Source of the DNA: Clostridia bacterium | GTDB lineage: Bacteria; Bacillota; Clostridia; Oscillospirales; CAG-382 | Assembly: GCA_017516825.1 (NCBI GenBank) | Contig: JAFXBC010000037.1 | Coordinates: 19,824 to 83,823, forward strand | Direction: 5' to 3' | Length of the DNA stretch: 64,000 nt | Shown: positions 1 to 64,000 of the stretch, one piece after another | Position numbering within the stretch: position 1 is the stretch's first letter | Layout: each line of letters opens with the position of its first letter | Translations under genes and position numbers: made by a program | The notes under the pieces: generated by a model | What the model was told of the DNA's origin: nothing | Databases searched by the model: none | Seen by the model: the letters and a program-made list of their open reading frames with translations, nothing else

Positions 1-283
1 CGTGATTGTGACCTGCGTGAGGATCGGAAGTAGTACCGGAAGTGGTTCCGGAGGTAGTTCCGGAAGTAGTACCGGAAGTGGTTCCGGAAGTCTCGCCGGA
101 ATGGTCGTGATCGTGCTCGTCTTCGGCAGAAGTCTCAGCAGAAGTTTCGGTGGAAGCCTCGGTAGAAGTCTCGGTGGAAGCCTCGGTGGAAGCCTCGTCT
201 GCGAACACTGCAAAAACGGACGTGGAACAAACCAGGACGAACGCCAACAGGATGGGAAGAAGTTTCAAAAGTCTGTTAGACAT
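1..283 (-). CDS. Secreted acidic low-complexity protein, 5' part only (gene runs off left edge)
   Basis: Hand translation of the minus strand. ATG at 283 with AAGGGGG SD at 288-294. MSNRLLKLLPILLAFVLVCSTSVFAVFADEASTE... is a signal peptide followed by E/S/T/A-rich repeats and an HDHDH stretch. Not in the ORF track because no stop lies inside the window. Confidence 0.5.
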   Translation of the reverse strand, partial: MSNRLLKLLPILLAFVLVCSTSVFAVFADEASTEASTETSTEASTETSAETSAEDEHDHDHSGETSGTTSGTTSGTTSGTTSGTTSDPHAGHNH

Positions 284-294
284 GAGCTGCCCCC

Positions 295-444
295 TTACTT
301 GCTCTCTTTGTGAAGAGTGTGCTTGCGGCAGAATCTGCAGTACTTTTTCATTTCGAGTCTGTCAGGGTCGTTCTTCTTGTTCTTGACCGTGTCGTAGTTT
401 CTTTGTTTGCATTCAGTGCAAACCAGAGTGATCTTAACTCTCAT
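295..444 (-). CDS. rpmG: 50S ribosomal protein L33
   Basis: 49-aa ORF below the track cutoff, hand translated: [49 protein letters not shown]. It has the CxxC...CxxC L33 zinc-ribbon pattern and a GGAGG SD upstream. Confidence 0.9.
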
Positions 445-575
445 GTTATCGGCACCTCCAAATAAAATGTTACCTCCCTCTGCTTGCTTGGGGACTCTTT
501 GGTGAGGGTGGAAAGCGGAAATCGAAAAGGCTTCTCACGCCACAACAAAAAGACCTCTCGCGCAGAGGTAGGGAC

Positions 576-604
576 AGTATAGCACCTTTCTGCGGAAAAG
601 TCAA
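576..604 (-). promoter_or_regulatory. Candidate sigma-A promoter upstream of rpmG (TTGACT-17-TATACT)
   Basis: Minus strand has TTGACT (604-599), a 17-nt spacer and TATACT (581-576). The hairpin ACCTCTGCGCGAGAGGT plus a T-run (569-542) follows immediately. Confidence 0.35.
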
Positions 605-644
605 TAGGTTTTGGCAAGAAAATTGTAAAAACGTTTCTCATCGC

Positions 645-846
645 GAAGCGATTATGATAAAAGGCGTCGCTTGCGGGGATTCATTCCCCGCAAATAGACT
701 CCTATAAAAGTTTTTCGCCCCGCTACCTGCGCGGGCGAAAAATTCATGATTTATCATGAACCCCGTAAGGGGCTCCCGTCCCGCGGAAGGGACGGGGGAA
801 ATCACGGAAAGCGCTTGCGCTTTTCGTGAGGCCGAAGGCCTCACTC
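645..846. repeat. Cluster of 6-7 consecutive GC-rich stem-loops (REP/BIME-like) downstream of rpiB
   Basis: Inverted repeats read directly at 671-693 (ttgcgggga/tccccgcaa), 711-742, 743-760, 761-772, 775-796 (cccgtccc/gggacggg), 807-825 and 826-844 (gtgaggcc/ggcctcac, overlapping the rpiB stop). Confidence 0.55.
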
Positions 847-1269
847 CTCCATCATGGCGATGCGCTTGTCGTGTCTGCCGCCCTCGTAGGGAGTGTTCAG
901 GAAGATGTTTGCCAGCTCCACTGCCTTTGCGCTGTCGATGACTCTGCCGCCCAGGCACAGCACGTTGGCGTTGTTGTGGCGGCGGGTCATTTCTGCGGAG
1001 AAGGCGTCGGAAAGCACCGCGGCGCGGATGCCCTTCTGCTTGTTGGCGGTCATGGACATACCGATGCCGGTGCCGCAGCAGAGAATGCCCAGCAGGCACT
1101 CACCGCTCTGCACGGCGGCGCAAACCTTCTTGGCGTAAACGGGATAATCAACGGAATCGGTGGTGGTGGTACCGAAGTCGATACACTCCACCCCCTTGTT
1201 CTTCAGATCTTCGATGATGGCGTTCTTGATCTCCAAGCCGCCGTGGTCACAGCCCAATGCGATTTTCAT
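841..1269 (-). CDS. rpiB: Ribose-5-phosphate isomerase B (RpiB/LacAB family)
   Basis: 142 aa. MKIALGCDHGG...CGTGIGMSMTANK...GGR motifs are typical of RpiB. Confidence 0.9.
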   Translation of the reverse strand: MKIALGCDHGGLEIKNAIIEDLKNKGVECIDFGTTTTDSVDYPVYAKKVCAAVQSGECLLGILCCGTGIGMSMTANKQKGIRAAVLSDAFSAEMTRRHNNANVLCLGGRVIDSAKAVELANIFLNTPYEGGRHDKRIAMMEE

Positions 1270-1955
1270 ACAGTTTTTAACCTTTCTAAACGTTCTCTTT
1301 CTGCCTGGGGTACGCGGAGGTAAACAGGACGCAGCTCCTTGCCGGAAACCGCCTTCCCTTCCTTATACATACGGTAGCCGCAGAGGGCTACGGACAGGGC
1401 GTTTTGCTCACGGATCACGGGGTTGGCAACGGCGTAGCCTCCGTGGCAGTGGGAGGCGAACACCAAGGCGCCGTCTCCGCAAAGGGTGACGTCCTTTCCT
1501 GCCAAACGTTCTGCGATCTCTTCCGCGCTCCCGCAGGAATCGGGGGTGAGGCGGAGGCCGTTTTCAAAGATGGCATAGTAGAATTGGTTCCGGCGTGCGT
1601 CCATCAAGGCACACACCGTACCGGGAACCCCCTCTAAGTTCTGCGCCAGGGAATCCAGGGTGGAGACCGGGGCGCAGGGAAGGCTCTTGGGGAAGGCCAG
1701 CCCTTTCACGGTGGCAACGCCGATGCGTACGCCGGTGAAGGAGCCGGGGCCTGCGTTCACCGCGAGAAGCTCCAGGTCGGAGACCTTTGCCCCGTAGACC
1801 TGCAAAGCGTGGTCAATCATGGGCATCAGGTTCTCGCTGTGGGTCATTTTGTTTTTCACGGTGAACAGGCTGTGGGAGATCAGCTCTCCCTCCTTCACCT
1901 CCGCAATGGCTACGGAGGCGGTCACCGCGGTGGAATCTACGCCTAAGATCAGCAT
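1266..1955 (-). CDS. tsaB: tRNA t6A37 threonylcarbamoyl transfer protein TsaB (YeaZ)
   Basis: 229 aa. MLILGVDST...GPGSFTGVRIG motif. It overlaps tsaE and rpiB in an operon-like arrangement. Confidence 0.85.
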   Translation of the reverse strand: MLILGVDSTAVTASVAIAEVKEGELISHSLFTVKNKMTHSENLMPMIDHALQVYGAKVSDLELLAVNAGPGSFTGVRIGVATVKGLAFPKSLPCAPVSTLDSLAQNLEGVPGTVCALMDARRNQFYYAIFENGLRLTPDSCGSAEEIAERLAGKDVTLCGDGALVFASHCHGGYAVANPVIREQNALSVALCGYRMYKEGKAVSGKELRPVYLRVPQAERERLERLKTV

Positions 1956-2368
1956 AACGTAAACTTCCTTTCCGTTTCCCCCGCCTTTTCGATGCGTAAG
2001 CGGTGGGCGCCTTGGGGAATTGCTCCGTCGATCAGCTCACTCCACTCCGTCACCACAATGCCCTCGCCCCCCAAGCGGTCGAAGTAGCCTGTGGAATACA
2101 GGTCGTCCTCGTCCGCGATGCGGTAAAGGTCGTAATGGTACACCGTGATCTCGTTGCCCTCGTACTCGTTGACGATGGCGAAGGTGGGGGAATGCACCAA
2201 AGGCAGGCACTCCGGGCAGAGGGCTTTCACCAGCCCCCGCACGAAAGCGGTTTTGCCCGCACCCATTTCGCCGTACAGGGCAAGAACGTCCCCCTTCTTC
2301 AGAAGGGAAGCGATCTCCGCCGCAACGGCGTCGGTGTCGGATAGATTTTTGGAATAAAATTCTTTCAT
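1949..2368 (-). CDS. tsaE: tRNA t6A37 ATPase TsaE (YjeE)
   Basis: 139 aa. Walker A GEMGAGKT, then SPTFAIVNEY...HYDLYR, typical of TsaE. Confidence 0.85.
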   Translation of the reverse strand: MKEFYSKNLSDTDAVAAEIASLLKKGDVLALYGEMGAGKTAFVRGLVKALCPECLPLVHSPTFAIVNEYEGNEITVYHYDLYRIADEDDLYSTGYFDRLGGEGIVVTEWSELIDGAIPQGAHRLRIEKAGETERKFTLC

Positions 2369-4033
2369 TTAGAAGAGTCCTACGATCTTGCCCTCCACCA
2401 GGTCGATCTTCTCGGCGGCGGGGTGCAGGGGGAGACCGGGCATGGTCATCACTTCACCGGTAAGCACCACCACGAAGCCCGCTCCTGCGGAAACACGGAC
2501 CTCACGGACGGTGAGGCGGTAGCCGGAGGGTGCGCCCAGCTTCTTGGGATCGTCGGAAAGGGAGTACTGGGTCTTTGCCACGCAGATGGGAAGGTTGCCG
2601 TAGCCCAGCGCCTCGATGTCGGCAATGGCCTTCTTGGCGGCGGGGAGGATGTCGACCCCCGCGGCGTGGTAGATCTTGGTAGCCACGGCTTCGATCTTCT
2701 CGGTGATGGAAGCCTCGGTGGGATAGGTGAACTTAAAGTCGGCGGGCTGTTCGCAGAGACGGACGACCTCCTCTGCCAGAGCAAGGCTGCCTGCGCCGCC
2801 TTCCGCAAAGGCCTTGGAAACGATGGCCTTCACGCCCTTTTCGGCACAGTAGGAGCGGATCAACTCCAATTCTGCCTCGGTGTCTGCGTAGAAGTGGTTG
2901 ATCACCACCACCAACGGGATGCCGAAGCCCTTCAGGTTGTCGATGTGAGCCCCCAGGTTGGCGATGCCTGCCTTCAGAGCCTCAAGATTTTCCTTGCCGG
3001 TCTCTGCCTTGGGCACGCCGCCGTTGTACTTCAGCGCACGGGCGGTGGCAACCAGCACGATGGCGTTGGGATGGAAGCCTGCGGCACGGCACTTGATGTC
3101 CAAGAACTTTTCCGCACCCAGATCGGCACCGAAGCCTGCCTCGGTGACGGTGTAGTCTGCGATCTTCAAGGCGGTGCGGGTGGCGATGATGGAGTTACAG
3201 CCGTGGGCGATGTTGGCGAAGGGGCCGCCGTGAACCAGAGTGGGGGTGTTTTCCAGGGTCTGTACCAGGTTGGGCTTGATGGCGTCCTTCAAAAGAACGG
3301 TCATAGCGCCTGCGGCGTTCAACTGGCGGCAGTATACGGGGTTGCCGTCGTAGTCGTAGGCCACCAGCATATTGCCCAGTCTCTCCTTCAGATCCTCGGG
3401 AGAGGAAGCCAGACACAGAATGGCCATGATCTCGGTGGCAACGGTGATCATAAACTTGTCCTGACGGGTAACGCCGTTTTTCTTTTCGCCCAAGCCAACG
3501 GTGATCTCGCGGAGGACGCGGTCGTTGATGTCCACGCATCTTGCGTGGATGATCCGCTTGGGGTCGATGCGGAGGGCGTTGCCCTGCTGGAGGTGGTTAT
3601 CCAGCATAGCGGCCAGCAGGTTGTTTGCCGCGGTGATGGCGTGGAAGTCGCCGGTGAAGTGGAGGTTGATGTCCTCCATGGGGACTACCTGGGCGTATCC
3701 GCCGCCTGCGGCACCGCCCTTAATGCCGAACACCGGGCCCAGAGAGGGCTCGCGGAGGGCGATCATTACGTTCTTACCCATGCGGTGGAGAGCGTCGCCC
3801 AGACCGATGGTCATGGTGGTCTTACCCTCGCCCGCAGGGGTGGGGGAGATGGCGGTGACAAGGATCAGCTTGCCGTTTTCCTTGTGAGCAAAGCGGGCTT
3901 CCGCCTCGGGAAGCAGCTTGGCCTTGTATTTACCGTAGGGGTCGATATCGTCCTGGCAAAGTCCCAGGCTTTCCGCTACTGCGGTGATGGGAAGCATTTT
4001 CGCTTCCTGGGCAATTTCTACGTCCGGTTTCAT
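2369..4033 (-). CDS. fhs: Formate--tetrahydrofolate ligase
   Basis: FTHFS-family sequence ([10 protein letters not shown]..., [24 protein letters not shown]). Start placed at ATG 4033 (MKPDVEIAQ) because AAGGAG lies 8 nt upstream. The track start at 4054 has no SD. Confidence 0.95.
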
Positions 4034-4053
4034 TGGATACGCTCCTTCGTTCA

Positions 4054-4096
4054 TAAAAAATAAAAGGACAATCCCTTGTGTTCAAAAGGATTGCCC
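4054..4096 (-). terminator. Intrinsic terminator/attenuator inside the fhs 5' leader
   Basis: Minus strand GGGCAATCCTT-ttgaacac-AAGGGATTGTCC followed by TTTTATTTTTT. It ends about 20 nt before the fhs SD. Confidence 0.55.
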
Positions 4097-4166
4097 AGAC
4101 GGTCGGCTTGCAATAACGCGGTTTCGGCACACTGTGTTGATTCACATATCCGTCAGCACCGATCCT
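4090..4166 (-). ncRNA. Candidate ZTP (pfl-motif)-like riboswitch aptamer in the fhs leader
   Basis: Leader RNA GGAUCGGUGCUGACGGAUA...CCGACCGUCUGGGCA. The 3' CCGUCUGGGCA resembles the conserved ZTP CCGCCUGGGCA. GACGG (5') is complementary to CCGUC (pseudoknot-like). UGGGCA overlaps the 5' arm of the terminator. The P2 region does not match the consensus I remember. Confidence 0.35.
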
Positions 4167-4172
4167 ACGTGT

Positions 4173-4202
4173 ATCATATCACATTCGTTATGATTTTGTC
4201 AA
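4173..4202 (-). promoter_or_regulatory. Candidate sigma-A promoter of fhs (TTGACA-18-TGaTATGAT)
   Basis: Minus strand has TTGACA (4202-4197), an 18-nt spacer and TATGAT (4178-4173) preceded by TGa (extended -10). Confidence 0.45.
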
Positions 4203-4235
4203 GGGGAATGGGAAAGTTTTTGAGGGGGAACGCTT

Positions 4236-4272
4236 AAGAACCTTTCTTTTTGAAGAAAGGTTCTTAAGAATC
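4236..4272. repeat. Perfect long inverted repeat (cttaagaacctttc/gaaaggttcttaag)
   Basis: Read directly: cttaagaacctttctttttgaagaaaggttcttaag. It abuts repeat copy R1 at 4271-4313. Confidence 0.6.
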
Positions 4273-4313
4273 TCCAAAGAAACTCAGTGCCGAAAACTGT
4301 CGTTTTCGGAAAG
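4271..4313 (-). repeat. Dispersed 43-nt palindromic repeat R1 (copy 1, inverted relative to 51698-51740)
   Basis: The reverse complement cctttccgaaaacgacagttttcggcactgagtttctttggag matches 51698-51740 except for about 5 positions. It contains the hairpin ccgaaaac/gttttcgg. Confidence 0.7.
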
Positions 4314-4608
4314 GGTGAGTTGCGCTTCTTTTCATTTTATACTCTACGGGTCGCCGTGGACGTCGACCCCTACGAACCCGCACCGGGGAATGGCGAACAA
4401 AAAGCGTACGCGACAAGGATTTGCGCGTTGTGTCGGTGAAGCGCTTTTCCTGCCCATGTCCGTAGGGTGCGGCTTTGGGTTGTCGCCGCAACGTATCGAA
4501 CGTTCCGTCTCCACGGCGACCCTTTGGAGCAATTGCCGTTTTCGATAGAAACCGGACACAGATGCCATTTTTTCTTCCTTCAAAGGAAAAGTTTTTGGGG
4601 AGAGAGTT

Positions 4609-4642
4609 TGAGAGAGGGACTTTTTTCAAAAAGTCCCTCTCT
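4609..4642 (-). terminator. Hairpin downstream of asd (possible terminator)
   Basis: 16-nt perfect arms gagagagggacttttt/aaaaagtccctctctc lie 20 nt after the asd stop. There is no clean external T-run, since the T-run is inside the stem. Confidence 0.4.
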
Positions 4643-4661
4643 CATGAAAACGCGTATTAAC

Positions 4662-5741
4662 TTATCCCAAATAACCCTGCTTATACAGCAGCTCTGCGCC
4701 CAGAACGGCGCCGCCTGCGGCACCGCGAAGGGTGTTGTGGGAGAGGCAGACGAACTTGTAGTCGAAGATGGTATCCTCGCGGAGTCTGCCGATGGAGATG
4801 CCCATGCCGCCGTAGAGATCTCTGTCCAGGCGGGTCTGGGGGCGGTTGTCCTCCTCAAAGTAGGTTAAGAACTTCTCGGGTGCGTGGGGAAGGGAGAGGC
4901 GCTGTGCTTCCCCTTCGTAGGCTGCCCAATCTGCCTTGATCTGCTCGATGGAGGGCTTGTTCTCAAAGCTGACGGAAACGGCCGCCAGATGTCCGTCGGA
5001 TGCGGGCACGCGGATGCACTGCGCGGAGATCACGGGAGTGGTGGCGTTTACGATGACGCCGTTCTCCACGGTGCCCCAAACCTTCAAGGGTTCCTTCTCG
5101 CTCTTTTCCTCCTCGCCGCCGATGTAGGGGATCACGTTGTCCACCATTTCGGGCCAGGTATCGAAATTCTTCCCTGCGCCGGAGATGGCCTGGAAGGTGG
5201 TGACGTTCACGGCCTTGATGCCGTACTTGCGGAGAGGCTCCAGAGCGGGAACGTAGCTCTGAATAGAGCAGTTGGGTTTCACGGAAATGAAGCCCTTCTT
5301 GGTGCCCAAGCGCTCTCTCTGGGCCTTGACCACCTGGGTGTGGGCGTAGTTGATCTCGGGGATGAGCATGGGAACGTCGGGGGTGCCGCGGTGGGCGGAG
5401 TTGTTGGAGACCACGGGGATCTCCGCCTTGGCGTAGGCTTCCTCCAGAGCGGCGACGTATTTCTTATCCATGTTGATGGCACAGAAAACGAAATCCACGT
5501 GGGGCTTTACGCTTTCGATGTCCTCGGCGTTCAGAACCACCATGTCGGCAATCCCTGCGGGGATGGGAGTGGACATCATCCATCTGCCCTTCACCGCCTC
5601 ACCGTAGGTCTTGCCTGCGGAGGAGGGGCTTGCCACCAATGCGGTGATCTCAAAATAGGGGTGGTCGGCGATCAACGTAATGAAACGCTGACCAACCATG
5701 CCGGTAGCGCCGACGATACCGGCTCTCAGTTTGTTTGCCAT
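4662..5741 (-). CDS. asd: Aspartate-semialdehyde dehydrogenase
   Basis: 359 aa. N-terminal GIVGATGMVGQRF Rossmann motif and KPNCSIQ active-site Cys region. Confidence 0.9.
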   Translation of the reverse strand: MANKLRAGIVGATGMVGQRFITLIADHPYFEITALVASPSSAGKTYGEAVKGRWMMSTPIPAGIADMVVLNAEDIESVKPHVDFVFCAINMDKKYVAALEEAYAKAEIPVVSNNSAHRGTPDVPMLIPEINYAHTQVVKAQRERLGTKKGFISVKPNCSIQSYVPALEPLRKYGIKAVNVTTFQAISGAGKNFDTWPEMVDNVIPYIGGEEEKSEKEPLKVWGTVENGVIVNATTPVISAQCIRVPASDGHLAAVSVSFENKPSIEQIKADWAAYEGEAQRLSLPHAPEKFLTYFEEDNRPQTRLDRDLYGGMGISIGRLREDTIFDYKFVCLSHNTLRGAAGGAVLGAELLYKQGYLG

Positions 5742-5763
5742 GGTAAATGCTTCCTTTCGGGGG

Positions 5764-6237
5764 TCAGATCAGATCTTTATAAATGCCGGGAACGGAGTTT
5801 TCAATGACTTCCGCGCCGCAGACTTTTTTGTAATACTCAACGGGGCCTGCACTGCCGATGATGGCGTAGCCGTAGCCCTCTTCGCGAAGTGCGTCCAGAC
5901 AAGCCATCAGAAGGGCACCGCCGATGCCGCCCTTGCGGGCTTCTTCCGCTACGCCGGTGGGACCGAAGAAATCGGGCGCGGTGCAGTCGTAGCCCGCAAA
6001 GCCCAGGATCTCCTTCTTCTCGGTGTCGTAGGCGATGAAGCAGGAAACGGGGGACTTGGTGAAGGCGGCGGCGATCTCGTTGGACCAGCCGATGCCGAAT
6101 CTCTCCTCGATCCAGTTCAGAACCTTGTCGCGGTTGGGGGTCATGGGACGGATGATGCGTACGTTTCTGGCCGCCACTCTGTCGTAAAAGGGCTTGGTGT
6201 CGGGCAGGTTGTAAAGCTTGACGAGCATATCGGGCAT
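5764..6237 (-). CDS. GNAT family N-acetyltransferase
   Basis: RKGGIGGALL acetyl-CoA-binding motif. Start moved to ATG 6237 (MPDMLVKLY) with AAGGAGG SD 8 nt upstream. Confidence 0.75.
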   Translation of the reverse strand: MPDMLVKLYNLPDTKPFYDRVAARNVRIIRPMTPNRDKVLNWIEERFGIGWSNEIAAAFTKSPVSCFIAYDTEKKEILGFAGYDCTAPDFFGPTGVAEEARKGGIGGALLMACLDALREEGYGYAIIGSAGPVEYYKKVCGAEVIENSVPGIYKDLI

Positions 6238-6324
6238 GGGGGAAATCCTCCTTATGAATCTTATGCAAAACACCGCCGAATCGCTTCTGCAAAACGGCGG
6301 TGTCTCTGTTCCTTAGAAACGGAA

Positions 6325-8538
6325 TTACTTTTCGGTGACTTTGTCGTAGGTGACCTTCATGTTGCCGTACTCCTCGAAGATGGAGAAGTCGGTGATCTTG
6401 CCACAGCCCTTCAGGGTGAGGTTCAGCTTGGACTTGGCGTCGAAGACCAGATCAGCTTCCTTGTCGTCGGTCTTGGGAGTACCGAAGGCATCCTTAATGG
6501 AGGCGTTGCTCAGCAGGACGCAGTCGGTGAAGTTAGCGGTGGAAAGCTTCTTCAGCGTTACCAGATCCTTGATGTCGGTGAGCTTGTCGCACTTGGTCAT
6601 GGTCAGGGTGGCGATGGACTCGTTGCCCTTCAGACCGCTCAGGCTCTCCAGCTTGGACTCGGACAGGTTCACGGTGGTGAGGCTCTTCAGCTCCTTCAGA
6701 TCGGGGATCTCGGTGATGCCGGTCTTGTTGGCGGTGAGGGTCTTCAGCCCGGTGAGGGTCTCGATGCCGTTCAGGTTGGCCAGGGTCTTGTTGTCGGTGA
6801 GGGTCAGGGTCTCCAGCTTGGTGCAGCCGTTGAACTTCATAGCGCCGTCCTTCTCTGCGGCAAGCTTGTTATCGGAAAGATCCAGAGAGCTGAGCTTTGC
6901 GGCGGAGAGAACGATGTTGGTGATGTAGTTATCGGAAAGGTTGATGGTAACGGTGTTGGTGTTGACCTTCTTTTCCTCTTCCTTCTCAACCTTCTTGTCG
7001 GCTTCGATGTCGTCGTCGCTCATGCCGGGATAGGTGGGATTGAAGGAGGCCAGGCCGGAAGCGTTCACGATGGAGTTATCGGACAGATCCAGAGTGCCCA
7101 GACGATCCAGCGCCTTCAGGTCGGGGATGGAGGTGAGGTTGTTGTCGGCCAGCATCAGCGTGGTGAGCTTGGCCATGCCGCTGACGGCGGAAGCATCGGA
7201 GATCTTGTTATCGGATGCATCCAGGTAGGTCACCTCGGTGGCAGAGGACAGGGGAGAGAGGTCTGCCAGGCTGTTGCCGGAGAGGTAAACGCTTTCCAGC
7301 TTGGAGAAGCCCTTCACCGCGCTGATGTCGGTGAGTTCGCAATCCAGAGCGTGGAGAAGCTTCATCTCGGTCATGCCTTCAACGCCCTTCAAGGTCTTCA
7401 CGGGGTTGGTGGCGATGGAGAGGTACTTGACGTTCTTCAGAGAAGACAGAGCGGAAAGATCGGAAACGTTGTTGTTGGAGATGTCCAGATACTTCAGGTT
7501 GGGAAGCATGGACAGCACGGACAGATCTTCGCTGGTGAGGCCGGTGGTGTTGTACTTAACCTCGGTCTCTGCGGATTCTTCTCTTTCTTCCTCTTCCTCG
7601 GGAGTTTCTTCCTTTTCTTCCTCAGAAGTATCGGAGGAGGTGGTGGAAGAAGTATCGGAGGAGGAAGTGCTGCCGGAGGTCTCGCCCTCGTGATCGTGAT
7701 CGTGATCGTGGTCGTGATCGTGATCCTCATCCTCGGGAACGGCGACGTTCAGGCTGTTCATGCTGAGGTAGGTCAGACCGGGAACCTTGTCCAGATCGGA
7801 GATATCGGTGAGGGCGGTGTTGGTGACATCCAGCTTGTTCAGCTTGGGGAAGCTGTCAATGCCCTCCAGGGTGGTGATGCCGGTGTAGCAGATAGAAAGC
7901 TGCTCCAGCTTGGTCAGACCGGAGATCTGGCTCAGGCTGGTGAGGCCGGAAAGCTTGGTAGCCTCCACGATGGTCTCCAGAGCGTAGGGGGTGTTGCCCA
8001 GACCGTACATGCTGTAAAGCTGGGTCTGGTAACAGCCCTCGGACATGGTGGACAGCTCGGAGATGTCGAATGCACGGAGCATACGCAGGTTGCGGAACAG
8101 GTTCAGGTCCGCAGGATCGGAAAGGGGATAGATCACCTGGGTGATGTTCTGGGAATAATCGGTGTCCCCTGCGCCCTCACCCTCGTAATCGGGGTCGGTC
8201 TGCTCCATAAGAGCGTCGGTGTAGGTCTTGTCGCAAAGCATGACCACGGGGTATGCGTAGGACTGGTAGCCGGACGAGGTGTCCACGCCTACGCTGCAGA
8301 AGTAGATCAGACCCTCGAAACGGTCCAGATCCTCCTGGGTGAGGTCGTACTGGGAAGAGAGACCCAGTGCGCCGGCGATGGCGGACGCGAAGCCCTTATC
8401 GCTGAAGTCCTGGTAGAAGGATGCTCTGTGAGAGATGCTGATCACGATGGTGCTTGCCAGCATGATGAACACCACTGCGCAACAGATCATCGCAGTCCAG
8501 AACTGCTTTTTCTGTCTGGTCTTGTAGATAGATGCCAT
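6325..8538 (-). CDS. Membrane-anchored leucine-rich-repeat (internalin-like) surface protein with HD-repeat/acidic linker
   Basis: 737 aa. N-terminal TM (FWTAMICCAVVFIMLASTIVISI), two blocks of ~22-aa LRRs (LxxLxxLxLxxNxIxDIS) and a central EDEDHDHDHDHDHDHEGETSGSTSSSDTSSTTS...EEEKEE low-complexity linker. Confidence 0.7.
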   Translation of the reverse strand: MASIYKTRQKKQFWTAMICCAVVFIMLASTIVISISHRASFYQDFSDKGFASAIAGALGLSSQYDLTQEDLDRFEGLIYFCSVGVDTSSGYQSYAYPVVMLCDKTYTDALMEQTDPDYEGEGAGDTDYSQNITQVIYPLSDPADLNLFRNLRMLRAFDISELSTMSEGCYQTQLYSMYGLGNTPYALETIVEATKLSGLTSLSQISGLTKLEQLSICYTGITTLEGIDSFPKLNKLDVTNTALTDISDLDKVPGLTYLSMNSLNVAVPEDEDHDHDHDHDHDHEGETSGSTSSSDTSSTTSSDTSEEEKEETPEEEEEREESAETEVKYNTTGLTSEDLSVLSMLPNLKYLDISNNNVSDLSALSSLKNVKYLSIATNPVKTLKGVEGMTEMKLLHALDCELTDISAVKGFSKLESVYLSGNSLADLSPLSSATEVTYLDASDNKISDASAVSGMAKLTTLMLADNNLTSIPDLKALDRLGTLDLSDNSIVNASGLASFNPTYPGMSDDDIEADKKVEKEEEKKVNTNTVTINLSDNYITNIVLSAAKLSSLDLSDNKLAAEKDGAMKFNGCTKLETLTLTDNKTLANLNGIETLTGLKTLTANKTGITEIPDLKELKSLTTVNLSESKLESLSGLKGNESIATLTMTKCDKLTDIKDLVTLKKLSTANFTDCVLLSNASIKDAFGTPKTDDKEADLVFDAKSKLNLTLKGCGKITDFSIFEEYGNMKVTYDKVTEK

Positions 8539-8581
8539 GTTGTTTCCTCCGAAACTTGAGAATTCTTTATTTCAATGGGTT

Positions 8582-8610
8582 ATTGTACCACAAAAAGTTG
8601 ACAATTGCAA
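8582..8610 (-). promoter_or_regulatory. Candidate sigma-A promoter of the LRR gene (TTGCAA-17-TGgTACAAT)
   Basis: Minus strand has TTGCAA (8610-8605), a 17-nt spacer and TACAAT (8587-8582) with an upstream TGg. Confidence 0.45.
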
Positions 8611-8635
8611 GGGGTATTTCACTTTTGTCGGAAAA

Positions 8636-9931
8636 TTATCCTTTGTATTTTGCCAAAGCCTTGAACATTTTCAAAGCGGATGCGTGATCTGCCTCGGTTC
8701 TGCCGTAGGTTTCCTCCCCTTCGGCGGGGGCTTTCCGCATACACAGGTAGGAGACGGCCTCCAGCTCGTGATACCCTTCGGTATTATAAAGAGGAAGGGA
8801 ATTCAGCTTCAAGGCCACGCCGTCCACGGCGCCCTCCAGGCTTGCAAGCTCCTCGGGCAGGGGGGCCAGCAGACCTTGCTCCAGGGCGTAATCGTAGGCC
8901 TTTTTGTCCAGCAGGAACAGGCACTCGCTTCCCGTGACCAAACGGGTACGGACGGCTTTTTGGATCATCTCCGACGTGAGGTCGTTTCCGCTGCGGGTGA
9001 TATCTCCCAAAACGCCTCTTTTGACGCCGTCTCCGTTTGCGTCGTCGGTGAGCTTATTCAGCAGAGCCTCCACGGGCAGACGGACGCTTTTGTAAATAGG
9101 CTCCTCCCCTGCGTAGAACAGGGTGAAGTCGGCGGGGGTCTCAGTGTCGATCACGCGGTCTTCGCTTTTGTAAGCCGCCATAGCCACGAAAAGGGCCTTG
9201 TGGTATTCCCACACCTCCGCGGTGCGGCCGTAGGAGATGGCGTCCTGCTGGGGACTCCGCCGCAGACAAACCACCGCCTCGGGGGGCATTTTGGAAAATC
9301 CGGGAAGCTCGTAGCAATCCAGATCCCCGATGGCAATGCCGTAGCCGTCTGCGCTGAGCGCGGGATCGATGCCCAACTGCTCCAGGGGAGCCAGAATGTC
9401 CTCCGCCAAGGCCTGGCGGTAGAAATAGGGCTCCAGGAAGTACAGCAGGGTGTCTCCCGCCCGCAATTCCGTCTGGAAGCGGGTGTAGGTGGTATTCTGA
9501 TCGTCGTAGGTGTATTCCACCCCCTCGGAATCCTGCAGGTGGGACACGGTGAGATCCAAAAAGTCAAAACGGAAGTGGCCGTCCCCATTGTAATCTCCCG
9601 CAACCTCTCCGGAGAGGGAGGCGATGCTGTTGCCCAGATTGTCCTTTTCCGTGGTGTTCATGTAAAAGGGGCCTACGTACATCATGGAAAGATCCGGGTT
9701 GGCGGTGGAGGCCATCTGGGAGATGCTGATGACGATTCCCACCACGATGACGCCCACGATGAGAATGGGCCATTTGTAGTATTCGCCGATATATTCCATC
9801 CAGCCCTTGAAGCCCGGGCCTCGTTTTTGGTATTTTTCCTGCTCGTCCCGGGTATCCTCGGGAGAAGTACCCTCCGCCTCCGCCTGGGCGCGGAGCCTTT
9901 GGACCTCTTTCATTTGCTTATAATCCCGCAT
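8636..9931 (-). CDS. Hypothetical single-pass membrane protein
   Basis: Long ORF. Start moved to ATG 9931 (MRDYKQMKEV) with GGAGG SD. The track start at 9958 sits directly on the predicted -10/TSS. TM segment WPILIVGVIVVGIVISI. No family recognised. Confidence 0.55.
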   Translation of the reverse strand: MRDYKQMKEVQRLRAQAEAEGTSPEDTRDEQEKYQKRGPGFKGWMEYIGEYYKWPILIVGVIVVGIVISISQMASTANPDLSMMYVGPFYMNTTEKDNLGNSIASLSGEVAGDYNGDGHFRFDFLDLTVSHLQDSEGVEYTYDDQNTTYTRFQTELRAGDTLLYFLEPYFYRQALAEDILAPLEQLGIDPALSADGYGIAIGDLDCYELPGFSKMPPEAVVCLRRSPQQDAISYGRTAEVWEYHKALFVAMAAYKSEDRVIDTETPADFTLFYAGEEPIYKSVRLPVEALLNKLTDDANGDGVKRGVLGDITRSGNDLTSEMIQKAVRTRLVTGSECLFLLDKKAYDYALEQGLLAPLPEELASLEGAVDGVALKLNSLPLYNTEGYHELEAVSYLCMRKAPAEGEETYGRTEADHASALKMFKALAKYKG

Positions 9932-9960
9932 AAAAAATGCCTCCAAGTTGAAGTTCATCC

Positions 9961-9989
9961 ATTATACCACAAAAATTCCTGCTTGGCAA
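9961..9989 (-). promoter_or_regulatory. Candidate sigma-A promoter (TTGCCA-17-TGgTATAAT)
   Basis: Minus strand has TTGCCA (9989-9984), a 17-nt spacer and TATAAT (9966-9961). Confidence 0.4.
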
Positions 9990-10028
9990 TAGGGGAAATT
10001 GTTAAATAATTTCCTCCAAACTGTAACC

Positions 10029-10062
10029 GCAAAAGGAAAGAGCTCCGCGGGTGCGGAGCTCT
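10029..10062 (-). terminator. Intrinsic terminator of SBP-1 gene
   Basis: Arms agagctccgc/gcggagctct (10039-10062), followed on the minus strand by TTCCTTTTGC. Confidence 0.6.
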
Positions 10063-10078
10063 GCTTGGAAAAGCCTGA

Positions 10079-11599
10079 TCACTTTGCTTCTACGTAGCCA
10101 TCCATGTCGTCGATGAAATCCTCAATGGCGATCTTTGCACCGTCGGAGAGAGAGTCGAAGCGGGAGGCGTAGTTGGTGTCGATGGTGTAGTAGCAGTTCA
10201 TGATGTCGCCCCAGTTGTAGATGGGACCCAGATCGAAGGAACGGCTTGCGAAGATGATGTCCAGCATTTCGGCAGACTCGTTGTCACGGGTATCTCTGCC
10301 CTTCAGCTGCATTTCATAGAACTCGGGGGTAACCATTTCTTGGGACTTCATGGCCAAAGCCTCGATCACCAGACCCAGATCCTCCACCTCGGGAACGCCG
10401 TAGGGGAGCATCAGGTAGGAGGAGTTTGCGGGAGAAACGGTGTGGTAATACTGATCCTGATCGGAGAAGGTCATGGGCATGGGGAGGATACCGAACTCGT
10501 CATCCATGCTGCGGAAGCTTGCTACGTTGATCAGACCGCAGATGTAGAACAGCTCTCTGCCCTCCACGAAGGCCTTATGTACGGTGGCTTCCCAAACGTT
10601 GGAATAGCCCTTGCCGTCGTACTTGCCGCCGTCGGCAACCATGACCTCGTCGCTGAGGTAGAAGTTGACGATCTTGTCCAGCGCCGCGTAGGTACGCTCG
10701 GTGGCGTTGTCCACGGTGAGGTAGGGCATGTCGGAATCGTCCTTGGAGATGGCGTGGACGCCGCCGCCCACCACCTGTGCGAATACGTTGAACTTCTCGG
10801 TGCCGCAGGCCCAGATATCGAATTCGTCAATGCCGGCCTTGCCGTCGAATTCCTGGGTCACGCCCTTGCAGGTCTGCATGAAGTAGTCCAAGGTCCATTC
10901 CTTGTCCTTGGCTTTTTGATAGAAGTCGTCGGCAATGCCCAGGTCTTCCTTCAGATTCTTGTTGAACAGAACGCACCAGGTGCCCAGGTTGTCATAGGTA
11001 TTGATGTCGCCGCAGATCCAGAACAGTCTGCCGCCCACGGAAACGTCCGCCGCACAGTTCTGATCCCACCAGGAATTGGAAAGATTGATGGTGTCCACCG
11101 TCTTCAGGTCGGTCAGCGCATTGCTGAGGGTGAAGTTCTGTGCGTAGTGAGCGCTGGCGAAGATGATGTCGTAATCGTAGTTGCCCACGGTGACCATGTT
11201 CTTCACGTCGTCCAGGAAAGAGGTCTTGTTGGTGACCAGACCCTCGATGGTGACGTTGTACTCGTCCTCCACGGCGTCAACCACGGCTTTTTTCGCTACG
11301 TCAACGCGGCTGGGGTCGCCCTCGGCGTTGGAGATGACCTCGCCGGTGTAGCCCAGAATGGAAGCGGAGCCCGCACTCCAGTCCCAGCAGAGGATGTTGA
11401 TGACTCTTTCGCCCAGATCTCTGATCTCGGGGGCGATGTCGTTGTTTTCCTCGGAAACGTCTCCGGGCAGGGAGGTGTCACCGTTGCCCACGGATTCGCC
11501 CGCGGAGGGGGTGGAGGGAGTGTCGGCGGTATTGTTGCAGGCAACCAACATAGGCATTGCCATGGCAAGCACCATCAACAAAATCAAAATCTTTTTCAT
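10079..11599 (-). CDS. Solute-binding-protein-type lipoprotein, paralog 1 (orphan, no transporter partner in window)
   Basis: Start moved to ATG 11599 (MKKILILLMVLAMAMPMLVAC, lipobox LVAC) with AAGGAGAA SD. 506 aa. It resembles the large (~500 aa) family-1 extracellular solute-binding lipoproteins (SWWDQN, GDINTYDNLGTW motifs). Close paralog of 11715-13235. Confidence 0.65.
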   Translation of the reverse strand: MKKILILLMVLAMAMPMLVACNNTADTPSTPSAGESVGNGDTSLPGDVSEENNDIAPEIRDLGERVINILCWDWSAGSASILGYTGEVISNAEGDPSRVDVAKKAVVDAVEDEYNVTIEGLVTNKTSFLDDVKNMVTVGNYDYDIIFASAHYAQNFTLSNALTDLKTVDTINLSNSWWDQNCAADVSVGGRLFWICGDINTYDNLGTWCVLFNKNLKEDLGIADDFYQKAKDKEWTLDYFMQTCKGVTQEFDGKAGIDEFDIWACGTEKFNVFAQVVGGGVHAISKDDSDMPYLTVDNATERTYAALDKIVNFYLSDEVMVADGGKYDGKGYSNVWEATVHKAFVEGRELFYICGLINVASFRSMDDEFGILPMPMTFSDQDQYYHTVSPANSSYLMLPYGVPEVEDLGLVIEALAMKSQEMVTPEFYEMQLKGRDTRDNESAEMLDIIFASRSFDLGPIYNWGDIMNCYYTIDTNYASRFDSLSDGAKIAIEDFIDDMDGYVEAK

Positions 11600-11632
11600 G
11601 CTTTTCTCCTTTTTGGAATTGTTTTTCATGGT

Positions 11633-11661
11633 ATTGTAGCATATTCTTTTCCGTTTGTCAA
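11633..11661 (-). promoter_or_regulatory. Candidate sigma-A promoter of SBP-1 (TTGACA-17-TACAAT)
   Basis: Minus strand has TTGACA (11661-11656), a 17-nt spacer and TACAAT (11638-11633). Confidence 0.5.
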
Positions 11662-11670
11662 CTTTTTCCG

Positions 11671-11705
11671 CAAAATAAGAGGAGCCCCGCTTTTGGCGGA
11701 GCTCC
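11671..11705 (-). terminator. Intrinsic terminator of SBP-2 gene
   Basis: Minus strand GGAGCTCCGCcaaaaGCGGGGCTCC followed by TCTTATTTTG. Confidence 0.6.
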
Positions 11706-11714
11706 GTGTAACGT

Positions 11715-13235
11715 TTATTGGGGGATCGGATCCACGTAGGAATCGAAATTCTCCACGCAGCTTTCCATGGCCAGCTTGATGCCGTCGGCAAGGGATTCGA
11801 AGCGGGAGGCGTAGTTGGTATCCAGGGTGTAGAAGCAGTCCATGATACCGCCCCAGTTGAAGATGGGCGCCAGGTCGAAGGAACGGGTGGAGAAGATGAG
11901 ATCCAGCATTTCCGCGGACTCGTCGTCACGGGTGTCTCTGCCCTTCAACTGCATTTCGTAGAACTCGGGGGTGACCATTTCTTGGGACTTCATGGCAAGA
12001 GCCTCCACCACCAGACCCAGATCCTCTACGTTGGGAACACCGTAGGGGATCATCAAATAGGAGGAGTTGCCTGCGGAAACGGTGTGATAGTAGCTTTCCT
12101 GGTCCGCAAAGGTCTTGGGCATGGGCAGGATGCCGAACTCGTCCTCCATGTTACGGAAGCCCGCAACGTTGATGAGGCCGCAGATGTAGAACAATTCTCT
12201 GCCCTCGATGAAGGCCTTATGTACGGTAGCTTCCCATACGTTGGAGTAGCCCTTGCCGTCGTACTTACCGCCGTTGGCAACCATGACCTCCTCGCTGAGG
12301 TAGAAGTTGATGATCTTATCCAACGCCGCGTAGGTACGCTCGGTGGCGTTTTCGATGGTGAGGTAGGGGATATCGTTTTCGTCCTTGGAGATGGCGTGGA
12401 GTCCGCCGCCCACCACCTGGGCAAATACGTTGAACTTTTCGGTGCCGCAGGCCCACTGGTCAAACTCGTCCTGGCCGTCGCCGTTCAGGTCGGTGGTGAC
12501 TCCCTGACAGATCTCCATGAAGTAGTCCAGCGTCCACTGGCCGTCCTTTGCCTTCTGATAGAAATCGTCGGCAATGCCCAGATCGGTCTTCAGATTCTTG
12601 TTGAACAGCACGCACCAGGTGCCCAGGTTGTCGTAGGTATTGATATCGCCGCAGACCCAGAACAGACGGCCGCCGATGGAAACGTCGGAAACGCAGTTCT
12701 GATCCCACCAGGAGTTTTGCAGGTTGATGGTCTTGATGGTCTTCAGATCCATGGTTGCACCGTTGACGGCATAATCCTGGGCGCCGCCCGCGCCGGTGAA
12801 CACCAGATCGTAATCGTAGGTGCCGCCGGTGACCATGTTCTTCACGTCGGAGGAGAAGGAGCTTTTGTTGGTGACCTCACCGCCGATGGTGACGTTGTAC
12901 GCGGTCTCCACGGCGTCGATCACAGCCTTCTTTGCCACGTCCACGCGGGAGGGCTCGCCCTCGGCGTTGGAGATGATCTCACCGGTAAAGCCGATGATGG
13001 AGGCGCTTCCTGCGCTCCAGTCCCAGCAGAGCACGTTGATCTCTCTGCCCTCCAGATCCTTGACCTCGGGAGGAATATCCACGTGGATCTCTTCTTCCGG
13101 GAGGGAGACCTCACTGCTTTCCGCAGAGGAGGTTCCCAGGGAAACCGTATTTGCGGGGTCGCCGCAGGCCACCAACAGGGGGAGTGCCAGGGCGAATACC
13201 ATAAGGATCACAAAAAACTGTTTGAACTGTTTCAT
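11715..13235 (-). CDS. Solute-binding-protein-type lipoprotein, paralog 2
   Basis: 506 aa. MKQFKQFFVILMVFALALPLLVAC lipobox, GGAAAGGA SD. Collinear and highly similar to paralog 1. Confidence 0.65.
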   Translation of the reverse strand: MKQFKQFFVILMVFALALPLLVACGDPANTVSLGTSSAESSEVSLPEEEIHVDIPPEVKDLEGREINVLCWDWSAGSASIIGFTGEIISNAEGEPSRVDVAKKAVIDAVETAYNVTIGGEVTNKSSFSSDVKNMVTGGTYDYDLVFTGAGGAQDYAVNGATMDLKTIKTINLQNSWWDQNCVSDVSIGGRLFWVCGDINTYDNLGTWCVLFNKNLKTDLGIADDFYQKAKDGQWTLDYFMEICQGVTTDLNGDGQDEFDQWACGTEKFNVFAQVVGGGLHAISKDENDIPYLTIENATERTYAALDKIINFYLSEEVMVANGGKYDGKGYSNVWEATVHKAFIEGRELFYICGLINVAGFRNMEDEFGILPMPKTFADQESYYHTVSAGNSSYLMIPYGVPNVEDLGLVVEALAMKSQEMVTPEFYEMQLKGRDTRDDESAEMLDLIFSTRSFDLAPIFNWGGIMDCFYTLDTNYASRFESLADGIKLAMESCVENFDSYVDPIPQ

Positions 13236-13272
13236 AGACGTATCCTTTCCAAACTATTCCTATATATGAAGC

Positions 13273-13301
13273 ATTGTACCACACCACCTTCCTTTTGTCA
13301 A
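13273..13301 (-). promoter_or_regulatory. Candidate sigma-A promoter of SBP-2 (TTGACA-17-TGgTACAAT)
   Basis: Minus strand has TTGACA (13301-13296), a 17-nt spacer and TACAAT (13278-13273). Confidence 0.5.
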
Positions 13302-13311
13302 GGTCGGCTCG

Positions 13312-13347
13312 GTCAAAAGAAAAAGGAGCCGAGGTTGGCTCAGCTCC
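13312..13347 (-). terminator. Intrinsic terminator of SBP-3 gene
   Basis: Hairpin ggagccgaggttggctcagctcc (13325-13347), followed on the minus strand by TTTTTCTTTTGAC. Confidence 0.5.
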
Positions 13348-13361
13348 TTTTTGGGAAAACT

Positions 13362-14885
13362 TTAGTTGAGAATGGGGTCGTAACCCTCCAGATCCTCGAT
13401 GGTGTCCTCGATGGCAAGTTCTGCGTTGTCGATGACGGCGTCGAAGCGGGAAGCGATGTTATCGGGGTTGATGTCGTAGTAACAGCCCACGATGCTGCCC
13501 CAGTTGTAGCAAACGCCCAGGTCGAAGCAACGGGAAGCGTAAATGATGTCCAGCATAGCCTCGGACTCGTTGTCGCGGGCGTCTCTGCCCTTCAGCTGGA
13601 TCTCATAGAACTCGGGGGTAACGATCTCTTGGGACTTCATGGCGATGGCCTCGATAACGGTACCCAGCTCCACGATGCCTTCAACGCCGTAGGGAAGTAC
13701 CATGAAGGAGCAGTTGTCGGGAGATACGGTGTGATAGTATCTGTCCTGGTCCTCGTAAAGCTTGGGCATGGGCAGGATACCCAGAGGATCCTCCATGTCG
13801 CGGAAGCCTGCAATGCTGATCAGACCGCAGACGTAGAACAGCTCTCTGCCTTCCTCGAAGGCCTTGATGATGGTGGATTCCCAGGGGTTGGGGTACTGGT
13901 TGTACTTACCGCCGTTGGCAACCATTACGGAATCGCTGTTGTAGAAGTCAAGAACCTTCTGCAATGCGTTGTAGGTGCGCTCGGTATCGTTGGAAACGGT
14001 GAGGTAGGGAAGGTCGGTGTTTTCGTCCTTCTCTGCGATACGGAGACCGCCGCCTACCAGATGTGCGTAGATATTGAAGGTCTCGGTACCTACGGCCCAG
14101 ATATCAAATTCGTCCAGACCGTCACCGTTGGTATCGGTGGAAATATTCTGGCAGATCTCCATGAAATAATCCATGGTCCATTCGCCGTCAGTAGCCTTCT
14201 GATAGAAGTCGTCGGTGATACCCAGGTCGTCCTTCATCTTCTTGTTGAACAGAACGCACCAGGTACCCAGGTTGTCGTAGGTGTTGATGTCGCCGCAGAC
14301 GGCAAACAGACGGCCGCCGATGGAAAGATCCTTCACGGCGTTCTGGTCCCACCAGGAGTTCTCGAAATGAAGGGTGGGGACGGTCTTCATGTCGGTGAGC
14401 AGGTCGTTGGCCAGCATGTTCAGCGCCTGGTTCTCGCTGGCGAAAATGATGTCGTAAGTATAGGTACCGGAGGAGACCATCTGCTGGACCTCGTCCAGAA
14501 TGTTGCCGGTGGTCATACGGTAGCCCTCGCCGATGGTGCAGTTGTAGGCGGCTTCGACGTAATCCACAACTTCCTTCTTGGCTACGTCCACGCGGGAGTA
14601 GTTGGGCTCGGTTTCATCGCTGTAAACGATCTCGCCGGTGTAGCCGTTGATGGAAGAGGAGCCTACGCCCCAGCCCCACTGGAGGATGTTGATCTCTCTG
14701 CCGTCCAGGTCGATGATCTCGGGGTAAACGTTGGTATCCTCGGAAACGTCCTCGGAGACTTCGCCGCCAACGGAGGTGTTACCCTGGGAGGGAGTGGAGG
14801 TGGCGGGGGTATCCTCACCGCAAGCTACCAACAAGGGAAGTGCCATTACGCAAACGAGCAAGAGCACAAAAAGTCTTTTTGCCAT
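13362..14885 (-). CDS. Solute-binding-protein-type lipoprotein, paralog 3
   Basis: Start moved to ATG 14885 (MAKRLFVLLLVCVMALPLLVAC) with AGGAGAA SD. 507 aa. Same conserved blocks as paralogs 1 and 2 but more diverged. Confidence 0.65.
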   Translation of the reverse strand: MAKRLFVLLLVCVMALPLLVACGEDTPATSTPSQGNTSVGGEVSEDVSEDTNVYPEIIDLDGREINILQWGWGVGSSSINGYTGEIVYSDETEPNYSRVDVAKKEVVDYVEAAYNCTIGEGYRMTTGNILDEVQQMVSSGTYTYDIIFASENQALNMLANDLLTDMKTVPTLHFENSWWDQNAVKDLSIGGRLFAVCGDINTYDNLGTWCVLFNKKMKDDLGITDDFYQKATDGEWTMDYFMEICQNISTDTNGDGLDEFDIWAVGTETFNIYAHLVGGGLRIAEKDENTDLPYLTVSNDTERTYNALQKVLDFYNSDSVMVANGGKYNQYPNPWESTIIKAFEEGRELFYVCGLISIAGFRDMEDPLGILPMPKLYEDQDRYYHTVSPDNCSFMVLPYGVEGIVELGTVIEAIAMKSQEIVTPEFYEIQLKGRDARDNESEAMLDIIYASRCFDLGVCYNWGSIVGCYYDINPDNIASRFDAVIDNAELAIEDTIEDLEGYDPILN

Positions 14886-14942
14886 GTTTGTATTTCTCCT
14901 GTGATTCGATAATATTTTGCAAGGGTTTCTTACATTGTTCAC

Positions 14943-14971
14943 ATTATAATACATTTTGCATGACTTGTCAA
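14943..14971 (-). promoter_or_regulatory. Candidate sigma-A promoter of SBP-3 (TTGACA-17-TATAAT)
   Basis: Minus strand has TTGACA (14971-14966), a 17-nt spacer and TATAAT (14948-14943). Confidence 0.5.
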
Positions 14972-15045
14972 GGGTGAAACCGATTGACAAAACGGAAAAA
15001 ACGGTGTATAATAAGCAGACGAGTTCTAATATCAGTTTGGAAAGG

Positions 15046-15999
15046 ATGGACGCTGTGGCTGTCTCTCTCAGAAACTTTTTTCTGACCTTCGTGCTGGCGC
15101 TTGCGCTGTTCGGATGGTTGGGCTTTGAATATTACGATGAATTGGAATCCCTGCTTCCCACGGCAGATCGGGAGGTGTCCGAGGAATCCTCCCGGGATGA
15201 ATCCTCCTCCGAGGAGCAGTCCGGCCCCGGCAGTATCATGCTTCCCGGCGGGGAAGGGGACGGCCTGGGTATTCTCAACGGCCTGGCGGTGACCAAGAAC
15301 GAAAAGGGCGAGGTCACCAAGGCGGTGTTCGTGCGGCTGAATTCCGACCGCAAGGCGGTGCTGACCTGTGATCTGCCTTTGAGCGCGGTGCTGTACAACG
15401 ACGTGGGCGCTTTGGTTCCCTTGCGGGATTATTTGCGGATCTACGACGGGGAGACCGCCTCCATGGCCATTGCCACTTTGGTGGGCTACCACGCGGATTT
15501 TTATCTGGAGATGTCCCCCGACGCTTTGGACGCGCTGGTGGAGCATCTGTCCCAGCCCCACTTTTTGATCCCCCAGGAGATCAACTACGTCAACCCCATC
15601 TACGCGGGGGTCACGGAGTTCCCCGGGGGCAAGGTGCCTGCGGACTACTGGAAGCACGTGGATGCCGGCAACATCACTATGACCGGTGAGGTTCTGGCCA
15701 TTCTGCGGGAGCATTACGGATCGTGTGACGGCTCCGACGGCCACGGCAGCTACGCCGCTTTGGCAAATTCCATGCTGAATTCCTTTATGGACCAGCTGAT
15801 GACCGAGCAGAGAACGGTGATGCTGGCGGATCCCGAGCGTTTCGCCGCGGCCTTGTCCGGGATGAACACCAATATGGACGCCGCTTTCTTGGCGGAATGG
15901 GGAAAGCTTCTCATGAAATACGAGTCTTACAAGAAGGTGGAGATCACCTACACCACCAGAGACGCCACGCTGAAGGCCCTTAAGGATGCGGATCAATAA
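15046..15999 (+). CDS. Membrane-anchored protein, possibly a degenerate LytR/CpsA/Psr (LCP)-like fold
   Basis: N-terminal TM (FFLTFVLALALFGWLGF) and an acidic S/E linker. The segments VFVRLNSDRKAVLTCDLPLSAVLY and LVGYHADFYLEMSPDALDALVEHL resemble LCP-domain strands. The start is uncertain (ATG 15046 or GTG 15055; the track start is 14956). Confidence 0.4.
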   Translation: MDAVAVSLRNFFLTFVLALALFGWLGFEYYDELESLLPTADREVSEESSRDESSSEEQSGPGSIMLPGGEGDGLGILNGLAVTKNEKGEVTKAVFVRLNSDRKAVLTCDLPLSAVLYNDVGALVPLRDYLRIYDGETASMAIATLVGYHADFYLEMSPDALDALVEHLSQPHFLIPQEINYVNPIYAGVTEFPGGKVPADYWKHVDAGNITMTGEVLAILREHYGSCDGSDGHGSYAALANSMLNSFMDQLMTEQRTVMLADPERFAAALSGMNTNMDAAFLAEWGKLLMKYESYKKVEITYTTRDATLKALKDADQ

Positions 16000-16032
16000 T
16001 CAAAAACCGTCGAAAAAAAGTGGGAATCCCTC

Positions 16033-16061
16033 TTGCAAAATGAAAATCTTTGTGATATAGT
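16033..16061 (+). promoter_or_regulatory. Candidate sigma-A promoter of ferredoxin gene (TTGCAA-17-TGaTATAGT)
   Basis: TTGCAA 16033-16038, a 17-nt spacer and TATAGT 16056-16061 with an upstream TGa. Confidence 0.5.
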
Positions 16062-16092
16062 ATAGGTACACTAATTATTGGAGGTATTCGAA

Positions 16093-16266
16093 ATGGCTTT
16101 CTCTATTGATAAGGATGTATGCCTGGGCTGTGGCGCATGTGAGGGCGAGTGCCCCGTAGGTGCTATCCACGCTGATGCTGACGGCAAGTACGAGATCGAT
16201 GCAGACGCTTGTCTGGATTGCGGCGCTTGTGAAGGCGTTTGCCCCGTTGGCGCTGCTAAGGCGTAA
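16093..16266 (+). CDS. fdx: 2x[4Fe-4S] ferredoxin
   Basis: 57 aa. Two CxxCxxCxxxCP motifs (CLGCGACEGECP, CLDCGACEGVCP). GGAGG SD 7 nt upstream of ATG 16093. Confidence 0.9.
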   Translation: MAFSIDKDVCLGCGACEGECPVGAIHADADGKYEIDADACLDCGACEGVCPVGAAKA

Positions 16267-16292
16267 GTCTCTTACAACCAAACGGCGAAATG

Positions 16293-16330
16293 CGCTCCCA
16301 GAGTTCTCCTCCGGGAGCGTCTTTTGTTTG
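16293..16330 (+). terminator. Intrinsic terminator after ferredoxin gene
   Basis: gcgctccc...gggagcg hairpin followed by TCTTTTGTTTG. Confidence 0.6.
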
Positions 16331-16350
16331 CGGGGAAAGGAAAACGGACC

Positions 16351-17100
16351 ATGGAATACGGATTGGTGGAGACCGTCGTCAACGGCGGGCTTACGATAAA
16401 GGAATATCGCCGGGGGATCCGCTTCGGCACGGATGCCTTGCTTCTTGCCCATTTTGCCTCGGGGCGGCTGGGGAACGGACTTTGCGCCGACTTCGGCACG
16501 GGGAGCGGGGTGTTGCCCCTTCTCCTTTCCGCCGCGGGATGCAGATGCAACTTTCTGGCGGTGGAATTACAGGAAAAATACGCCGCTTTGGCAAGAGAGA
16601 ACGCCCTTGCCAACGGCTTTGGGGAAAAGATCTCCGTTTTGTGGGGAGACCTGCGGGAATACCGTACCCTTTTCCCTGCGGGGAGCTTGCAGGGAGTGGT
16701 GAGCAATCCGCCCTACCTGCCTGCGGGAAGCGGCAAGCAGAATCTGGCGGAGGAAAAGCGGATGGCCTGGCACGACGACACCCTGTCTGCAGAGGCTTTG
16801 GCGGAGGCCGCCGCCTGGGGACTTTCCACGGGAGGAAAATTCTTTTGCGTGTACCTGCCCTCCCGTATGGCGGGGCTGATGAACGCTTTGAAGAAAAACC
16901 GTCTTGAGCCCAAGCGGTTGCAGTTGGTGGTGCCTGCCCACGGGGAGTCACCCTCCCTGCTTTTGTTGGAGGCGCGGAAGGACGGCGCGGAGGGTCTGGA
17001 GATCCTGCCGGAATTGCCCCTGTACACCGATGCCACCCGCAAGGCAGAATCCCCACAGCTTTTGCGGATCAAGAATTTCTATCAATTATTTGAGGAGTAG
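16351..17100 (+). CDS. SAM-dependent methyltransferase, tRNA (adenine-N6) TrmN6/YfiC-like
   Basis: DFGTGSGVL SAM motif and NPPY motif (VVSNPPYLP). Start at MEYGLVE (16351). Confidence 0.7.
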   Translation: MEYGLVETVVNGGLTIKEYRRGIRFGTDALLLAHFASGRLGNGLCADFGTGSGVLPLLLSAAGCRCNFLAVELQEKYAALARENALANGFGEKISVLWGDLREYRTLFPAGSLQGVVSNPPYLPAGSGKQNLAEEKRMAWHDDTLSAEALAEAAAWGLSTGGKFFCVYLPSRMAGLMNALKKNRLEPKRLQLVVPAHGESPSLLLLEARKDGAEGLEILPELPLYTDATRKAESPQLLRIKNFYQLFEE

Positions 17101-17103
17101 AGT

Positions 17104-17706
17104 ATGAACGTATACGATTGGGTCAAGGACCTTGCATCCGCTTCTCCCGCACCCGGCGGGGGAGGTGCCTCCGCTTTGACGGGAGCCTTGGCGGCGGCTT
17201 TGGGCTCCATGGTGGCAAATCTCACCACGGGGAAGAAGAAATACGCCGCTTATCAGCAGGATATCGAGAGGATCCTGGAGAAGACCGCCGCTTTGACGGA
17301 CAGACTTTACGGGCTGATCCAAAAGGACGAGGAGGCGTTTCTCCCCCTGTCCCGCGCCTACGGCATCCCCAAGGAGGATCCCGCCCGCGGGGAGGTTCTG
17401 GAAGCCGCTTTGCGTATTGCCGCAGAGCCGCCCATGGAGCTGCTGGTCGCTCTTGCCCAGTTACCGCCCATTTTGGAGGAGCTTTTGGAAAAGGGAAGCC
17501 GTCTTGCCGTCAGCGACGTGGGATGCGCCGCTACCTTCTGCGCTTCCGCGGCCCGGGGGGCTTTGCTGAATCTGTTTGTGAATACCCGCCTCATGGCGGA
17601 TAAGACCTACGCTTCGGAGCAAAACGGAAGGGCCGCTTTGCTGGAGCAGGAGATCCGTACCCGTTGCGAGAACGTTTACAGGGCGGTGAAGGAGGGATTG
17701 GAATGA
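17104..17706 (+). CDS. fchA: Methenyl-THF cyclohydrolase / formimino-THF cyclodeaminase domain protein
   Basis: 200 aa. SPAPGGGGASALTGALAAALGSMV motif typical of the FTCD_C/FchA family. Confidence 0.85.
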   Translation: MNVYDWVKDLASASPAPGGGGASALTGALAAALGSMVANLTTGKKKYAAYQQDIERILEKTAALTDRLYGLIQKDEEAFLPLSRAYGIPKEDPARGEVLEAALRIAAEPPMELLVALAQLPPILEELLEKGSRLAVSDVGCAATFCASAARGALLNLFVNTRLMADKTYASEQNGRAALLEQEIRTRCENVYRAVKEGLE

Positions 17707-18563
17707 CACTTTGGAAAGGCGCTCCCGTGGCGAAAGCCATGGTGGAGGAAATGATCCCCGGGGTGGAGGAGCTGAAGGCCAAGGGGGTCACTCCCCGCCT
17801 GGCGGTGATCCGCGTTGGGGAAAGAGAGGACGACCTCTCCTATGAAAGAGGGCTGACCAAGCGCTTTGCTTCCGCAGGGGCGGAGGTGGAGACGGCGGCC
17901 TTGCCCGCAGACGTGACCCAGGAGGAATTGGAACGCTGTATTCTGGAATTGAACGGACGAAAAGACGTTCACGGCATTCTCATGTTTTCCCCCTTGCCTA
18001 AATCCTTGAACGAAGCCCGCGCCAGAGCGTTGCTTTCCCCCGCCAAGGACGTGGATTGTCTCACCGACGCCAACGCTTATTGCGTGTATGCGGGGAAGGC
18101 CGCCGATGGCGTTCCCGGCGTTCCGGGGTATCCGCCCTGCACCCCGCAGGCGGTTTTGGAGCTGTTGGATTTTTACGGCTACGACCTTACGGGGAAGAAC
18201 GTCACCGTGGTGGGGAGAAGCGCCGTGGTGGGCAAGCCCTTGGCCATGTTGCTTTTACACCGCAACGCCACCGTCACCATCTGCCATACCAAGACCCGTG
18301 ACCTTGCCGCCGCTTGCAAGCAGGCGGATCTGGTGGTGGTCTGTGCGGGGAAGGCGGGGTTGATCGGCAAAGAGCAGATCACCCCCGGGCAATCCGTGGT
18401 GGACGTGGGCATCCACGTGGTAGACGGCAACCTCTGCGGCGACGTGGATCCCGCCGTGGGCGACATCGCGGAAGGGTATACCCCCGTCCCCGGCGGCGTG
18501 GGCGCGGTGACCACCTCGGTGCTGTTGAAGCACACCGTGGACGCGGCAAAGCGAAGCATATAA
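17703..18563 (+). CDS. folD: Bifunctional methylene-THF dehydrogenase / methenyl-THF cyclohydrolase
   Basis: Start ATG 17703 overlaps the fchA stop (ATGA), with GAAGGAGG SD. LAVIRVGEREDDLSYERG, PCTPQAV and GRSAVVGKPLAMLLL motifs. Confidence 0.9.
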   Translation: MTLWKGAPVAKAMVEEMIPGVEELKAKGVTPRLAVIRVGEREDDLSYERGLTKRFASAGAEVETAALPADVTQEELERCILELNGRKDVHGILMFSPLPKSLNEARARALLSPAKDVDCLTDANAYCVYAGKAADGVPGVPGYPPCTPQAVLELLDFYGYDLTGKNVTVVGRSAVVGKPLAMLLLHRNATVTICHTKTRDLAAACKQADLVVVCAGKAGLIGKEQITPGQSVVDVGIHVVDGNLCGDVDPAVGDIAEGYTPVPGGVGAVTTSVLLKHTVDAAKRSI

Positions 18564-18569
18564 CGAAAG

Positions 18570-18606
18570 ACCCCGACGGTTTTGAATCCGTCGGGGTTTT
18601 GTGTTG
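18570..18606 (+). terminator. Intrinsic terminator after folD
   Basis: ccccgacgg-ttttgaat-ccgtcgggg followed by TTTTGTGTTG. Confidence 0.65.
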
Positions 18607-18624
18607 TCGTCTCGTATCAGTCGA

Positions 18625-19086
18625 TCATCCGACTATTTGGGTGATCACATAGATCAACGCAAGGAGGATAATTGCGTTGGGGACGGCAAGCCCAATGGCT
18701 TGCTTTCGCTTTTCCTTGGGGGTCAACGGGGGAATCGGGGCAGGCGGCTCCGGCAACGCCACGGTTCCTACTTCATCGGCAGTCAAGCGTTTTTTCTTCA
18801 GCCTTTTTTGAATGTCGGCAATGCGGTATTGTTCTTTGCAATCCAATGTAAGGTCGCAAGGTTCACAACACCAACGGTAACCGTACACGTCAAAGGTAGC
18901 GAACAGATAGTTGCCGCTCAATTGGCAATAGCGGAGATACCCCCGATCACCTCTTTTGACAGTTCGCTTGAAAAACTCTTTTCGGTTCATTTTTTCGCCG
19001 CACCGATAACAATACTGGTTTCCCGTAAAGAAGCCGTTGCGTTCAAATTCGCGAATGGTAATGGCCATAAAAATGATCAACTCCAT
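18625..19086 (-). CDS. Hypothetical zinc-ribbon-like, C-terminally membrane-anchored protein
   Basis: CYRCGEK...CCEPCD cysteine pairs and a C-terminal TM AIGLAVPNAIILLALIYVITQIV. Lower GC than neighbours. The start is uncertain (ATG 19086 or 19068). The track's longer N-terminus runs through repeat DNA and was trimmed. Confidence 0.4.
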   Translation of the reverse strand: MELIIFMAITIREFERNGFFTGNQYCYRCGEKMNRKEFFKRTVKRGDRGYLRYCQLSGNYLFATFDVYGYRWCCEPCDLTLDCKEQYRIADIQKRLKKKRLTADEVGTVALPEPPAPIPPLTPKEKRKQAIGLAVPNAIILLALIYVITQIVG

Positions 19087-19089
19087 TTC

Positions 19090-19790
19090 TTGAGAGGGAC
19101 GTATGCGGGCGATTCGTGAATCGCCCCTGCTGTCACCCTGAGCGGAGCAGGCGTGGGTGTCTCTTGTGTCTTGAATGGCAACAAATAAAGCCTGCAAAGT
19201 CGAAGTTTTGCGGAAGTAGTCGTCGCAACGCGACGATGGATGGAGCAAAACCAAGGGGTGCACAGCACCCCGAAGGGGTCTCCTACGAGTCTGATCTACC
19301 CCTACATAGGTGAACTTACATCCTTTGCGATGGAACAGTTCTTTAGCCTCGGAAGGGTACATCAAACTCTTAGTAGATCCCGCCTAACGGCGGTTTTGCT
19401 TCGAACGGTGCAATGCGGCCAATGCGGATCGAAAAAACGAGGTGTATTTATGCCGCTATATGCACCTTTCCTTCTCCGCAAAACTTCGGCGCGCGCAGAG
19501 ATGTGGTCTGTATGAAGCCATAGCGACTCGAATCCGCGCTTGCTCAGGATGACCAAGTCGGCGGACGGCTTCCGGCTTATGCGTGGTATCGTTTCGCCGA
19601 CGTTAAAAACAGCAAGCTGTTTTTGTTGAGATTTGGTTCCATCCCGCGCGGCCAACCCGAAGGGGTGGTATGCTCAGAGGATGACCAAGACGGCGTATGA
19701 CCTTATATCGTACATTGCCTCATCCCGCCGACGTTAAAAACGACAAGTCGTTTTTATTGAGTTTTGGTTCGGTCCCGCTCTCCGACTTGC
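19090..19790. repeat. Composite non-coding repeat locus B (families S, T, GCTCAGGGTGAC boxes, GGGCGATTC palindrome)
   Basis: Direct comparison with 54400-54965 and 46590-46615; see findings. No ORF here has an SD or coding-like conservation. Confidence 0.65.
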
Positions 19791-21547
19791 TATCTTCTCG
19801 TATAATTCCCCTTTGGCAAGGCGGAATTGCGGTAGGCTTCAACGATAGAACCCATTTCCGTTTCCGTTTCGGTGGTGAACAGCAAGGTCAGAAGTCCCAC
19901 GCCGCTTTTTTTCAGTTCCTTGCGCTTATCCAAGCGGTAGGTGGGCAGGGAATTATAGATCAGGTTTCTGTGTCCGTTTCCCCGCAGGATGGGGAAGGAT
20001 GCCCCCGTTCTGTCCACCAAGGAAGCGTGGCATTGCCCGCGGCTGTGGGTGCAATCCCCCTTCACGTTGCGGATGATACAGGTCTCGGTGTGCATGAGCG
20101 GCAGTCTGCCGTAGCCCAAGGCCTCGTATGCCAAAGGGGAGAAGCCGAACTCCTTGGGGTCGCTTTCCGGAGAAAGGAACAAAGAGGAGAAGGAATAGCC
20201 CTCTAAAAGCTTTGCCGTCTCCTTGTTGAACACGTTGAGGGGATAATCCCCGTGGAGGTAGAACTCCTTCACCAAATGCAACCCCGAAAGGTTGGGGATA
20301 GTAGCGTGGCGGACGCCTTTTGCGTAAGCTTTTTCCAAAAGCTTTTTGATCTGCCCTTCCTCGCGGTCGAAGGTGACCCTGGGCAGAATCACGCTGATCT
20401 TGTCTTCCAACCCCTTGATATCGGCTTCTTCCAGCCGCCAAAGGGGGATGTCGATACGGGCGGCATCGGCAAAGGGGGTGAGATCTCTCGGGATCCTGCC
20501 TTCAAACCGCGCCACGTAGCCCAACTGCTCCTTGGGAGAGAACAGGCGGGGAGCATCCTTTTCCGGCAATACCATGGGCAGGGGGGCTTCCTCCGTCTTC
20601 TGCCTTACGTAGGGCAGGGGCAGGCGAGGGGTGTTCTGCACCTTGGCGGTGTTTTTCTTGTCTTCCTCCCGTCTGATGCCGAACATACGGGGATCCACCT
20701 GCTTGTTGTAATACCCTGCGGTGAACCCACTGCGGGAGAAGGCGTTTTCCAGCCGCTTCAGCTCCGCCTCCGTGGGAACGCGACCTTCGTCCAGCAGACG
20801 GCGGTAAACGCTTGTCACGGCGTAGACGTAATCGGGAGCCTTCATCCGCCCCTCGATCTTCAAGGCGGTGACTCCCATTTGGTCAAGCTCTGTGAGGTAA
20901 GGCGCCAGGCAATTGTCTTTTAAGGACAGGGGATAGGGATTCTTCCCCTTATAGGGCAGACGGCAGGGCTGGGCGCATTCCCCTCGGTTGCCGCTTCGTC
21001 TGCCGATCATGGAGGACATAAGACAGCCCCCGCTTTCGCAAACGCAAAGGGCCCCGTGGACAAAGACCTCGCTTTCCACTCCGCTGTTTTGCACGAAGGA
21101 GGCGATATCCTCCTTTGCCATCTCGCGAGCCAACACCACTCTGGAAAAGCCCAGCTCCTTCAAGAGCTTGCCCCCCCCAGAGGCGTGCTGGCGCAATTGG
21201 GTGCTGGCGTGGAGGACTGCCTCGGGGAACCGTTCCTTCAAGGCTTTTGCAAGCCCCAAGTCCTGAACGATGTAGGCGTGGGGGCGGACTTCCTTTTGCA
21301 AAAAGTCCACGTATCGCAGAACGTCCGCAAACTCCTTGTCGCGGATCAGGGTGTTCAGGGTGATGAGGAGGTGGACGTTATGCTCACGGCAGAGCTTGCC
21401 CGCCTGCTGTAATTGCTTTTCGTCAAAATTCTTCGCCCCTGCGCGGGCGTTGAACTGCATGCCCCCCAGGTACACCTCGTCGGCACCGCCGTCGATGGCG
21501 GCGCGCAGGGCGTCAAAGCTTCCCGCAGGGGAGAGCAACAGTGCCAT
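19790..21547 (-). CDS. Peptidase U32 family protein (collagenase-like / RlhA-TrhP family)
   Basis: 585 aa. N-terminal MALLLSPAGSFDALRAAIDGGADEVYLG and E..VHGALC..ESGGC motifs typical of U32. Confidence 0.85.
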   Translation of the reverse strand: MALLLSPAGSFDALRAAIDGGADEVYLGGMQFNARAGAKNFDEKQLQQAGKLCREHNVHLLITLNTLIRDKEFADVLRYVDFLQKEVRPHAYIVQDLGLAKALKERFPEAVLHASTQLRQHASGGGKLLKELGFSRVVLAREMAKEDIASFVQNSGVESEVFVHGALCVCESGGCLMSSMIGRRSGNRGECAQPCRLPYKGKNPYPLSLKDNCLAPYLTELDQMGVTALKIEGRMKAPDYVYAVTSVYRRLLDEGRVPTEAELKRLENAFSRSGFTAGYYNKQVDPRMFGIRREEDKKNTAKVQNTPRLPLPYVRQKTEEAPLPMVLPEKDAPRLFSPKEQLGYVARFEGRIPRDLTPFADAARIDIPLWRLEEADIKGLEDKISVILPRVTFDREEGQIKKLLEKAYAKGVRHATIPNLSGLHLVKEFYLHGDYPLNVFNKETAKLLEGYSFSSLFLSPESDPKEFGFSPLAYEALGYGRLPLMHTETCIIRNVKGDCTHSRGQCHASLVDRTGASFPILRGNGHRNLIYNSLPTYRLDKRKELKKSGVGLLTLLFTTETETEMGSIVEAYRNSALPKGNYTRR

Positions 21548-22923
21548 TATTTGTATGCGATCTCACGGACGCGGAGATCGCCGTAGTTTGCGGAAATACG
21601 CAGTGCATCCCGTTCAAAGGAGAACACCTGGGTGTGGGGGGTGTCGGGATGCTTGCAGATCACCTTCACCACGTCTCCGCAGGTCTCGTAGGCACAGCGG
21701 AGGTGCAGCTCCTCGATCCACCCGTAATGGGGATCCAGGGAGTTGATGGAGGGATTGCAGTATTTCAGCATGGGGGCGCAATCCACCCACTTGCCGTTCC
21801 CCGCCAGAATGGTTTGTACGCCGTACCGAGTCTCCAACCGCACGCGGAGAAGGTCATTTTCCGTGTCCAGCTTGGCGGAAAGGAGTTCTATGTCGTTGGG
21901 AACAAAGTCGCAGACTTTGCGGATCTCTCCTTCTGCGGGCAGGGTGTCGTAGTGATGCTCCACCTCGGAGAGCAAGGCCTCCTCCGCGGAAGGATCCTCG
22001 GATTCAATGGCATCCAGCAGAGCGTAGATCCGCTCCACCTCGATCTGCATATTCCCCGCCTCTGCCTGGAGGGCAAAGACGGTATCCTCCTCGGGGAGGA
22101 TGATACAAAGCTGACCGTAGGCGCCGTCTCCGCGGAAGCCGCCTCTGTGGTTCACCCAGAACTGGTAGCCGTAGCCTGCCACCCAGTCGGGGGTGCCGTT
22201 ACTGCTGTTGTCGGCGATGGGCTGAACCGCCATGTCGCACCATTCCTCGCTGACCACGCGGACACCGTTATATACACCTTTGTTCTTCATCAGCATCCCC
22301 ATACGGAACAGAGCGTCGATGGGCAGGAAGATGCCGATGCCTCCCGTATGGGTGCCGTCGGCAAGGGTGAGGACTTGGGGCTTTTGGATGCCCAGCTTGG
22401 AGAACAGATACTTCTCCATAAAATCGTTCAGCTTCATGCCGCTGCGCTTTTCCACCGCCGCACCGCAAACGCAGGTGCCGCCCGTGGAATAAACGAAGGT
22501 GGTGCCGGGCTTGTAGACCACGGGCATGGCCAGGAAGGTCATCACGGCGTTGGAAGAAAACCGCATTTTATCCAGATGGCAGACGGTATGTCCCGACTGC
22601 ATGGAAAGCACGTCTCCCAGAGTCATGGCGGCCAGGTTCTCGGAGATCTCCTCGGGAGCGCACTCCGGGAAGATGTCGATCATCCTTTCCGTCACGTCCA
22701 GAAGCCCCATGTCCCGGGCGATGCCCACGGCCAGGGAGGTGAAGGACTTGGAGAGGGAATAGAGGTGCATGGCGTCCTCAGCCTTGTGGGGCGGGAACAC
22801 GGCGGAGACCTCCAGCCCCTTGCGGTACAGCTTGAAGGCGCGCAAATTCACTCCGTCGGCGGTGTTGTCCTTGATATATTGCAGGAGGGCTTGGGTGTTA
22901 CAGTCCCGATTCCATGTGATCAT
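21547..22923 (-). CDS. Serine hydrolase, beta-lactamase/PBP4*-related family
   Basis: SxxK motif (YSLSKSF). Start moved to ATG 22923 (MITWNRD) with GAGGAAG SD. Its stop overlaps the start of the U32 gene (TAATG). Confidence 0.75.
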   Translation of the reverse strand: MITWNRDCNTQALLQYIKDNTADGVNLRAFKLYRKGLEVSAVFPPHKAEDAMHLYSLSKSFTSLAVGIARDMGLLDVTERMIDIFPECAPEEISENLAAMTLGDVLSMQSGHTVCHLDKMRFSSNAVMTFLAMPVVYKPGTTFVYSTGGTCVCGAAVEKRSGMKLNDFMEKYLFSKLGIQKPQVLTLADGTHTGGIGIFLPIDALFRMGMLMKNKGVYNGVRVVSEEWCDMAVQPIADNSSNGTPDWVAGYGYQFWVNHRGGFRGDGAYGQLCIILPEEDTVFALQAEAGNMQIEVERIYALLDAIESEDPSAEEALLSEVEHHYDTLPAEGEIRKVCDFVPNDIELLSAKLDTENDLLRVRLETRYGVQTILAGNGKWVDCAPMLKYCNPSINSLDPHYGWIEELHLRCAYETCGDVVKVICKHPDTPHTQVFSFERDALRISANYGDLRVREIAYK

Positions 22924-23059
22924 AGGTGTTTCTTCCTCGCTTTTCTTGGTTTCTTCTTTGATTTTATCACAAAGGGAAAGATTCCGCAAGATGAACTTGA
23001 CATTTTTCTGCAAAAAAGGTATAATCCTTTTATGAAAATACAAACGGGAGGTATCCGTT

Positions 23060-23572
23060 ATGAAAAATAAAACGACCCGTGCTCTTTGCTCCGCCCTGGC
23101 CTTCGCCTTCGCCATGGGGATCCTGGGGCCCTATCAGTACGCAGGGCTTTCCGCGGCGGTGATGGTTGTGTTGCTGGCGGGGGTATCCTTGGAGCCCTTG
23201 TTCGCCGTCCTTTCCGTAGGAGCCTATCTTTTGGCAGGGCTTTGGCTGCCCATCTATCCCGCCGGCGGGAGAGGGACGGGCTACCTGCTGGGAGAGCGTG
23301 GAGGCTTCCTGTTGGCTTTGGTGCTGTGCGCTTTGGTGATCTCTGCCTTGATCAAGGGGTTGCGGAAGCGGCCCAAGATCTCTTCCCTCATCGGATTAGG
23401 GGTGGCCTTCCTTTTGTATTTCGGTATGGGGATCCTTTGGTACGTGGTGAAGACTGAGTCTTCTCTGATCGCCGTGCTGACATCCGGCTGGGGCGGCACC
23501 TGCCTGCTGTTCCTGCTGGACTGCATTCTGGCCTACGTGGCCGCAGGGCCTTTGAAAAAAGCGGTTCGCTAA
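23060..23572 (+). CDS. bioY: BioY-family biotin transporter S component (ECF)
   Basis: 170 aa, about 6 TM. GTGYLLGERGGFLLAL resembles the BioY GPTGGYLxGF motif. Confidence 0.6.
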   Translation: MKNKTTRALCSALAFAFAMGILGPYQYAGLSAAVMVVLLAGVSLEPLFAVLSVGAYLLAGLWLPIYPAGGRGTGYLLGERGGFLLALVLCALVISALIKGLRKRPKISSLIGLGVAFLLYFGMGILWYVVKTESSLIAVLTSGWGGTCLLFLLDCILAYVAAGPLKKAVR

Positions 23573-23583
23573 AAAAACGAATC

Positions 23584-23611
23584 AAAAAGAGCCTTTTGCA
23601 GGCTCTTTTTT
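23584..23611. terminator. Bidirectional intrinsic terminator between bioY and SBP-4
   Basis: aaaaagagcc-ttttgca-ggctcttttt, with an A-run before and a T-run after. Confidence 0.7.
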
Positions 23612-23617
23612 GTTGCT

Positions 23618-25168
23618 TTAGCCGTTGAGATCGTAAGCCGTGACGTAGGCGTCGATGGCCGCCTGAACGTTGGGCTTGATGGCCTCCAGGGTGGATGCTA
23701 CGGCTGTGGAGTTGTTGGAGATCAGATCTCCGAAGATATCGATACCGCCGAAGTTATACATAGAACCAAGGTCGTAGACCACGTTGCCGAAGATCAGATC
23801 CAGCATTTCCTCGGAACCGTCATCCTTCGCGGCACGGGACTTGAGGGCTACCTCGTAGTACGCGGGGGTCACGAAGTTCTTGCCGCCGCAGGCCAGGGCC
23901 TCGATCATATACGCGGAGAAGTTGGCGTCGGGCACGTTGACGGGGATACAGATACCGTAAGCCATGGAAACGCTGGCAGGGGTGTAGTATTTGTCCTGAT
24001 CCACGGTGGCCTTGGGAAGGGGAACGATGCCGTAGATGCTGTCCACGTCGTAGGCGCGGAGCTTCTTCAATGCGGAGAAGGCAGAGCCGCAGAACAAGGA
24101 ACGCTTGTTGCCGAAGGCGCCCATTGCCGCCTCCCAAACGTTACGCTCGGTCCATTGCTTTTCAATCTTCTGGGTGTTGATGAACCAGGAATCGTCCTGA
24201 TAGATCTCCAGAACCTTTTCTGCGTACCGAATGGAGGCTTCGGTAGAGCCCAGGGAGATCTGGGGGATGTCGTTTTGATCCTTGACGATCAGCTTGTTGC
24301 CGGAGGCGATGTACATGCCGCCGATGCCGTTGGTGCCCACCATGCCCCACTGGTCGTTGTAGGACATACCGCTGACACCGTCCTTTTCCATGGTAGCCAT
24401 ACGGCCCATTTCGTGCATGGTGTCAAAGGTCCACTTGCCGTCCCGCACCATCTGGTACAGATCACCGTAGGTCTCATGGCAGATCTCGGCATAAAGCTCC
24501 CTGTTGAACAGGATGCAAGAGGAAACGATCTTCTGCATGATGGAGATATCACCGGTGGTGAAATACAGCTTACCTGCCAAAGACAGGTTCTTGTTGGCCT
24601 CCTGATCCCACCAGGGCGCATCCAGATGGATGTAATCGGCAAAATCGTACAGGTTGTAGAAGCTGCCTTCCTGGGCGAGGGATGCCGCGCTTCCCATAAA
24701 GGGCATTGCCGCATCGTAGGTGGCGGCACCGGCGGAAAGATCCTGCTGCAGGGTGGTCACCACGTTATCTACCGCGAACGCCTTGACTGTGACGCCGTAT
24801 TGCTCCTCAATGAGACCGTTGCGGTCAAGGACGCCCTTTCTCAGAGCGTCGTCGGTGGTCTCAATGGGTTCGATCTCCTCGGAATGATACGTGTTCTGCA
24901 CAACGTTGTTGTACACGCAGACGGTGAAGGTGTTTCGATTGAAATTGAATTCCGGCATCTCCAGGTTTTCCAGGGTGTACATGTCGTTTTCATCCAGATA
25001 CTTGGAACCCGTATTGTCGGATTCCCCCTTGCTCTCGGTGCCGTCGGTGCTTGTTGCGGCGGTAGAGGAAGTGTCCGTGGTGCTTTCCCGGGCGCCACAG
25101 GCGGCAAACAGGGGGCAGGCAAACAAAAGTAAGCCGAGAAGGAGTGCTAACGTTCGTCTTGATGTCAT
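23618..25168 (-). CDS. Solute-binding-protein-type lipoprotein, distant paralog 4
   Basis: 516 aa. Lipobox LFAAC, GGAAAGGAA SD. It shares the architecture and the PWWDQ and GDI motifs with SBP-1 to SBP-3, but only distantly. Confidence 0.6.
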   Translation of the reverse strand: MTSRRTLALLLGLLLFACPLFAACGARESTTDTSSTAATSTDGTESKGESDNTGSKYLDENDMYTLENLEMPEFNFNRNTFTVCVYNNVVQNTYHSEEIEPIETTDDALRKGVLDRNGLIEEQYGVTVKAFAVDNVVTTLQQDLSAGAATYDAAMPFMGSAASLAQEGSFYNLYDFADYIHLDAPWWDQEANKNLSLAGKLYFTTGDISIMQKIVSSCILFNRELYAEICHETYGDLYQMVRDGKWTFDTMHEMGRMATMEKDGVSGMSYNDQWGMVGTNGIGGMYIASGNKLIVKDQNDIPQISLGSTEASIRYAEKVLEIYQDDSWFINTQKIEKQWTERNVWEAAMGAFGNKRSLFCGSAFSALKKLRAYDVDSIYGIVPLPKATVDQDKYYTPASVSMAYGICIPVNVPDANFSAYMIEALACGGKNFVTPAYYEVALKSRAAKDDGSEEMLDLIFGNVVYDLGSMYNFGGIDIFGDLISNNSTAVASTLEAIKPNVQAAIDAYVTAYDLNG

Positions 25169-25221
25169 AATCTTGGTTCCTTTCCAAAAGATCCCCCAAA
25201 AGAGGATTTTGATACAGAATC

Positions 25222-25250
25222 ATTATACCGCTTCCCGCTCTATCTGTCAA
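25222..25250 (-). promoter_or_regulatory. Candidate sigma-A promoter of SBP-4 (TTGACA-17-TATAAT)
   Basis: Minus strand has TTGACA (25250-25245), a 17-nt spacer and TATAAT (25227-25222). Confidence 0.5.
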
Positions 25251-25301
25251 TCTGCATTTGTCCTAAAGAGGGCATGGCATTGTTGGCGAAAATTACGGAA
25301 G

Positions 25302-25338
25302 AAAAAACGCACCCGCTTTCAAAGCAAGTGCGTTTTTT
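25302..25338 (-). terminator. Intrinsic terminator of the giant gene
   Basis: aaaaaacgcac...gtgcgtttttt hairpin immediately after the stop at 25343. Confidence 0.6.
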
Positions 25339-25342
25339 GTGT

Positions 25343-28300
25343 TCAGGAAAGCTGTTGCATGAGAAGCACGCAGTCGTAGATGGTGAGAACGCCGTCGAAG
25401 TCGAAGTCGTAAAGCGTTTCCGTCTCGGTGTTGCCCACCAGGATGGACATGAGAAGCTCTACGTCAGCTTGGTCGACCACGCCGTTGCCGTCTACGTCGT
25501 AGGCGGGAGTCTTGTCACGGCTTTCCGTCTTGCCGCAGGCGGTACAGGAGCGTTCCTCCTTGCCGGGAGTAGTGTCGTGCCATTCCGTCCATGCGTGGCC
25601 GGTGGGATCCACGTAGTTGTCTACGTAGGTATCGCCACAGTGACATTTGTAGGTGGTAAAGCCTTTCTCCGTGCAGGTGGGTTCTGTTACCACACCTTCA
25701 TGCTTGTGTCCCGTTGCCGCGATGACTTTGGTTTCGTAGTGATCACAGTTTGCACATTCTCTGCGTTGCTCGCCGTTCACGGTACAGGTTGCTTCTTTGG
25801 CAGTCGTCCACTCGCCGTAAGTGTGTCCGGTTGCAGGAGTTTTGTCCGCTACGTAACTATCACCGCAATGACAGGTGTACGTGGTGTAACCTTGTTCGGT
25901 ACAAGTAGGATCCGTTACCACGGCGGTGTAGCGGTGAACGTGTTCCAATTTGGGAAGGATTTCTTCCTTGATCTCTCCGCAGGTTGTGCAGGTGAAGACC
26001 TTGGTGCCCGTGGTATCTTCCGTGGGCTCTTGGGTTACTACGCCTCCGTCCCACGCGTGCCCGGTCGCCGGGGTGTAATTCCCAACGTAATTGTCACCGC
26101 AATGGCAGGTGTAGGTGACGTAGCCCTTCTCCGTGCAGGTGGGGTTGGTGACCACGCTGTCGTAGTCATGGCCGGTTGCGGGAACTTTGTCTGCTACGTA
26201 GGTGTCGCCACAATGACAAGTGTAAGTCGTGTAACCGTCCTCGGTGCAAGTGGGCTTGGTGATCGTTGCTTGGTAGGAATGACCTGTGGCAGGAATGTCT
26301 TTGGTTTCGTAATGATCGCAGTTCTTGCAATCTCTGCGTTCTGTACCGCCATCGATACAGGTTGCTTCCGTGACAGTCTGCCACTCGCCAAAGCTATGTC
26401 CGGTTGCAGGAACTTTGTCTGCAACGTAGCTATCACCGCAAGCACAGGTGTAGGTGGTATAGCCTTCTGTGGTACAAGTGGGTTTCGTTATGGTTGCTTC
26501 ATACCGATGGACGTGATCCAGGGTGGGGATGACCTCCGTCTTGGTCTCGCCGCAAACGGTACAGGTGTAAAGCTTGGAACCCTCGGCTTCTTCAGTAGGC
26601 TCTTTGGCCACAACGCCTCCGTCCCAGGTGTGTCCGGTTGCAGGGGCCTTGTCTGCAACGTAACTATCGCCGCAATGACAAGTATAGGTTGTGTAACCGC
26701 CTTCCGTGCAAGTGGGTTTTGTTACCGTTGCTTGGTAATCGTGTCCCAACGCGGGAACCTTGTCCGCAACGTAGCTATCGCCGCAACGGCAGGTGTAGGT
26801 GGTATAGCCCTCTGTGGTACAGGTGGGTTTCGTTACCGCTACTTCATACCGATGGACGTGATCCAGGGTGGGGATGACCTCCGTTCTGGTCTCGCCGCAA
26901 GCGGTACAGGTGTAAAGCTTGGTGCCCTCGGTCTCTTCGGTAGACTCTTTGGTCACCACGCCTCCGTCCCAGGTGTGTCCGGTCGCAGGGGTCTTGTCTG
27001 CAACGTAGCTGTTACCACAATGACAGGTGTAAGTGGTAAAGCCTTCTGTGGTACAAGTGGGTTTGGTTACCGTTGCTTGGTAATCGTGTCCCAATGCAGG
27101 AACCTTGTCCGCTACGTAACTATCACCGCAATGACAGGTATACGTGGTAAATCCTTCTGTGGTGCAAGTGGGTTTCGTTATGGTTGCTTGGTAATTGTGT
27201 CCCAATGCGGGAACTTTGTCCGCAACGTAAGTATCGCCGCAACGGCAGGTGTAGGTGGTATAGCCCTCTGTGGTACAGGTGGGCTGTGTCACTGTTGTTT
27301 CGTACCGATGGACGTGATCCAGGGCGGGGATGACCTCCGTTTTGGTCTCGCCGCAAGCGGTACAGGTGTAAAGCTTGGTGCCCTCGGCTTCTTCAGTAGG
27401 CTCTTTGGTCACCACGCCGCCGTCCCAGGTATGTCCCAATGCGGGAACCTTATCTGCAACGTAACTGTCGCCACAATGGCAAGTGTAGGTCGTGTAACCT
27501 TCCGCCGTGCAGGTGGGTTTTGTTACTGTTGCCTTGTAACTATGCCCTGTTGCAGACATGACTTTGGTCTCGAAGTGATCGCAGTTTGCACAATCTCTAC
27601 GCTGTTCACCGTTGGCCGTGCAGGTAGCTTCCTTGACGGTTTCCCAATTGCCAAAGCTGTGTCCTGTTGCAGGAGTCTTATCCGCCACATAACTATCACC
27701 GCAATGACAGGCATACGTGGTGTAACCTTCCGCCGTGCAGGTGGATTTTGTTACTGTTGCCTTGTAACTATGCCCTGTTGCAGACATGACTTTTGTTTCG
27801 AAGTGATCGCAATTCTTGCAATCTCTGCGTTGCTCACCGTTGGCGGTGCAGGTTGCTTCTTTTGTAGTTGCCCACTCTCCGAAGCTATGACCTGTTGCGG
27901 GAACCTTATCTGCCACGTAACTGTCGCCACAATGACAAGTGTAGGTTGTGTACCCTTCTGTCGTGCAAGTAGGTTTGGTAACTTTTGCTTGATAGGAATG
28001 ACCTGTTGCGGGAATGTCTTTGGTTTCGAAGTGATCGCAGTTCTTACAATCCCTGCGTTGCTCACCGTTGGCGGTACAGGTGGCTTCTTTCGTGGTCGTC
28101 CACTCGCCAAAGGTGTGACCCTTTGCAGGTACCTTATCTGCCACGTAACTATCGCCGCAATGACAAGTATACGTCGTATAACCTTCTGCTGTGCAGGTGG
28201 GTTTTGTCACAACGGAAGTGTAACTGTGTCCCGTTGCCGCGATTGTTTTCGTCTCGAAGTGATCGCAGTTTGCACAATCTCTCCGCTGTTCGCCGTTCAC

Positions 28301-31300
28301 CGTACAAGTTGCTTCTTTTGTGGTTGCCCACTCTCCGAAGCTGTGTCCCGTTGCAGGAGTTTTGTTTGCCACGTAACTATCGCCGCAATGACAAGTATAC
28401 GTCGTATAACCTTCTGTTGTGCAAGTAGGTTTCGTTATCGTTGCCTTGTAGCTGTGCCCGGTTGCGGGAATTGCCTTTGTTTCGAAATGATCGCAATTCT
28501 TGCAATCTCTGCGTTGTTCACCGTTGGCGGTACAAGTTGCTTCCTTGATAGTCGTCCACTCTCCGAAGCTATGACCCGTTGCGGGAACCTTATCTGCAAC
28601 GTAACTATCGCCGCAATGACAAGTGTAGGTGGTAAATCCTTCTGCTGTGCAGGTAGGTGCCGTTACGGTTGTTTTGTAGCTGTGACCGGTGGCGGCGATG
28701 ACTTTGGTTTCGTAGTGATCGCAGTTTGCACAATCCCTGCGTTGCTCGCCGTTGGCGGTACAAGTTGCTTCCTTGGTAGTCGTCCACTCGCCGAAGGTGT
28801 GACCTGTTGCGGGAGTCTTATCTGCCACGTAAGTGTCGCCACAATGACAAGTGTAGGTTGTATACCCTTCTGTCGTGCAAGTGGGTTTTGTTACTGTTGC
28901 CTTGTAGCCGTGACCCGTTGCAGGGATGATTTTGGTTTCATAGTGATCGCAGTTCTTGCAATCTCTGCGTTGCTCACCGTCTGCGGTACAGGTTGCTTCC
29001 TTGGTAGTCGTCCACTCGCCAAAGCTATGTCCTGTTGCAGGAACTATGTCTGCAACGTAGGAATCACCGCAATGACAAGTGTAGGTGGTGTAACCTTCTG
29101 CCGTACAGGTAGGCTTTGTTACGGTCGCCTTGTAGCTGTGTCCGGTGGCGGCGATGACTTTGGTCTCGAAGTGATCGCAGTTCTTACATTCTCTGCGTTG
29201 CTCACCGTTGGCGGTGCAGGTAGCTTCCTTGACGGTTTCCCACGCGCCAAAGCTATGACCTGTTGCAGAAACCTTGTCCGCTACGTAACTGTCGCCACAA
29301 TGACAGGTATACGTGGTGTAACCTTCCGCCGTGCAAGAGGGTTTTGTTACTGTTGCCTTGTAACTGTGCCCGGTTGCGGGAATTGCTCTAGTCTCGAAAT
29401 GATCGCAATTCTTGCAATCCCTCCGCTGTTCACCATTGGCGGTGCAAGTCGCTTCTTCGGTAGTCGTCCACTCTCCGAAGGTGTGTCCTGTTGCGGGAGT
29501 TTTGTCTGCTACGTAGGAATCACCACAATGACAAGTATAGGTCGTGTAGCCCTCTGTCGTGCAAGTAGGTTTTGTCACAACGGAAGTGTAACTATGTCCC
29601 GTTGCCGCGATGACTTTGGTTTCGTAGTGATCGCAATTCTTGCAATCCCTCCGCTGTTCACCATTCGCGGTGCAGGTTGCTTCTTTTGTGGTTTCCCAAT
29701 TGCTAAAGCTATGTCCCGTTGCGGGAACCTTATCTGCAACGTAACTATCACCGCAATGACAAGTGTACGTCGTGTAACCCTCTGCGGTACAGGTGGGTTT
29801 TGTAACGGTTGCCTTGTAGCTGTGCCCCGTTGCCGCCACTTCCTCCGCTACGTAGCTGTCCCCGCATTCGCAGGTATAGGTAGTATATCCCTTTTCCGTA
29901 CAAGTGGGCGGCGTTACGGTTGCGGTGTAGTGACAAATATGGATGGTAAAGCTTTCTTTACGGATGGTGTATCCGTGGGTGACGTGGATGCTGAAGGTGA
30001 AATCGTAAGGAGAAGCATAGGACACCATTTCCACGGTGTAGGATTCCACCATACTGCCGAAGGAGGCTTGGATCCGGTCTTTCAAAAGTTGCAGAGCTGC
30101 TTCCTTCTCCGGCTCGCCAGTAGGATTCCACTCCATCTCTTCGACGGATTGCAGAAATTTATCCACAGGATCCTGGGTATATACAGACGGCTTGAACTGC
30201 AGGGGACTGCTGATGGCCTCCCGGATGATGCTAAGAATTTCTTCATTGACAGCGCCGGTGTACTGGCTGCCCGTGCCGGTGGCGGCGGGGCCGTTTTCTA
30301 CCGTCAATGCGTTGCCAACGTTCAGAGATCCGCCGTCGATATCCAGAACGTGGCTGTAATGATTGATGAGTTCCGAAAGAACCCCCGCGCCCATGAGGTA
30401 ACGTCCCAATTCGTAGGTAAGGTGGGTAGTGTCACGCTCCAGGAGGCAGTAAGCGTTCTTATCGTACAGCTTGGAGGCGCCAAGATAACTGCTCATGGCG
30501 TTTTGCTTGATGGTGGAGGCGTGGATCACAAAGTCGGGCATATTAGGTGTCCCCGCGGCGATGGCCTTCTCAACGTAGGCGATGTTCGCCAGGGATTTTT
30601 CGTATACCTGCTCTCTGCTCAAAACCTCCAGATAGATCTTGTTCCCGTTGCCGTCGTACAGGGCAGAATCCCCGCCGGTGGAGCGGATATCCACCCAGTC
30701 GGTAAACCAGGCGATCTCGGGGGTGCCTTGGCCTTCGGAAACGGTTCTCACCGCTTGGATGAAGGTTGCCAGCCCTGCGGCGAAGGTTTGGGGATCATCC
30801 ACCACGGATTCCATGTAGTCCTGGATGATGATCAGATCGTAGCGGTTGTTCTTCAGACTCTTGTAAGCTCCCGCAGAGTTTTGCAGTGCCTCCAGGTGGG
30901 AACGGTGGGTGGCGTTGATATTGCTGTTCCTGCCGGAATACAAGCCGATACTGCCGATGGTGGCCTTGCTGATGACGAAATCCGTCTCCAGACCTGCGTT
31001 TTGCAGATCCTTAAGGATGGAGGGCAGGAATTCGCTGTAGTCCACCGTGTGGCTGTTACCGATGCAGAGGATCCGCAGGGTCTCCAGGCGGATGGTCAAC
31101 CCCTTTTCTGCGGCGTAAGCGTAGGCAGGGGAATTGAGGTGCATTCGATAGGTCGCCGTTCCGGGCAGTGCCAAGTCGCAGAAGCCGTTGACACCGTCTT
31201 CGATGGTAACGTCGGTAATAGCGTCCATCACCACGTTCCAGGGAACGTCGGATTGCTTTGCGTAGGCAGTCATGGAGCCGTCGCCTTGTAGGCTGAGCTT

Positions 31301-34300
31301 GAACGTGCCTTTTTCTTCGCCGGCGGTGATGCGATAGGTGACGCTTTCGCCGCAGAAGCCGGAGGTCAGATCCCACAGGAATGCCAACGTGCTTTCCGCA
31401 CCGGGAATGGCAGGGGTGTAGTCCGAAAGGTTGTAGGTATTTTGGGGGACGTCTTTCACCAGAGCCAACGCTTCGTACAGGAGAGACGGGCTTGCCGCTT
31501 CTGCATTCTGCAGGGCGCTTTCCAGCTCCGACAGGGCGGGAGCGAGGTGTGCAAGATCCGTGTAGAACATGGTGACCTTGGAAACGGCGGCGGAAATCTT
31601 TCGATAGCCGTTGCCGCGGATCCAGGATTCCGTGGTGTTCAGAGTGGAAGCGGCGTAGATCTCCAAGGGTTCTTTTCGATCCGTTGTGGAGAACAGCACG
31701 GCGTGAACGGCTACTGTAGCCGTGGGGTTGTCGATGCGGATCTCGCTGATCTTATCCATGTTGGTAAGTGTATACTGCCCAACGTAGGAGATGGTTTCGT
31801 CAAAACGAACGGCGTGGATATCGGCTCTGCTTTGATACCATTCGGTAATACTGTAACGCGAGAGCTGATCGTCGGAATTGGTGTAGTCGGGCAGTCGTCC
31901 GTAGTCTTCCATGGAGGAGTTTCCGAAATCATGGAAGATCAGAACGCCGTTTTCCAGCTTATAGGCCAGATGGTCACTGTTTTTCTCCGTGGAGAGGGGG
32001 ACGGGAGACCAGCCGACGGGGATCAAGGGCTCTTTTTCTCCGCACGCCGTGCAGATACCGTTGGAGTAGCTATGCTCCGCGCTCAAAATATATACTGCAT
32101 AGTGTGCTTGGTTGCCCGTCATGGGAACGTTCAGGGCAACAGCACCTGCGGGGGCGGTGACGTAGCCGTTCTTTGCAAACTCTGCGTAGACTACGTCACG
32201 GGAGAGGGTCTGCAGAACGCCGTTTTCGCCAAACCAGGTGATCCGCACGCCGTTGGCGGTACTGCCGTTATCGGGATAAGCCCCAAAAGAGGTTGCCCAA
32301 ATGCGGTCGCCCTCTTTTACGGGGAAGGTGATAGACCAGCTGTCACCTGCGGAGGTATTGCCCCAGCCGGAGGCTGTGTAGTAGATCTTTTCGGGGGTGA
32401 GGGCCTGCCACAGGTTGGTAGCGGGGCAGTATACCTCGGGAAGCTGTTGCAGATGTCCGTCTGCGGTGAACTTGCCCTTGGCGGTGATCACCAGATCCCC
32501 GGTCACTGCGGGAATGGAGATCACACCGTTTTTGTAAGCGGTGGCGGTAATATCCACCCCGCCCATGGTAACGGTAACGGCAAGGTCTTCCCCGGTGAGG
32601 GTTTCTTCAAAAGACTTTCCTGCGGAAATGCCCTTGTAGTAGCCCAGAGAAGCCTTCGCCTGGGAAAGGCTGTGGGTCACGGTGTGAACCACGGTCTCTC
32701 CTGCGGGGAGAACAAAGGTATCGGTGAGCTTTTCCACCACCGCGGCGGTGATGTAGTCCATACCCTCCGCATTGGGGTGGATGTCATCGGGAAGCATCTC
32801 AAAGGTCACGCCGCAATCCTGCAAGGACAGATACTCCACGCCGTAATGGTCGCAAATGGCCTGCACCACGGGGCCGTACTTATCCAGCTTGGCCTGGGTG
32901 ACGTAGGAGGGCATGGGGTAGGAGGTCATGGCCAGGATCTTGGCCTCGGGGTAGAAGTATTGCAGCCGCATGATAGCCGCCACGTAAGCGTCCGCAAAGG
33001 ACTCCCACTTGGTGGCGGTGAGGTCGACTTCGGTGGGTGCGGTAGCGGGATCAAAGCTGCCCAATGCCACGCCGCGGCCCATATCGTTGCCGCCGCCGAA
33101 GAACAGGATCACGTCGGGAGTACCGTTGGAGCCCAGGTTCTTGATACGGGTGATGGAGGCCATGGCCGCATCGGGACCCAGGTCGCCGGAGTTGGTATCC
33201 TGGGTGTTCAATACCTGAGAGCCTGCCCAGCTGTCGTTGATGCCCAGCTTGGCGTTCAATTCTTGAATGGTCTGCATCCACCAGGTGTCGTTCACGTGGG
33301 TGAGCAGATTGTCCTGGGGATAACGGTCTCTGTGATCTAAGTTAAAGCCGTCCGCAACGGGAGTGTACCCTTCAAAGGTGGAGGTGCTGGCGGACAGAAT
33401 GGAGATCACCTTGCCGTCAAAGCTTTCGGGCTTGGGTTCCTGCTTGCCGCATCCGGCACAAGTACCGTTTTGGTAGACGTGGTCGCGATCAAGGAGGTAG
33501 ATTGCGTATTTTTGATCCGCGGAAGGCATGGGAACGTTCAGGGTGATGGCACCTGCGGGAACGGTGATATAGCCGTTCTTTGTAAACTCTGCGTAGACCA
33601 CGTCACGGGCAACGGTTTCCAGTACGCCGTTTTCATCGAACCAGGTAATACGGGTACCGTTTCCGTTTTCGGGCAGGTTTCCAAAAGAACTTGCCCAAAC
33701 CCGTTCGCCCTCCTTCACGGGGAAGGTAACGGAATGCACGTCGGGAGCATTGGAGAACAAGCCCCAGCCATCTACGGTGTAGTAGATGTTTTCGGGGGTG
33801 AGGGCCGTCCAGAGATTGGTCTTCTTGCAAAGATTCTCGGGAAGCTGTTGCAGGTGGCCCTCCAGCAGAGAAGGAGTGCAACCACATCCCGCACAAGCGC
33901 CGTTTTCGTAGACGTGGTCGCGGTTCAGGACGTAAAGCTCGTTATCGTCACTGCCGTTCCACATGGCGACGTTGATGGCGATGGCGCCCTCGGGGGCGAT
34001 GAGATAGCCGCCGTTTGCGGAGAATTCCTTGTAGGTTCCTGCGGGATCCATGGTCTTCACCACGCCGTATTCCCCAAAGAAGGTGACACGGATGCCATTG
34101 GACGTGGCGTGTCCGTTTTCCACCGCCTTGCCGAAGGAGGTGGCAAAGATCTTGTCCCCCGGCTCCACGGGGATGGTGACGGAGGGCACTTCTCCGGAGC
34201 TGTAAATGCTCCATCTGGTGCCGCTGGCGAAGTAATAGGGATCATGCTCCAGAACTGCCCAAAGGTTGGTATCCTTGCAGTATTCCTCGGGCATGGTCTG

Positions 34301-37300
34301 CATATGAGAAGCCAGGTCGTAGAGCTGCCAGACGCCTTTGAGGACTCTTGTCTGAACAATGCCGCAATCTGTACAGACCCGCTTTTCCTGTCCCGCACCC
34401 TCCGGTGTGGGCTTGAAGACGGTTTCCCAGGCGGACCAGGCGTGGCCGGAAACGGTAACGGTCTGATTGGTATAGGGAGAGCTTAAGGTGCCGCTTTGGG
34501 TGTCGCTGACAGCCAGCAGGTCGTAATACTCCCAGGTCAAACTGTCGGAGAGGGAGTAGGTCACTTCCTTGGATCTCCAAATGGGAGAGACCAGGGGAAC
34601 CACCAGGGTCTCGCTGCCGGGGGTGGTGTTGGCGTCGATGGATTCCACGGGGGTAAAGCCGTCCCAGGAGACGAATTCCACGGTGGGCTCCGTCTCGGGG
34701 GCTTCCAGCACGCCCAAGAGGATCAAAGCGTTGCGGACGGACTCTCTGCCGATCTCGTTGTAGCCGATCTGGTTATAGTGGATGGAATCGTGGACTGCCT
34801 TGGGGGTGGTGGGGGTGTACCAGGATTCTTTCTGGGCCACCTGGGTGGTGTAGTCCACTCTGCCGTTTTCGTAATGTGCGTTGAAATAGGCTTCTACGCC
34901 GTTGGTGCCGTCGGGCATCCAGACCCAATCGTCACCGATGTTGCAAACGCCCCAGATGTCGGAAAGGGCGGGATTGTTGATCATCCAATACTGTGCCACG
35001 CGGGGGCCGTTCATACGGAGATCAACAAAGGATTCATGGTAAGCGTAGGAGTTGGTTGCGGTTTGAACGCCGTCGCGGTAGCAGGCGGCGGTGCTTCCTA
35101 CGCGCACGGGGATGATGCCGCCGAATTCAAAGGTGGTGTCTTCGTCAAAGGCCAGATCCTTCTTCAGATTCTCGTGCATGGCAAGATACTTTTCCACGTA
35201 CCACTTGGCGGTCTGGGTTCTGTCGGAACAGCCCTGGCACCAGAAGTATCCCATGTGGGACAGGGTGTAGTGTCCCGCGGCGATCTCTTTCCGCAGAGTT
35301 TCCTGGCAAGCGCCGAACAGCAGAAGGGCTTCCTCGTAGTTTGCCTTGCCCTTTTGCCAGGTGGTGATAGAGGTACCGCCGTGGGCGGCGTTCACCACCC
35401 AGACCTTCTCCCCGGTCTGCTTCACCCATTCGTAGGCAAAGCCGCTGTCGGGACCCATTCGTCCCGCACCCTCCGCGGTCAGGGAGTTCAGAGGATAACC
35501 GCCCAGACAATCGGTGTTGCCGTTGACGTTCAGCAGACTTCCCGGGCCGGTGAGGGCGGAGGGGGCAAAGCTTGTGGCGTTGTTCACCGTCATGGCGGTG
35601 TTGCTTGCGCCGCGGTCGTCCCCGTAGGTGGAATACACCATGCCGTCGGGGCAGACGATGGATTGATTGGGGTCGCCCTCACTGCCTCGCATATTGCTCT
35701 GCCCGATGAGAAGCAGCAGGGAAATGGGAGCGGCCTTGACGGTGACGGTGTAGGTCACGCCGTCGATCTTGACCTTGGCCGTGCCGATGCCCGTGGCGAT
35801 CAGCTTATTACCGTTCAAAGTGATAACAGCGGTGTCAAGAGTACCCTCCGCCACGCCGTAACCCACTTGGTAAGAGGTGGGCACACCTGCGTCGATGATC
35901 TCAACCTCCTTCCCCGTCACGTCGTAACGATCGTCATAGGACAGGGAGAGGGAGGTGTTCTCGTGAATTTCCATCCACAGAATCTGGTTGTTGCCCAAGG
36001 CGAAGCCGGATGCACCTATGTACGGGAATACAAAATCTTTCCCGGAAAGATAACGATTGTTTTGATTTTGGATTGCGCCGTCAATGATAAGAGTTGTGGT
36101 CGAAGACACCCAAACATCGTCAATATAAATGCCGATGGTATTGGTTCCGTCTTCGGTAACAGCATTTCTGAAAGAGTATACGTGGGGCTTGGTCCAGTCT
36201 ATTTTAACCTGGCTTTGTAATACACCATAGTTTTGATACTTCCCGTCTTTATACTCGCCCACAGATAAAACACCGGTGCCCGACTGGCTTTTGAAAATAT
36301 AAAACTGTCCGGCTACACTCGATGCAGCGGTAGAAAGCGCCATAAAGCGTGTGGAATCTTCTGCATAGAAATCGACACGCCATTCTTTGTCATGCTGCAA
36401 AATAATGTTTTCGGCAAGCTTGTAGACTTGTTGCGTGGAGACTGCCTGCTTGAGGGTGTTTTCGGTAAAGCCTGCGCCGCTAACGGAAACAAGCTCGTTA
36501 TCCTTTAACTCAAAACGATAGCTGTTGTAGCTTTCTTTCCCCGCGACAGAAACCGTTTTTCCACCCACGGAAGCAGAAAGCGTACCTCCGCGGAAGCCGG
36601 AAACGGTAAGGTCGTAATAGTGATACTGAGTGCCTTCGGAGAGGGTATACGTTACACTTTTGGATTCGTAGCAAGGATACACGACGGGAACCACAAGAGT
36701 TTCCGAATTTGCGACGTTTGAGGATTTGATTTGCGTTACGCTTTTGTATCCTGTCCAGTCCACGAACTCAACCCGTGTTTGAACATCCGGCTTTTCCTTA
36801 AGCCCAAGGATGTACATTGTGTTCCTTGCCGCTTCACGGCCAACCTCGTTGTACCCTTTTTGGTAATAATGGATCGAGTTCTTGACTTCTGCGGGAGCCG
36901 TAGGCTTATACCAAGCGTCTCCTTGTTTTGTCTGGGTGGGATAATCTATCGTTCCGTTTTCGTAATGGGCTGCGAAATACTCTGCCACGCCGTCGCTTCC
37001 GTCGGGCATTGTGACCCAATCCTGTGCAATCGTCGATACAATGTGAATATCTTCAAGTTCCGGATTATTTGCCATCCAGATCTGAGCGACTCTCGGGCCG
37101 CGCATTTCCAGCTCTTTGAAGGTTGCGAAGAAGGCTTCGGAGCTATCTTCGTAAGTGCCGTGACGATAGCCGACTGCGTTTTCGTGTCCCGCCATTACAA
37201 GAATAATATTTCCGAATTCGAAGGTGACCTTGTCCGTGCTTTCGTTGATGGTTGCATCAAAAGCAAGCGCTTCCTTAAGGGCGTCGTGCATTGCGGTATA

Positions 37301-39772
37301 GCGCTCTACATACCATTCTGCCGTTCGGGTTTCATCGGCACACCCTTGGCACCAATAATAGCCCATTCTGGAAAAGGTATAGTGACCGGCAGCGATCTCT
37401 TTCAAAAGCACTTCTTCGCAAGCGGAGAATAGTGCAACTGCTTCTTCGAAGTTGCTTTGCCCTTTTTGCCAGCTGGAAATGCTGGACGCACCGTGCGCTG
37501 CATTGATGACCCAAACCTTTTCGCCGGTCTGCTTCACCCATTCGTAGGCAAGACCGCTGTCCATGCCATATTTGCCGTTCCCCGCCTCGGTAAGGGAGTT
37601 TACGGGATATTCACCTAACTTCGTATTATTGCCATTGATATTTACGGTGCTGTAAGTACCTGTCAATGCGGAAGGGACGTAATTTCTTGCGTTTTCCACA
37701 GTTAAGCCGGCGTCGCCGACAAGGCCGTTTGCCTTGGCGTAGGTGGAATATACCTGGCCGTTTTCGCAGGCAATAGATTGATTGGCTACGCCAACCATGC
37801 CTTCGGCGTTGCTCTGCCCGATGAGAAGCAGCAGGGAAATGGGCGCCGCCTTGACGGTGACGGTGTAGGTCACGCCGTCGATCTTGACCTTGGCCGCGCC
37901 GATGCCCGTGGCGATCAGCTTGTCACCGTCCAAGGTGACCACAGCGGTGTCAAGAGTACCCTCCGCCACGCCGTAACCCACCTGATAAGAGGTAGGCTTG
38001 CCCGAGTCGATGATCTCAACCTCTTTCCCCGACACGTCGTAACGATCGTCATAGGAAAGGGAGAGGGAGGTGTCCTCACAAACCAGAAGGTATTCCAATT
38101 TACAATCGTTCAGCGGAGCGGAGTCCGTCCCCAGGTAGCCGAAGGAGAAATCCTTCCCGGAGACCCAGTTCGACGTAGTGTTCTGGGCCTTGCTTCCCAC
38201 GAAGTAGTTGTTCATGGGCAGGGCTTCGCCGCCGTCCAGGGACAGGTAGATCATATTACTGCCGTCTGCGGCAATGCGGTTTTCCAGACGGAAGGTGTGG
38301 GTGCCTGCGTCCAAGGCGGAAAGATCCACGCCGTAGTTATCGTATTGAGAACCGCTCCATGCACCGAAGCACAGTTGTCCGCCCTTGGTGCGGGAGAGGT
38401 AGTATTTGCCCACGGTGGCGGTGATGGGTGCGGAGGTCAGGATAGCACCCCGCCAATCTCCGCCGCACTTCCATTCCAGAACCCAGGGACGGTCGTGCTT
38501 CAGCACCATGGGGATGGCCGCTTGGTATCTGCCACCTGTAATCACCCCGTCCGTGACGGTTCCCGCAAGGGCGGTCAGGGCGTTTTCGTCTCCCAAAGAG
38601 CGCAGGGAGGAACCCTCCATTTCCCAGCGGAAGTGCAAGGGGGTGCGGTCTGCTTTTGCAGTGATGACCAGATCACCCGTCACCTTTGAGACGGTAATCT
38701 TCCCGTCGGCGTATGCCGTTTGGGTAATATCCTCGCCGCCCATGGTGACGGTGACGCTAAGGTTGGAATAGCCCGGTTCGGGAGTGAGAGTAGCCTTGTA
38801 AGCCTCCCCCGTGATGGCCGCGGCGGCGGGATGGTCGGTGGTAACTCCATCGTATTCCCCGGTGACCTCCTGCAAGGTCACCTCTCTCCCCAGCATGACG
38901 CTGAGAAGCTCCTCGGAGATCCGATCCATGCCCTCTGCGTTGGGATGGGCGCGCTTGTCACCCATAAGACTATCAAAAATTTCCACGTCCTTGGGGATTG
39001 CCTTTTCCAGATCCACCACGGGGTAACCGAAGTGGGCGGCAACCTCCCAAAGCTGGGCGCTGTATTCCGTGGGCTGTCCCGCGTCGGGATAGCTGTCCCC
39101 GGTGTAGTCCACCTCCCGCCGTGCGGTGGAGGTGATGCAGTAGATCTCCGCTTCGGGGTAGCGGGTAGCGGCTTTGTGCAGGGTGATGGCGTAGGCCTCG
39201 CAGGTGGTGGTGGGCTCGGCGTAGGTATAGCTGCCGTCCCCGTTGGCCTTGATCAGGGCGTCGTAATCCACGTCTGCCGCCTTGCCGTAGGTGTCCTTGT
39301 AGTAGGCAAAGTCGTTGCCGCCGATGTACACCCAGATGATATCCGGCTCTTCTCCCGTGTGGTCGTTGTGGAGGTTCACCGCTCTGTCCTTGTAGGCGAC
39401 GGAGGCCTCTCCCTTGCGGGGCTGCAGAACGCAGGAGCCGCTCCAGGAGTTGTTCACCAGCAGGCGCATATCCAGAACGTCAATGACCTGTTGCCACCAG
39501 GTGTCCTCACGGTAGACACCATGTCTGCCCTCGGTGTAGTAAACGTCATTCTTACCGATAGTGGAGTTGTCCGCCGTATTGTTGGAGACCCCGTCGTAGG
39601 TAGAAGCGCTGTGGCTGAGAATGGAAACGGTCTTCCCGCGGAAAGAATCCACGGAAACCGCTGTCGCTTGCGTCTCCGCCGTCAGCTCTTGTGCCAGTGC
39701 TATGAAAGCATTCAGCGGCAGGGAGGTGACCAGCATCAGCAGGGTGAGCAGAAATGAGAGTGTACGTTTCAT
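25343..39772 (-). CDS. Giant (4809 aa) secreted multi-domain carbohydrate-esterase-like protein with Cys-rich module array and C-terminal dockerin
   Basis: Uninterrupted ORF with GGAGG SD 7 nt upstream and signal peptide MKRTLSFLLTLLMLVTSLPLNAFIALA. SGNH blocks (SILSHSAS/NNSWSGS/GGND/DKRAHPN and SILSASTS/NDSWAGS/GGGND/DDIHPN). Two SASA-type domains (IGQSNAEG..AAHGASSISSW..YWCQGCADE and IGQSNMRG..AAHGGTSITTW..FWCQGCSD). A DUF4886-like LCIGNSHT domain, LamG-like and BspA-like LRR segments, repeats and a dockerin. Confidence 0.85.
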   Translation of the reverse strand: MKRTLSFLLTLLMLVTSLPLNAFIALAQELTAETQATAVSVDSFRGKTVSILSHSASTYDGVSNNTADNSTIGKNDVYYTEGRHGVYREDTWWQQVIDVLDMRLLVNNSWSGSCVLQPRKGEASVAYKDRAVNLHNDHTGEEPDIIWVYIGGNDFAYYKDTYGKAADVDYDALIKANGDGSYTYAEPTTTCEAYAITLHKAATRYPEAEIYCITSTARREVDYTGDSYPDAGQPTEYSAQLWEVAAHFGYPVVDLEKAIPKDVEIFDSLMGDKRAHPNAEGMDRISEELLSVMLGREVTLQEVTGEYDGVTTDHPAAAAITGEAYKATLTPEPGYSNLSVTVTMGGEDITQTAYADGKITVSKVTGDLVITAKADRTPLHFRWEMEGSSLRSLGDENALTALAGTVTDGVITGGRYQAAIPMVLKHDRPWVLEWKCGGDWRGAILTSAPITATVGKYYLSRTKGGQLCFGAWSGSQYDNYGVDLSALDAGTHTFRLENRIAADGSNMIYLSLDGGEALPMNNYFVGSKAQNTTSNWVSGKDFSFGYLGTDSAPLNDCKLEYLLVCEDTSLSLSYDDRYDVSGKEVEIIDSGKPTSYQVGYGVAEGTLDTAVVTLDGDKLIATGIGAAKVKIDGVTYTVTVKAAPISLLLLIGQSNAEGMVGVANQSIACENGQVYSTYAKANGLVGDAGLTVENARNYVPSALTGTYSTVNINGNNTKLGEYPVNSLTEAGNGKYGMDSGLAYEWVKQTGEKVWVINAAHGASSISSWQKGQSNFEEAVALFSACEEVLLKEIAAGHYTFSRMGYYWCQGCADETRTAEWYVERYTAMHDALKEALAFDATINESTDKVTFEFGNIILVMAGHENAVGYRHGTYEDSSEAFFATFKELEMRGPRVAQIWMANNPELEDIHIVSTIAQDWVTMPDGSDGVAEYFAAHYENGTIDYPTQTKQGDAWYKPTAPAEVKNSIHYYQKGYNEVGREAARNTMYILGLKEKPDVQTRVEFVDWTGYKSVTQIKSSNVANSETLVVPVVYPCYESKSVTYTLSEGTQYHYYDLTVSGFRGGTLSASVGGKTVSVAGKESYNSYRFELKDNELVSVSGAGFTENTLKQAVSTQQVYKLAENIILQHDKEWRVDFYAEDSTRFMALSTAASSVAGQFYIFKSQSGTGVLSVGEYKDGKYQNYGVLQSQVKIDWTKPHVYSFRNAVTEDGTNTIGIYIDDVWVSSTTTLIIDGAIQNQNNRYLSGKDFVFPYIGASGFALGNNQILWMEIHENTSLSLSYDDRYDVTGKEVEIIDAGVPTSYQVGYGVAEGTLDTAVITLNGNKLIATGIGTAKVKIDGVTYTVTVKAAPISLLLLIGQSNMRGSEGDPNQSIVCPDGMVYSTYGDDRGASNTAMTVNNATSFAPSALTGPGSLLNVNGNTDCLGGYPLNSLTAEGAGRMGPDSGFAYEWVKQTGEKVWVVNAAHGGTSITTWQKGKANYEEALLLFGACQETLRKEIAAGHYTLSHMGYFWCQGCSDRTQTAKWYVEKYLAMHENLKKDLAFDEDTTFEFGGIIPVRVGSTAACYRDGVQTATNSYAYHESFVDLRMNGPRVAQYWMINNPALSDIWGVCNIGDDWVWMPDGTNGVEAYFNAHYENGRVDYTTQVAQKESWYTPTTPKAVHDSIHYNQIGYNEIGRESVRNALILLGVLEAPETEPTVEFVSWDGFTPVESIDANTTPGSETLVVPLVSPIWRSKEVTYSLSDSLTWEYYDLLAVSDTQSGTLSSPYTNQTVTVSGHAWSAWETVFKPTPEGAGQEKRVCTDCGIVQTRVLKGVWQLYDLASHMQTMPEEYCKDTNLWAVLEHDPYYFASGTRWSIYSSGEVPSVTIPVEPGDKIFATSFGKAVENGHATSNGIRVTFFGEYGVVKTMDPAGTYKEFSANGGYLIAPEGAIAINVAMWNGSDDNELYVLNRDHVYENGACAGCGCTPSLLEGHLQQLPENLCKKTNLWTALTPENIYYTVDGWGLFSNAPDVHSVTFPVKEGERVWASSFGNLPENGNGTRITWFDENGVLETVARDVVYAEFTKNGYITVPAGAITLNVPMPSADQKYAIYLLDRDHVYQNGTCAGCGKQEPKPESFDGKVISILSASTSTFEGYTPVADGFNLDHRDRYPQDNLLTHVNDTWWMQTIQELNAKLGINDSWAGSQVLNTQDTNSGDLGPDAAMASITRIKNLGSNGTPDVILFFGGGNDMGRGVALGSFDPATAPTEVDLTATKWESFADAYVAAIMRLQYFYPEAKILAMTSYPMPSYVTQAKLDKYGPVVQAICDHYGVEYLSLQDCGVTFEMLPDDIHPNAEGMDYITAAVVEKLTDTFVLPAGETVVHTVTHSLSQAKASLGYYKGISAGKSFEETLTGEDLAVTVTMGGVDITATAYKNGVISIPAVTGDLVITAKGKFTADGHLQQLPEVYCPATNLWQALTPEKIYYTASGWGNTSAGDSWSITFPVKEGDRIWATSFGAYPDNGSTANGVRITWFGENGVLQTLSRDVVYAEFAKNGYVTAPAGAVALNVPMTGNQAHYAVYILSAEHSYSNGICTACGEKEPLIPVGWSPVPLSTEKNSDHLAYKLENGVLIFHDFGNSSMEDYGRLPDYTNSDDQLSRYSITEWYQSRADIHAVRFDETISYVGQYTLTNMDKISEIRIDNPTATVAVHAVLFSTTDRKEPLEIYAASTLNTTESWIRGNGYRKISAAVSKVTMFYTDLAHLAPALSELESALQNAEAASPSLLYEALALVKDVPQNTYNLSDYTPAIPGAESTLAFLWDLTSGFCGESVTYRITAGEEKGTFKLSLQGDGSMTAYAKQSDVPWNVVMDAITDVTIEDGVNGFCDLALPGTATYRMHLNSPAYAYAAEKGLTIRLETLRILCIGNSHTVDYSEFLPSILKDLQNAGLETDFVISKATIGSIGLYSGRNSNINATHRSHLEALQNSAGAYKSLKNNRYDLIIIQDYMESVVDDPQTFAAGLATFIQAVRTVSEGQGTPEIAWFTDWVDIRSTGGDSALYDGNGNKIYLEVLSREQVYEKSLANIAYVEKAIAAGTPNMPDFVIHASTIKQNAMSSYLGASKLYDKNAYCLLERDTTHLTYELGRYLMGAGVLSELINHYSHVLDIDGGSLNVGNALTVENGPAATGTGSQYTGAVNEEILSIIREAISSPLQFKPSVYTQDPVDKFLQSVEEMEWNPTGEPEKEAALQLLKDRIQASFGSMVESYTVEMVSYASPYDFTFSIHVTHGYTIRKESFTIHICHYTATVTPPTCTEKGYTTYTCECGDSYVAEEVAATGHSYKATVTKPTCTAEGYTTYTCHCGDSYVADKVPATGHSFSNWETTKEATCTANGEQRRDCKNCDHYETKVIAATGHSYTSVVTKPTCTTEGYTTYTCHCGDSYVADKTPATGHTFGEWTTTEEATCTANGEQRRDCKNCDHFETRAIPATGHSYKATVTKPSCTAEGYTTYTCHCGDSYVADKVSATGHSFGAWETVKEATCTANGEQRRECKNCDHFETKVIAATGHSYKATVTKPTCTAEGYTTYTCHCGDSYVADIVPATGHSFGEWTTTKEATCTADGEQRRDCKNCDHYETKIIPATGHGYKATVTKPTCTTEGYTTYTCHCGDTYVADKTPATGHTFGEWTTTKEATCTANGEQRRDCANCDHYETKVIAATGHSYKTTVTAPTCTAEGFTTYTCHCGDSYVADKVPATGHSFGEWTTIKEATCTANGEQRRDCKNCDHFETKAIPATGHSYKATITKPTCTTEGYTTYTCHCGDSYVANKTPATGHSFGEWATTKEATCTVNGEQRRDCANCDHFETKTIAATGHSYTSVVTKPTCTAEGYTTYTCHCGDSYVADKVPAKGHTFGEWTTTKEATCTANGEQRRDCKNCDHFETKDIPATGHSYQAKVTKPTCTTEGYTTYTCHCGDSYVADKVPATGHSFGEWATTKEATCTANGEQRRDCKNCDHFETKVMSATGHSYKATVTKSTCTAEGYTTYACHCGDSYVADKTPATGHSFGNWETVKEATCTANGEQRRDCANCDHFETKVMSATGHSYKATVTKPTCTAEGYTTYTCHCGDSYVADKVPALGHTWDGGVVTKEPTEEAEGTKLYTCTACGETKTEVIPALDHVHRYETTVTQPTCTTEGYTTYTCRCGDTYVADKVPALGHNYQATITKPTCTTEGFTTYTCHCGDSYVADKVPALGHDYQATVTKPTCTTEGFTTYTCHCGNSYVADKTPATGHTWDGGVVTKESTEETEGTKLYTCTACGETRTEVIPTLDHVHRYEVAVTKPTCTTEGYTTYTCRCGDSYVADKVPALGHDYQATVTKPTCTEGGYTTYTCHCGDSYVADKAPATGHTWDGGVVAKEPTEEAEGSKLYTCTVCGETKTEVIPTLDHVHRYEATITKPTCTTEGYTTYTCACGDSYVADKVPATGHSFGEWQTVTEATCIDGGTERRDCKNCDHYETKDIPATGHSYQATITKPTCTEDGYTTYTCHCGDTYVADKVPATGHDYDSVVTNPTCTEKGYVTYTCHCGDNYVGNYTPATGHAWDGGVVTQEPTEDTTGTKVFTCTTCGEIKEEILPKLEHVHRYTAVVTDPTCTEQGYTTYTCHCGDSYVADKTPATGHTYGEWTTAKEATCTVNGEQRRECANCDHYETKVIAATGHKHEGVVTEPTCTEKGFTTYKCHCGDTYVDNYVDPTGHAWTEWHDTTPGKEERSCTACGKTESRDKTPAYDVDGNGVVDQADVELLMSILVGNTETETLYDFDFDGVLTIYDCVLLMQQLS
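25346..25501 (-). other. Type-I-like dockerin module (C-terminus of giant protein)
   Basis: YDVDGNGVVDQADVELLMSILVG...DFDFDGVLTIYDCVLLMQQLS: two Ca-binding-loop plus helix segments (DxDxDGxxxxxD). Confidence 0.7.
25502..29925 (-). repeat. In-frame tandem array of ~36-39-aa cysteine-rich modules (~39 modules, ~4.4 kb)
   Basis: Hand count gives 22 type A (TKPTCTxEGYTTYTCHCGDSYVADKxPATGHS), 12 type B (GEWTTTKEATCTANGEQRRDCKNCDHxETKxIxATGHSY) and 5 type C (GHTWDGGVVTKEPTEEAEGTKLYTCTACGETKTEVIPxLDHVHRY). The A+B pairs form ~228-nt DNA repeats. Confidence 0.85.
35696..35962 (-). repeat. 267-bp intragenic direct repeat, copy 2 (Big_2-like segment)
   Basis: Nearly identical by eye to 37811-38077 (offset 2115 bp). 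Encodes ...YDDRYDV(S/T)GKEVEIID.G.PTSYQVGYGVAEGTLDTAV.TL.G.KLIATGIG.AKVKIDGVTYTVTVKAAPISLLLLIGQSN. Confidence 0.8.
37811..38077 (-). repeat. 267-bp intragenic direct repeat, copy 1
   Basis: See 35696-35962. Confidence 0.8.
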
Positions 39773-39816
39773 ATAGAACCTCCGATTTCAGGAGAATTAA
39801 TTACGAGATTTCCTAT

Positions 39817-39845
39817 ATTGTATCACCAAGCGCCAAAAAATGCAA
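39817..39845 (-). promoter_or_regulatory. Candidate sigma-A promoter of the giant gene (TTGCAT-17-TACAAT)
   Basis: Minus strand has TTGCAT (39845-39840), a 17-nt spacer and TACAAT (39822-39817). Confidence 0.5.
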
Positions 39846-39863
39846 CCCGAATGGGGAGTTTTG

Positions 39864-39897
39864 TGCAAAAAAAGCACCCCGCCTTTGGGCAGGGTGC
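39864..39897 (-). terminator. Intrinsic terminator of the transglutaminase-like gene
   Basis: Minus strand GGCACCCTGCCCAAAGGCGGGGTGC followed by TTTTTTTG. Confidence 0.6.
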
Positions 39898-39928
39898 CAA
39901 AAAATGAGGGCTGTTTTTGGGCAGAACG

Positions 39929-41479
39929 TCAAGTCTTTGCCTGTACGATCTGCAGAAGCAAAACGCAGTCGTAAACGGTGAGAACGCCGTCGCCGTCCAA
40001 GTCAAAAAGGGTGTCGGACTCCGCGTTGCCCACCAGGAGCTCCAGAAGAAGCTGTACGTCGGCTTCCGTGGTGACGCCGTCCCCGTCGACGTCGTAAGCG
40101 GGAGCCTTGTCCCGGGTCTCCGTTTTCCCGCAGAGGTCACAAACACGCTCCTCCTTGCCGGGGGCAACCTCCGTCCATTCCCCGAAGGGATGGTCGATCA
40201 CGGGGGAGTAGTCTTCCGCATAGCTGTGGCCGCAGGTCTCGCAGGTGTAAAGAGTGTAGCCTTCCTCGGTACAGGTGGGGAAGAACACCTCCGTGGTATA
40301 GCTGTGACCGAAGGCGGGCTGTACCTCACCTTGATAGCTCATCCCGCAAGCACAGGTGAAGACGGTGTAGCCGTCCTTGGTGCAGGTGGGAGGGGTGACG
40401 ATGGATTCGAAAATATGGATATGCTCCACGGAGGGATCGTACTTTTCCGGGAACAGGGTGGGATACTCCAGCATCACCTTTCCGTTGCCGTAGAAATCCC
40501 CCTGGGCAACGTGGGATTGGTTAAAGGTGATCTTGGTGAAATGCTCGGGGACGGATTCCCCGCCCACCAGGAAGAAATCGTAGAAAATACCGCTGGTCTG
40601 GTCGTCCCAGGTGACGTCAACGGCGTACCAGTTGCCGTCCTCCATCTGCACCGCGTTCCAGGCGTGAGCTTCTGCGCCCTTGTCGGTGTAGCCCGCACCG
40701 GTGACGATGATGCAGGGGATATTCATCCGATTGCAGAACAGCTTGAAGGCCTTTGCGTAGCCCTCACAAACGGACAGCCCCTCCAACAGAGGGCCCACCA
40801 CGTTGTGAGCGTTCTTGCCGTCTACGTAGCTGACGGTTTGGCAAAGATGATCGTGGAAAAATTTCAGCTCGTCGTAGACGGAATATTCGGGATAGAACTC
40901 CAGGGAAGACTCCAGGGAGGTCATCACGTCCAACACTTGGGTCAGGGCTTGCCGGTAGCTCTCTTTGTCAAAATTGCCGGAGCTTTCGGGGTTGCACTGA
41001 ATGGTGATGGAGGAGACTTGGTTCCCCGCTATGGAAAGGCTTCCTCCGTATTGCACGCCCTTCATCCAGAACAGCAAGGGGTCGTCCAGCGAGGCGGCGG
41101 CGTAGGCGGGAAGCACCTGGGAGGCGATGAAGTCCATGACCTGCTGCTGGAACTCCTGGGTAGGACCCTCCGCGGGCAGGATGAAGGTGGGAATCTCCGA
41201 GGTCTCCAGGGTGAAGGCGGGATCTCCGGGCAGGGTGTTGCACACCGCCTCGTAGATGGTTCTCTGGAGATCGCTTTCCAGCTGGTCGTAATACGAATGA
41301 GAGGTGAAGGCCGCGTCCGTGTCGATGGGCTCAACGGTTCCGTAGGCCAAACGCTCCGAGGCGTAGGCCGTATCCAGGTGATATACCCTTTCCCCCTCTG
41401 CAAAAACGGGCAGAGATTGGAACAGCATCACCAAAAGCAAGCAGACTGGGAGAAGGCGGACTTTGAAAAAACGTTTCAT
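39929..41479 (-). CDS. Secreted transglutaminase-like (papain-fold) protein with Cys-rich modules and dockerin
   Basis: Start moved to ATG 41479 (MKRFFKVRLLPVCLLLVMLFQSLPVFA) with AAGGAG SD. Core CEGYAKAFKLFC...AHAWNAV...YAVDVTWDD is the Cys-His-Asp transglutaminase-core pattern. The C-terminus has 2 type A and 1 type C module plus dockerin YDVDGDGVTTEADVQLLLELLVG...DLDGDGVLTVYDCVLLLQ (39932-40096). Confidence 0.7.
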   Translation of the reverse strand: MKRFFKVRLLPVCLLLVMLFQSLPVFAEGERVYHLDTAYASERLAYGTVEPIDTDAAFTSHSYYDQLESDLQRTIYEAVCNTLPGDPAFTLETSEIPTFILPAEGPTQEFQQQVMDFIASQVLPAYAAASLDDPLLFWMKGVQYGGSLSIAGNQVSSITIQCNPESSGNFDKESYRQALTQVLDVMTSLESSLEFYPEYSVYDELKFFHDHLCQTVSYVDGKNAHNVVGPLLEGLSVCEGYAKAFKLFCNRMNIPCIIVTGAGYTDKGAEAHAWNAVQMEDGNWYAVDVTWDDQTSGIFYDFFLVGGESVPEHFTKITFNQSHVAQGDFYGNGKVMLEYPTLFPEKYDPSVEHIHIFESIVTPPTCTKDGYTVFTCACGMSYQGEVQPAFGHSYTTEVFFPTCTEEGYTLYTCETCGHSYAEDYSPVIDHPFGEWTEVAPGKEERVCDLCGKTETRDKAPAYDVDGDGVTTEADVQLLLELLVGNAESDTLFDLDGDGVLTVYDCVLLLQIVQAKT

Positions 41480-41515
41480 AGCGGTCGCTCCTTTTATGTT
41501 TACGTGTACGAATTC

Positions 41516-41544
41516 AGTATACTCCTTTGAGAAAGGTTTGTCAA
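41516..41544 (-). promoter_or_regulatory. Candidate sigma-A promoter (TTGACA-17-TATACT)
   Basis: Minus strand has TTGACA (41544-41539), a 17-nt spacer and TATACT (41521-41516). Confidence 0.5.
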
Positions 41545-41545
41545 G

Positions 41546-41577
41546 GAAAAAACACAAAACCGTCCCGGGGGACGGTT
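41546..41577 (-). terminator. Intrinsic terminator of the low-GC two-gene cassette
   Basis: ccgtccc/gggacgg hairpin, followed on the minus strand by TTTTGTGTTTTTTCC. Confidence 0.6.
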
Positions 41578-41595
41578 TTGAAACGTTTTGGATGC

Positions 41596-42027
41596 TTATT
41601 CTGCGATAGCGGCGGGACCGTGCTTGTCGTGCGTATCAAAGCTGTCGTATTTATTGCAGAAACGCTCAAAATCACTGAATAGATCTTCATAATGCAAGTA
41701 GAAACCGGTGGCGGACAGCATACCGTCATTAAAAAGATCATAGATCGATGCTTCCAACTGTAAACGGAGCGCTTCGTTTTCTTGATCGAACTCCGTTTCT
41801 TCGTACGCCACAAACGCCGTTTTCAAGGCACATTCCCATGCACTGATGTAGAGTGCATCTTCCTCCGATTCTCGGAGTGTTTCGTAGAGGGCAATCATTT
41901 CCGCCACGGGGAGCTCCGTTTCGTGCGGTTGGGGCTTTTGGAACAGGTACAACACCCACCCCGTTGAGAGACCCGCCACCGCTAACACGGCGAGGGTGAT
42001 GGAAAGAGCCTTCTTAAAAGGTGTCAT
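41596..42027 (-). CDS. Small N-terminally membrane-anchored hypothetical protein
   Basis: Start ATG 42027 (MTPFKKALSITLAVLAVAGLSTGWVLYLF) overlaps the upstream stop (ATGA). 143 aa, acidic helical-looking ectodomain, no family recognised. Confidence 0.5.
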   Translation of the reverse strand: MTPFKKALSITLAVLAVAGLSTGWVLYLFQKPQPHETELPVAEMIALYETLRESEEDALYISAWECALKTAFVAYEETEFDQENEALRLQLEASIYDLFNDGMLSATGFYLHYEDLFSDFERFCNKYDSFDTHDKHGPAAIAE

Positions 42028-42962
42028 GCGGTTTCTTCCTCCCAAAGTCGTAGTACAGGGATGATAAAGGGGCCGTTAGCTTTGCATTTGATACATTTTG
42101 TCCCTTGGGCGTTTGGCGTATGCGATTCGTTATAGCTATAGTTGCACAAAAGACAAAATACTCTATGATGACTTGTCCCCAAAGATGTGTAACGTAGAGT
42201 GTGAACGCCTTGGGCGTACCTGTAGATTTTAATATCAACGCTATTTCCAGTTCCATCCGTGTATTCTTCCGGCACGTAATTATAGTCGTGCTCGTATAAA
42301 CCATAACCGCCCCACTTTGATCTGCAACGGATTGTATTGTTGGCAAGACTGATTATCAGGCCTGAATGCTCACATTTGCCGTCTCTCCAGTAGGTAATAA
42401 TATCCCATACGTGAAGGTTCGAAATGTCTTCCGGAACGTTGTACTCTATCCTTTGCGTGTGGCTATCTGTGATGAATGCGCTCGGATCGTCAATCCAATA
42501 GGTGTTATCGGTGGAACTCATATACCAAGCGTACGAATGACAGTTATACAGGGCGGTTGGCGCATCTATTTCGATTGCATAGGGGAAAGTAGCTGCCATA
42601 TAAGCTTGCACTCTGCGGATTTCATCTGCAGAGGCTTCAGAGTATAGCTTTGCGGTAACCTCCGTCCCGTCGGTTGTGTACAGCGTTGTCGTTGAGGAAA
42701 AGCGCGCCATTGTTGCGGAATCGCATGAAAGACTTGAATCGGTTGGAAGGCTCGGCAAAGTTTGTCCGGTTAGCGATGGCGAAAGAGGCATCTTGCATCC
42801 GGAGTCTGATTCGAGCCCGAAAGAGAACTCGTCAGTTGAGAACTCAATCTCTTTTTCTGCAACATTAGCTTCTGACGCTGCGGCGTTCAGAGTGAGAGTA
42901 GCTATGAGAAAGAATGATATTATCCAAAACCATTTGACGCTATTTTTTGATGTTGTTTCCAT
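42024..42962 (-). CDS. Secreted protein with putative papain-like (NlpC/P60-CHAP-like) Cys-His domain and C-terminal Cys module
   Basis: Start at METTSKNSVKWFWIISFFLIATLTLNAAAS (42962). LYNCHSYAWY ... WDIITYWRDGKCEHSGLII ... SKWGGYGLYEH resembles a Cys...His amidase/peptidase core. The C-terminal HRVFCLLCNYSYNESHT..GTKCIKCK resembles the Cys modules of the neighbouring genes. Markedly lower GC. Confidence 0.4.
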   Translation of the reverse strand: METTSKNSVKWFWIISFFLIATLTLNAAASEANVAEKEIEFSTDEFSFGLESDSGCKMPLSPSLTGQTLPSLPTDSSLSCDSATMARFSSTTTLYTTDGTEVTAKLYSEASADEIRRVQAYMAATFPYAIEIDAPTALYNCHSYAWYMSSTDNTYWIDDPSAFITDSHTQRIEYNVPEDISNLHVWDIITYWRDGKCEHSGLIISLANNTIRCRSKWGGYGLYEHDYNYVPEEYTDGTGNSVDIKIYRYAQGVHTLRYTSLGTSHHRVFCLLCNYSYNESHTPNAQGTKCIKCKANGPFIIPVLRLWEEETA

Positions 42963-43167
42963 AGGATTCTCCTTGTGAATATTTTTGTCTGGCAACGTTA
43001 TTGCGGTAAATATTATAACCGTGCATCGGTAAACATCGGACACACCTCCCAATCCTGCCTATAGTATACCATACCGTCCCTGCCGGGTCAATTGCAGAAT
43101 ACTACAAATGAAACCGCCGCAATTTGTATGTGTTAAACAAATTCGTTTTCGTCCTCTCAAAACCCTA

Positions 43168-43196
43168 TTGCAAAACGGGAGAAAATGTTGTATACT
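43168..43196 (+). promoter_or_regulatory. Candidate sigma-A promoter of cysE (TTGCAA-17-TATACT)
   Basis: TTGCAA 43168-43173, a 17-nt spacer and TATACT 43191-43196. Confidence 0.5.
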
Positions 43197-43230
43197 GAAA
43201 CCAACGAGCTTCCAAGGGAGGAACTGTGCA

Positions 43231-44139
43231 ATGATCAAGGAATGGTTGGGTAAAAACGCAAGCGAGGTGGCAGAGCAGCTCATCGCCCGCAATCGGGAAA
43301 ACGAATCGGACGCCGCCGTGGCGGGCTTCGGCGTGAAGGACAGAGTCTACCGCGCCACGGAGCTTCTCCGCAAGGCCATGTTTCCCAATATCTTCTCCGA
43401 GGAAGTGATCCCCGAGGCGTTTCTGCCCGCCTTCGTCACGGACAGTCTGCAGAAGGCGGCCATGCTTCTTTACGGGGTGATCAGCGAGGTCTATTGCTAC
43501 ACCTGCGGCGGCGACTCTCCTGTGGGGGTGACCTGCGGGGATTGCCAGGAGAAGGCGGACAAGGCCGTCTGTGCTTTTATGGATACTTTGCCCGAGGTGA
43601 CTCGTTTGCTGAATACGGACATCCTTGCCGCTTATCTGGGGGACCCTGCCGCAAGGGGAAAGACGGAGATCATGCTGGCCTATCCCTCCTTTGAGGCGGT
43701 GAGCATCTTCCGCTTGGCCCACAGCCTCCACGTGCTGGGAGTGCCGCTGATTCCCCGCATGATGACGGAATACGCTCACCAAAAGACGGGAATCGACATC
43801 CATCCCGGGGCCACGGTGGGAGAGAGCTTTTTCATCGACCACGGCACCGGCGTGGTCATCGGCGAGACCTGCACCATCGGCAGGGAAGTGAAGCTGTATC
43901 AGGGGGTGACCCTGGGCGCAAAAAGCTTCGAAATGGATGAAAACGGCAACCCCGTCAAGGGGATCAAGCGCCACCCCGACATCGGTGACCGCGTGGTGAT
44001 CTACGCAGGCGCCACCATTCTGGGAGGCAATACCCGCATCGGAGACGACAGCGTCATCGGCGGTAACGTGTGGCTGACCCATTCCGTCCCTGCGGGCAGT
44101 AAGGTATACAACACCCTCTCCAACAAGGAGAAGACTTAA
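43231..44139 (+). CDS. cysE: Serine O-acetyltransferase
   Basis: Start ATG 43231 (MIKEWLG) with AAGGGAGGAA SD. Hexapeptide-repeat C-terminus GIDIHPGATVGESFFIDHGTGVVIGETCTIG...RHPDIGDRVVIYAGATILG. Confidence 0.85.
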   Translation: MIKEWLGKNASEVAEQLIARNRENESDAAVAGFGVKDRVYRATELLRKAMFPNIFSEEVIPEAFLPAFVTDSLQKAAMLLYGVISEVYCYTCGGDSPVGVTCGDCQEKADKAVCAFMDTLPEVTRLLNTDILAAYLGDPAARGKTEIMLAYPSFEAVSIFRLAHSLHVLGVPLIPRMMTEYAHQKTGIDIHPGATVGESFFIDHGTGVVIGETCTIGREVKLYQGVTLGAKSFEMDENGNPVKGIKRHPDIGDRVVIYAGATILGGNTRIGDDSVIGGNVWLTHSVPAGSKVYNTLSNKEKT

Positions 44140-44178
44140 AAAAACGCCGCAACGCGGCCGAAACCCGAACCAAAGCCG

Positions 44179-44212
44179 AAGAGCCGCGTCAAAACGGCTC
44201 TTTTTGCATTTT
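44179..44212 (+). terminator. Intrinsic terminator after cysE
   Basis: gagccg-cgtcaaaa-cggctc followed by TTTTTGCATTTTT. Confidence 0.6.
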
Positions 44213-44246
44213 TGGCAACAACTCGGCAACAAAGCCGTTGTATGCT
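44212..44246 (+). promoter_or_regulatory. Candidate response-regulator operator (2x TTGGCAACAA-like, 11-bp phase) plus -10 TATGCT upstream of the TCS operon
   Basis: TTGGCAACAA 44212-44221, TCGGCAACAA 44223-44232, then 8 nt, then TATGCT 44241-44246. There is no canonical -35. Confidence 0.4.
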
Positions 44247-44277
44247 GTTCTTAAAGGAAAGAAGGGAGGCGTGACTT

Positions 44278-44925
44278 ATGGCAAAGATCCTCATTGCGGA
44301 GGACGAGCCGGCTATCAACGATCTCATCAAATGGAATTTGGAGCTGGTGGGGCATACCTGCCACCAGGTGTTCGACGGCAGAGCCGCCCTGGAGGCCGCC
44401 GGGACGGGAGCGTTTGACCTGCTGATCCTGGATGTGATGATGCCCGCCCTCTCCGGCTTTGAGATCATGCCCCACCTGAAGGGACAGCCCGTGATCTTCG
44501 TCACCGCCAAGGCGGGGGTACAGGACAGGCTGAGAGGCTTGCAATTGGGGGCGGACGATTACATCACCAAGCCCTTTGAGATCCTGGAGCTGGTGGAGCG
44601 GGTGAAGGCGGTGTTGCGCCGCACCAAGGGGGAGATGAAGGAGTTTTCCTTCGACGACATCCGCGTAGAGCTCACCAACCGCCGCGTCTACAAGGGCGGG
44701 GTGGAGATCCCCTTGAAGCCCAAGGAGTTCGACCTTCTGGAGACCCTCATCCACAACCGCAACCTGGCACTCTCCAGAGAGAAGCTCATCGAATTGGTGT
44801 GGAACTTTGACTACGAAGGAGATTCCCGTACCGTGGACGTTCACGTACAGCGCTTGCGGCGCAAGCTGGGCATCGCCCACCGCCTGCAAACGGTGTATAA
44901 AACGGGATACCGCTTACAGGTATGA
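44278..44925 (+). CDS. OmpR/PhoB-family response regulator
   Basis: 215 aa. Receiver domain (ILIAEDEP...DLLILDVMMP...TAK) plus a winged-helix C-terminus (VDVHVQRLRRKL...GYRL). Confidence 0.9.
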   Translation: MAKILIAEDEPAINDLIKWNLELVGHTCHQVFDGRAALEAAGTGAFDLLILDVMMPALSGFEIMPHLKGQPVIFVTAKAGVQDRLRGLQLGADDYITKPFEILELVERVKAVLRRTKGEMKEFSFDDIRVELTNRRVYKGGVEIPLKPKEFDLLETLIHNRNLALSREKLIELVWNFDYEGDSRTVDVHVQRLRRKLGIAHRLQTVYKTGYRLQV

Positions 44926-44993
44926 AAAACGGATCGTTTTTTATACCTGCAACCGCCCCCCACAGGGGGGCTACCGAGAAAAAGGACGTTGGT

Positions 44994-46379
44994 ATGAAAC
45001 TTCGATTCTGGCAAAAAGCCTATCTCCTCACCCTGGCGCTGTTTCTGATCTGTATCAACGTGGGTATTCTGTCGTTGACGGTATACACCCACGGAAAGAA
45101 CGTTCGGGCCGCCGAGGAGGCCGTGAAGGCACAGCAATATTACGTGGCCATGTCCTTTGAGCGGGATATGGAATACCTGGAAAGCAACGGAGGCTCCGTT
45201 GCCCTGCTGATGGAGGGCTTCGGGGCTCATTACCGCGACAAAGGGCTTTCCATCGCCTTTTTGCAGGGGGAGGAGACCTTGTATTCCACCATTTCCTTCC
45301 CCTACGAGATGGAAAACGATACCCTCACCCACCTGGACGTGGAGGGGAAGCGGCATATCCTCATTTCCTCCTCGGTGTGCGATGGAGCGTATCAAATCAT
45401 CATCGCCAAGAACGTGGACTCTCTGGACGTGGAGTTCCGCAGTCTCATGGTGCTGTATCTGCTGACGGCGTTGGCGGTGTCCTTGTTCCTGGCGGTATGC
45501 TTGTATTTCGTGTTGCGGAAGCTTTCCAAGCCCTTGGATTCCCTGCGGGAGACCACCGTGGCCATCGGGGCGGGGGATTTCTCCGTCACCGCCAAAGAGA
45601 TGGGCAACGACGAGTTCACTCTGCTGGCAAAAAGCTTCAACGCCATGCTTGCAAAGATCAACAGCCAGATGGCGGATCTCGCCTCGGATGCGGAGAAGAA
45701 GCAAATGCTGGTGGACAACATGGCCCACGAGCTACGGACTCCCCTCACCAGCATATACGGCTACGCGGAATATCTGGAAAAGGCTCCCGTCACCGAGGAA
45801 AAACGGGTGACGGCGGCGCAATACATCATGTCCCAGGCGGGGAGATTGCAGAAGATCTCCGAATTGCTTCTGGACAGCGCCTATATCCGGGGCAACCCTC
45901 CCGAGATGGGGGAGGTGGCTCTGCACACCCTTCTTTCCCAGGTGGCGGCACAGCTTGCCTTTTTCGGGGAAGGACGGGGCGTGACCCTGCGGGCAGAAGG
46001 GGAACAGACCGTCATTCATGGCAACGAGACCTTGCTTTCCATGCTGTTCTTCAACCTGGCGGAAAACGCCGTGAAGGCTTGCAGTCAAGGGGGCGAGGTG
46101 GTGCTTTCCTGTAAGGACGGCCGAGCCACCGTCAGAGACAACGGCAAGGGCATGACGGAGGAGCAGATCGCCCACGTCACGGAGCCCTTCTACCGTACGG
46201 ATAAATCCCGCTCCCGTGCAGAAGGCGGGGCAGGCTTGGGGTTGGCATTGTGCAAGCAAATTGTCGATCTCCACGGAGCGGAGATGAAGATATCCTCCAA
46301 GCCGGGAGAGGGGACGGAAATTTCCCTCACTTTTACAACTTGGCAACAACCCGGCGACGGGTTGGCAACAAACGGGTGA
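44994..46379 (+). CDS. Sensor histidine kinase (HAMP-HisKA-HATPase)
   Basis: Two TM segments, a HAMP-like segment, H-box MAHELRTPLTSI, N box NLAENAVKA and G boxes DNGKGM / GGAGLGLALC. The start is either ATG 44994 (AAAGGA SD) or ATG 44922 overlapping the regulator stop. Confidence 0.85.
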   Translation: MKLRFWQKAYLLTLALFLICINVGILSLTVYTHGKNVRAAEEAVKAQQYYVAMSFERDMEYLESNGGSVALLMEGFGAHYRDKGLSIAFLQGEETLYSTISFPYEMENDTLTHLDVEGKRHILISSSVCDGAYQIIIAKNVDSLDVEFRSLMVLYLLTALAVSLFLAVCLYFVLRKLSKPLDSLRETTVAIGAGDFSVTAKEMGNDEFTLLAKSFNAMLAKINSQMADLASDAEKKQMLVDNMAHELRTPLTSIYGYAEYLEKAPVTEEKRVTAAQYIMSQAGRLQKISELLLDSAYIRGNPPEMGEVALHTLLSQVAAQLAFFGEGRGVTLRAEGEQTVIHGNETLLSMLFFNLAENAVKACSQGGEVVLSCKDGRATVRDNGKGMTEEQIAHVTEPFYRTDKSRSRAEGGAGLGLALCKQIVDLHGAEMKISSKPGEGTEISLTFTTWQQPGDGLATNG

Positions 46380-46385
46380 TAAAGT
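46340..46385 (+). promoter_or_regulatory. Second candidate operator (2x TTGGCAACAA, 22-bp phase) plus extended -10 TGaTAAAGT, upstream of the 3-paralog cluster
   Basis: TTGGCAACAA 46340-46349 and 46362-46371, then 8 nt, then TAAAGT 46380-46385. The box-to--10 spacing is the same as at 44212-44246. It lies in the last codons of the kinase gene. Confidence 0.35.
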
Positions 46386-46675
46386 GAAGGTGAAAAAGGG
46401 GAAAGGGTAGCGCGCAGGTCGGATGGCGGAAAGTCGTTTCGTAGCGTAACGCTTTGCTATGGAGACGAACCGAGGAAGGGCACAAATGCGACCATCTCTC
46501 CCGCACAGGGTACGGTGAAAAAACGCTTTATGCCAACCTCATTGCGCGGAAGTATGGCTTGATTTTAGTCCATGCATCATGCGTAATCGTAGGGGCGATT
46601 CACGAATCGCCCGTTCGGGCGCCCTCCCGAACCAAAGGCAACCCTTCAAATCTTTCCCGAAAGGAGTCCTATCCC

Positions 46676-48508
46676 ATGAAAAAATTCATACTGATCGCAG
46701 TTTGCCTTCTGCTGGTGGCCTTACTCACCCTCGGGGTGTGTATGTACGCCATCGGGGAGAACAAGGACCTCTCCAAGCCCTACGACATGGGAAGCGAGAT
46801 CACCGTGACACCTCCCGAGGACACCCCCACGGCACAGGAGCAAATGGAACAAAAATTCTCCGTCTACAACCACGTCACGGAAGAAAACGGCAAAAAGATC
46901 CTCACCCTTTTCTCCGAAGAACAAGCGGAGGAACAATGGGCGAAACGTGAAAACGGGGAAGACTTCCGCCTTACTTACGATGAAATTCTGTTTCTCATCG
47001 ATCAGTCCCGGCGGCTTTACGAAAGCTACGATGAGATCGTGCTGACCAACGCTTCGGAATACGGGATCTTTGGCGAACCTGCCCCGGGCGCCTACGTGGT
47101 CAAGCGCAAGGACGTGGATCCTTCCGGGCTGACCTATATGGAGGAGCAGAAGGCGTGCGCCGAAGCAACCAGAGAAGTGGCACAGATCGCCGCTTACCGC
47201 GTTGCCATGCTGGATTCCCGTATGCGGAAGGCGGTTTCCGTTGTATTCGGATATTCAGGAGTTTACGGGAATTGGAACCAACTGTATTTTGAAGGGGAAT
47301 CGTATACGGGGAACGGCATCGTGGAAGTGCAGTACGTGCTTTGGGCCATGGTCCCCGACGACGTGGAATGGGAGTCCGAGGAGGCGTACCGCACTGCGCT
47401 GAAGGAACAGCTGGAGCATTCTTCGTGGTCGGGTCACGTGCAGTGCGTCCATCCCCAAGTGCCCTACCTTTGCCTGGAATTTTCCTTCGGGGCCAAATCG
47501 ATCCCCGGATGGATCACCGTTCTCGACGGCTCTATCCGTGCCTTGAAGTGGGGAGAGACCCCGGAATCCGATGACCGATACGGCCCCATGGAGCATGCCA
47601 AAAACGAAGGAGCCCTTTTGTGTCCCGATTCTTCCACAGCCCCGGCTTGGGAACTGCGGAAGTCCTATTTCAAGACGGAGAACGCTTCCTATGCGTCCGT
47701 CTATTTCAGCGGCGAAACCAACGGACAGCGGCATTTTAACGACGTAGCCTATTCCTTCTCCGTGGAGACCCTGGGGGATCTTGACACCGTTTTGAAGAAA
47801 TGGAACGACCCCAAAACGCCCCGTATGCAGGCGGGAGATCTGCCGTATTTCGTGGCGGACCTGGGGAATGGCACCGCCGTAGCGGTGATTGCCCATCACG
47901 ATTATCCCGGATATGCGTATATCTTCCCCGATGACGACGCAGGCTTTTATCTTCCCACGATAGGTACCCAGATCTTTTCCCCGGTATACAGAGATCCTTT
48001 TTCGGAAACCGTAAACGCAACCACGGAATTCGTCAAATGCCTTCCCGAGGAAACGCTTCACGCTATGTGGCAGCAGTTCGGAGCCGCCGTCATGAAACGC
48101 CATTGGCAGTCGGTGGACCTTATGGAAGTGAAGGACAAGTCTTATAACGGCTGGTATGCCACCTATTTCCGTTCCGAGGGAGAAACCGCTTGGAAGAAAT
48201 ACGACGAAGCGGTCACCTCTTTCTTGAACACCGCCAAGGCAGAGCTGGGGGAGGACATGACCGTGGAAGCCTGCATGGCGCTGGAGGCTTACGCCCGGCT
48301 GGAAAAGACGTGCAAGAGCATGACCTATTATTACGGCTTCATCCTGACGGAATGTGCTTATTTCCCGGATTCCTTCCGGGCACAGCTGATGGTGGAGCTG
48401 TTGAAGCAAAACAAGCCCAAGCTGCAAGCCCGTTGCACGAAGCAGGGCTTGACGGACCCCGGGGAGATCGCCGAGGCGGTATTTGCGGATCCGTCGTGTA
48501 TGCGATGA
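46676..48508 (+). CDS. Membrane-anchored protein family X, paralog 1 (conserved N-module, variable C-region)
   Basis: Start ATG 46676 (MKKFILIAVCLLLVALLTLGVCMYAIGENKD...) with AAGGAG SD. 610 aa, no family recognised. Confidence 0.7.
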   Translation: MKKFILIAVCLLLVALLTLGVCMYAIGENKDLSKPYDMGSEITVTPPEDTPTAQEQMEQKFSVYNHVTEENGKKILTLFSEEQAEEQWAKRENGEDFRLTYDEILFLIDQSRRLYESYDEIVLTNASEYGIFGEPAPGAYVVKRKDVDPSGLTYMEEQKACAEATREVAQIAAYRVAMLDSRMRKAVSVVFGYSGVYGNWNQLYFEGESYTGNGIVEVQYVLWAMVPDDVEWESEEAYRTALKEQLEHSSWSGHVQCVHPQVPYLCLEFSFGAKSIPGWITVLDGSIRALKWGETPESDDRYGPMEHAKNEGALLCPDSSTAPAWELRKSYFKTENASYASVYFSGETNGQRHFNDVAYSFSVETLGDLDTVLKKWNDPKTPRMQAGDLPYFVADLGNGTAVAVIAHHDYPGYAYIFPDDDAGFYLPTIGTQIFSPVYRDPFSETVNATTEFVKCLPEETLHAMWQQFGAAVMKRHWQSVDLMEVKDKSYNGWYATYFRSEGETAWKKYDEAVTSFLNTAKAELGEDMTVEACMALEAYARLEKTCKSMTYYYGFILTECAYFPDSFRAQLMVELLKQNKPKLQARCTKQGLTDPGEIAEAVFADPSCMR

Positions 48509-48521
48509 AAGGAGGTTTCCC

Positions 48522-49880
48522 ATGAAAAAATTCATATTGATCGCAGTTTGTCTTCTGCTGGTTGCTTTACTCACTCTCGGGGTGTGTATGTACGCCATCG
48601 GGGAGAACAAGGACATCTCCAAGCCCTACGACATGGGAAGCGAGATCACCGTGACACCTCCCGAGGACACCCCCGAGGCCCAGAAGGAAATGGAAAAGAA
48701 ATTTTCCGTCTACAACCACGTTTCCGAAACGATAAGCGGCAAAAAGATTCTCACCCTTTTCTCTGAAGAGCAAGCGGAGGAACAATGGGCGAAACGCCAA
48801 AACGGAGAGCAGTTCCGCCTCACATACGACGAGATCCTGTTTCTGATCGGCGATTCTCTGCGGCTTTACGAGACCTACGACGCCATTGTGCTGACCAACG
48901 CACAGGAATATGATCTGCTGAACCCCGCAATGGGAGAGACCATCCATCCGGAGCTGGCGGAGATCGTCACTTCCTTCCGCGGGGAGGCGGACGAGCACTA
49001 CCAACGGATGGCCGATGTTGGGCAGATCGCCGTCTACCGTCTGGCTTTGCTGGATTCCCGCTTGCGGAAAGCGGAGTTCGAAGGGCTCCGCTTGGACGGG
49101 GAGCGTTACGTTGATCGGGTTACCGTGGAGGGCGTTTCTTCCGAGCAGTTTGCCTTCGTAGAGCCCGACGGGGAGATGAGCGCGGGAGAGATCCTCTATA
49201 ACCCTTCTTATCTCCACGGCTCCTATTGGGTGTTGATGCCGGAGGATGGGAAGATCGCAAACGAGGAGGCTTATCTGGAGTCTCTGGTGAAGCACCTGCT
49301 GTGCGCGGAGATCGGCGGAAACGTTCTTCAGAATTTTACCGCGGAATATCCCGTGCTGAAGCTGGAGACTTATCCATGCGTGGTGGATCCGCAGACCTTC
49401 GAAACCGCTTATATGCTTGAAGCACATCAGCCCCTGTGGGAGCTGAAGGCGTCTTACCTGAGTCCTTACCTATCGCCCTCTTCTTCCACGGCGTACTATC
49501 CCGAGCTGACACTCCGTAAGGGAGCCCACACCGCAAGGAAGCTGTTCCTGACCTTTGAGGTCTTCGGAGCCCTGGATCCCCGGGATGCCATTGTTGTCGC
49601 GGCGAAGACGGGAGAGCAGGTGGGCACCCTGGAAGCAGGGGAAGAATTCATCGAGCTAGACCTGAACAACGGTACCTCAATCCTGCTCCCGACAACCGAC
49701 GCTTACGACGGAGAGACCCTTGCTGCCGCGGCCATGGTGGAATCCGCTTATGACTATGAAAGCAATGCCCTTCGCCTGTGCATCCCCAAAAGTCTGGCGG
49801 ATGCGTTGCGGGATCTGGCTCTCCACGGTACTGCCGACAGTCCGTACAGCGATCTGGTGATTTACACCACCATCGGATAA
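48522..49880 (+). CDS. Membrane-anchored protein family X, paralog 2
   Basis: Start ATG 48522 with AAAGGAGG SD. 452 aa. The first ~110 aa are nearly identical to paralogs 1 and 3. Confidence 0.7.
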   Translation: MKKFILIAVCLLLVALLTLGVCMYAIGENKDISKPYDMGSEITVTPPEDTPEAQKEMEKKFSVYNHVSETISGKKILTLFSEEQAEEQWAKRQNGEQFRLTYDEILFLIGDSLRLYETYDAIVLTNAQEYDLLNPAMGETIHPELAEIVTSFRGEADEHYQRMADVGQIAVYRLALLDSRLRKAEFEGLRLDGERYVDRVTVEGVSSEQFAFVEPDGEMSAGEILYNPSYLHGSYWVLMPEDGKIANEEAYLESLVKHLLCAEIGGNVLQNFTAEYPVLKLETYPCVVDPQTFETAYMLEAHQPLWELKASYLSPYLSPSSSTAYYPELTLRKGAHTARKLFLTFEVFGALDPRDAIVVAAKTGEQVGTLEAGEEFIELDLNNGTSILLPTTDAYDGETLAAAAMVESAYDYESNALRLCIPKSLADALRDLALHGTADSPYSDLVIYTTIG

Positions 49881-49901
49881 CACGATAAAAGGAGGTTTCC
49901 C

Positions 49902-51656
49902 ATGAAAAAATTCATATTGATCGCGGTTTGTCTTCTGCTGGTTGCCTTACTCACTCTCGGGGTATGTATGTACGCCATCGGGGAGAACAAGGACATCTCC
50001 AAGCCCTACGACATGGGAAGCGAGATCACCGTGACACCTCCCGAGGACACTCCCACGGCACAGGAGCAAATGGAACAAAAATTCTCCGTCTACAACCACG
50101 TGACGGAAGAAAACGGCAAGAAGATCCTCACCCTGTTCTCGGAGGAACAAGCGGAGGAGCAATGGACGAAACGCCAAAGCGGAGAAGACTTCCGTCTCAC
50201 TTACGATGAAATCTTATTCCTCATCAACGATTCCGCAAGGCTTTACGAGACCTACGACGAGATCGTGTTGACCAACTCCTACGCCTACGGAATCTCCGAG
50301 CTTTCGGAATCCTCCTTGACGGGGGAACGGATTGTCAGCAACAAGGGGGATCTGACGGGGCTGACCTATACGGCAGAGAGAAGCGCTTACGAAAAATACA
50401 GCCGGGACGTGACTGCCATTGCTGCTTACCGCGTTGCCATGCTGGATTCCCGTATGCGGAAGGGATACAGAGTATGGCATTGTGCTTCCGGCATATACGC
50501 AGAATCTGTGCATCTGCTTTTTGAAGATGAAGTGAAGAAGCTCGTAGAAGGTTCTTCCGCTTCTCCTACGGGATGCATCTGGACTTTGATTCCCGATGAT
50601 CTGGAATGGGAATCCGAGGAGGCGTACCGCAAAGCCTTGCGGGAGCAGCAGTCGCACGTATACAATATGTGGGGGCCCTGTGAGCATTCACAGGTTGCCT
50701 ATACCTCAATAGTTTTTTCTATGGAGTGTTTCCAAATAGGGTTTATCCAAGTGCCGGAGGTTGAGGACTCCTCTTTTGCGCAAATTGTTGGCATTCGTTG
50801 GGGAGAGCCGGAGCCTTATGAGTCAGGGAGCAGCAGCCCTCATCAAGTGAATTTGAGCGGCCTTCTGTTCCCCGATAAAATGCTCGCTTGGGAGCTTAAG
50901 GGGAGCTATCTGGCATTTGACGAGGAAGAGCCTGCGGATCTTTACCTCTGGCGGAACGGTGGCAAGTATTCTACCCAACTGCAAGCCCTTTCCCCGGAAG
51001 AAAAGGCTTCTTTGCAGAAATGGCTGGGCGATACCGACGGGATCGTCGAACGATACAAGACTGCCGCGGAGTCCTATACCGTAGAAGAAGCGGGAGGCTA
51101 TTTCCTGGAGGTGGAGCTGGGCAACGGGACTTCGTTGCTGTATCCGCCCTTGGCAACCTACAAGGGAGAATACGCTCTCGGTTGCTTTGTGGAGACGAAG
51201 CTGAGATCTTATGACACCTACGAAAACCTTTCCTTCCGCCCCTGCCTCACGCAGGAGTTCGTTCTGGAGCTTAACAGCTTGACTCTGCCGGATTACGAAC
51301 GCTTATTGCCACCCCCACCGGTGGAATCTATGACGGGCGACGTTTTCGTGGCGTGGCAAACGGATACCATACCCTATTTGGTGCTGGGTGAGGACGGGAG
51401 GGGCTGTCTGAAGGGGATCACGGACGATAATCGGGTGCTTCCCGTAAAGTATGCGTTCCCGGACACAGGACGCTTGTACGTGTGGCACGAGGACGAATCC
51501 GGCGAAAAACAGATCCGGCTTGTTTTCAGAGAGTATCGGGACGGCGTATATTGCTATTGCGCCGAGGAATCCCAAGGGTTCGGTGCCTATAACTTCCCTG
51601 ATATGGCGCTCTTTTACGCATACGATCGCTCTTTTTACGCATACGATCGCTCTTAA
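49902..51656 (+). CDS. Membrane-anchored protein family X, paralog 3
   Basis: 584 aa with AAAGGAGG SD. The C-terminus carries a 21-bp tandem duplication (FYAYDRS FYAYDRS, about 51609-51650). Confidence 0.7.
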   Translation: MKKFILIAVCLLLVALLTLGVCMYAIGENKDISKPYDMGSEITVTPPEDTPTAQEQMEQKFSVYNHVTEENGKKILTLFSEEQAEEQWTKRQSGEDFRLTYDEILFLINDSARLYETYDEIVLTNSYAYGISELSESSLTGERIVSNKGDLTGLTYTAERSAYEKYSRDVTAIAAYRVAMLDSRMRKGYRVWHCASGIYAESVHLLFEDEVKKLVEGSSASPTGCIWTLIPDDLEWESEEAYRKALREQQSHVYNMWGPCEHSQVAYTSIVFSMECFQIGFIQVPEVEDSSFAQIVGIRWGEPEPYESGSSSPHQVNLSGLLFPDKMLAWELKGSYLAFDEEEPADLYLWRNGGKYSTQLQALSPEEKASLQKWLGDTDGIVERYKTAAESYTVEEAGGYFLEVELGNGTSLLYPPLATYKGEYALGCFVETKLRSYDTYENLSFRPCLTQEFVLELNSLTLPDYERLLPPPPVESMTGDVFVAWQTDTIPYLVLGEDGRGCLKGITDDNRVLPVKYAFPDTGRLYVWHEDESGEKQIRLVFREYRDGVYCYCAEESQGFGAYNFPDMALFYAYDRSFYAYDRS

Positions 51657-51660
51657 TGAC

Positions 51661-51696
51661 AAAAAGACCTTGCACCCCGCAAGGTCTTTTCGTTTT
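51661..51696 (+). terminator. Intrinsic terminator after paralog 3
   Basis: aagaccttgc-accc-gcaaggtctt followed by TTCGTTTT. Confidence 0.6.
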
Positions 51697-51697
51697 C

Positions 51698-51740
51698 CTT
51701 TCCGAAAACGGCAGTTTTCGGCAATCGGTTTCTTTGGAGG
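51698..51740 (+). repeat. Dispersed palindromic repeat R1 (copy 2)
   Basis: cctttccgaaaacggcagttttcggcaatcggtttctttggag matches the reverse complement of 4271-4313. Confidence 0.7.
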
Positions 51741-51766
51741 GTTAAAGGGAAGGATCCCTTACGTTC

Positions 51767-52510
51767 TCAATACAGCTCGTTTTCCGGGTCAATGTGGGCG
51801 CCGTTTAAGAGCATCTCAAAATGGAGATGGGGGCGTTCCGCCTTTTCCGAAAGGGCGGTGTTCCCCACGTAGCCCAGCACCTGCCCTGTGGCAAGCTGTT
51901 TCCCCGGGGTGATGCCCAGGGCAAGGTTGGCATCCAGATTGGCGTACACCGTTACCAGGCCGTACTCGTGCTTCACCGTGACGGTGACCCCCAAAAGGGG
52001 ATCCTCTTTTACGGATTCCACCACCCCGGGGGCGTAGCAAAGCACCGGATCGCCAAGCTCTGCGGTGATGTCAATGCCTGCGTGGGTGCGGTAGTCCTGC
52101 ATGGTCTGGGAGAACACCAGCTTGTCCAGGGCGCATTCCTTCTGTACCTCGCCGCCCTCCACGGGAAGCACGTAGGAAGGCTCCTCGTTGATCACGGGAG
52201 ACTCCGAAGAGGTGTCCTCGGTAACACCGCTGTTTTCCCCGAACACGGGCTGCTCCTCGCTCTCCTCCGGGGGCAGGGGAATGATCACCTGGGGACGGGA
52301 GTTCTCCGGGGGCAGGATCTCCCCGAAGGAAAACTCCGGGGTGCTGTAGGACGGCAGTTGGTCGGTACTGCGGCTTAAGGCAAAAATGCTTGCGGTGGCC
52401 ACCCCCACGATCAACAGCGCCATGGCCAGATAGAGGTACACGGCGTAGCGGGAAAGGCGGCCGCCGAAGGGGCCGTTTACTTGTTCTTGGGTTTCTTTGG
52501 GATCAAACAT
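51767..52510 (-). CDS. spoIIQ: M23/LytM-family metallopeptidase, SpoIIQ-like (membrane anchored)
   Basis: Start ATG 52510 with AGGAGG SD. TM YLYLAMALLIVGVATASIFAL. Intact HxxxD (HAGIDI) and HxH (HLHFE) motifs. It lies immediately downstream of spoIID, as in C. difficile. Confidence 0.6.
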   Translation of the reverse strand: MFDPKETQEQVNGPFGGRLSRYAVYLYLAMALLIVGVATASIFALSRSTDQLPSYSTPEFSFGEILPPENSRPQVIIPLPPEESEEQPVFGENSGVTEDTSSESPVINEEPSYVLPVEGGEVQKECALDKLVFSQTMQDYRTHAGIDITAELGDPVLCYAPGVVESVKEDPLLGVTVTVKHEYGLVTVYANLDANLALGITPGKQLATGQVLGYVGNTALSEKAERPHLHFEMLLNGAHIDPENELY

Positions 52511-52567
52511 AAAAAACCTCCTGTTTGGTTTCGCGTCCTTAGTTTGCACCAAACGGGAGGTCTTTAT

Positions 52568-53419
52568 TCAAGTTTCAAGGGAGAGCTTCGGAAAGTAAAA
52601 GGCCAGGATCTCCGTGTAGTCCTTTCCCTCACGGGCCAGAATGGAAGCGCCGTTCAGGCTCAACCCAACTCCGTTCCCTCTGCCGTGACAGAGGATATGT
52701 ACCTTTTCCACTCCCAAGGAAAGGGTGAAGCAGGTAGAGGGAAGCCCCAGCAGGCTTTGCACCTGTTCCCCGGTGAGGGAGCCGCTTTCCCACTCCAACA
52801 CCTGTACCCGCCCGAAGCGGTCGTATCCCCAGAACAGATCCTCGGGAGGGATCCGAGAGGGGATCCCCAAAAGGGAAAGCAGCTTTTCTCTTGAAAAGGT
52901 GAAGGCTTCCGTCACCCCCTCCTCCAGGTTTTTGACCCCTTGGAGGTAAGGCACCTCCACCCCGTAAACGCTGAAGGCGGAGGCGGTGTATTTCCCCGCG
53001 CTTTCGTGGAACAAGGCGGCGGCAGGACGGCCTTGGTAGGTGAGCACTTGCCCCGCCGTCTCCGCCGCGGCGGAAACGTTTTCGGGGGAGAACTCCGCCG
53101 TGGCAAAGCCCAGACAGCAAGCGGGATCGTTACATAAAGCGGCATTTTTATGTACGGGGGTATGCTCCTTGCAGTACAGCGCACGGCTGCGGATGGCCAC
53201 GGCGATGGCCTTGCGGGCTTCCGTCTCCGGGGGCAGGGAAAGGGTCTCCATCACCCCGATGACGTAATCCTCCAAGGGCAGGGAAAAGATCTCCCCGCTT
53301 TCTGCATCCAGAACCCCCAGAAAGGGCTCCTCCTCCCGATCCGGGAGCAACGCGGAGGCGCGGGGCAGCAGTACCACGGCGGCGGCCAGAACAAAAAAAC
53401 AAAGCAGATAGTTCTTCAT
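52568..53419 (-). CDS. spoIID: Stage II sporulation protein D (SpoIID/LytB lytic transglycosylase)
   Basis: Signal/TM, then LEDYVIGVM...EARKAIAVAIRSRALY..., LTYQGRPAAALFHESAGKYTASA, typical of the SpoIID domain. Start at ATG 53419 rather than the GTG at 53440. Confidence 0.85.
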   Translation of the reverse strand: MKNYLLCFFVLAAAVVLLPRASALLPDREEEPFLGVLDAESGEIFSLPLEDYVIGVMETLSLPPETEARKAIAVAIRSRALYCKEHTPVHKNAALCNDPACCLGFATAEFSPENVSAAAETAGQVLTYQGRPAAALFHESAGKYTASAFSVYGVEVPYLQGVKNLEEGVTEAFTFSREKLLSLLGIPSRIPPEDLFWGYDRFGRVQVLEWESGSLTGEQVQSLLGLPSTCFTLSLGVEKVHILCHGRGNGVGLSLNGASILAREGKDYTEILAFYFPKLSLET

Positions 53420-53456
53420 GGGGAGGCTCGTCCTTTCCACGTCACTTGTCTGCTTT

Positions 53457-53485
53457 ATTGTATTCCGTTTTGTACCCGTTTATGC
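53457..53485 (-). promoter_or_regulatory. Candidate sigma-E-type promoter upstream of spoIID
   Basis: Minus strand GCATAAA-14 nt-AATACAAT, compared with the B. subtilis sigma-E consensus kmATATT-14-CATACAmT. Confidence 0.35.
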
Positions 53486-54301
53486 TTCCGCCTCCGGAAG
53501 GTCTTCCGCCGCAGGGTGGGTCTCCAGCTCCAGGGAGTAGATGCGGGTGAAAATATAAATGATAAAGGCGATGGACAGCATGGCGTATAGGATCTCCGTC
53601 AAGCCGGTCTCTCCTCGGATAAACTCCCAAAGCAAGGGCACGTTGTAGGAGGACAGCAGGATCACCGCCACGTGGCCGATGATGAAATACCAGGTGGCGC
53701 CTCCCTTGCCGGTGCGGAATTTGGCCTCCTGCAGGAAGAACAGCATGGTGGCGATGATGGCAAGGATACGGTATCCGCCGTGGCTTGCCAAGGGCATGGT
53801 GCTGTGGTCGATAAAATCCCCCAGAATGCGGAAAGCGCAGAACAGCACGGGGAACAGGGACAGGAACAGCCCCAGGGCCTTCTTTTCGCTCAAGGGCATC
53901 CAGGCGGCCAACAGCAGGAAGTACACCGCACAGCCCAGGGCGAACAGCTTCACCAGCAGGGAAACGGTGGGGTTCACGTTGACCAGACGATCCTCCACGG
54001 GGGCAAAATAGGTGTAGTACACCGTTACGATCACCACGGTGAGAATGGCAAAGCCGCATACCGCGGAGCTGAAGGTCACCGAGGGGAGCCCGGGGGGAAG
54101 GGCAGGGGCGAGACGGCGGCCCAGCAGGAAGGCGATGATGGCCCCCGCACCACAGCAAAAGGCCGTGGAAATGCCGAACAATAGCTCACCGGAACGGCTG
54201 TCTCCCACCCAGAACCGTACCAGAACGGGTACCGCCGCCAACAGGATCAGAAACAGCAAGGAAAAATATTTTACACTTTTTGGAAGCTTGGAAACTGCCA
54301 T
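53480..54301 (-). CDS. Hypothetical polytopic membrane protein (~8 TM)
   Basis: 273 aa, hydrophobic throughout, no recognised motif. Confidence 0.6.
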   Translation of the reverse strand: MAVSKLPKSVKYFSLLFLILLAAVPVLVRFWVGDSRSGELLFGISTAFCCGAGAIIAFLLGRRLAPALPPGLPSVTFSSAVCGFAILTVVIVTVYYTYFAPVEDRLVNVNPTVSLLVKLFALGCAVYFLLLAAWMPLSEKKALGLFLSLFPVLFCAFRILGDFIDHSTMPLASHGGYRILAIIATMLFFLQEAKFRTGKGGATWYFIIGHVAVILLSSYNVPLLWEFIRGETGLTEILYAMLSIAFIIYIFTRIYSLELETHPAAEDLPEAEA

Positions 54302-54399
54302 ACGGGATGACCTTCCTTTGAAACCGAGTTAAGGGAGAGAACGTCCTCTCTCGGGGGTATTATAGCAAAGTCCTGTCGGTTTGTAAACCGAAAAGGCGG

Positions 54400-54965
54400 T
54401 TAATTTACAATTCGTTCAAAAATACCCAAGTCGGCGTATGGCTTTGGATGTATGCGTAGGATTGCTTCGCCGACATCAAAAACGGCTATGGCCGTTTTTG
54501 GAACCTTGGGATCGAGGTGAGAGGGGGGGCGTTTCCAATGTCAGCGTGTCATCCTGAGGGAGCCCGAAGGGCGAGTCGAAGTTTTGCGGAGAAGAAAAGG
54601 CGTTTACGCCGTTCGGAGCAAAACCGAGACCTGCGATAGCAGGTTGAGGGATATGAGACGAGTCTGATGAACCTTTCCGAGGGTAAAGAACTGTTTATTG
54701 GTAACAGGCAGAACGGGAAACGGCTGTATCGAAAGAGATTCCCATACCCTCCAAAACTGCAAGCAGTTTTGTCCCTTTCCTCGGGCTAACGCCACTCGTC
54801 AAGGTTCGACGCGGCAGGGGTCTTGCTGTGTGTTCCTTTAGAAAGTACTGTGCGCCCTGCCTTGCTCAGGGTGACAAACGGACACAGCGGCTTCGTTCCG
54901 CGCGAGCCAGCCCAACGGGCTAGGTTGCTCAGAGGTGACAACAGAGGCGGGTTGGGTCTGTATAT
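54400..54965. repeat. Composite non-coding repeat locus F (families S, T, GCTCAGGGTGAC boxes)
   Basis: Blocks shared with 19090-19790; see findings. Confidence 0.65.
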
Positions 54966-54969
54966 CACC

Positions 54970-55140
54970 TCATACCGCCGTGGTGAATTGCAGAACCGGG
55001 GCGTTATCGTTGCGGAAATGGTAGTAGGTGCGTTGCCACAGGTCGGTGAAGGGCTCCGTGGTGATCTCCACCCTCTCCGGGGTGACGGCGTATTCCTTGG
55101 GCGGACGGATCCACGTCATGAGGGTTGCATCAAGTTTCAT
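54970..55140 (-). pseudogene. Truncated DUF1349 (ConA-like) gene, N-terminal ~56 codons only
   Basis: MKLDATLMTWIRPPKEYAVTPERVEITTEPFTDLWQRTYYHFRNDNAPVLQFTTAV* matches the N-terminal pattern of ~190-aa DUF1349 proteins (W.n.P...TDfWq.TyY.f..DNa). The reading frame ends exactly where repeat locus F starts. Confidence 0.55.
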
Positions 55141-55167
55141 GGTAATGATTCCTTTCACGGCAAGCTT

Positions 55168-56367
55168 TCAAAACACGTATTTTTCCATGCGGGCAAAGGC
55201 CTCCTCCACGCGAGAGAAGGGGAGCGCCAGGTTCAGGCGGATGTGGGTGTCTCCCCCGTGCTGTCTGCCGTCCTGCCAGGCAACGCCCACGTCCCAGCCC
55301 ATCTTCAAAAGCTCGTCTAAGGTCTTCCCGTGGGAAGCCATCCATTCCTTGCAATCCATGAACACCATGTAGGTGCCCTGGGGCATGGCGGCGGAAACCC
55401 CTTCAAAGCGGGACGAGATGAACTCCAAAGCGTAGACGGCGTTACGGGTCAGCACCTGCCGCAGCTCCTCCACCCATTCCTCTCCCGCGGGAGTATAGGC
55501 GCCTATCAGGGCGTACATGGAAAGGAGGTTCATGGCGTTGTAATGGGAAAGGGAGGATTCTTTTTCCACCCTGTCCCGCAGTCTCTTATTATAAATAATA
55601 TGGTAAGAACCCACAAGGCCCGCCAGGTTGAAGGTCTTGGAGGGGGCGTAGAGAGCCACCGTCCGCATACGGGCGTCCTCGCTGACGGACTGGGTGGGGA
55701 TATGCTTGTGGCTTGCCAGGATCAGATCCGACCAGATCTCGTCGGACACCACGTAAACGTCGTGCTTGCGAAACAGCTCCATGGCCGTTTCCAGCTCCCA
55801 TCTTTCCCAGACACGCCCCGTGGGGTTGTGGGGAGAGCAGAACACCGCGGCGTGGATATTGTTTTCTATGATCTTTTTCTCCATGTCCGCAAAGTCCATC
55901 CGCCAGACGCCTTGTTCATCCCGTACCAGGGGCGACAGCACTAAGTTGTAGCCGTTGTTCTTCAAAGCGTGGGAAAAGCCCATGTAAACGGGAGCATGCA
56001 CCAGCACGTTGTCCCCCTTGGAGCAGAAGGTGTTCATCGCGGAGATCAGCCCGCCCAGCACCCCGTTTTCGTAGCCGATATGCTCAGGCTTCAGCCCTTC
56101 TACGCCGTTACGGCGGGTCTGCCAATTGATGATGGAGGCAAAATACTCCTCCCTGGGGTCGAAGTACCCGAAGGCGGGATGACGGATCCGCTCCGCCATG
56201 GTCTCGCACACCGAGGGTGCCGTGGGGAAATTCATGTCCGCTACCCACATGGGAATGGGGTCAAAGCCTTCCTCGGGGCTTCCCGGCGCCCAGCCATTCC
56301 CCAGGCCGTCCACCGCCAGGGCGTCCTTCCCCCGTCTGTCTATGATGGATTCAAAATCGTATTTCAT
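55168..56367 (-). CDS. patB: PLP-dependent cystathionine beta-lyase / aminotransferase, PatB/MalY family
   Basis: Start ATG 56367 (MKYDFESIIDRRG...). FCSPHNPTGRVW and SDEIWSDL motifs, and SKTFN (PLP lysine). Confidence 0.85.
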   Translation of the reverse strand: MKYDFESIIDRRGKDALAVDGLGNGWAPGSPEEGFDPIPMWVADMNFPTAPSVCETMAERIRHPAFGYFDPREEYFASIINWQTRRNGVEGLKPEHIGYENGVLGGLISAMNTFCSKGDNVLVHAPVYMGFSHALKNNGYNLVLSPLVRDEQGVWRMDFADMEKKIIENNIHAAVFCSPHNPTGRVWERWELETAMELFRKHDVYVVSDEIWSDLILASHKHIPTQSVSEDARMRTVALYAPSKTFNLAGLVGSYHIIYNKRLRDRVEKESSLSHYNAMNLLSMYALIGAYTPAGEEWVEELRQVLTRNAVYALEFISSRFEGVSAAMPQGTYMVFMDCKEWMASHGKTLDELLKMGWDVGVAWQDGRQHGGDTHIRLNLALPFSRVEEAFARMEKYVF

Positions 56368-56558
56368 CTTTATAACCATTCCTTTCGTAGCCCGTCGGGG
56401 CGGGCTCATGTTTGAAAAAGGATCCCTTTTTCAAACTTTTTGCCTCCCTGCCGCTTTTTTGACAGTATACCACATTCTTTTCCCTTCGTCAATCGTCCAT
56501 TTTCGTTCCTGCGGCATATCCTGTATTGAGTCCCGAAAACTTTTTAGGAGGCATTCTT

Positions 56559-57548
56559 TTGAACAGACAAAATCCTTTTCAGAGAAATACCCGCTGTTGC
56601 TGTAACACGCCCTCCGGCGCGGCGGAGCAGGAAAATTGCAATTGCGGGTGCGGAAGCGAGACCTGCTTCTGCGTCACCTGCCCCAGAGGCCCCCAAGGAC
56701 CGCAAGGAGAGCAAGGCCCCGCAGGGCCGCAAGGGGAACAGGGCATCCAAGGTCCTCAAGGCATTCAAGGCCCCGTTGGTCCCCAGGGCCCCCAAGGGGA
56801 AGCCGGCGCAGTAGGCCCTCAAGGCCCTCAAGGGGAACAGGGCATCCAAGGCCCCGCAGGCCCCCAGGGTGAACAGGGCGAGCAAGGCCCCGCAGGCCCC
56901 CAAGGGGAACAAGGCGAGCAAGGCCCCGCAGGCCCCCAAGGCGAACAGGGCATCCAAGGCCCCGCAGGCCCCCAAGGGGAACAAGGCGAGCAAGGCCCCG
57001 CAGGCCCTCAAGGTGAACAGGGCATCCAAGGCCCTCAAGGCATTCAAGGCCCCGTTGGCCCCCAGGGCCCCCAAGGGGAAGCCGGCCCTGTCGGTCCCCA
57101 AGGACCCGCAGGGGAACCCGGCGGCGCCATCTCCTACGCGGATTTCTACGCCATCATGCCCGACGACAACCCCCTGCCCATTCCTCCCGGTGAGGACGTG
57201 GCCTTCCCCCGAAACGGCGTCATCGCCAACACGGACATCGGCAGAGTGGAGGACTCCGTCTTCCTGCTGTCGGAAGCGGGCACCTATCTGATCCTGTACC
57301 AGGCAAGCGTTACCGAAGCAGGACAGCTGGTGCTGACCCTGAACGACCAAGAGCTGGATTACACCCTCACAGGCCGTTCCGCAGGCACCTCTCCCATGAC
57401 GGGCACCACCCTGATCACCACCACCGAGGACAACTCCGTGCTGACCCTGCGGAACCCCGCAGAAAACGCCACCTCGCTCACTCTGACCCCCTATGCCGGC
57501 GGTAATCTCCCCGCTTCCGCCCATTTGGTCATCCTCCGTCTGGCATAA
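56559..57548 (+). CDS. Collagen-like (GXY)48 protein with BclA/C1q-like C-terminal domain and Cys-rich N-terminus
   Basis: TTG start 56559, 7 nt after AGGAGG (56546-56551). 48 uninterrupted GXY triplets (hand count). The C-terminal ~140 aa resemble the BclA-CTD pattern ([17 protein letters not shown]...LTLRNP...AHLVILRLA). Confidence 0.75.
56688..57119 (+). repeat. Coding GXY triplet repeat (collagen-like region)
   Basis: [21 protein letters not shown]... with higher-order repeats of [12 protein letters not shown]. Confidence 0.85.
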
Positions 57549-57553
57549 AAGAA

Positions 57554-57575
57554 AGCCCCGCTTTGCCGCGGGGCT
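57554..57575. terminator. Hairpin between convergent genes (likely bidirectional terminator)
   Basis: agccccgc-tttgcc-gcggggct, with A-rich sequence before it and only a weak T-run after it. Confidence 0.5.
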
Positions 57576-57581
57576 ACATCC

Positions 57582-58475
57582 TTATTTCAAATATCGATCC
57601 AAGAAATCATACCCCGCCTCCAAGGCATCCGGGGGAGGGCGGTGTCCCTTGCCGTGATGCACCAACAGAAGATGCTCCGGGTGAGCTTCGTAGCCTGCGG
57701 CCTTTTTCATCCGCTCCCCGGAGGAAGCATCGTCGTATTCCCCCGCCAGCAGGCAGAAGGGCTTGGGGGCGCAGGCGGACAGCAACGCGGTGTGATCCAT
57801 GCCCTTTTCCGCCAGAGAGGGGGTCTTTCCGTCCCAATACCAGGGGTCGTCCCAGTTGGATTGCCCCCAGCCGAAGCCGAAATCGCTTGCTAAGATCGCC
57901 TTCACACGGGGATCCAGACAGCCTGCGTAGAAGGCCATCTTCCCGCCCAGGGAATGCCCTGCAATGCCCATGCGGTCAGCATCCACCCGGGGGTCGGAGG
58001 CCAACAGATCCAACAAGCACATGGTGTCGGAGGTCAGCTTCCCCATGCCCGTCAGCTCGGGATGCTCCTGCTTCAGCGCCGCGGCGGCGTCCTTCCAGCG
58101 GGTGAAATCGTCCCGCCCCTTGTCGCTTTGGAGATAGGTCAAATGGTAAGCCTCTCCGCAGAGGGCAATATACCCCCGCTTGACCAGATGCACCATCATT
58201 TCAATCCCCCCAAAGAAGGGCAGCGCCTCCCCCGTTTTGGGGTCAAAGCCCAACATTCCCTCGGGGTGGTAGAAAGGTGTGGCCACGGCGGGCGCGGGGA
58301 AGGTCACGTTTTTGGGGATAGCCATCATCACCCGCTGAAAGGTGCCGTCTGCCAGGGGCTGACGGTATTCCTCCAGGGTGTAATCCGGGAAGTCGTAGGC
58401 GGCGGTAAGCACCGCTTCCCCTGCCGTCTCGCGGACGGCGGGCAGTCCCAAAGCATCCAACCAGTTCCGTTTCAT
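57582..58475 (-). CDS. Alpha/beta hydrolase (esterase; dienelactone hydrolase / CE-like)
   Basis: Start ATG 58475 (MKRNWLD) with AAAGGAA SD. Nucleophile elbow GHSLGG. No signal peptide seen. Confidence 0.7.
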   Translation of the reverse strand: MKRNWLDALGLPAVRETAGEAVLTAAYDFPDYTLEEYRQPLADGTFQRVMMAIPKNVTFPAPAVATPFYHPEGMLGFDPKTGEALPFFGGIEMMVHLVKRGYIALCGEAYHLTYLQSDKGRDDFTRWKDAAAALKQEHPELTGMGKLTSDTMCLLDLLASDPRVDADRMGIAGHSLGGKMAFYAGCLDPRVKAILASDFGFGWGQSNWDDPWYWDGKTPSLAEKGMDHTALLSACAPKPFCLLAGEYDDASSGERMKKAAGYEAHPEHLLLVHHGKGHRPPPDALEAGYDFLDRYLK

Positions 58476-58479
58476 AGGA

Positions 58480-59880
58480 TCATTCCTTTTCTGCGGCAAG
58501 CTCTGCCTGCCGACGCTGTCGTTTTTTGATCTCTTTACCAACTCTGCCAAGCAGGAACACCGCAAGAATCGCCGCCAGAGCGTTGACACCTGCGAAGTTC
58601 AGCCAGATGCCGTCCAGCCCCAAGGGCCACAATCCGCCCAACAACGCCACGGGGAACACCAAGGCCACGGAAACCGCCATCACCGTGGCAAACAAAGGCT
58701 TTTCGATGGCGGAGAAGAAGCTTTGGGTTGCCACCGCCAGCCAGCGGAACAGGTAGGCGAAGCAGAACAGACGGATGGCGTGGGTGGAGAGCTCCAGAAG
58801 ATGCGCGTCCTCCGCGTCCACGAACAGGGATGCCACCGCGTCGGGGAAGAAGAACAGCAGTGCGGTGGAGAGCATCCCCACCGTGAAGTTGCCGATGAAG
58901 CCGCATTTTACGATGGACTTCACACGGTCGTAATTCCCCGCGCCCCAGTTGTAGCCGATGGAGGGGGAAAGAGAATCGCTGATGCCGTACAGCAAGGGCC
59001 AGCAGAGATCGCTGGAATACATCAGCACCGCGTACACCGCCACGGCGGTGGTGCCACCCCCTTCCCCGAAGGTCTTTGCCCCCAGGGCCATCAGGGAGAT
59101 GTTCATGAGAATGGAGGTCACACGCCCTGCGATGTTATTCAAGAACACGGGAGAGCCGCAGGCGGCGATCTCCTTGAACATAGCAAAATGGAAACGGGGT
59201 CTGACAAAGCGAAACAGGGTCTTTTTTGCCAAGAAGGGGATCATCGCCACCCCTGCACACAGACACATGGAAATGGAGGTTGCCAAGGCAGAGCCCACCA
59301 CGTCCATCTCCAAAACCAACAAGAAGAAGGACAAAAGCCCCACGGTGGCCAGGTTGGAGCCGATGTTGATGGCCATGCTGGTCTTTACGTAACCGCTGAT
59401 CCTGAGATAGTTATCCATGGCGAAGAACACCGAGGAAAGAGGACTGCAAAGCGCGCAGGTACGGAGATACCGCACGGAGGTCTCCAGCAGAACGTCGTCC
59501 GCCCCCATCATACGGCAAAGAGGCTCCGCCGCAAAGAACATGATGCTCCCCATAATGAGAGAAGCGATGAAGATCATCAAAACCGAACAGGAGAAGACGT
59601 TGTTGGCGGTCTTTTTATCCTCCTTGCCCAGGGCGATGGAAATGGGCACGGAAGCACCCACGCCGATGAGATCCGCCAGGGAGAAATTGATCATCACCAT
59701 GGGAAAGGCGATGTTTACGGCGGCAAAGGCACCCTCGCCCAGCTTCTGCCCGATAAAAGCACCCTCGATGATGCTGTATACGGACATGGCAAACATACTC
59801 ACCATCCCCGGAAGCGCAACCACGAAAAACAGCCGCCAAGGCTTCATGGTGGCGTACATTTCCTCTGTTTTGTTTTTCAT
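58480..59880 (-). CDS. MATE family efflux transporter
   Basis: 466 aa, 12 TM. N-terminal LFFVVALPGMVSMFAMSVYSIIEGAFIG is typical of MatE. Confidence 0.9.
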   Translation of the reverse strand: MKNKTEEMYATMKPWRLFFVVALPGMVSMFAMSVYSIIEGAFIGQKLGEGAFAAVNIAFPMVMINFSLADLIGVGASVPISIALGKEDKKTANNVFSCSVLMIFIASLIMGSIMFFAAEPLCRMMGADDVLLETSVRYLRTCALCSPLSSVFFAMDNYLRISGYVKTSMAINIGSNLATVGLLSFFLLVLEMDVVGSALATSISMCLCAGVAMIPFLAKKTLFRFVRPRFHFAMFKEIAACGSPVFLNNIAGRVTSILMNISLMALGAKTFGEGGGTTAVAVYAVLMYSSDLCWPLLYGISDSLSPSIGYNWGAGNYDRVKSIVKCGFIGNFTVGMLSTALLFFFPDAVASLFVDAEDAHLLELSTHAIRLFCFAYLFRWLAVATQSFFSAIEKPLFATVMAVSVALVFPVALLGGLWPLGLDGIWLNFAGVNALAAILAVFLLGRVGKEIKKRQRRQAELAAEKE

Positions 59881-59986
59881 ACGGAGCTCCCTCCCTTCCC
59901 TTCAAGGGGGTATTGTACCATATTCCAAGGGAAAAAGCAACAGGAAAAGGAGCCGTTTCGGTAAAAGAAAGGGCTCCCCGTATAGG

Positions 59987-60985
59987 TTATTTCAGCTTTT
60001 CCTCCAAAGCGGCAAGCTCCCGCCGCGCCCACGCCGCCGTTTCCCCTTCGGTGATGCCGTGGTCGGACGCCAGGGTCTCCAGAATGGTACGCCAGACGTC
60101 CGCCGCCTCTCCCGCGCGGTCAAGTCCCGCAAGCAAAAAGGCCAGGGAATACAAGGCGGAAAGATCTCTCGGGGACGATTCTGCCCGAAAGGCGTTGCGG
60201 TAGCAGGCCACGGCTTCCTCGTAACGGCCCAAAGCCTTTAGCCGCTCCCCTGCCTCGTATTGCCCCTTGGGATCGTCCTCGGGAATTGCCAGCCAAATGG
60301 CGGCCGCCCCTGCCCGATCTCCCTTGGCAAGCGCCAGCTCTCCGCGGAAGATCTCCCCCATACAAGGGGTCTCCATAGCGCGGATCATCTCCTCCGCCTC
60401 GGAGAAATCCCCCATATCCATCATAGCTTCCGCCAGCATCTCCCGCTGTTTCTCTCCGTTACAGTAAAGCTTGCACACCCGCAGGAAGGTGTCGTTCCCA
60501 CTCCTTACGATCTCCCGCTCTCCCGGGCAAAGGCGGCGGTACAGGGAAAAGGCCTCCACGTCCTCGGGGGAAGCGGAAAGGGCTTGCTCTGCCATACGGC
60601 GAGCCTCCAGGGTGTCCCTGTTGATCCGCTTCAACAGCAGCTCGGCGTAGCGTTTCAAGGTGTCTGCATCCCCCGGTTCTTCCTTCAAAATACTCTCCAG
60701 CACCCCTTTTGCGTAGGCAAAGGAATCCTCCGTCAGCCTTTCGTGATAGAGGACGCGGTCCACCCGCGCCAGCTCGTCGGTGCGATCCACCAAAAACAAG
60801 CGGTCGATCCTGACGCCGAAGAGAGAGGCAAGGCTCGGGAGCAATCCGATATCCGGGGTGGTGGCCCCCGTCTCCCATTTGCTCACCGCCTGGTAGGAGA
60901 CTCCCACCGCCTCCGCCACGGCCTCCTGGGTCAAGCCCCGCTCCTTGCGTAAGGTCTTGATCTGTGTTCCGATCTGTAAATTCAT
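59987..60985 (-). CDS. XRE-family HTH regulator with C-terminal TPR-like domain (1 of 3)
   Basis: Start ATG 60985 with GGAGGAA SD. IKTLRKERGLTQEAVAEAVGVSYQAVSKWETG HTH, followed by ~260 aa of helical repeats. Confidence 0.8.
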   Translation of the reverse strand: MNLQIGTQIKTLRKERGLTQEAVAEAVGVSYQAVSKWETGATTPDIGLLPSLASLFGVRIDRLFLVDRTDELARVDRVLYHERLTEDSFAYAKGVLESILKEEPGDADTLKRYAELLLKRINRDTLEARRMAEQALSASPEDVEAFSLYRRLCPGEREIVRSGNDTFLRVCKLYCNGEKQREMLAEAMMDMGDFSEAEEMIRAMETPCMGEIFRGELALAKGDRAGAAAIWLAIPEDDPKGQYEAGERLKALGRYEEAVACYRNAFRAESSPRDLSALYSLAFLLAGLDRAGEAADVWRTILETLASDHGITEGETAAWARRELAALEEKLK

Positions 60986-61096
60986 AGCAATTCCTCCGAA
61001 AAAAGATAGTTCATCGGCCGACGAACACAGTATACCCCAAATCCGCCTGTTTTGCAAGAGACGGGTATTTGAGCAAACTCCCCCGTCGGGGGAGTT

Positions 61097-61714
61097 TCAT
61101 TCCCCTAAGATCAGATAGCGGATCTCCCGATGGAGTGCCTCCGCCGACAGCTCCCCTTCTATCTTGGGCTTGATCACCTCGCGGCTTTCCCGGGTATGGG
61201 GCAGAGAGGAAGCCAGAGCCAGGGCTTTTTCCCCCTCTCCGTTTTGCAGGTACAAAAAGCACAGCACCGCCCGCAGGGTGGCCTTTTGCTTTTCATTCTC
61301 GGAGCGGGGCAACCCTTTTTCCGCCAACAGGATGGCCTCCTTCGCCTTCCCTTCCATGGCAAGCACCGTGGCAAGCCCCAACAGCATTTCCGCTTTATCC
61401 GGGAACAGCTTCAAGGCCTCACGGTAGACCCTCTCCCCTTCCGAAAGGTTCCCTTCCTTCATCAGGCGGTTGGCGCGATCGTGGATCTTGTAGCAAGCCT
61501 CCTCTCCCCGCATTTTGTCCATCCCCACCAGGGAATCCAAGCTGGTTCCGAACAGGTTGGCCAGCCCCGGCAACAGGGTGACGTCGGGGTAGGTCTCCCC
61601 ACGCTCCCACTTGGAAACGCTCTGGGAGGTGACGTGAAGGGCCTCCGCCAGCTCCTCCTGGGTCATCCCCTTTTCCAAACGCAAACTTCTCAGATTTTCC
61701 GCCAGATACAGCAT
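61097..61714 (-). CDS. XRE-family HTH regulator with TPR-like domain (2 of 3)
   Basis: Start ATG 61714 with AAAGGAG SD. LRSLRLEKGMTQEELAEALHVTSQSVSKWERG HTH, then TPR-like repeats (EGKAKEAILLAEKGL...). Confidence 0.8.
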   Translation of the reverse strand: MLYLAENLRSLRLEKGMTQEELAEALHVTSQSVSKWERGETYPDVTLLPGLANLFGTSLDSLVGMDKMRGEEACYKIHDRANRLMKEGNLSEGERVYREALKLFPDKAEMLLGLATVLAMEGKAKEAILLAEKGLPRSENEKQKATLRAVLCFLYLQNGEGEKALALASSLPHTRESREVIKPKIEGELSAEALHREIRYLILGE

Positions 61715-61812
61715 CAAAAAACACTCCTTTCGTCTTTGCCCTTTCAGCATACCATACCGCGGCAGGAAATGCAAGAACGCAAAGGTTGGAGTTTTTACAA
61801 CCTGCGGGCTCA

Positions 61813-61833
61813 TTTTCAACAATTTGTTGAAAA
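61813..61833. promoter_or_regulatory. Perfect 10-1-10 palindrome TTTTCAACAAtTTGTTGAAAA (candidate operator) in the divergent intergenic region
   Basis: Read directly. It is centred between the divergently transcribed XRE-TPR genes 61097-61714 and 61930-63099. Confidence 0.45.
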
Positions 61834-61852
61834 GCAAACAACAAATTGATTC

Positions 61853-61881
61853 TTGATTTCCGTATCCCTATCTGCTATGAT
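61853..61881 (+). promoter_or_regulatory. Candidate sigma-A promoter of XRE-TPR gene 3 (TTGATT-17-TATGAT)
   Basis: TTGATT 61853-61858, a 17-nt spacer and TATGAT 61876-61881. Confidence 0.45.
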
Positions 61882-61929
61882 AAAAGCACACCGGTGAACA
61901 TATGTAAACATCAGAAAGGAATGAAAACT

Positions 61930-63099
61930 ATGCAGATCAAATTGGGAGAACAGATCAAAGCCCTCCGTCACAGAGACGGCAGGACGCAAGAAGACCTGGC
62001 AAACGCCTTGGGGGTGACCGCCCAGGCGGTTTCCCGCTGGGAAAAGGGGGTTTGCTACCCGGATATGGAGCTGATGCCCTCCATGGCAAATTATTTCGGT
62101 GTCGCCATCGACCTGCTTTTCGGCTACGACAGCGGGCGGGAGCAGAAGATCAACACCCTGGCGGAGCAGATCGCCGCCAAAAACCGAGAGAACAACGGCG
62201 TGGACGTATGCATGGATGCATGCATCCGTATGGCGAGAGAAGCCCTCATTGAATTCCCCGGGAACGAGCGGCTGACGTACTGCCTGGCTTCCGTTTTGTA
62301 CAACGCAGGCTACGTGCGGTACGGGGAATTTCACCTCATCGACGAAGAAGGCTTCAACGTTTACGACGTAAAACGCCATCGGAAATACACAGAATGGCAG
62401 GAGGCCATCAAGCTTTACGAAAAGCTCCTGACCACCCTTCAGGAGGGGGAGCTTCGACACAAGGCGGTCACGGAGCTGACCCAGCTCTACCTGAACACGG
62501 GAGAACACGAAAAAGCCCTTGCCATCGCAGAGGCGGCACCCGACATCGGAGGTTCCAAGCCGTTTTTGAAGATCAACGCCCGTGACGGGCGGGAGAAGGC
62601 CAAGGCCTGCAGTGAAGCCCTTTTGGAGACCGCCGACGCCTTTGCGGGGCTGATCATCGGCACGGTGCTTTCCTACGAGCAGAACATGACCCCCGGGGAG
62701 AAGGCCCAAAGCCTGCAAAACGCCATCCGCGTTTTTGAGTTGGTATGCACCGGCGGAGTCTACGGAAGATACCACGCCTACATCGCCCGCATCTACACCC
62801 TGCTTTCCCTGTATCTATGGCTGGACGGCAGACGGGAGGAGGCTTTTGAGGCCTTGGACAGCGCCTTGGAACACGGAAGGGAGTACGAAGCCCTTTGCGG
62901 GAAGGAGAACGTTTCCTACAACGCACCCCTGCTGAGGCTGATCGCGGTAAACGGGTGCCAAAAGCCCTCGGATTACAGCCTTTGTGAAAGCCTGGCGGAG
63001 GATTGGCCCTGGTGGAGCGTCCAGGAATACAGCCTTGTAGCCAAGGACATCCAAGCCGATCCCCGTTGGGCGGCCTGGGTGGAGAAAACCAAGGGATAA
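61930..63099 (+). CDS. XRE-family HTH regulator with TPR-like domain (3 of 3)
   Basis: Start ATG 61930 (MQIKLGEQIKALRHRDGRTQEDLANALGVTAQAVSRWEKG), 8-9 nt after AGAAAGGAA. 389 aa. Confidence 0.8.
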   Translation: MQIKLGEQIKALRHRDGRTQEDLANALGVTAQAVSRWEKGVCYPDMELMPSMANYFGVAIDLLFGYDSGREQKINTLAEQIAAKNRENNGVDVCMDACIRMAREALIEFPGNERLTYCLASVLYNAGYVRYGEFHLIDEEGFNVYDVKRHRKYTEWQEAIKLYEKLLTTLQEGELRHKAVTELTQLYLNTGEHEKALAIAEAAPDIGGSKPFLKINARDGREKAKACSEALLETADAFAGLIIGTVLSYEQNMTPGEKAQSLQNAIRVFELVCTGGVYGRYHAYIARIYTLLSLYLWLDGRREEAFEALDSALEHGREYEALCGKENVSYNAPLLRLIAVNGCQKPSDYSLCESLAEDWPWWSVQEYSLVAKDIQADPRWAAWVEKTKG

Positions 63100-63115
63100 A
63101 GCGCCTGACAAACGG

Positions 63116-63162
63116 AAAGAGAGAACAGCACGGCTTTTACCGCAATGTTCTCTCTTTTTTTG
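63116..63162 (+). terminator. Intrinsic terminator
   Basis: aaagagagaac...gttctctcttt followed by TTTTTGTG. Confidence 0.65.
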
Positions 63163-63265
63163 TGAAGGTTTCGCTCCCGCGAAAGTGAAGTTGTGTGAAA
63201 AATATCGCCGTATCAACAGATACCTTCACTTGCCCGCAGGGCAAACTTATCCTTATTATATTTCC

Positions 63266-64000
63266 TTATATTTCCTTTGCAAAACAACGTCTGCGCTTGT
63301 GCTGGCGTTTTTCAAACTGCCCCCACAGGCTGTGAACGGCGCCGTTGGTCTCCAACTGAGGCCCGGTCTCGCAATACTTCACCCCGTTTTGGATCAAGAC
63401 CTCCGTGAGGGTGTCGATGATGATGGCGGGCACGCCCTTGCTCTGGTAGGAAGGCTCCACCGCTACGAAGAACATCTCCAGGGTATCGTTCTTCCCCTTG
63501 AGCGCCTTCAGCAGACGGAGGATCCCGAAGGGGAACAGCTCTCCGTCGCACTTCTTCAAGGCCTTGGCGATGGAAGGCACCAACGCGCCGAAGCCCACGA
63601 TCTTGCCGGAGGCATCCTTCACGGAGCAGATGTATTCCGGTTTTACCAGAGGGATGTAGCCGTCCACGGCGTGCTTGATCACCTCGGGGGTGAGGGGCAC
63701 GGTGCCGTACAGCACGGAGAAAGCCTGGTCGATGAGGTCAAAGGCCTCGAAGGCCTCCTTATAAAGCACCTTGCGGTCGTGGTACACCACCCGCTGTAAG
63801 CCGTACTTCTGTTCCTGATGCTCTGCGATCCTGCGGATCCGTTCATCGGGACGATCCGGCACGGAGATGCGGAACTCGATCCAGTCGATATCCTTCACAA
63901 GGCCCAGCCTTTCCATGTGCTCCAGATAGTAGGGGTGGTTGTAGAAGGTGATGGACATATTGAATTCCTCAAAGCCTTCCACCAGCATCCCCTCGTGATC
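63266..64000 (-). CDS. Acyl-CoA N-acyltransferase (GNAT-like) superfamily protein, 3' part (gene continues past right edge)
   Basis: The frame stays open to position 64000 (DHEGMLVEG...). The C-terminal FFVAVEPSYQSKGVPAIIID motif is GNAT-like. The family assignment is tentative. Confidence 0.5.
   Translation of the reverse strand, partial: DHEGMLVEGFEEFNMSITFYNHPYYLEHMERLGLVKDIDWIEFRISVPDRPDERIRRIAEHQEQKYGLQRVVYHDRKVLYKEAFEAFDLIDQAFSVLYGTVPLTPEVIKHAVDGYIPLVKPEYICSVKDASGKIVGFGALVPSIAKALKKCDGELFPFGILRLLKALKGKNDTLEMFFVAVEPSYQSKGVPAIIIDTLTEVLIQNGVKYCETGPQLETNGAVHSLWGQFEKRQHKRRRCFAKEI

Follow-up and report, generated by a model that had tools for sequence, protein, structure and literature searches.

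The 14.4-kb gene analysed here, from an uncultured gut Clostridia bacterium, encodes a secreted protein of 4809 amino acids that is most likely a cohesin-tethered, long-stalked glycan de-O-acetylase array. We hold this reading with reasonable, if far from full, confidence, and we infer the activity, the substrate and the tethering; glycan de-O-acetylation is suggested by family membership only. The protein would be a Sec-secreted modular 'poly-esterase', whose catalytic head of ~3300 amino acids carries five predicted serine-esterase domains of the SGNH superfamily. These domains belong to three sequence families. A small beta module comes after each of the two GDSL/PF16255-type domains, a pair of beta modules comes before each of the two divergent SASA-type domains, and the single DUF4886-like domain follows an LRR-like segment. 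Interleaved non-catalytic beta-rich modules, including three undescribed W domains, may bind glycan.

Between this head and a C-terminal type I dockerin, ~1480 amino acids are made up of 39 tandem Cys/His mini-modules, each of which may fold as a small metal-stapled knuckle (Cys3His or Cys2His2); in tandem they may give a long stalk that resists proteases. Through its dockerin the protein would attach to a cohesin of a cell-surface or scaffold protein, so that esterases with complementary positional specificities are displayed as an array that reaches tens of nanometres from the cell into the substrate. Their task there would be to remove O-acetyl (or similar acyl) groups, which stand in the way of glycoside hydrolases.

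An intact gene with its own expression signals

The open reading frame occupies positions 25343..39772 on the minus strand of the window, by which we mean the whole 64-kb stretch of DNA analysed; the signals of this gene and all domains of its product given below lie on the same strand. The frame is uninterrupted and contains zero N bases, and the probability of a stop-free run over 4809 random codons is ~5e-101. A preliminary description had proposed a single unbroken frame with its own promoter, Shine-Dalgarno sequence, signal peptide and terminator, and all of these can be placed, two of them with qualification. The Shine-Dalgarno sequence GGAGG (39779..39783) lies 6 nt ahead of the ATG at 39772, and a strong intrinsic terminator hairpin followed by a U-run (25302..25338; dG -21.4 kcal/mol, z -5.7) lies at the other end of the gene. 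The putative promoter, TTGCAT-17 nt-TACAAT with a TG extension (39817..39845), is plausible on reading the sequence and falls under the threshold of the consensus scan. The putative Sec signal peptide (amino acids 1-27, 39692..39772; MKR..., a hydrophobic core and ALA|QE) was identified by eye in the translation and reads MKRTLSFLLTLLMLVTSLPLNAFIALA|QE.

The terminator of the upstream gene (39898-39873) precedes the putative promoter, and a perfect TTGACA-17-TATAAT promoter of the next gene downstream is found at 25250-25222. Owing to its own terminator and this separate promoter, the giant gene is monocistronic. The adjacent downstream gene (23618-25168) encodes a solute-binding lipoprotein, a 28-30% identical paralogue of two others; an operon that joins it to the giant gene was rejected, because the terminator and the perfect promoter stand between the two. 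The giant gene had been described as flanked by four such lipoproteins, which holds for this one neighbour, while the other three are 10-15 kb away and all on the same side.

Could the 14.4-kb frame be an artefact of short-read metagenome assembly, either chimeric or with miscounted repeats? A single contig is the only known source of the gene, its relatives vary in length (5036 amino acids at the related MAG locus L002 and 3927 in the protein P0260), and identity to the L002 homologue is mosaic along the protein. Against this, domain order and cassette boundaries are common to independently assembled relatives, the reading frame stays open throughout, and the tandem units match at only 78%. 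We therefore regard an artefact as highly improbable. Repeat collapse was rejected, since exact repeats of 55 nt or longer are absent from the gene.

Five esterase-type domains

The count of five esterase-type domains in the preliminary description stands, four of them by Pfam and one by fold together with invariant catalytic motifs; catalytic Ser and His blocks are present in all five. SGNH-1 (amino acids 42-300, 38873..39649) and SGNH-2 (amino acids 2116-2350, 32723..33427) are GDSL-type domains that both exceed the Pfam gathering score, as had been anticipated, with 53 and 50.9 bits for Lipase_GDSL_2 (cutoff 32.9) and 39.6 and 58.3 bits for Lipase_GDSL_lke (cutoff 29.2); the matches extend over amino acids 47-283 and 2121-2343, respectively. 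In SGNH-1 the predicted nucleophile is S55, with GGND at amino acid 151 and H276, and in SGNH-2 it is S2129, with GGGND at amino acid 2226 and D2329/H2332. Among 186 SGNH domains compared within the family, both copies included, at least 90% retain the block I Ser, block III Asn and block V His, and the oxyanion-hole blocks are conserved across the same set. The Asp-His spacing of SGNH-1 is D-x3-H, not the usual D-x2-H.

The closest solved relatives of SGNH-2 are PF16255-type GDSL proteins of gut Bacteroides, PDB 4m8k (E 3.6e-20) and 4nrd (E 1.3e-15), and the serine in the GDS motif of 4m8k aligns with S2129. Both are single-domain, uncharacterised structural-genomics proteins of ~230 amino acids and, as such, uninformative on the substrate.

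SASA-1, with its C-terminal extension (amino acids 646-1078, 36539..37837), and SASA-2 (amino acids 1351-1795, 34388..35722) are supported by Pfam, invariant columns and motifs. Both had been called by eye and both score above the gathering cutoff of 24.8 for Pfam SASA (PF03629), at 39.2 and 60.2 bits, over amino acids 646-837 and 1351-1543, matches that span only profile positions 3-159 of 226. SASA-2 has S1359, D1662 and H1665 (DSIH). SASA-1 has S654 in GQSN and H968, and Asn replaces the usual Asp; since it reads NSIH where SASA-2 reads DSIH, the triad Asp has been lost. The GQSN Ser and the His are invariant in an alignment of eight SASA sequences. Both domains are strongly divergent, and a PDB search by sequence, with a single sequence and with the eight-sequence profile, returned no relative of either unit. 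The Asn of SASA-1 and the D-x3-H spacing of SGNH-1 count against the favoured reading.

Pfam names SASA after sialic-acid-specific acetylesterases and the source is a gut metagenome, which would suit a host-glycan de-O-acetylase, with the SASA domains acting as sialate 9-O-acetylesterases in an array that unmasks mucin or other host sialoglycans. We think this improbable given the partial profile match, the marked divergence of both domains with no PDB relative found, and a 64-kb window that holds no sialidase or sialic-acid catabolism genes; in addition, PF03629 includes CE6 acetyl-xylan esterases too.

The fifth esterase-type domain (amino acids 2898-3280, 29933..31081) had been described as a DUF4886-like SGNH domain. 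The SGNH fold and the catalytic motifs bear this out, but the Pfam threshold for DUF4886 (PF16227) is not reached (18.1 and 16.1 bits against a cutoff of 26.7). Just three of ten homologues match the family, with E-values no better than 0.004, and the L002 homologue has a separate, canonical DUF4886 domain that scores 278.6 bits. S2907 lies in GNSH and D3114-T-T-H3117 supplies the Asp and His; all three residues are invariant in ten sequences. In Foldseek searches with an AF2 model (pLDDT 73) the best matches are SGNH hydrolases, led by 4s1p at E 5.5e-4, and further matches include rhamnogalacturonan acetylesterase 1deo, TesA (1u8u), the CE2 enzyme 2wao and 3dt6. With moderate confidence, the fold and the Ser and D-x-x-H motifs place this domain in the SGNH superfamily.

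It is preceded by a beta/helical region that ends in a BspA-type LRR-like segment (amino acids 2585-2897, 31082..32020). For the BspA-like LRR label, the Foldseek match of the AF2 model to PDB 4h09 (78 columns aligned, rmsd 2.4, probability 1.00) and an LRR_5 (PF13306) match in one homologue (E 2.6e-5) speak in favour, whereas LRR_5 finds no Pfam match in the giant protein itself. A PDB sequence search with the LRR and fifth-domain region was negative.

A protein that is mainly an adhesin, with esterase-fold domains that are catalytically dead or serve as binding modules in attachment to particles or cells, might also be expected to combine an LRR-like segment with numerous beta modules and a stalk of great length. 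The missing triad Asp of SASA-1 points the same way, and a second role in binding is known for CE2 esterases (PMC2661963). Such a role seems to us very unlikely, however, as each of the five domains, like its wider family, retains the nucleophilic Ser and the His, and the GDSL family keeps its oxyanion-hole blocks.

W domains and other accessory modules

The three W-rich copies noticed at the outset are confirmed by internal repeats, with 41-68% identity among them, and by a family profile. W domains 1 and 2 follow one another (amino acids 1796-1955 and 1956-2112, 33437..34387), and W domain 3 (amino acids 2437-2584, 32021..32464) yielded an AF2 model with a pLDDT of 90.9. The W domain belongs to a small, clade-restricted family of 245 clusters at 50% identity. 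The fold of W domain 3 is modelled with confidence and has no significant match in the PDB. A faint similarity links it to accessory domains of several kinds of phage protein (GDSL/SGNH esterases, tail fibres, neck-passage proteins and distal-tail proteins), with E-values of 8e-4 to 7e-3 and TMq of 0.44-0.48 against targets that are themselves predicted structures.

Labels such as Ig-like, LamG-like and Big_2-like, which had been given to the remaining modules, found no support in profile searches: Ig, LamG and Big_2 profiles give no Pfam match up to E 10, save for sub-threshold hints of Big_12 (E 0.017) and Big_6 (E 0.086) in the module that follows the SGNH domains. The modules themselves are real, conserved and duplicated. 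This post-SGNH, 'Ig-like' module of ~77 amino acids (copy 1 after SGNH-1, amino acids 301-377, 38642..38872; copy 2, amino acids 2351-2436, 32465..32722) is 57-67% identical between its copies and sits after an SGNH domain in nearly all homologues. The beta-rich 'LamG-like' module (amino acids 378-560, 38093..38641, duplicated at amino acids 1079-1265, 35978..36538) recurs in homologues. Copies of the 'Big_2-like' module (amino acids 561-645, 37838..38092, and 1266-1350, 35723..35977) are 59-69% identical, and in homologues it always stands ahead of SASA. NCBIfam gave zero matches for any segment of the protein.

A Cys/His-rich array and putative stalk

Amino acids 3281-4757 (25502..29932) consist of Cys/His-rich modules of 37-39 amino acids each. 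Their number, put at about 39 beforehand, is indeed 39, and their ligand patterns define three types: H..C-x9-C-x-CG (type A), H..C-x9-C-x2-C-x-H (type B) and C-x2-CG followed by HxH (type C). The units are 85% identical in protein compared with 79% in DNA, and 42% of conserved residues are written with different codons, which argues for selection on each module. An HxH follows in 18 of 34 modules that lack the first Cys and in 10 of 363 that have it, an odds ratio of ~40 that is uncorrected for relatedness. From these patterns, the modules look like Cys3His/Cys2His2 metal knuckles, with Cys and His as the presumed metal ligands.

Neither Pfam nor NCBIfam has a family dedicated to the module; its homologues show scattered, sub-threshold matches to many zinc-finger and ribbon Pfam families, and a PDB sequence search with the Cys array was negative. 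The module is widespread: over 1200 proteins contain it, in company with SLH, cohesin and dockerin domains. In relatives, Cys modules link a cohesin to a membrane anchor or to SLH domains, and so occupy the position of a spacer.

The dockerin, its possible partners and the gene neighbourhood

The C-terminal dockerin of the preliminary description is confirmed as type I (amino acids 4758-4809, 25346..25501; DVDGNG... and DFDFDG... repeats). Against a cutoff of 22.9, Dockerin_1 (PF00404) scores 34.4 bits over amino acids 4758-4808 when the C-terminal fragment is scanned by itself, and 21.4 bits when the whole protein is scanned. The upstream neighbour on the same strand (39929..41479) encodes a secreted, transglutaminase-like protein of 516 amino acids (Transglut_core) with Cys-rich modules and a dockerin of its own (Dockerin_1, 28 bits), and its C-terminus is the same Cys-module and dockerin cassette as that of the giant protein.

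Within the 64-kb window there is no cohesin, and no glycoside hydrolase or recognised CBM occurs in the window or in the giant protein; these absences from the window count against the favoured reading. A search for a cohesin of the related MAG with an alignment of three cohesins gave matches in unrelated MAGs only. Direct reading of the L002 locus, however, revealed a run of four dockerin genes; one of these is positive for Pfam Cohesin as well (36.1 bits) and lies two genes from the homologous giant gene. Relatives also have small proteins that combine a cohesin, Cys modules and a membrane anchor. A cohesin-dockerin system thus exists in the lineage of the giant protein.

The neighbours also bear on a reading in which the same machine works on microbial surface polymers (O-acetylated peptidoglycan, teichoic acids, capsular or cell-wall polysaccharides) and helps the cell to antagonise other microbes, scavenge bacterial necromass or remodel its own envelope instead of breaking down plant fibre; we judge this unlikely, though it deserves a hearing. 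The W domain finds its best fold matches in accessory domains that belong to phage esterase and tail proteins, which recognise bacterial surface glycans, but these matches are weak (TM <0.5) and made against predicted structures. The dockerin-bearing neighbours are transglutaminase-like (a cysteine-peptidase fold) here and include an S8 peptidase at L002, a beta-lactamase-like gene lies nearby, and GH and CBM genes are missing from the window. Dockerin-bearing SASA/CE6-type and GDSL esterases, on the other hand, are classically plant-cell-wall enzymes (PMC6282417, PMC7110780), and the sample label hints at a ruminant gut, presumably rich in acetylated xylan. As for the cohesin-tethered array that we favour, the transglutaminase-like, beta-lactamase-like and S8 peptidase neighbours count against it, being atypical for fibre degradation.

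Relatives and comparison with known systems

Searches of the literature by keywords and by module peptide strings turned up no description of this architecture, which the preliminary description had not recognised as described either. It is not unique, since an exhaustive profile search uncovered giant relatives. As to taxonomy, FTHFS is only 65-66% identical to that of species representatives, which leaves the source bacterium with no close named relative. Dozens of public-metagenome proteins of 2-5.4 thousand amino acids bear two to five such esterase domains; ~40 W-domain representatives have at least 1500 amino acids, most of them with two to five esterase domains; and the domain order of P0260 is nearly that of the giant protein. 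SGNH-Ig-W and Big2-SASA-W cassettes recur in hundreds of proteins of Clostridia/Oscillospiraceae, many with dockerins. The giant protein is one member of a recurrent, undescribed family of giant poly-esterases.

Among known systems, Clostridium thermocellum Cel5C-CE2 (PDB 2wao; PMC2661963), with a CE2 domain that the fold search matched to the fifth domain, and the SGNH hydrolases of Ruminiclostridium cellulolyticum (PMC12774918) are likewise secreted, modular, SGNH-fold proteins that end in a type I dockerin. Known cellulosomal esterases have one esterase domain, at times with one glycoside hydrolase, in ~0.5-1 thousand amino acids and with a short Pro/Thr linker, whereas the giant protein has five such domains from three families, neither a glycoside hydrolase nor a recognised CBM, and a Cys/His stalk of 39 modules in place of the linker. 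Fused esterase domains that include a SASA/CE6-type unit are also found in the CE6-CE1 acetyl/feruloyl esterases of Bacteroidetes PULs, whose activities have been proposed to cooperate on decorated xylan (PMC7110780, PMC8040265). Unlike the giant protein, these are lipoprotein or periplasmic PUL components with two catalytic domains and no dockerin, stalk or W domains.

ScaH-like SGNH-fused scaffoldins of ruminococcal cellulosomes (bioRxiv 10.64898/2026.02.05.704116) combine SGNH with cohesin-dockerin parts, again in Oscillospirales gut bacteria, in which many cohesins are hidden by sequence divergence. They have a cohesin and a single SGNH domain; the giant protein has zero cohesins and five esterase domains. 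Omnitrophota dockerin-type and Oscillospiraceae RCC1-type giants (bioRxiv 10.1101/2023.11.21.568195) are also huge secreted repeat proteins with dockerin-like elements from uncultured bacteria, but they exceed 30,000 amino acids or have a single repeat type, their domain content is unrelated and none is multi-esterase.

Substrate and implications

Acetylated plant hemicellulose or pectin is the most likely substrate, favoured because of the gut source; since no domain has a characterised close relative, this is a guess. A wider and more tentative reading, which we regard as possible rather than probable when taken as a whole, is that the protein represents an undescribed 'long-reach' class of surface-tethered poly-esterases in uncultured, Oscillospirales-like gut Clostridia, with two new building blocks and a five-esterase array. 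The W domain would be a new carbohydrate-binding fold, and the second block, a Zn-stapled Cys3His/Cys2His2 mini-module outside the cell, would polymerise into rigid stalks, which in this lineage would also hold cohesins off the membrane or S-layer. The five esterases, with complementary regio-specificities, would act as one deacetylation array.

When microbes break down plant fibre and host glycans, acetyl and other acyl decorations slow them substantially. To our knowledge, known deacetylases are single- or double-domain enzymes. If our reading is correct, cohesin-tethered proteins with as many as five esterase domains would solve the same problem differently, and the family would supply enzymes for biomass deacetylation. 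The analysis also exposes two abundant yet unannotated building blocks, the W domain and the Cys/His stalk module. Their characterisation would help to annotate the many giant surface proteins of rumen and gut Clostridia that are now listed as 'hypothetical' and would clarify how uncultured Clostridia build their surface enzyme systems.

Gene integrity and expression signals

The longest open reading frame (ORF) of the window (minus strand, 39772 to 25343) encodes a predicted secreted polypeptide that carries five serine-esterase-type domains with intact nucleophile and base and ends in a C-terminal dockerin. The 4809 codons begin with ATG and contain zero internal stops, and the stretch is free of ambiguous bases; the chance of random sequence staying open over this length is about 5e-101. 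The N-terminus (MKR, a hydrophobic core and ALA followed by QE) resembles a Sec signal peptide. Upstream, the terminator of the preceding gene (39898-39873, 11-bp stem) is followed by a putative promoter at 39845-39817 (TTGCAT-17 nt-TACAAT with a TG extension), which scores under the consensus threshold of the scan, and by a Shine-Dalgarno GGAGG at 39783-39779, 6 nt upstream of the ATG. Right behind the stop codon lies a terminator hairpin with a subsequent U-run (25338-25302; -21.4 kcal/mol, z -5.7 against shuffles), beyond which a perfect TTGACA-17-TATAAT promoter drives the next gene. The giant gene thus has its own putative promoter, Shine-Dalgarno sequence and terminator, and since the next gene has a separate promoter it is a monocistronic unit. 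All signals listed in the preliminary description of this uninterrupted ORF could be located, the promoter below threshold and the signal peptide by reading.

Duplicated cassettes and catalytic residues

Self-comparison reveals that the giant protein is made up of duplicated cassettes. A unit of one SGNH domain and a 77-aa module occupies aa 42-377 and again aa 2116-2436; a unit of two beta modules and one SASA domain is found at aa 378-1078 and aa 1079-1795 (55-69% identity across most of the length); and the W domain, a W-rich accessory module, recurs at aa 1796-1955, 1956-2112 and 2437-2584, in agreement with the three copies read by eye. The earlier assignments of two SGNH domains, two SASA domains and a dockerin hold: Pfam matches over the gathering score cover the GDSL/SGNH domains at aa 47-283 and 2121-2343 and the SASA domains at aa 646-837 and 1351-1543, and the dockerin, of marginal score when the entire protein is scanned (21.4 bits, cutoff 22.9), is clear when the C-terminal fragment is scanned alone (34.4 bits). 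The Ig-like, LamG-like and Big_2-like labels found no such backing, as Pfam searches up to E 10 gave only sub-threshold Big_12/Big_6 hints confined to the post-SGNH module; the modules so labelled are genuine and conserved, and their folds putative.

The block I Ser, N.SW, G.ND and HP...GM blocks are at least 90% conserved among the 186 GDSL domains of the family and are present in both SGNH copies of the giant protein; S2129 of SGNH-2 lines up with the GDS serine of PDB 4m8k. Both the GQSN Ser and the distal His are invariant among the aligned SASA sequences; SASA-2 reads DSIH and SASA-1 reads NSIH, the latter without the triad Asp. No close relative of the domains is a characterised protein: 4m8k and 4nrd, the nearest structures, are functionally uncharacterised structural-genomics entries, and a sequence search returned no PDB relative of the SASA units.

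For the region comprising the fifth esterase-type domain (aa 2585-3285), only 11 homologues are detectable, several of them stand-alone proteins (~790 aa) that have a signal peptide as well as a dockerin. Assignment of this domain to DUF4886 was rejected because the Pfam score (18.1 bits) falls below the cutoff of 26.7. S2907 of the LCIGNSHT motif and D-T-T-H (D3114, H3117) are invariant in a 10-sequence alignment, and the best PDB matches of an AlphaFold2 model (pLDDT 73, esterase part mostly >85) are SGNH hydrolases, led by 4s1p (E 5.5e-4) and followed by the rhamnogalacturonan acetylesterase 1deo, TesA, CE2 2wao and PAF-AH. The segment immediately upstream matches the BspA-type LRR protein 4h09 over 78 columns. 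Fold matches and invariant residues therefore lend moderate support to the earlier reading of an LRR followed by an SGNH-like domain. Nucleophile and general base are thus retained in all five esterase domains.

The Cys/His-rich array

The preliminary description had estimated about 39 Cys-rich modules, and exactly 39, of 37-39 aa each, were counted within aa 3281-4757. They fall into three types: type A (H-x10-C-x9-C-x-CG), type B (H-x12-C-x9-C-x2-C-x-H) and type C, which lacks the first Cys, contains C-x2-CG and precedes a module beginning with HVH. A recent or artefactual expansion of the array was rejected, because its units have diverged in DNA (no more than a 78% match between copies of the 228-nt A+B unit) and exact repeats of at least 55 nt are absent from the entire giant gene. 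Array units are 85% identical in protein and 79% in DNA, with differing codons at 42% of conserved residues; this divergence, together with the lack of long exact repeats, argues for an array that is old and under selection.

Across 120 homologues, HxH follows 18 of the 34 modules without the first Cys, compared with 10 of the 363 modules that have it (odds ratio ~40, uncorrected for relatedness). Such covariation would be expected if a metal ligand had been swapped, converting Cys3His to Cys2His2; disulfides are a less natural explanation, since each module has three Cys. Matches of module homologues to zinc-finger and zinc-ribbon families are scattered over many families, all sub-threshold. 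More than 1230 proteins carry the module, in company with SLH, cohesin, dockerin and LRR_5 domains. In small surface proteins such as P0143 and P0250, a signal peptide, an N-terminal cohesin, 4-5 Cys modules and a C-terminal transmembrane helix as membrane anchor follow one another; the modules take a spacer position there and show that related bacteria use them to space cohesins. From these patterns we infer that the array is a putative metal-stapled stalk.

The W domain

No Pfam or NCBIfam model covers the W domain. An exhaustive profile search recovered 245 proteins among 1.84 billion cluster representatives, and the family is small and, going by source names, restricted to uncultured Clostridia/Oscillospiraceae. 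A confident AlphaFold2 model from a 38-sequence alignment (pLDDT 90.9, pTM 0.84) predicts a fold that is beta for the most part, with one helix. Foldseek against the PDB returned nothing significant (best E 0.075, TM <0.3). The best matches among predicted viral structures (E 8e-4 to 7e-3, TMq 0.44-0.48) come from accessory domains of phage GDSL/SGNH esterases (those of Clostridium phages CPD2 and CPS1 among them) and of tail fibres, neck-passage and distal tail proteins, which gives a weak hint that the modelled domain could have a role in glycan recognition.

In the family alignment A2, Cys at position 25 and His at position 143 are invariant, and the domain mostly terminates in C-x2-CG, reminiscent of half a Cys module (W domain 3 corresponds to window 32021-32464). 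These residues may form a putative metal site stapling the domain.

Genomic neighbourhood

The giant gene lies near the housekeeping genes FTHFS, FolD and Asd; FTHFS is at best 65-66% identical to the species representatives sampled. The upstream neighbour (39929-41479, minus strand), a second dockerin protein absent from the preliminary description, is a secreted transglutaminase-like protein ending in 3-4 Cys modules and a type I dockerin (28 bits), and has a terminal cassette (…PGKEER.C..CGKTE.RDK.PAYDVDG.G…) in common with the giant protein. The downstream neighbour (23618-25168, minus strand), separated from the giant gene by a terminator and a promoter, encodes a lipoprotein that shares 28-30% identity with two others, weakly SBP_bac_8-like and located at 11.7-14.9 kb of the window. 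The statement that four lipoproteins flank the giant gene is thus only loosely true: one adjoins it, and the remaining three are found 10-15 kb off in that direction.

Four paralogous, weakly SBP_bac_8-like lipoproteins of ~510 aa are encoded on the minus strand at 10079-14990 and 23618-25168; the neighbouring ORFs scanned include no match to an ABC permease family, and the four may be orphan binding proteins. Elsewhere, three tandem paralogous genes on the plus strand (46454-51656) have near-identical N-termini (MKKFILIAVCLLLVALLTLGVCMY…) and no Pfam match, and their products appear to be putatively membrane-anchored. A 737-aa protein (6325-8538, minus strand), in which LRR_4/LRR_8 repeats are numerous and an EndoS-type LRR is matched, is a further probable surface protein.

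Relatives and cohesins

A MAG labelled Eubacteriales bacterium (JAZPZV01) encodes a 5036-aa homologue of the giant protein on contig JAZPZV010000026 (locus L002). DNA identity is within 94-96% between window 29786-33429 and L002 9108-12757 and between window 33882-35962 and L002 5768-7848, and 68-76% over the remaining giant gene and its flanks, a mosaic suggestive of cassette exchange, or of gene conversion, among paralogues or strains. The homologue lacks SGNH-1 and has a canonical DUF4886 (278.6 bits) at the place of W2. Four consecutive dockerin genes at L002 include the giant gene and those of a 1288-aa S8 peptidase and a cohesin protein. The latter (L002:20797-22479, 560 aa) comprises a Pfam Cohesin (36.1 bits), a single Cys module and, at the C-terminus, a dockerin near-identical to that of the L002 giant esterase, and is a candidate adaptor scaffoldin. 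The preliminary description had held that absence of cohesins from the whole genome would refute its cellulosome-like reading; no cohesin, GH or CBM is found within the 64-kb window, but the Cohesin-positive L002 protein indicates that cohesins exist in the lineage, beside such giant genes, which disposes of that objection in a close relative and leaves it standing for the genome of the window.

About 40 W-domain representatives are at least 1500 aa long, most with 2-5 SGNH/SASA/DUF4886-like domains and accessory modules as in the giant protein; the metagenomic P0260 (3927 aa) has nearly the same domain order, 24 Cys modules and a dockerin. Together with the L002 homologue, these proteins make the poly-esterase architecture a recurrent, plastic theme and no one-off.

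Proposed mechanism, substrate and known systems

The Cys/His modules form a long array under selection, and dockerin and cohesin partners are present within the lineage. In the proposed mechanism, the dockerin would tether the giant protein via a cohesin that sits either at the cell surface or on an adaptor; the stalk, its length of tens of nanometres being an estimate and not a computed value, would push the esterase head far out from the wall; accessory modules would hold the polymer, and the separate esterase families would take acyl groups off different positions.

CE-type esterases with a dockerin are classically enzymes of fibre, and this, together with the gut habitat, favours acetylated plant hemicellulose or pectin as the substrate. 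Bacterial surface polymers are a serious alternative, to which the W domain, with its phage-like fold, and the peptidase-type neighbour genes point, and host sialoglycans are a possible one suggested by the SASA family name. In its proposed mode of action the giant protein resembles a tethered CAZyme of the cellulosome type; it is at most a putative member of a cellulosome proper, since neither a cohesin of this genome nor an association with GHs or CBMs was found.

Among the closest known systems, cellulosomal enzymes like C. thermocellum Cel5C-CE2 with its CE2 module (PMC2661963) have a single esterase and Bacteroidetes CE6-CE1 fusions (PMC7110780, PMC8040265) two domains, compared with five esterase domains in the giant protein; like the ruminococcal SGNH-fused scaffoldins (bioRxiv 10.64898/2026.02.05.704116), neither has the W domain, the Cys/His stalk or five esterase domains. 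No published description of the five-esterase architecture, of the W domain or of the Cys/His stalk came up in the literature searches. Conventional chemistry is expected of the giant poly-esterases. What would surprise a CAZyme or cellulosome specialist is how many esterase domains there are, and the stalk; public data already contain a family of such giant poly-esterases, without annotation.

Follow-up and report, generated by a model that had tools for sequence, protein, structure and literature searches.

The window (the whole stretch of 64,000 nucleotides that was analysed) contains a gene for a 4809-aa secreted multi-esterase whose enzyme head and probable C-terminal dockerin are separated by 39 tandem Cys/His modules. 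These modules probably make up a long and rigid stalk, clamped by zinc, that keeps the esterase head away from its anchor, the metal sites lying between modules rather than within them. The array is best read as a further case of a stalk domain noticed in 2025 in an antibody-cutting protease of a gut bacterium. This building block is very common (72,385 clusters at 50% identity), putative and without a name in Pfam or NCBIfam. The features on which this reading is based are the following.

25343–39772, minus strand: esterase gene (ORF and translation; 4809 aa), laid out as signal peptide, enzyme head (aa 1–3277), 39-module stalk and dockerin.
29942–39691, minus strand: enzyme head (Pfam scan and chunked self-comparison).
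34343–34441, minus strand: lone C-like module within the head (aa 1778–1810, AWSAWETVFKPTPEGAGQEKRVCTDCGIVQTRV; HMM E-value 0.0055).
29930–29941, minus strand: 'H-I-C-H', the N-terminal cap, immediately ahead of the first module (from the sequence).
25499–29935, minus strand: array of 39 tandem Cys/His modules (aa 3280–4758).
27542–29821, minus strand: ten consecutive A-B units (aa 3318–4077; 228-nt DNA period).
25595–27541, minus strand: mixed A/C/B part of the array, including all four full C modules (aa 4078–4726).
25499–25594, minus strand: C-terminal cap module, the last and truncated C (aa 4727–4758, AWTEWHDTTPGKEERSCTACGKTESRDKTPAY).
25346–25501, minus strand: probable type I dockerin of the esterase (aa 4758–4809).

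Lipase_GDSL_2, Lipase_GDSL_lke and SASA all score above cut-off in a Pfam scan of the protein. The head includes two SGNH/GDSL hydrolase domains (aa ~42–290 and ~2116–2345), a duplicated block that covers both SASA matches (aa ~451–1046 and ~1151–1743, by self-comparison), an unnamed domain of ~130–150 aa in three copies (chunked self-comparison) and a last, likewise unnamed domain (aa 2791–3277), from which two more distant orthologues go directly into a dockerin, without any array. The lone C-like module in the head is directly preceded by 'GH' and is kept in the L001 orthologue. At the other end, the dockerin shows two Ca-loop-like motifs, DVDGNGVVDQAD and DFDFDGVLTIYD, and matches Dockerin_1 with an E-value of 2.9e-4 and 21.4 bits, just below the cut-off of 22.9, which homologous tails pass (41 bits for P0022, for example). 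In those window ORFs that were scanned, no cohesin gene turned up.

The modules are 37–39 aa each and follow one another uninterruptedly in the order AABABABABABABABABABABACAAACAACABAACABAC. The hand count of the initial annotation (22 type A, 12 type B and 5 type C, about 39 in all) was thus reproduced exactly, by HMM and by splitting the sequence. Its three types are all homologous and represent a single module in variant forms (78% identity between A modules, 32% between A and B). Full modules match the module HMM with E-values of 1e-13 to 1e-20 and the terminal cap with 1e-6; these values are circular, as the HMM was built from the same 39 modules, and independent support comes from 1241 database homologues. 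Each A or B module has three Cys and one His, and the array holds 112 module cysteines in all. In the full C modules, Cys1 is replaced by Glu and 'DH-VH' or 'EH-VH' follows each of them, while the C-terminal cap module retains CxxC but has neither Cys1 nor the terminal His.

The modules are shared with one neighbouring gene and not, as had been proposed, with two. The features concerned are these.

39929–41557, minus strand: transglutaminase-core gene (Pfam Transglut_core, E-value 4.8e-10); translation probably begins at the ATG at 41479, for a protein of 516 aa, the length also given by the gene caller.
~40109–40414, minus strand: mini-array of two A-type modules and one cap module.
39956–40096, minus strand: dockerin-like end (Dockerin_1 at 17 bits, below cut-off), which aligns with the dockerin tails of homologues.

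The three modules already noted before the dockerin of this transglutaminase-like protein were recovered by the module HMM (E-values of 4e-13, 3e-10 and 0.018), with an 'HIH' cap just upstream of the first one in the sequence. In the AlphaFold2 model of the C-terminal 159 aa (pLDDT 87), three three-stranded units are followed by two dockerin helices. The other gene (42024–43052) is matched by neither module HMM and reaches a profile-profile probability of 2.3%, and is therefore not a module carrier.

The initial annotation did not recognise the modules as a named domain, and they indeed correspond to no named family in Pfam or NCBIfam, nor do they have a single-sequence PDB match. The literature does know a homologous domain. 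A module profile search hits PDB entry 9qa6_A, the IgA protease of Thomasclavelia ramosa, only at ZBD1/ZBD2 (= CTD2/CTD4; E-value 3.3e-6), and hhalign of the module profile against the ZBD regions gives 94% probability, an E-value of 1e-7 and 108 aligned columns. ZBD1/2 were described as three-stranded up-and-down sheets with putative, predicted tetrahedral Cys2His2 or Cys3His zinc sites at the subdomain interfaces; three subdomains cover ~110 Å, and ZBD1 subdomain I distantly resembles the TFIIS zinc domain (PMC12237041). A second study showed by SAXS that this region (CTD2) forms a rod in full extension; its single-layer sheets with little hydrophobic core were compared to G5, and it is termed an uncharacterised metal-associated periscope fold (PMC12415215). 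In homologues, arrays likewise sit between a head and an anchor, their ends being dockerin, SLH, Big_2 or transmembrane segments.

An A-B-A-C-A fragment (aa 4002–4192) was predicted by AlphaFold2 with a mean pLDDT of 95.4 as an up-down-up sheet with three strands per module. Cys1 is placed in the loop between strands 1 and 2, the CxC or CxxC knuckle in the turn between strands 2 and 3 and the terminal His after strand 3, so that Cys1 and the His are opposite to the knuckle, with a 7-residue strand between them. If Cys1 and His of one module are combined with the knuckle of the next, all 38 junctions receive at least four Cys/His ligands (exactly four in 37) and all 112 cysteines are used. In terms of module counts, which are not phylogenetically independent (C-type modules, for example, are all of common ancestry), [H/C]xH occurs at 31 of the 36 junctions that follow a module without Cys/His at position 1 versus 13 of 324 otherwise (p 3e-29), and at 63/93 versus 32/1743 in 150 further proteins (p 3.5e-69); Cys1 is exchanged for His in 13 modules. 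Among more divergent relatives, about one-third of the modules without Cys1 have no second His afterwards.

Array ends show the complementary pattern. [H/C]xH is found at 13/31 array starts versus 13/324 internal junctions (p 6e-9) and, in a larger set, at 101/405 versus 32/1743 (p 3e-50); a clean motif is present at only ~25–40% of the starts, whose detection is contaminated by unrecognised modules, and the esterase's own H-I-C-H (H-x-x-H or C-H spacing) does not match it and is a looser fit. The last modules of homologue arrays necessarily retain CxxC, as this motif is part of the pattern used to detect them. They are without Cys1 in 45/62 cases and without the terminal His in 39/62, and 37/62 have neither, versus 0/361 internal modules. 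These data support the view that the modules are metal-site-like and not random Cys-rich sequence. The sites appear to be split between adjacent modules (Cys1 and His of module i, CxxC/CxC of module i+1), a geometry deduced from the topology of the strands and from sequence statistics.

Combined with the published models, the following view of the stalk can be proposed. The 39 modules are copies of one domain of ~38 aa, whose three-stranded up-down-up sheets would be stacked lengthwise to give a thin rod. At every junction a single metal ion in tetrahedral coordination, most likely zinc, would act as a clamp, its ligands being Cys1 and the terminal His of one module and the knuckle (CxxC or CxC) of the following one. 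Junctions after A and B modules would be Cys3His sites, and those after C modules, which have no Cys1 but a second His ('DH-VH'), Cys2His2 sites. The H/C-rich start cap would supply the two ligands otherwise given by a preceding module, and the cap module with CxxC alone would close the chain. The rod, possibly of the order of 100 nm long, would act as a stiff spacer in the 'periscope' manner and keep the SGNH and SASA multi-esterase head far from the dockerin, which may plug into a scaffold that carries cohesins or into the cell surface. A rigid stalk, one of the roles first suggested for the array, is the best reading. According to SAXS of the IgA protease, the ZBDs may be joined to adjoining domains by flexible linkers (PMC12237041), so rigidity across all 39 modules is an assumption.

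It had also been suggested that each module is a mini zinc-ribbon; it would then be an independent bead on a string that binds metal through Cys1, Cys2, Cys3 and its own His. The presence of exactly three Cys and one His in every A and B module agrees with this, as do weak, sub-threshold matches to zinc-ribbon-type Pfam families here and in homologues, and the extra His after C-type modules is also compatible with an intra-module site. This reading is nevertheless unlikely: the predicted position of Cys1 and the knuckle at opposite ends of a strand, together with the array-end patterns (HxH/CxH at starts, last modules with CxxC but lacking Cys1 and the terminal His), which it leaves unexplained, indicates that neighbours probably share their sites, as at the subdomain interfaces of the published ZBD models. 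A metal-free disulfide knot, the other proposal for the cysteines, would suit an extracellular, repeated, Cys-rich protein but is very improbable. It is disfavoured by the presence of three cysteines in each A and B module, by the exchange of Cys1 for His or Glu and by the extra His that offsets its loss; it would leave the invariant terminal His without a role. Moreover, the homologous IgA protease contains 24 Cys, yet disulfides were neither observed nor predicted for it (PMC12237041), and the source of the esterase is a gut anaerobe MAG, for which a reducing habitat is inferred.

Could the array instead serve chiefly as a surface that binds glycans, plant cell wall or mucin multivalently, like small Cys-stabilised carbohydrate-binding modules, and be no passive spacer? 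In favour of this, the modules belong to a carbohydrate esterase, Tyr/Thr are conserved on strands 2 and 3 of A modules (GYTTYT, SYV) and Trp in B and C modules, and extra functions were left open in the literature (PMC12415215). However, the aromatic positions are type-specific and just 40–50% conserved across the family, the same modules are borne by very different heads (protease, transglutaminase-like, esterase, LRR domains), array-less orthologues exist and the ZBDs are dispensable for substrate cleavage by the IgA protease according to the literature. A mainly binding role is accordingly decidedly unlikely, although the conserved surface Tyr/Thr of A modules could bind in addition to the stalk function. 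Extremely improbable is a short-read assembly artefact in the array or its copy number, which the origin from a metagenome scaffold might suggest, as might the related MAG, whose ~95%-identical orthologue, the nearest relative, has 35 modules in another order versus 39 here. Tandem Repeats Finder gives the expected period of 228 nt at 27440–29833 (10.5 copies, 78% matches), and periods of 345 and 456 nt at 26406–27539. The A-B pairs, announced as 11 near-identical repeats, number 10 contiguous ones and 12 in the whole array, and the ten units share 72–86% of their nucleotides (mean 79%; 79–92% of amino acids), with a longest exact common run of 50 nt and synonymous differences in 42% of same-amino-acid codons. 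Assembly collapse, of which the array had been called a hotspot, is therefore unlikely; the 14.4-kb reading frame is also intact, the identical 4809-aa protein is recorded on two ENA contigs and arrays of 14–71 modules occur among the best 150 matches of the family search.

The closest known system is the IgA protease itself (Q9AES2, IgAse/ThomasA; 9QA6 construct). Both proteins have homologous end-to-end three-stranded up-and-down sheets, outside Pfam, with predicted inter-sheet Cys/His sites (Cys2His2 or Cys3His), placed between the enzyme head and the anchor at the C terminus; a stalk or 'periscope' role is proposed for both. ZBD1 even opens with H-T-H, and its last module has neither Cys1 nor the terminal His, as in the cap pattern of the arrays described here. 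The protease, however, has only 3 and 2 dissimilar subdomains with an Ig-like barrel between them, predicted Cys2His2 sites, an M64 protease head and a sortase motif, whereas the esterase has 39 uninterrupted modules with regular A-B alternation, mostly Cys3His among its proposed sites, a multi-esterase head and a dockerin.

Periscope Proteins (SasG/Aap G5-E, Rib, SHIRT; PMC8201768) are likewise rods of tandem folded domains from head to anchor, whose repeat number varies among close relatives as it does here. E and G5 of SasG/Aap alternate much as A and B do, and G5 sheets are also single-layer with little hydrophobic core. They are of another fold and family, are stabilised by interdomain interfaces rather than by proposed Cys/His metal clamps and lack a dockerin anchor; their class is defined by high DNA repeat identity, unlike the esterase repeats. 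Classical zinc ribbons (TFIIS C-terminal domain; Pfam zinc beta-ribbon) are likewise small antiparallel sheets of three strands in which a hairpin turn carries a CxxC knuckle, but bind one ion through two CxxC knuckles of one domain. In the esterase module, the first knuckle is a single Cys, the fourth ligand is a His and the site is apparently completed by the adjacent module; its modules are also extracellular and in long tandem arrays.

Finally, cellulosome- and amylosome-type enzymes of Oscillospiraceae/Ruminococcaceae are also secreted and carbohydrate-active with a (probable) type I dockerin end, and the esterase host is likewise placed among Eubacteriales/Oscillospiraceae MAGs. What precedes the dockerin in such enzymes is usually a short Pro/Thr-rich linker or an X module, whereas in the esterase it is a 1,480-aa array of folded modules.

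A single minus-strand ORF (25343..39772) encodes a protein of 4809 aa that has a signal-peptide-like N-terminus and whose SGNH/GDSL and SASA esterase domains score above the Pfam thresholds (Lipase_GDSL_2, 90 bits; Lipase_GDSL_lke, 85 bits; SASA, 83 bits). Cutting this protein at the recurring 'GH' from residue 3278 to its end gives 39 consecutive units of 37–39 aa. These correspond to 22 A, 12 B and 5 C modules, the final C being truncated, in the order AABABABABABABABABABABACAAACAACABAACABAC, in exact agreement with the hand count of the initial annotation and well beyond chance. At the DNA level, Tandem Repeats Finder detects a 228-nt period (10.5 copies, 78% matches) and, in the mixed part of the array, periods of 345 and 456 nt. 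The plus-strand ORF that lies opposite the repeats (25274..31291, 2005 aa) is most plausibly an antisense frame of repetitive coding sequence that is free of stops, and not a gene.

According to a multiple alignment, A, B and C are variants of one homologous module with the consensus x-[YW]-x3-V-T-x-P-T-C-T-x2-G-x5-C-x(1,2)-C-[GD]-x8-A-x-G-H. Identity reaches 78% between A modules, 32% between A and B and 24% between A and C, and averages 37% between neighbours in the array. A six-frame scan of the window with the module HMM finds modules in two genes only, including two locations outside the main array:

aa 1778-1810 of the giant protein, minus strand: isolated C-like module, outside the array (module HMM)
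within the neighbour gene 39929..41557, minus strand: mini-array (A, A, cap; aa about 378-483 including the start cap) preceding the dockerin-like end (module HMM)

The second of these bears out the proposal that modules also precede the dockerin of the transglutaminase-like neighbour. The attribution of modules to three genes does not hold: the third gene (42024..43052, minus strand) gives no match with the module HMM and only a 2.3% probability in profile-profile comparison with the stalk module, and was rejected as a module carrier on these grounds. Its 342-aa product has no Pfam or NCBIfam match. The gene lies in a stretch of lower GC content (0.506 over 42-44 kb vs about 0.55-0.58 nearby), and no homology links the Cys/His motif at the C-terminus of the product (…HHRVFCLLCNYSYNESH…GTKCIKCK…) to the stalk module.

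The array is located between the multi-esterase head and a probable dockerin, and homologues carry the same modules between different heads and anchors, in keeping with the stalk-like character originally suggested. The Dockerin_1 scores of the giant protein (21.4 bits) and of its neighbour (17.0 bits) are both under the Pfam cut-off of 22.9. Both D-x-D-x-[DN]-G loops are found in the two dockerin-like ends, an AlphaFold2 model of the neighbour tail has two helices in its dockerin-like part and homologous tails exceed the Dockerin_1 cut-off. No cohesin was seen among the window ORFs scanned.

The repeats had been considered near-identical and, as such, a hotspot of assembly collapse. This is contradicted by their divergence: the DNA of ten A-B units is 72–86% identical (mean 79%; protein, 79–92%), 42% of the codons specifying the same amino acid differ synonymously and the longest exact run common to two units is 50 nt. 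To judge by these values, the A-B units are old, selectively maintained copies and not near-identical repeats liable to collapse. In the giant protein, as in Periscope Proteins (PMC8201768), similar folded domains follow one another in a tandem array that separates a functional domain from an anchor, and the A-B alternation resembles the E-G5 alternation of SasG (PMC8201768). Unlike Periscope Proteins, which have long, highly similar DNA repeats (PMC8201768), the giant gene shows only the DNA identity given above. As a result of the alternation, neighbouring modules are about one-third identical, which fits the known avoidance of high identity between neighbours in tandem domains.

An identical 4809-aa product is recorded on two ENA contigs. 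The copy-number comparison proposed at the outset could be made for one orthologue pair, both members coming from short-read metagenome assemblies: the protein of the Eubacteriales bacterium SGB_1321 MAG (locus L001), with a head about 95% identical, carries 35 modules instead of 39, in a different order. No further close relative was found in a scan of metagenome contigs. In two more distant Oscillospiraceae loci (L002, 711-4982; L003, 6152-9691), orthologues of the last head domain (52–56% identity) run straight into a dockerin without any module array, so that the stalk appears to be an optional insertion.

AlphaFold2 modelled the A-B-A-C-A segment (aa 4002-4192, 35-row alignment) with a mean pLDDT of 95.4 and three strands per module (roughly residues 2-7, 15-21 and 26-32). 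For the neighbour, the last 159 aa were modelled with a pLDDT of 87.0 as three three-stranded units followed by two helices assigned to the dockerin. Structure prediction, also proposed initially, gave a three-stranded module in both cases, at the level of secondary structure. Given hairpin connections, each sheet would be an up-down-up meander, with Cys1 (in the loop between strands 1 and 2) and the terminal His (after strand 3) at one end and the CxC/CxxC turn (between strands 2 and 3) at the opposite end, beside the preceding junction. With this topology, a site made of the four ligands of a single module would have to span a 7-residue strand. A Foldseek search of the PDB with the five-module model returned nothing (best E 8.5e-3, TM 0.15), which is taken to fit the zinc-binding domains (ZBDs) discussed below being unmodelled in deposited structures.

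Single-sequence PDB searches with the module found nothing, and literature searches on cysteine-rich repeats, dockerin and extracellular zinc ribbons yielded nothing relevant. By contrast, a five-module profile run against PDB sequences recovered one non-trivial entry, 9qa6_A 'IgA protease' (E 3.3e-6), through which the papers on this Thomasclavelia ramosa enzyme (IgAse) were reached. The match is limited to chain residues 843-979 and 1090-1142, which correspond to ZBD1 (E879-T1008) and ZBD2 (G1101-T1171) under an offset of about +29 residues, the chain start being assumed near mature residue 31. An hhalign comparison matches the profile to the ZBD1 segment over 108 columns, in register with three modules, at 94.2% probability (E 1.1e-7), and the last ZBD subdomains reach 29.0 and 27.7 bits with the single-module HMM. 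As judged from these profile comparisons, the window modules are homologous to ZBD1 and ZBD2, for which Pfam returned nothing. The HMM search suggested in the initial annotation therefore matched no Pfam or NCBIfam family yet led to a domain described in 2025, so that the module is absent from these domain libraries without being unrecognised.

ZBD1 and ZBD2 are elongated chains of subdomains in AI models, about 110 A for three, with predicted Cys2His2 sites, one Cys3His site and no disulfides, their zinc binding being 'pending experimental validation' (PMC12237041). In a second study, the same regions are called CTD2 and CTD4; Cys/His zinc pockets are predicted to link their sheets, isolated CTD2 is a fully extended rod by SAXS and zinc regulation is raised as a mere possibility (PMC12415215). 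The IgAse subdomains are described as three-stranded antiparallel sheets, connected up and down and arranged end to end, and three strands per module are found in both AlphaFold2 models of the window proteins. The window array is a new case of a recently recognised and still putative kind of stalk domain: the module was first noticed in 2025 in a single protein, through predicted models and SAXS, whereas the window holds a true tandem array of 39.

The modules had been viewed as self-contained mini zinc ribbons or disulfide knots. A classical zinc ribbon draws four ligands from two CxxC knuckles of one domain, whereas in the window module the first knuckle offers one Cys (P-T-C-T-x-x-G) and a His serves as fourth ligand; no zinc-ribbon-type Pfam family matches the window modules above its curated threshold (best matches, 10–14 bits vs cut-offs of 25–29). 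A disulfide would not account for the 13 modules that have a His in place of Cys1, a swap that makes sense between metal ligands and is meaningless for a disulfide. The metal-site character of the module is retained, the sites being probably shared between modules. Each would be formed by Cys1 and His38, the terminal His, of module i and by Cys2 and Cys3 of module i+1. The start cap, which opens the array, would give two ligands, Cys1 and His would be passed to the CxxC of the next module and the end cap, which closes the array, would retain its CxxC alone.

The first two of the three predictions of this model, compensation for Cys1 loss and the ligands of last modules, appear strongly borne out by sequence statistics. 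Among 120 homologues and the window proteins, the junction has [H/C]xH after 31 of the 36 modules without Cys/His at position 1 vs 13 of 324 normal modules (Fisher p 3e-29); neither these counts nor those that follow are phylogenetically independent. The same holds in 150 further large proteins (63/93 vs 32/1743, p 3.5e-69), the compensation being less regular in distant relatives. A Cys1 ligand is present in only 17 of 62 last modules and a terminal His in 23; both are absent from 37/62 last modules vs 0/361 internal ones (p 1.6e-24 and 2e-36 in the last-module tests), retention of the CxxC being there by construction, as last modules were found by it. The caps preceding both dockerin-like ends in the window (...PGKEERSCTACGKTESR... 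and ...PGKEERVCDLCGKTETR...), which in the giant protein is aa 4727-4758, obey the end-cap rule. At the other extremity, HxH/CxH is enriched at array starts (13/31 vs 4% internally, p 6e-9). In the larger protein set the values are 101/405 vs 1.8%; the regex used to locate where arrays begin and end in these 150 large proteins fails to recognise divergent modules, which contaminate the result, so that such cap fractions are lower bounds. One giant homologue has 'C-x-H' ahead of at least 17 of its separate mini-arrays. In the window, the neighbour gene has the start cap 'HIH' and the giant gene 'HICH', a looser fit.

Applied to the window array, the scheme gives at least four Cys/His ligands at 38/38 junctions and exactly four at 37 of them; 34 junctions are Cys3His and four, each after a C module, are Cys2His2. 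With the start cap included, 39 sites would use all 112 module cysteines. Furthermore, ZBD1 of IgAse opens with H-T-H, and its final module has neither Cys1 nor terminal His, in line with the independently derived cap grammar. Taken together, the sequence statistics and ligand bookkeeping fit tetrahedral Cys/His sites between modules. This grammar offers a direct and cheap test of an interlocked zinc chain and natural construct boundaries for a first experimental structure.

The family is very large. A word-indexed search with the 191-aa A-B-A-C-A fragment retrieved 1241 proteins that, where named, belong to Oscillospiraceae, Clostridia or Ruminococcus MAGs and whose partner domains include dockerin, SLH, cohesin and Big_2. 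A HMMER scan of 1.84 billion representatives of 50% identity clusters with the five-module profile gave 72,385 proteins at E <= 1e-3, 47,181 at E <= 1e-10 and 17,705 at E <= 1e-30; the best 150 of the 72,385 matches have 14–71 modules each (median 33) in proteins of up to 7,583 aa. These searches show the module to be among the commoner unnamed domains of metagenome proteins. Pfam leaves the repeats uncovered in every family member tested, NCBIfam has no model for the module, and scans of whole proteins and isolated modules with both libraries returned, for the module, weak zinc-finger-like noise only. The other Pfam matches on the window modules are below family cut-offs, except PGM_PMM_III (25.8 bits vs 20.7), which was flagged 'faint' and discarded as evidently spurious. 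DUF7479 and zf-CHY were likewise rejected as family assignments for homologues, their matches being partial and below or barely at cut-off; the homologue P0008 passes DUF7479 solely through a partial match of 18 residues. Many giant array-bearing homologues (P0125, P0126, P0128, P0129, P0131, P0132, P0137, P0167) share one conserved tail (C-x-C-x-C-H-x2-G-…-IYKI-x2-FFWK-x-F-…-C-x-C-G-x2-H-Y) that suggests an unrecognised anchor or sorting signal of Cys-rich, amphipathic type at the C-terminus.

Concerning function, we infer that the array serves as a stiff spacer. Its 39 modules would together extend over roughly 100–140 nm, at 2.5–3.7 nm per module, the lower bound being derived from strand length and the upper one from the published 110 A per three subdomains. 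The metal is predicted to be zinc from ligand chemistry and the reference papers. The conserved Tyr/Thr/Trp surface of the modules may have a binding role. It seems rather unlikely, although conceivable, that the approximately 39 interlocking Cys/His sites turn the stalk into a zinc-dependent mechanical element altering enzyme reach. In that case, plentiful zinc would keep the stalk a stiff rod of roughly 100 nm, and zinc deprivation, e.g., by host metal sequestration in the gut, would let it soften or collapse, thereby changing the reach of the enzymes. The very abundant module arrays could also serve gut Clostridia as a large zinc store or buffer outside the cell. The system is of interest for the length of its array, for the very large size of a family that has no name and for a cap/ligand grammar that can be tested. 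With a named domain model, very many giant surface proteins in gut and rumen Clostridia would be better annotated, and it would be easier to interpret how far cellulosome-type enzymes project from the cell.

The genes around the array are ordinary chromosomal genes. They encode a formate-tetrahydrofolate ligase, an aspartate-semialdehyde dehydrogenase, a peptidase U32, a beta-lactamase-family protein, a two-component system and a MatE transporter. The mechanical ORF of the neighbour gene opens at TTG 41557, a signal-peptide-like stretch (MKRFFKVRLL…) begins at an ATG 26 codons further on and the product listed by a gene caller has 516 aa; translation probably starts at 41479. Downstream of the giant gene, the window encodes a 516-aa protein without Pfam match (23618-25168), whereas the L001 counterpart (15739-19647) is a 1303-aa dockerin-ended protein; the neighbourhood therefore varies between close relatives.

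The head of the giant protein contains several internal repeats. A large duplication (aa 451-1046 vs 1151-1743, nt about 34544-38422, minus strand; 39–69% identical) spans both SASA matches. The two SGNH domains (aa 42-149 of domain 1 and aa 2116-2225 of domain 2) are alike, and a short Ig-like piece is present twice (aa 322-377 and 2385-2436). A domain of about 130–150 aa, for which no matching Pfam family was found, occurs three times (aa 1820-1950, 1970-2100 and 2413-2569, 41–57% identical; window 33473-34315 and 32066-32536, minus strand). Each copy closes with a short H-x-Y-x-N-G-x-C-x-x-C-G motif (DHVYENGACAGCG, DHVYQNGTCAGCG, EHSYSNGICTACG) that looks like a minimal His + CxxC clamp.

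Follow-up and report, generated by a model that had tools for sequence, protein, structure and literature searches.

Closest described systems

The gene order regulator, kinase, target is known from VanR-VanS, where the autoregulatory promoter PvanR lies before the regulator gene and the second promoter PvanH, which also depends on the regulator and has more binding sites, directly follows the kinase gene. Other two-component systems, such as MtrAB-LpqB and WalRK-YycHI, have an adjoining lipoprotein or accessory gene. In Escherichia coli, the OmpR/PhoB winged-helix regulator PhoB binds head-to-tail to the pho box, recruits region 4 of sigma-70 and positively autoregulates; the pho box has at least two direct repeats with an 11-bp period just before the −10 element, where they replace the −35. 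The core binding region of PhoP in Bacillus subtilis, according to work of the Hulett lab, reportedly contains four repeats resembling TT(A/T/C)ACA at about −60 to −20, with a period of 11 bp.

The locus described here lies in a 64-kb stretch of DNA (the window) and shares features with all of these systems. It has the gene order of VanR-VanS, with one predicted promoter before the regulator gene and a second one, with more boxes, after the kinase gene, but the target genes are unrelated and the second promoter overlaps the coding end of the kinase. Identity with VanR/VanS was rejected, as the VanR models gave 112–151 bits (cutoffs 350–500) and VanS gave 117 (cutoff 400). As for MtrAB-LpqB and WalRK-YycHI, a gene for a putative secreted or lipid-anchored protein directly follows the kinase gene in conserved synteny, and by analogy this protein (family X) could feed back on the sensor. 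Unlike in those systems, X has a predicted regulator-dependent promoter of its own and often occurs as tandem paralogues, and no similarity to LpqB or YycH/I could be detected.

The repeats at this locus are arranged as in the pho box, and the recognition helix has an Arg (Arg192) at the position equivalent to PhoB Arg201, which by analogy would read a guanine in each half-site. Head-to-tail binding, recruitment of sigma-70 region 4 and positive autoregulation are likewise predicted here. The boxes themselves differ (TTGGCAACAA here, CTGTCAT in E. coli), there are no pst or pho genes near the locus, and the kinase lacks a PAS domain. A PhoB/PhoR phosphate regulon proper was rejected based on the model scores (189 bits for PhoB, cutoff 296; 162 bits for PhoR, cutoff 334) and on the neighbours, which are a cysE-like gene and family X. 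The second site at the locus has four units with an 11-bp period, positioned at about −63 to −21 of its predicted promoter, and the unit cores (TTACAA, CAACAA or GATAA) also resemble those of the B. subtilis PhoP region. The regulon is a different one and the flanking TTGG/TCGG part of the units is distinct. By analogy, four units would fit two regulator dimers at the target promoter.

The regulator-box design is textbook, while the two-component system itself is undescribed. We propose, with a probability of about 0.72, that the boxes are half-sites of the adjacent response regulator and that they provide autoregulation and control of the genes X1-X3 by activation. The kinase would phosphorylate the regulator, which would then bind the direct repeats as head-to-tail dimers, with the repeats taking the position of the missing −35. 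One dimer would bind at P1, the promoter of its own operon, and two at P2 inside the 3′ end of the kinase gene. The bound regulator would recruit RNA polymerase as PhoB does at pho boxes, so that the two-component system would autoregulate positively and the X1-X2-X3 operon would be induced.

Organization of the locus

The features of the locus are listed in Table 1. The gene preceding the regulator operon (43108–44139) encodes a serine-acetyltransferase-like protein according to an NCBIfam cysE/EpsC match, which scores under the curated cutoffs. Its terminator, a 9-bp stem (GAAGAGCCG..CGGCTCTTT) followed by a T-run, shields the regulator operon from upstream transcription.

Table 1. Features of the regulator-kinase-X locus (window coordinates).
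Feature	Coordinates	Strand	Basis
Intrinsic terminator of the preceding serine-acetyltransferase-like gene	44178..44213	+	Terminator scan
Site 1, two direct-repeat boxes, period 11 bp	44212..44232	+	Sequence, conservation, top matrix match
Site 1, R1 TTGGCAACAA	44212..44221	+	
Site 1, R2 TCGGCAACAA	44223..44232	+	
P1 −10 hexamer TATGCT, regulator-kinase operon	44241..44246	+	8 nt after R2
Response regulator, OmpR/PhoB family, 215 aa	44278..44925	+	Pfam, NCBIfam, alignment to PhoB
Sensor histidine kinase, 2 TM + HAMP + HisKA + HATPase_c	44994..46379	+	Pfam, ORF list, C-terminal tail comparison
Site 2, array of four 11-bp units	46329..46371	+	Sequence, conservation, matrix scores
Site 2, U1 ACTTTTACAA-C	from 46329	+	
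Site 2, U2 TTGGCAACAA-C	46340..46349	+	
Site 2, U3 CCGGCGACGG-G, degenerate	from 46351	+	
Site 2, U4 TTGGCAACAA	46362..46371	+	
P2 extended −10 TGaTAAAGT, X operon	46377..46385	+	8 nt after U4, as in orthologues
X1 5′ leader, long, about 284 nt	46392..46675	+	Comparison with relatives
X operon	46676..51656	+	ORF list
X1	46676..48508	+	ORF list
X2	48522..49880	+	ORF list
X3	49902..51656	+	ORF list
Intrinsic terminator closing the X operon	51664..51696	+	Read from sequence

The regulator has an N-terminal receiver domain (Response_reg, 8.2e-24) and a C-terminal winged-helix domain (Trans_reg_C, 4.2e-24) in Pfam, and this combination places it in the OmpR/PhoB family. Its best relatives in the PDB are RegX3, PhoP, PrrA and MtrA, and its scores with the PhoB-like NCBIfam models are under every equivalog cutoff. 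Alignment to PhoB identified RTVDVHVQRLRRKL as the recognition helix, with Arg192 at the position of PhoB Arg201. In the same alignment Glu177 and Glu191 of the acidic activation loop of PhoB are matched by Glu168 and Asp182 (PMC3973317).

The kinase has 461 residues, and its HATPase_c domain ends at residue 447. With an alternative start at 44922, the kinase gene would overlap the stop codon of the regulator gene. The box array encodes the final 14 residues of the kinase, and the stop codon TGA (46377–46379) follows. Downstream, X1-X3 are three tandem paralogues separated by gaps of 13 and 21 nt, and their operon is closed by the terminator AAGACCTTGC-ACCCC-GCAAGGTCTT, then TTCGTTTT. The interval from the kinase gene to X1 contains no terminator, either on reading the sequence or in the terminator scan, and transcripts that start at P1 can therefore extend into the X genes as well.

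Direct repeats and predicted promoters

The original prediction placed two boxes 11 bp apart upstream of the regulator gene (44212 and 44223), followed after 8 nt by TATGCT, and this could be confirmed on the sequence (the 8 nt read AGCCGTTG). The boxes correspond to about −41 to −21 of P1, with a predicted start near 44253. A regulator bound at −21 to −41 could just as well obstruct RNA polymerase, which would amount to repression.

The claimed lack of a −35 also held, and it applies to both sites: the hexamers 16–18 nt before the −10 match TTGACA at no more than 2/6 positions, and a two-hexamer promoter scan gave no match at either site. Both sites have the direct repeats typical of pho boxes (10–11 bp period, here 11 bp), and at both the repeats abut the −10 in lieu of a −35.

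At the kinase 3′ end, two boxes 22 bp apart had been predicted (46340 and 46362), again followed by 8 nt and an extended −10. The boxes, the gap (ACGGGTGA, before TAAAGT at 46380–46385) and the extended −10 were all found, but the array consists of four units and not of two. As a degenerate middle unit is hidden between the boxes, the 22-bp spacing represents two 11-bp periods. Both copies of TTGGCAACAA are located within the last 14 kinase codons, beyond the end of the HATPase_c domain, and the TGA of TGaTAAAGT doubles as the kinase stop codon. The start of P2 is predicted near 46392. The −10 hexamers of the window lineage (TATGCT and TAAAGT) are weak compared with the TATAAT of the relatives.

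Conservation across related loci

We compared 79 related loci from metagenome-assembled genomes (MAGs) of gut Oscillospiraceae/Eubacteriales. The kinases of the compared relatives are 45–65% identical, and the architecture from the boxes to the −10 is kept at both positions. The site 1 architecture (two boxes, 11-bp period, 8 nt, TATAAT) was identified in about 70 of 74 regulator-upstream regions, and the gap between box and −10 is 8 nt in all but three loci (7 nt). At this site only the two boxes and TGnTATAAT carry information content, and the flanking positions have values close to zero.

The four-unit array of site 2 is found in identical register, with the 8 nt and the −10, at 62/75 kinase 3′ ends and is displaced in seven more. 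The orthologous P2 hexamers read TACAAT or TATAAT, and the −10 is located exactly 8 nt past unit 4 in about 67 loci. In 58 of the 62 four-unit loci the kinase stop falls within unit 2, and units 3–4 and the −10 are therefore non-coding there, yet conserved. Fusions of kinase and X were not seen when the C-terminal tails of the related loci were compared. Within a locus, site 1 and site 2 agree in their box type (GGC/GGC in 27/60, GAT/GAT in 17/60).

A chance origin is very unlikely in view of the comparison with the 79 loci, which also provides a precise cis-regulatory code (box consensus, spacing and likely regulon) for this undescribed two-component system, widespread among uncultured Clostridia from the guts of ruminants and other animals.

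Occurrence of the boxes in the window and in other genomes

The exact 10-mer TTGGCAACAA occurs three times in the 64 kb, every time at site 1 or site 2. Allowing one mismatch raises the number of matches in the window to 16, where 4.55 are expected, and 0/100 shuffles reached this number. The single further motif predicted near 19177 is present (TGGCAACAA at 19176–19184). As this half-site (ATGGCAACAA) stands alone, lacking a partner at ±11 as well as a −10, we take it to be a chance occurrence that is probably irrelevant.

A matrix was built from 36 orthologous sites, leaving out the window and its two near relatives. It ranks the two window sites first (site 1 with 26.1 bits, site 2 with 24.3 bits at 46329), and position 46351 within site 2 scores 10.6 bits. 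The best match in the window outside both sites has 8.3 bits, and the maxima in 20 mononucleotide shuffles had a mean of 10.2 bits and reached 16.6 at the highest. When 885 kb of related loci were scanned strictly on both strands, all 53 matches were located upstream of the regulator gene or at the 3′ end of the kinase gene.

In 596 Gb of genomes, the motif including its −10 is found almost only before such regulator genes. The exact pattern TACAANTTGGCAACA-N9-TATAAT has 14 occurrences there, of which 10 precede orthologous regulators and 2 are located before a distant pair of regulator and kinase genes in two species of Clostridium. The cultured species Clostridium ganghwense and C. aestuarii have a distant module with the same boxes and offer an experimental entry point.

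The bare tandem GGCAACAA-N-T-N-GGCAACA, taken without the −10 context, is about as common in the genome collection as expected by chance. Scanning the collection for GGCAACAANTNGGCAACA (16 fixed bases) gave at least 120 matches with about 280 expected by chance, and since this is in line with chance the scan is uninformative alone. Among the matches listed, one was upstream of a regulator gene and the others had no qualifying −10 at the right distance; one listed match had 5/6 of the −10 positions, without the key A2 or T6. A literature search on the box sequences returned unrelated primers only.

The chance rate of the bare tandem and the window-wide excess of one-mismatch 10-mers would fit repeats that are a coincidence of chance or composition. 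The repeats could also be sites of another factor, e.g., a sigma-54 −24/−12 element, as TGGCA-type motifs 11 bp apart mimic GG-N10-GC and the GG and GC of site 1 are 11 nt apart. We consider both explanations highly improbable given that position, spacing and −10 are conserved across about 70 loci and that the boxes covary with the recognition helix of the adjacent regulator (see below). Sigma-54 promoters moreover require AAA+ activators and carry no conserved TATAAT. The GG (−24) and GC (−12) of such promoters do not fit the 23 related loci with TTGAT/TTGTT boxes, and the sigma-54 reading was rejected because the TTGAT-box clade, which has no GG/GC, keeps the architecture and the TATAAT.

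Covariation of box and recognition helix

Loci with Arg192 in the regulator carry G at position 4 of the proximal box (47/47), and those with Lys/Gln192 carry A or T there (23/23). Residue 192 is the column with the highest mutual information in the regulator alignment. It has changed independently about four times in a neighbour-joining tree, and the covariation of residue and base is partly confounded by shared ancestry. In PhoB, Arg201 forms hydrogen bonds with a guanine in each half-site of the pho box (PMC3973317, PMC4832192). The natural Arg/Lys/Gln192 variants with their G/A/T covariation represent a clean case of specificity rewiring in the OmpR/PhoB family, and possibly also show how paralogous systems stay insulated.

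Both box/residue types are present in 8/10 genomes with two or three modules. A tentative and rather doubtful extension is that the modules are paralogous signalling cassettes of gut Oscillospiraceae in which a one-residue/one-base switch (Arg192 with TTGG boxes, Lys/Gln192 with TTGA or TTGT boxes) would prevent cross-talk. In that case X would represent a new type of surface protein, controlled by the regulator and diversifying rapidly, and the conserved N-terminal domain of X might act back on the sensor domain of the kinase.

The conserved architecture, the matrix ranking, the covariation and the 596-Gb scan all support, at the sequence level, the predicted OmpR/PhoB-type arrangement with helical-phase repeats in place of a −35. 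The comparative tests also all agree with the further prediction that the adjacent regulator controls its own operon and the X cluster, probably by activation.

Family X and its expression

X1-X3 are predicted to represent an uncharacterised family of secreted or membrane-anchored proteins and to form the target operon. A homologue of X is located immediately after the kinase gene in 70/79 related loci, and the family is often amplified to tandem paralogues with variable C-terminal parts. No sequence relatives could be identified in Pfam, NCBIfam or the PDB, and a large protein search returned only entries named 'hypothetical protein'. The AlphaFold model has a mean pLDDT of 57.5 and is confident in the N-terminal domain only; Foldseek found no match to it in the PDB with E < 0.05. 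Compared with the lipobox (L-[ASTG]-[GAS]-C) at the end of a lipoprotein signal peptide, most X orthologues have LTGC, LAGC, LCGC or LGGC after a hydrophobic stretch, X1-X3 of the window have LGVC and a few relatives have no Cys. The locus links this unannotated family to a defined signalling input.

RNA data were available from four metatranscriptome runs as contigs, which carry no 5′-end information. The contigs cover 46660–51607, i.e., X1-X3, and very little of the regulator and kinase genes is represented. This shows expression of X in gut samples, and the coverage is consistent with a separate and stronger X promoter. No RNA contig spans 46392–46580.

Transcription of X could alternatively depend on read-through from P1 only, with the array at site 2 serving as a roadblock, as coding sequence for the kinase C-terminus or as a sink for the regulator. 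The absence of a terminator before X1, the overlap of unit 1 with conserved kinase codons and the lack of an RNA contig beginning at 46392 (in contigs without 5′-end information) would agree with this. Such a role is nevertheless quite improbable, considering the fixed distance from unit 4 to the −10, the conservation of units 3–4 and the −10 where they are non-coding, and RNA contigs that cover X1-X3 and hardly any of the regulator and kinase genes.

The same regulator might also act as a repressor that occludes RNA polymerase at extended −10 promoters, resulting in negative autoregulation and repression of X. The boxes do overlap the core promoter, and most orthologues have a strong TGnTATAAT that is able to function without a −35. 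We find repression unlikely, since none of the relatives has a −35, the boxes show the fixed 8-nt phasing of class II activators of the OmpR/PhoB family, and the regulator retains the acidic patch of the PhoB activation loop (PMC3973317). The −10 elements of the window are also too weak for much unaided transcription to be expected, and the X genes are expressed in gut samples. Activation by the adjacent regulator is the reading that we prefer.

An Rfam scan of 40000–54000 (E ≤ 1) gave no match, so the 5′ leader of X1 does not correspond to a known riboswitch or leader. The leader is about 284 nt long here, as compared to 25–110 nt in most relatives, bears a palindromic repeat (46593–46612) and is set apart from that of close relatives by insertions and deletions of hairpins. 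This length and the inserted hairpin repeats make the function of P2 less certain in this organism than in its relatives. The fold of the leader has a z-score of −2.97, at least partly owing to the hairpin repeats.

Tandem boxes and predicted promoters of the locus

The exact 10-mer TTGGCAACAA occurs three times in 64 kb, always within site 1, a box pair 5' of the response-regulator gene (predicted promoter P1), or site 2, an array at the 3' end of the kinase gene (predicted promoter P2). Boxes, coordinates and -10 hexamers agree with the original prediction at both sites. The absence of a -35 that it described also holds, as the hexamers 16–18 nt 5' of the -10 match TTGACA at no more than two of six positions and a two-hexamer promoter scan gave no match at either site. 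The kinase catalytic domain ends before the tail of the protein, and both site-2 boxes therefore fall within 14 codons. Their 22-bp spacing stands as a distance, but not as a two-unit arrangement: it corresponds to two 11-bp periods with a degenerate third unit, CCGGCGACGG, in between, because relatives carry four 11-bp units in the same register. Variants of TTGGCAACAA with a single mismatch are about threefold enriched in the window relative to shuffles (16 vs. 4.55), probably reflecting codon or composition bias missed by dinucleotide shuffles; the 12 outside sites 1 and 2 are scattered singletons on both strands.

Features of the regulator-kinase-X locus and its surroundings in the window
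Feature	Position	Strand	Remarks
Intrinsic terminator of cysE-like gene	44178–44203 + T-run		terminator scan; precedes site 1
Site 1 distal box TTGGCAACAA	44212–44221	+	read from sequence; followed by C
Site 1 proximal box TCGGCAACAA	44223–44232	+	followed by spacer AGCCGTTG
P1 -10 hexamer TATGCT	44241–44246	+	after spacer AGCCGTTG
Regulator ATG	44278	+	downstream of site 1
Response regulator, OmpR/PhoB-type	44278–44925		215 aa; receiver + Trans_reg_C domains
Insertion between regulator stop and kinase start	44919–44999		9-nt direct duplication GGTATGAAA at 44919–44927 and 44991–44999
Sensor kinase, HAMP-HisKA-HATPase_c	44994–46379		catalytic domain ends at residue 447/461
Site 2 boxes, TTGGCAACAA twice	46340–46349, 46362–46371	+	followed by ACGGGTGA
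P2 -10 hexamer TAAAGT	46380–46385	+	after ACGGGTGA; extended -10 TGaTAAAGT
Palindromic repeat GGGCGATTCACGAATCGCCC	46593–46612		X1 leader; inverted at 19107–19126, intergenic
X1	46676–48508		first tandem paralogue after kinase
X2	48522–49880		tandem paralogue, 13 nt after X1
X3	49902–51656		tandem paralogue, 21 nt after X2
Near-identical first ~130 codons	46676–47070 (X1), 48522–48920 (X2), 49902–50300 (X3)
Terminator closing X1–X3	51664–51696

The regulator and kinase score well under every NCBIfam equivalog cutoff, VanR models included (PhoB, 189 vs. 296), and are therefore a two-component system without a name. The downstream paralogues X1–X3 (family X, secreted or membrane-anchored) share near-identical N-terminal ~130 residues, comprising the signal/anchor sequence and a conserved domain, and have divergent C-terminal parts; the sequences suggest that the 5' part underwent gene conversion or was recently duplicated while the C-terminal domains diversified. 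Family X gave no relative in Pfam, NCBIfam or the PDB and no named database relative. Only the N-terminal domain is confident in its AlphaFold model, for which Foldseek returned no match. The extreme end of X3 carries a 21-nt tandem duplication (51609–51653), its C-terminus being ...FYAYDRSFYAYDRS.

Conservation of the box arrays

A kinase search yielded 79 related loci (45–98% identity) from gut Oscillospiraceae/Eubacteriales MAGs of ruminants, rabbit, chicken and other animals. The regulator-kinase-X order is kept in 70/79, contig ends cutting most exceptions. Site 1 has the layout 10-nt box, 1 nt, 10-nt box, 8 nt, TATAAT in ~70 of 74 loci; the spacer from box to -10 is 7 nt in three loci, and TG mostly precedes TATAAT. 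Only the boxes and the -10 have high information content in the alignment; that of the flanks is near zero.

At site 2, four 11-bp units in identical register start six nt before the end of the kinase catalytic domain in 62 of 75 loci, and the array is displaced in 7 more. A typical array of the relatives reads TTTTACAAG TTGGCAATAAG TCGGAGATAAG TTGGCGATAT, followed after 8 nt by TACAAT or TATAAT. The kinase stop lies inside unit 2 in 58 of the 62 loci, as TGA of TTGA (22) or TAA of CAATAA (36), so units 3–4 and the -10 are non-coding there, yet conserved. The window lineage has CAACAA in place of CAATAA; the stop is thus lost and the kinase ORF is ten codons longer, reaching the TGA that supplies the TG of the extended -10. 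In L001, a 97%-identical relative, a ~75-nt insertion goes together with duplication of the final ~22 kinase codons (positions 7270–7530); its kinase ends in ...SLVF (stop), and the box array and -10 are intact 3' of the duplicated segment.

Specificity of the motif

A cross-species matrix was derived from 36 orthologous site-1 pairs, leaving out the window and its two near relatives. It scored 26.1 bits at 44212, 24.3 at 46329 and 10.6 for the pair of third and fourth site-2 units, and the best match elsewhere in the window reached 8.3 bits; over 20 mononucleotide shuffles the mean maximum was 10.2 bits (highest 16.6). When 885 kb of related loci were scanned on both strands with a strict consensus, 53 matches resulted: site 1 accounted for 49 and site 2 for one, three lay farther 5' of a regulator gene, and there were none elsewhere.

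In 596 Gb of genomes, exact TACAANTTGGCAACA-N9-TATAAT has 14 matches: ten upstream of orthologous regulators, two in Clostridium ganghwense and C. aestuarii, where a more distant regulator-kinase pair lies downstream, and two in coding DNA of Burkholderiales. The original prediction had staked itself against a motif that is frequent genome-wide without positional bias. With its promoter context the motif is not of that kind, since nearly all matches lie upstream of regulators; the bare tandem without a -10 occurs at about the chance rate in the genome collection.

In the two Clostridium loci (L083 and L084, respectively; minus strand), TTACAAtTTGGCAACAA-N8-TATAAT lies upstream of the regulator gene, and the 3' end of the kinase gene holds an array of four units with TACAAT. 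Both species are cultured; identity is 40–45% for the regulator and ~26% for the kinase. The gene that follows encodes a different secreted protein (446 aa), in which a DPPIV_N-like propeller is only weakly indicated. No occurrence of the box sequences was found in the searchable literature.

Box type and regulator residue 192

Sites 1 and 2 of a locus carry the same box flavour (27 GGC/GGC and 17 GAT/GAT, n = 60). Among the columns of the regulator alignment, residue 192 has the most mutual information with box type; it lies within the recognition helix, RTVDVHxQ[R/K/Q]LR. Position 4 of the proximal box is G in 47/47 loci with Arg192, and A or T in 23/23 loci with Lys192 or Gln192. On a neighbour-joining tree each character changes ~4 times, and the changes coincide. 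Residue 192 aligns with Arg201 of E. coli PhoB, which forms a hydrogen bond to guanine in each pho-box half-site (PMC3973317); the PhoB numbering was checked against residues named in that paper. Regulators of this family generally bind direct repeats with an 11-bp period (PMC4832192). The acidic activation-loop residues Glu177 and Glu191 of PhoB correspond to Glu168 and Asp182 in the window regulator.

Many MAGs have two or three paralogous regulator-kinase-X modules (e.g., L013/L062, L014/L063, L027/L057, L077/L060, L031/L059 and L001/L039/L078). Eight of ten multi-module genomes combine an Arg192/TTGG module with another having Lys or Gln192 and TTGA or TTGT; this Arg/Lys/Gln192-G/A/T switch might insulate modules sharing a genome. 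The source genome probably has more modules than the one in the window, because its near relative JAZNPH01 has three.

Proposed regulation and expression

Autoregulation together with control of X1–X3 by the regulator at both promoters, as originally proposed, is the most likely reading of the sequence, and the promoter and box prediction is well supported. Once phosphorylated, the regulator would bind as dimers in tandem, with a single dimer over about -41 to -21 of P1 and a pair of dimers over about -63 to -21 of P2. It would take the place of the -35 and activate both promoters; positive autoregulation and X1–X3 induction would be the outcome. The main rival makes the regulator a repressor that occludes the promoters.

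In RNA contigs of four gut metatranscriptomes, X1–X3 are covered (46660–51607) but the regulator and kinase genes hardly at all, which fits a P2 separate from and stronger than P1. The contigs carry no 5'-end information and none spans 46392–46580; both starts are predictions. Read-through from P1 can also contribute to X expression, as no terminator lies between the kinase gene and X1.

The arrangement would be pho-box-like in function, as with PhoB and B. subtilis PhoP; it resembles vanRS-PvanH in operon logic and MtrAB-LpqB in the secreted protein encoded next to it. By score, the system belongs to none of PhoB, PhoP, vanRS or MtrAB; boxes and module represent a known kind of system, but not one of its named members.

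Lineage-specific insertions and repeats

The X1 leader is ~284 nt long in the window vs. 25–110 nt in most relatives, differs from two close relatives by inserted or deleted palindromic repeats, and matched no Rfam family. The inverted copy of GGGCGATTCACGAATCGCCC lies ~50 nt before a lone TGGCAACAA at 19176. GGGCGATTCACGAATCGCCC looks like a REP/MITE-like element common in the community, as it matches 133 contigs with many different contexts in one metatranscriptome; copies were gained or lost among the window, L032 and L001.

The 72-nt insertion between the regulator and kinase genes, which holds two small hairpins, is present in the window and L001 and absent from L032, whose regulator and kinase genes overlap by ATGA. 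As the insertion preserves the reading frame, two kinase starts are possible: 44994, or 44922, which would add 24 residues.
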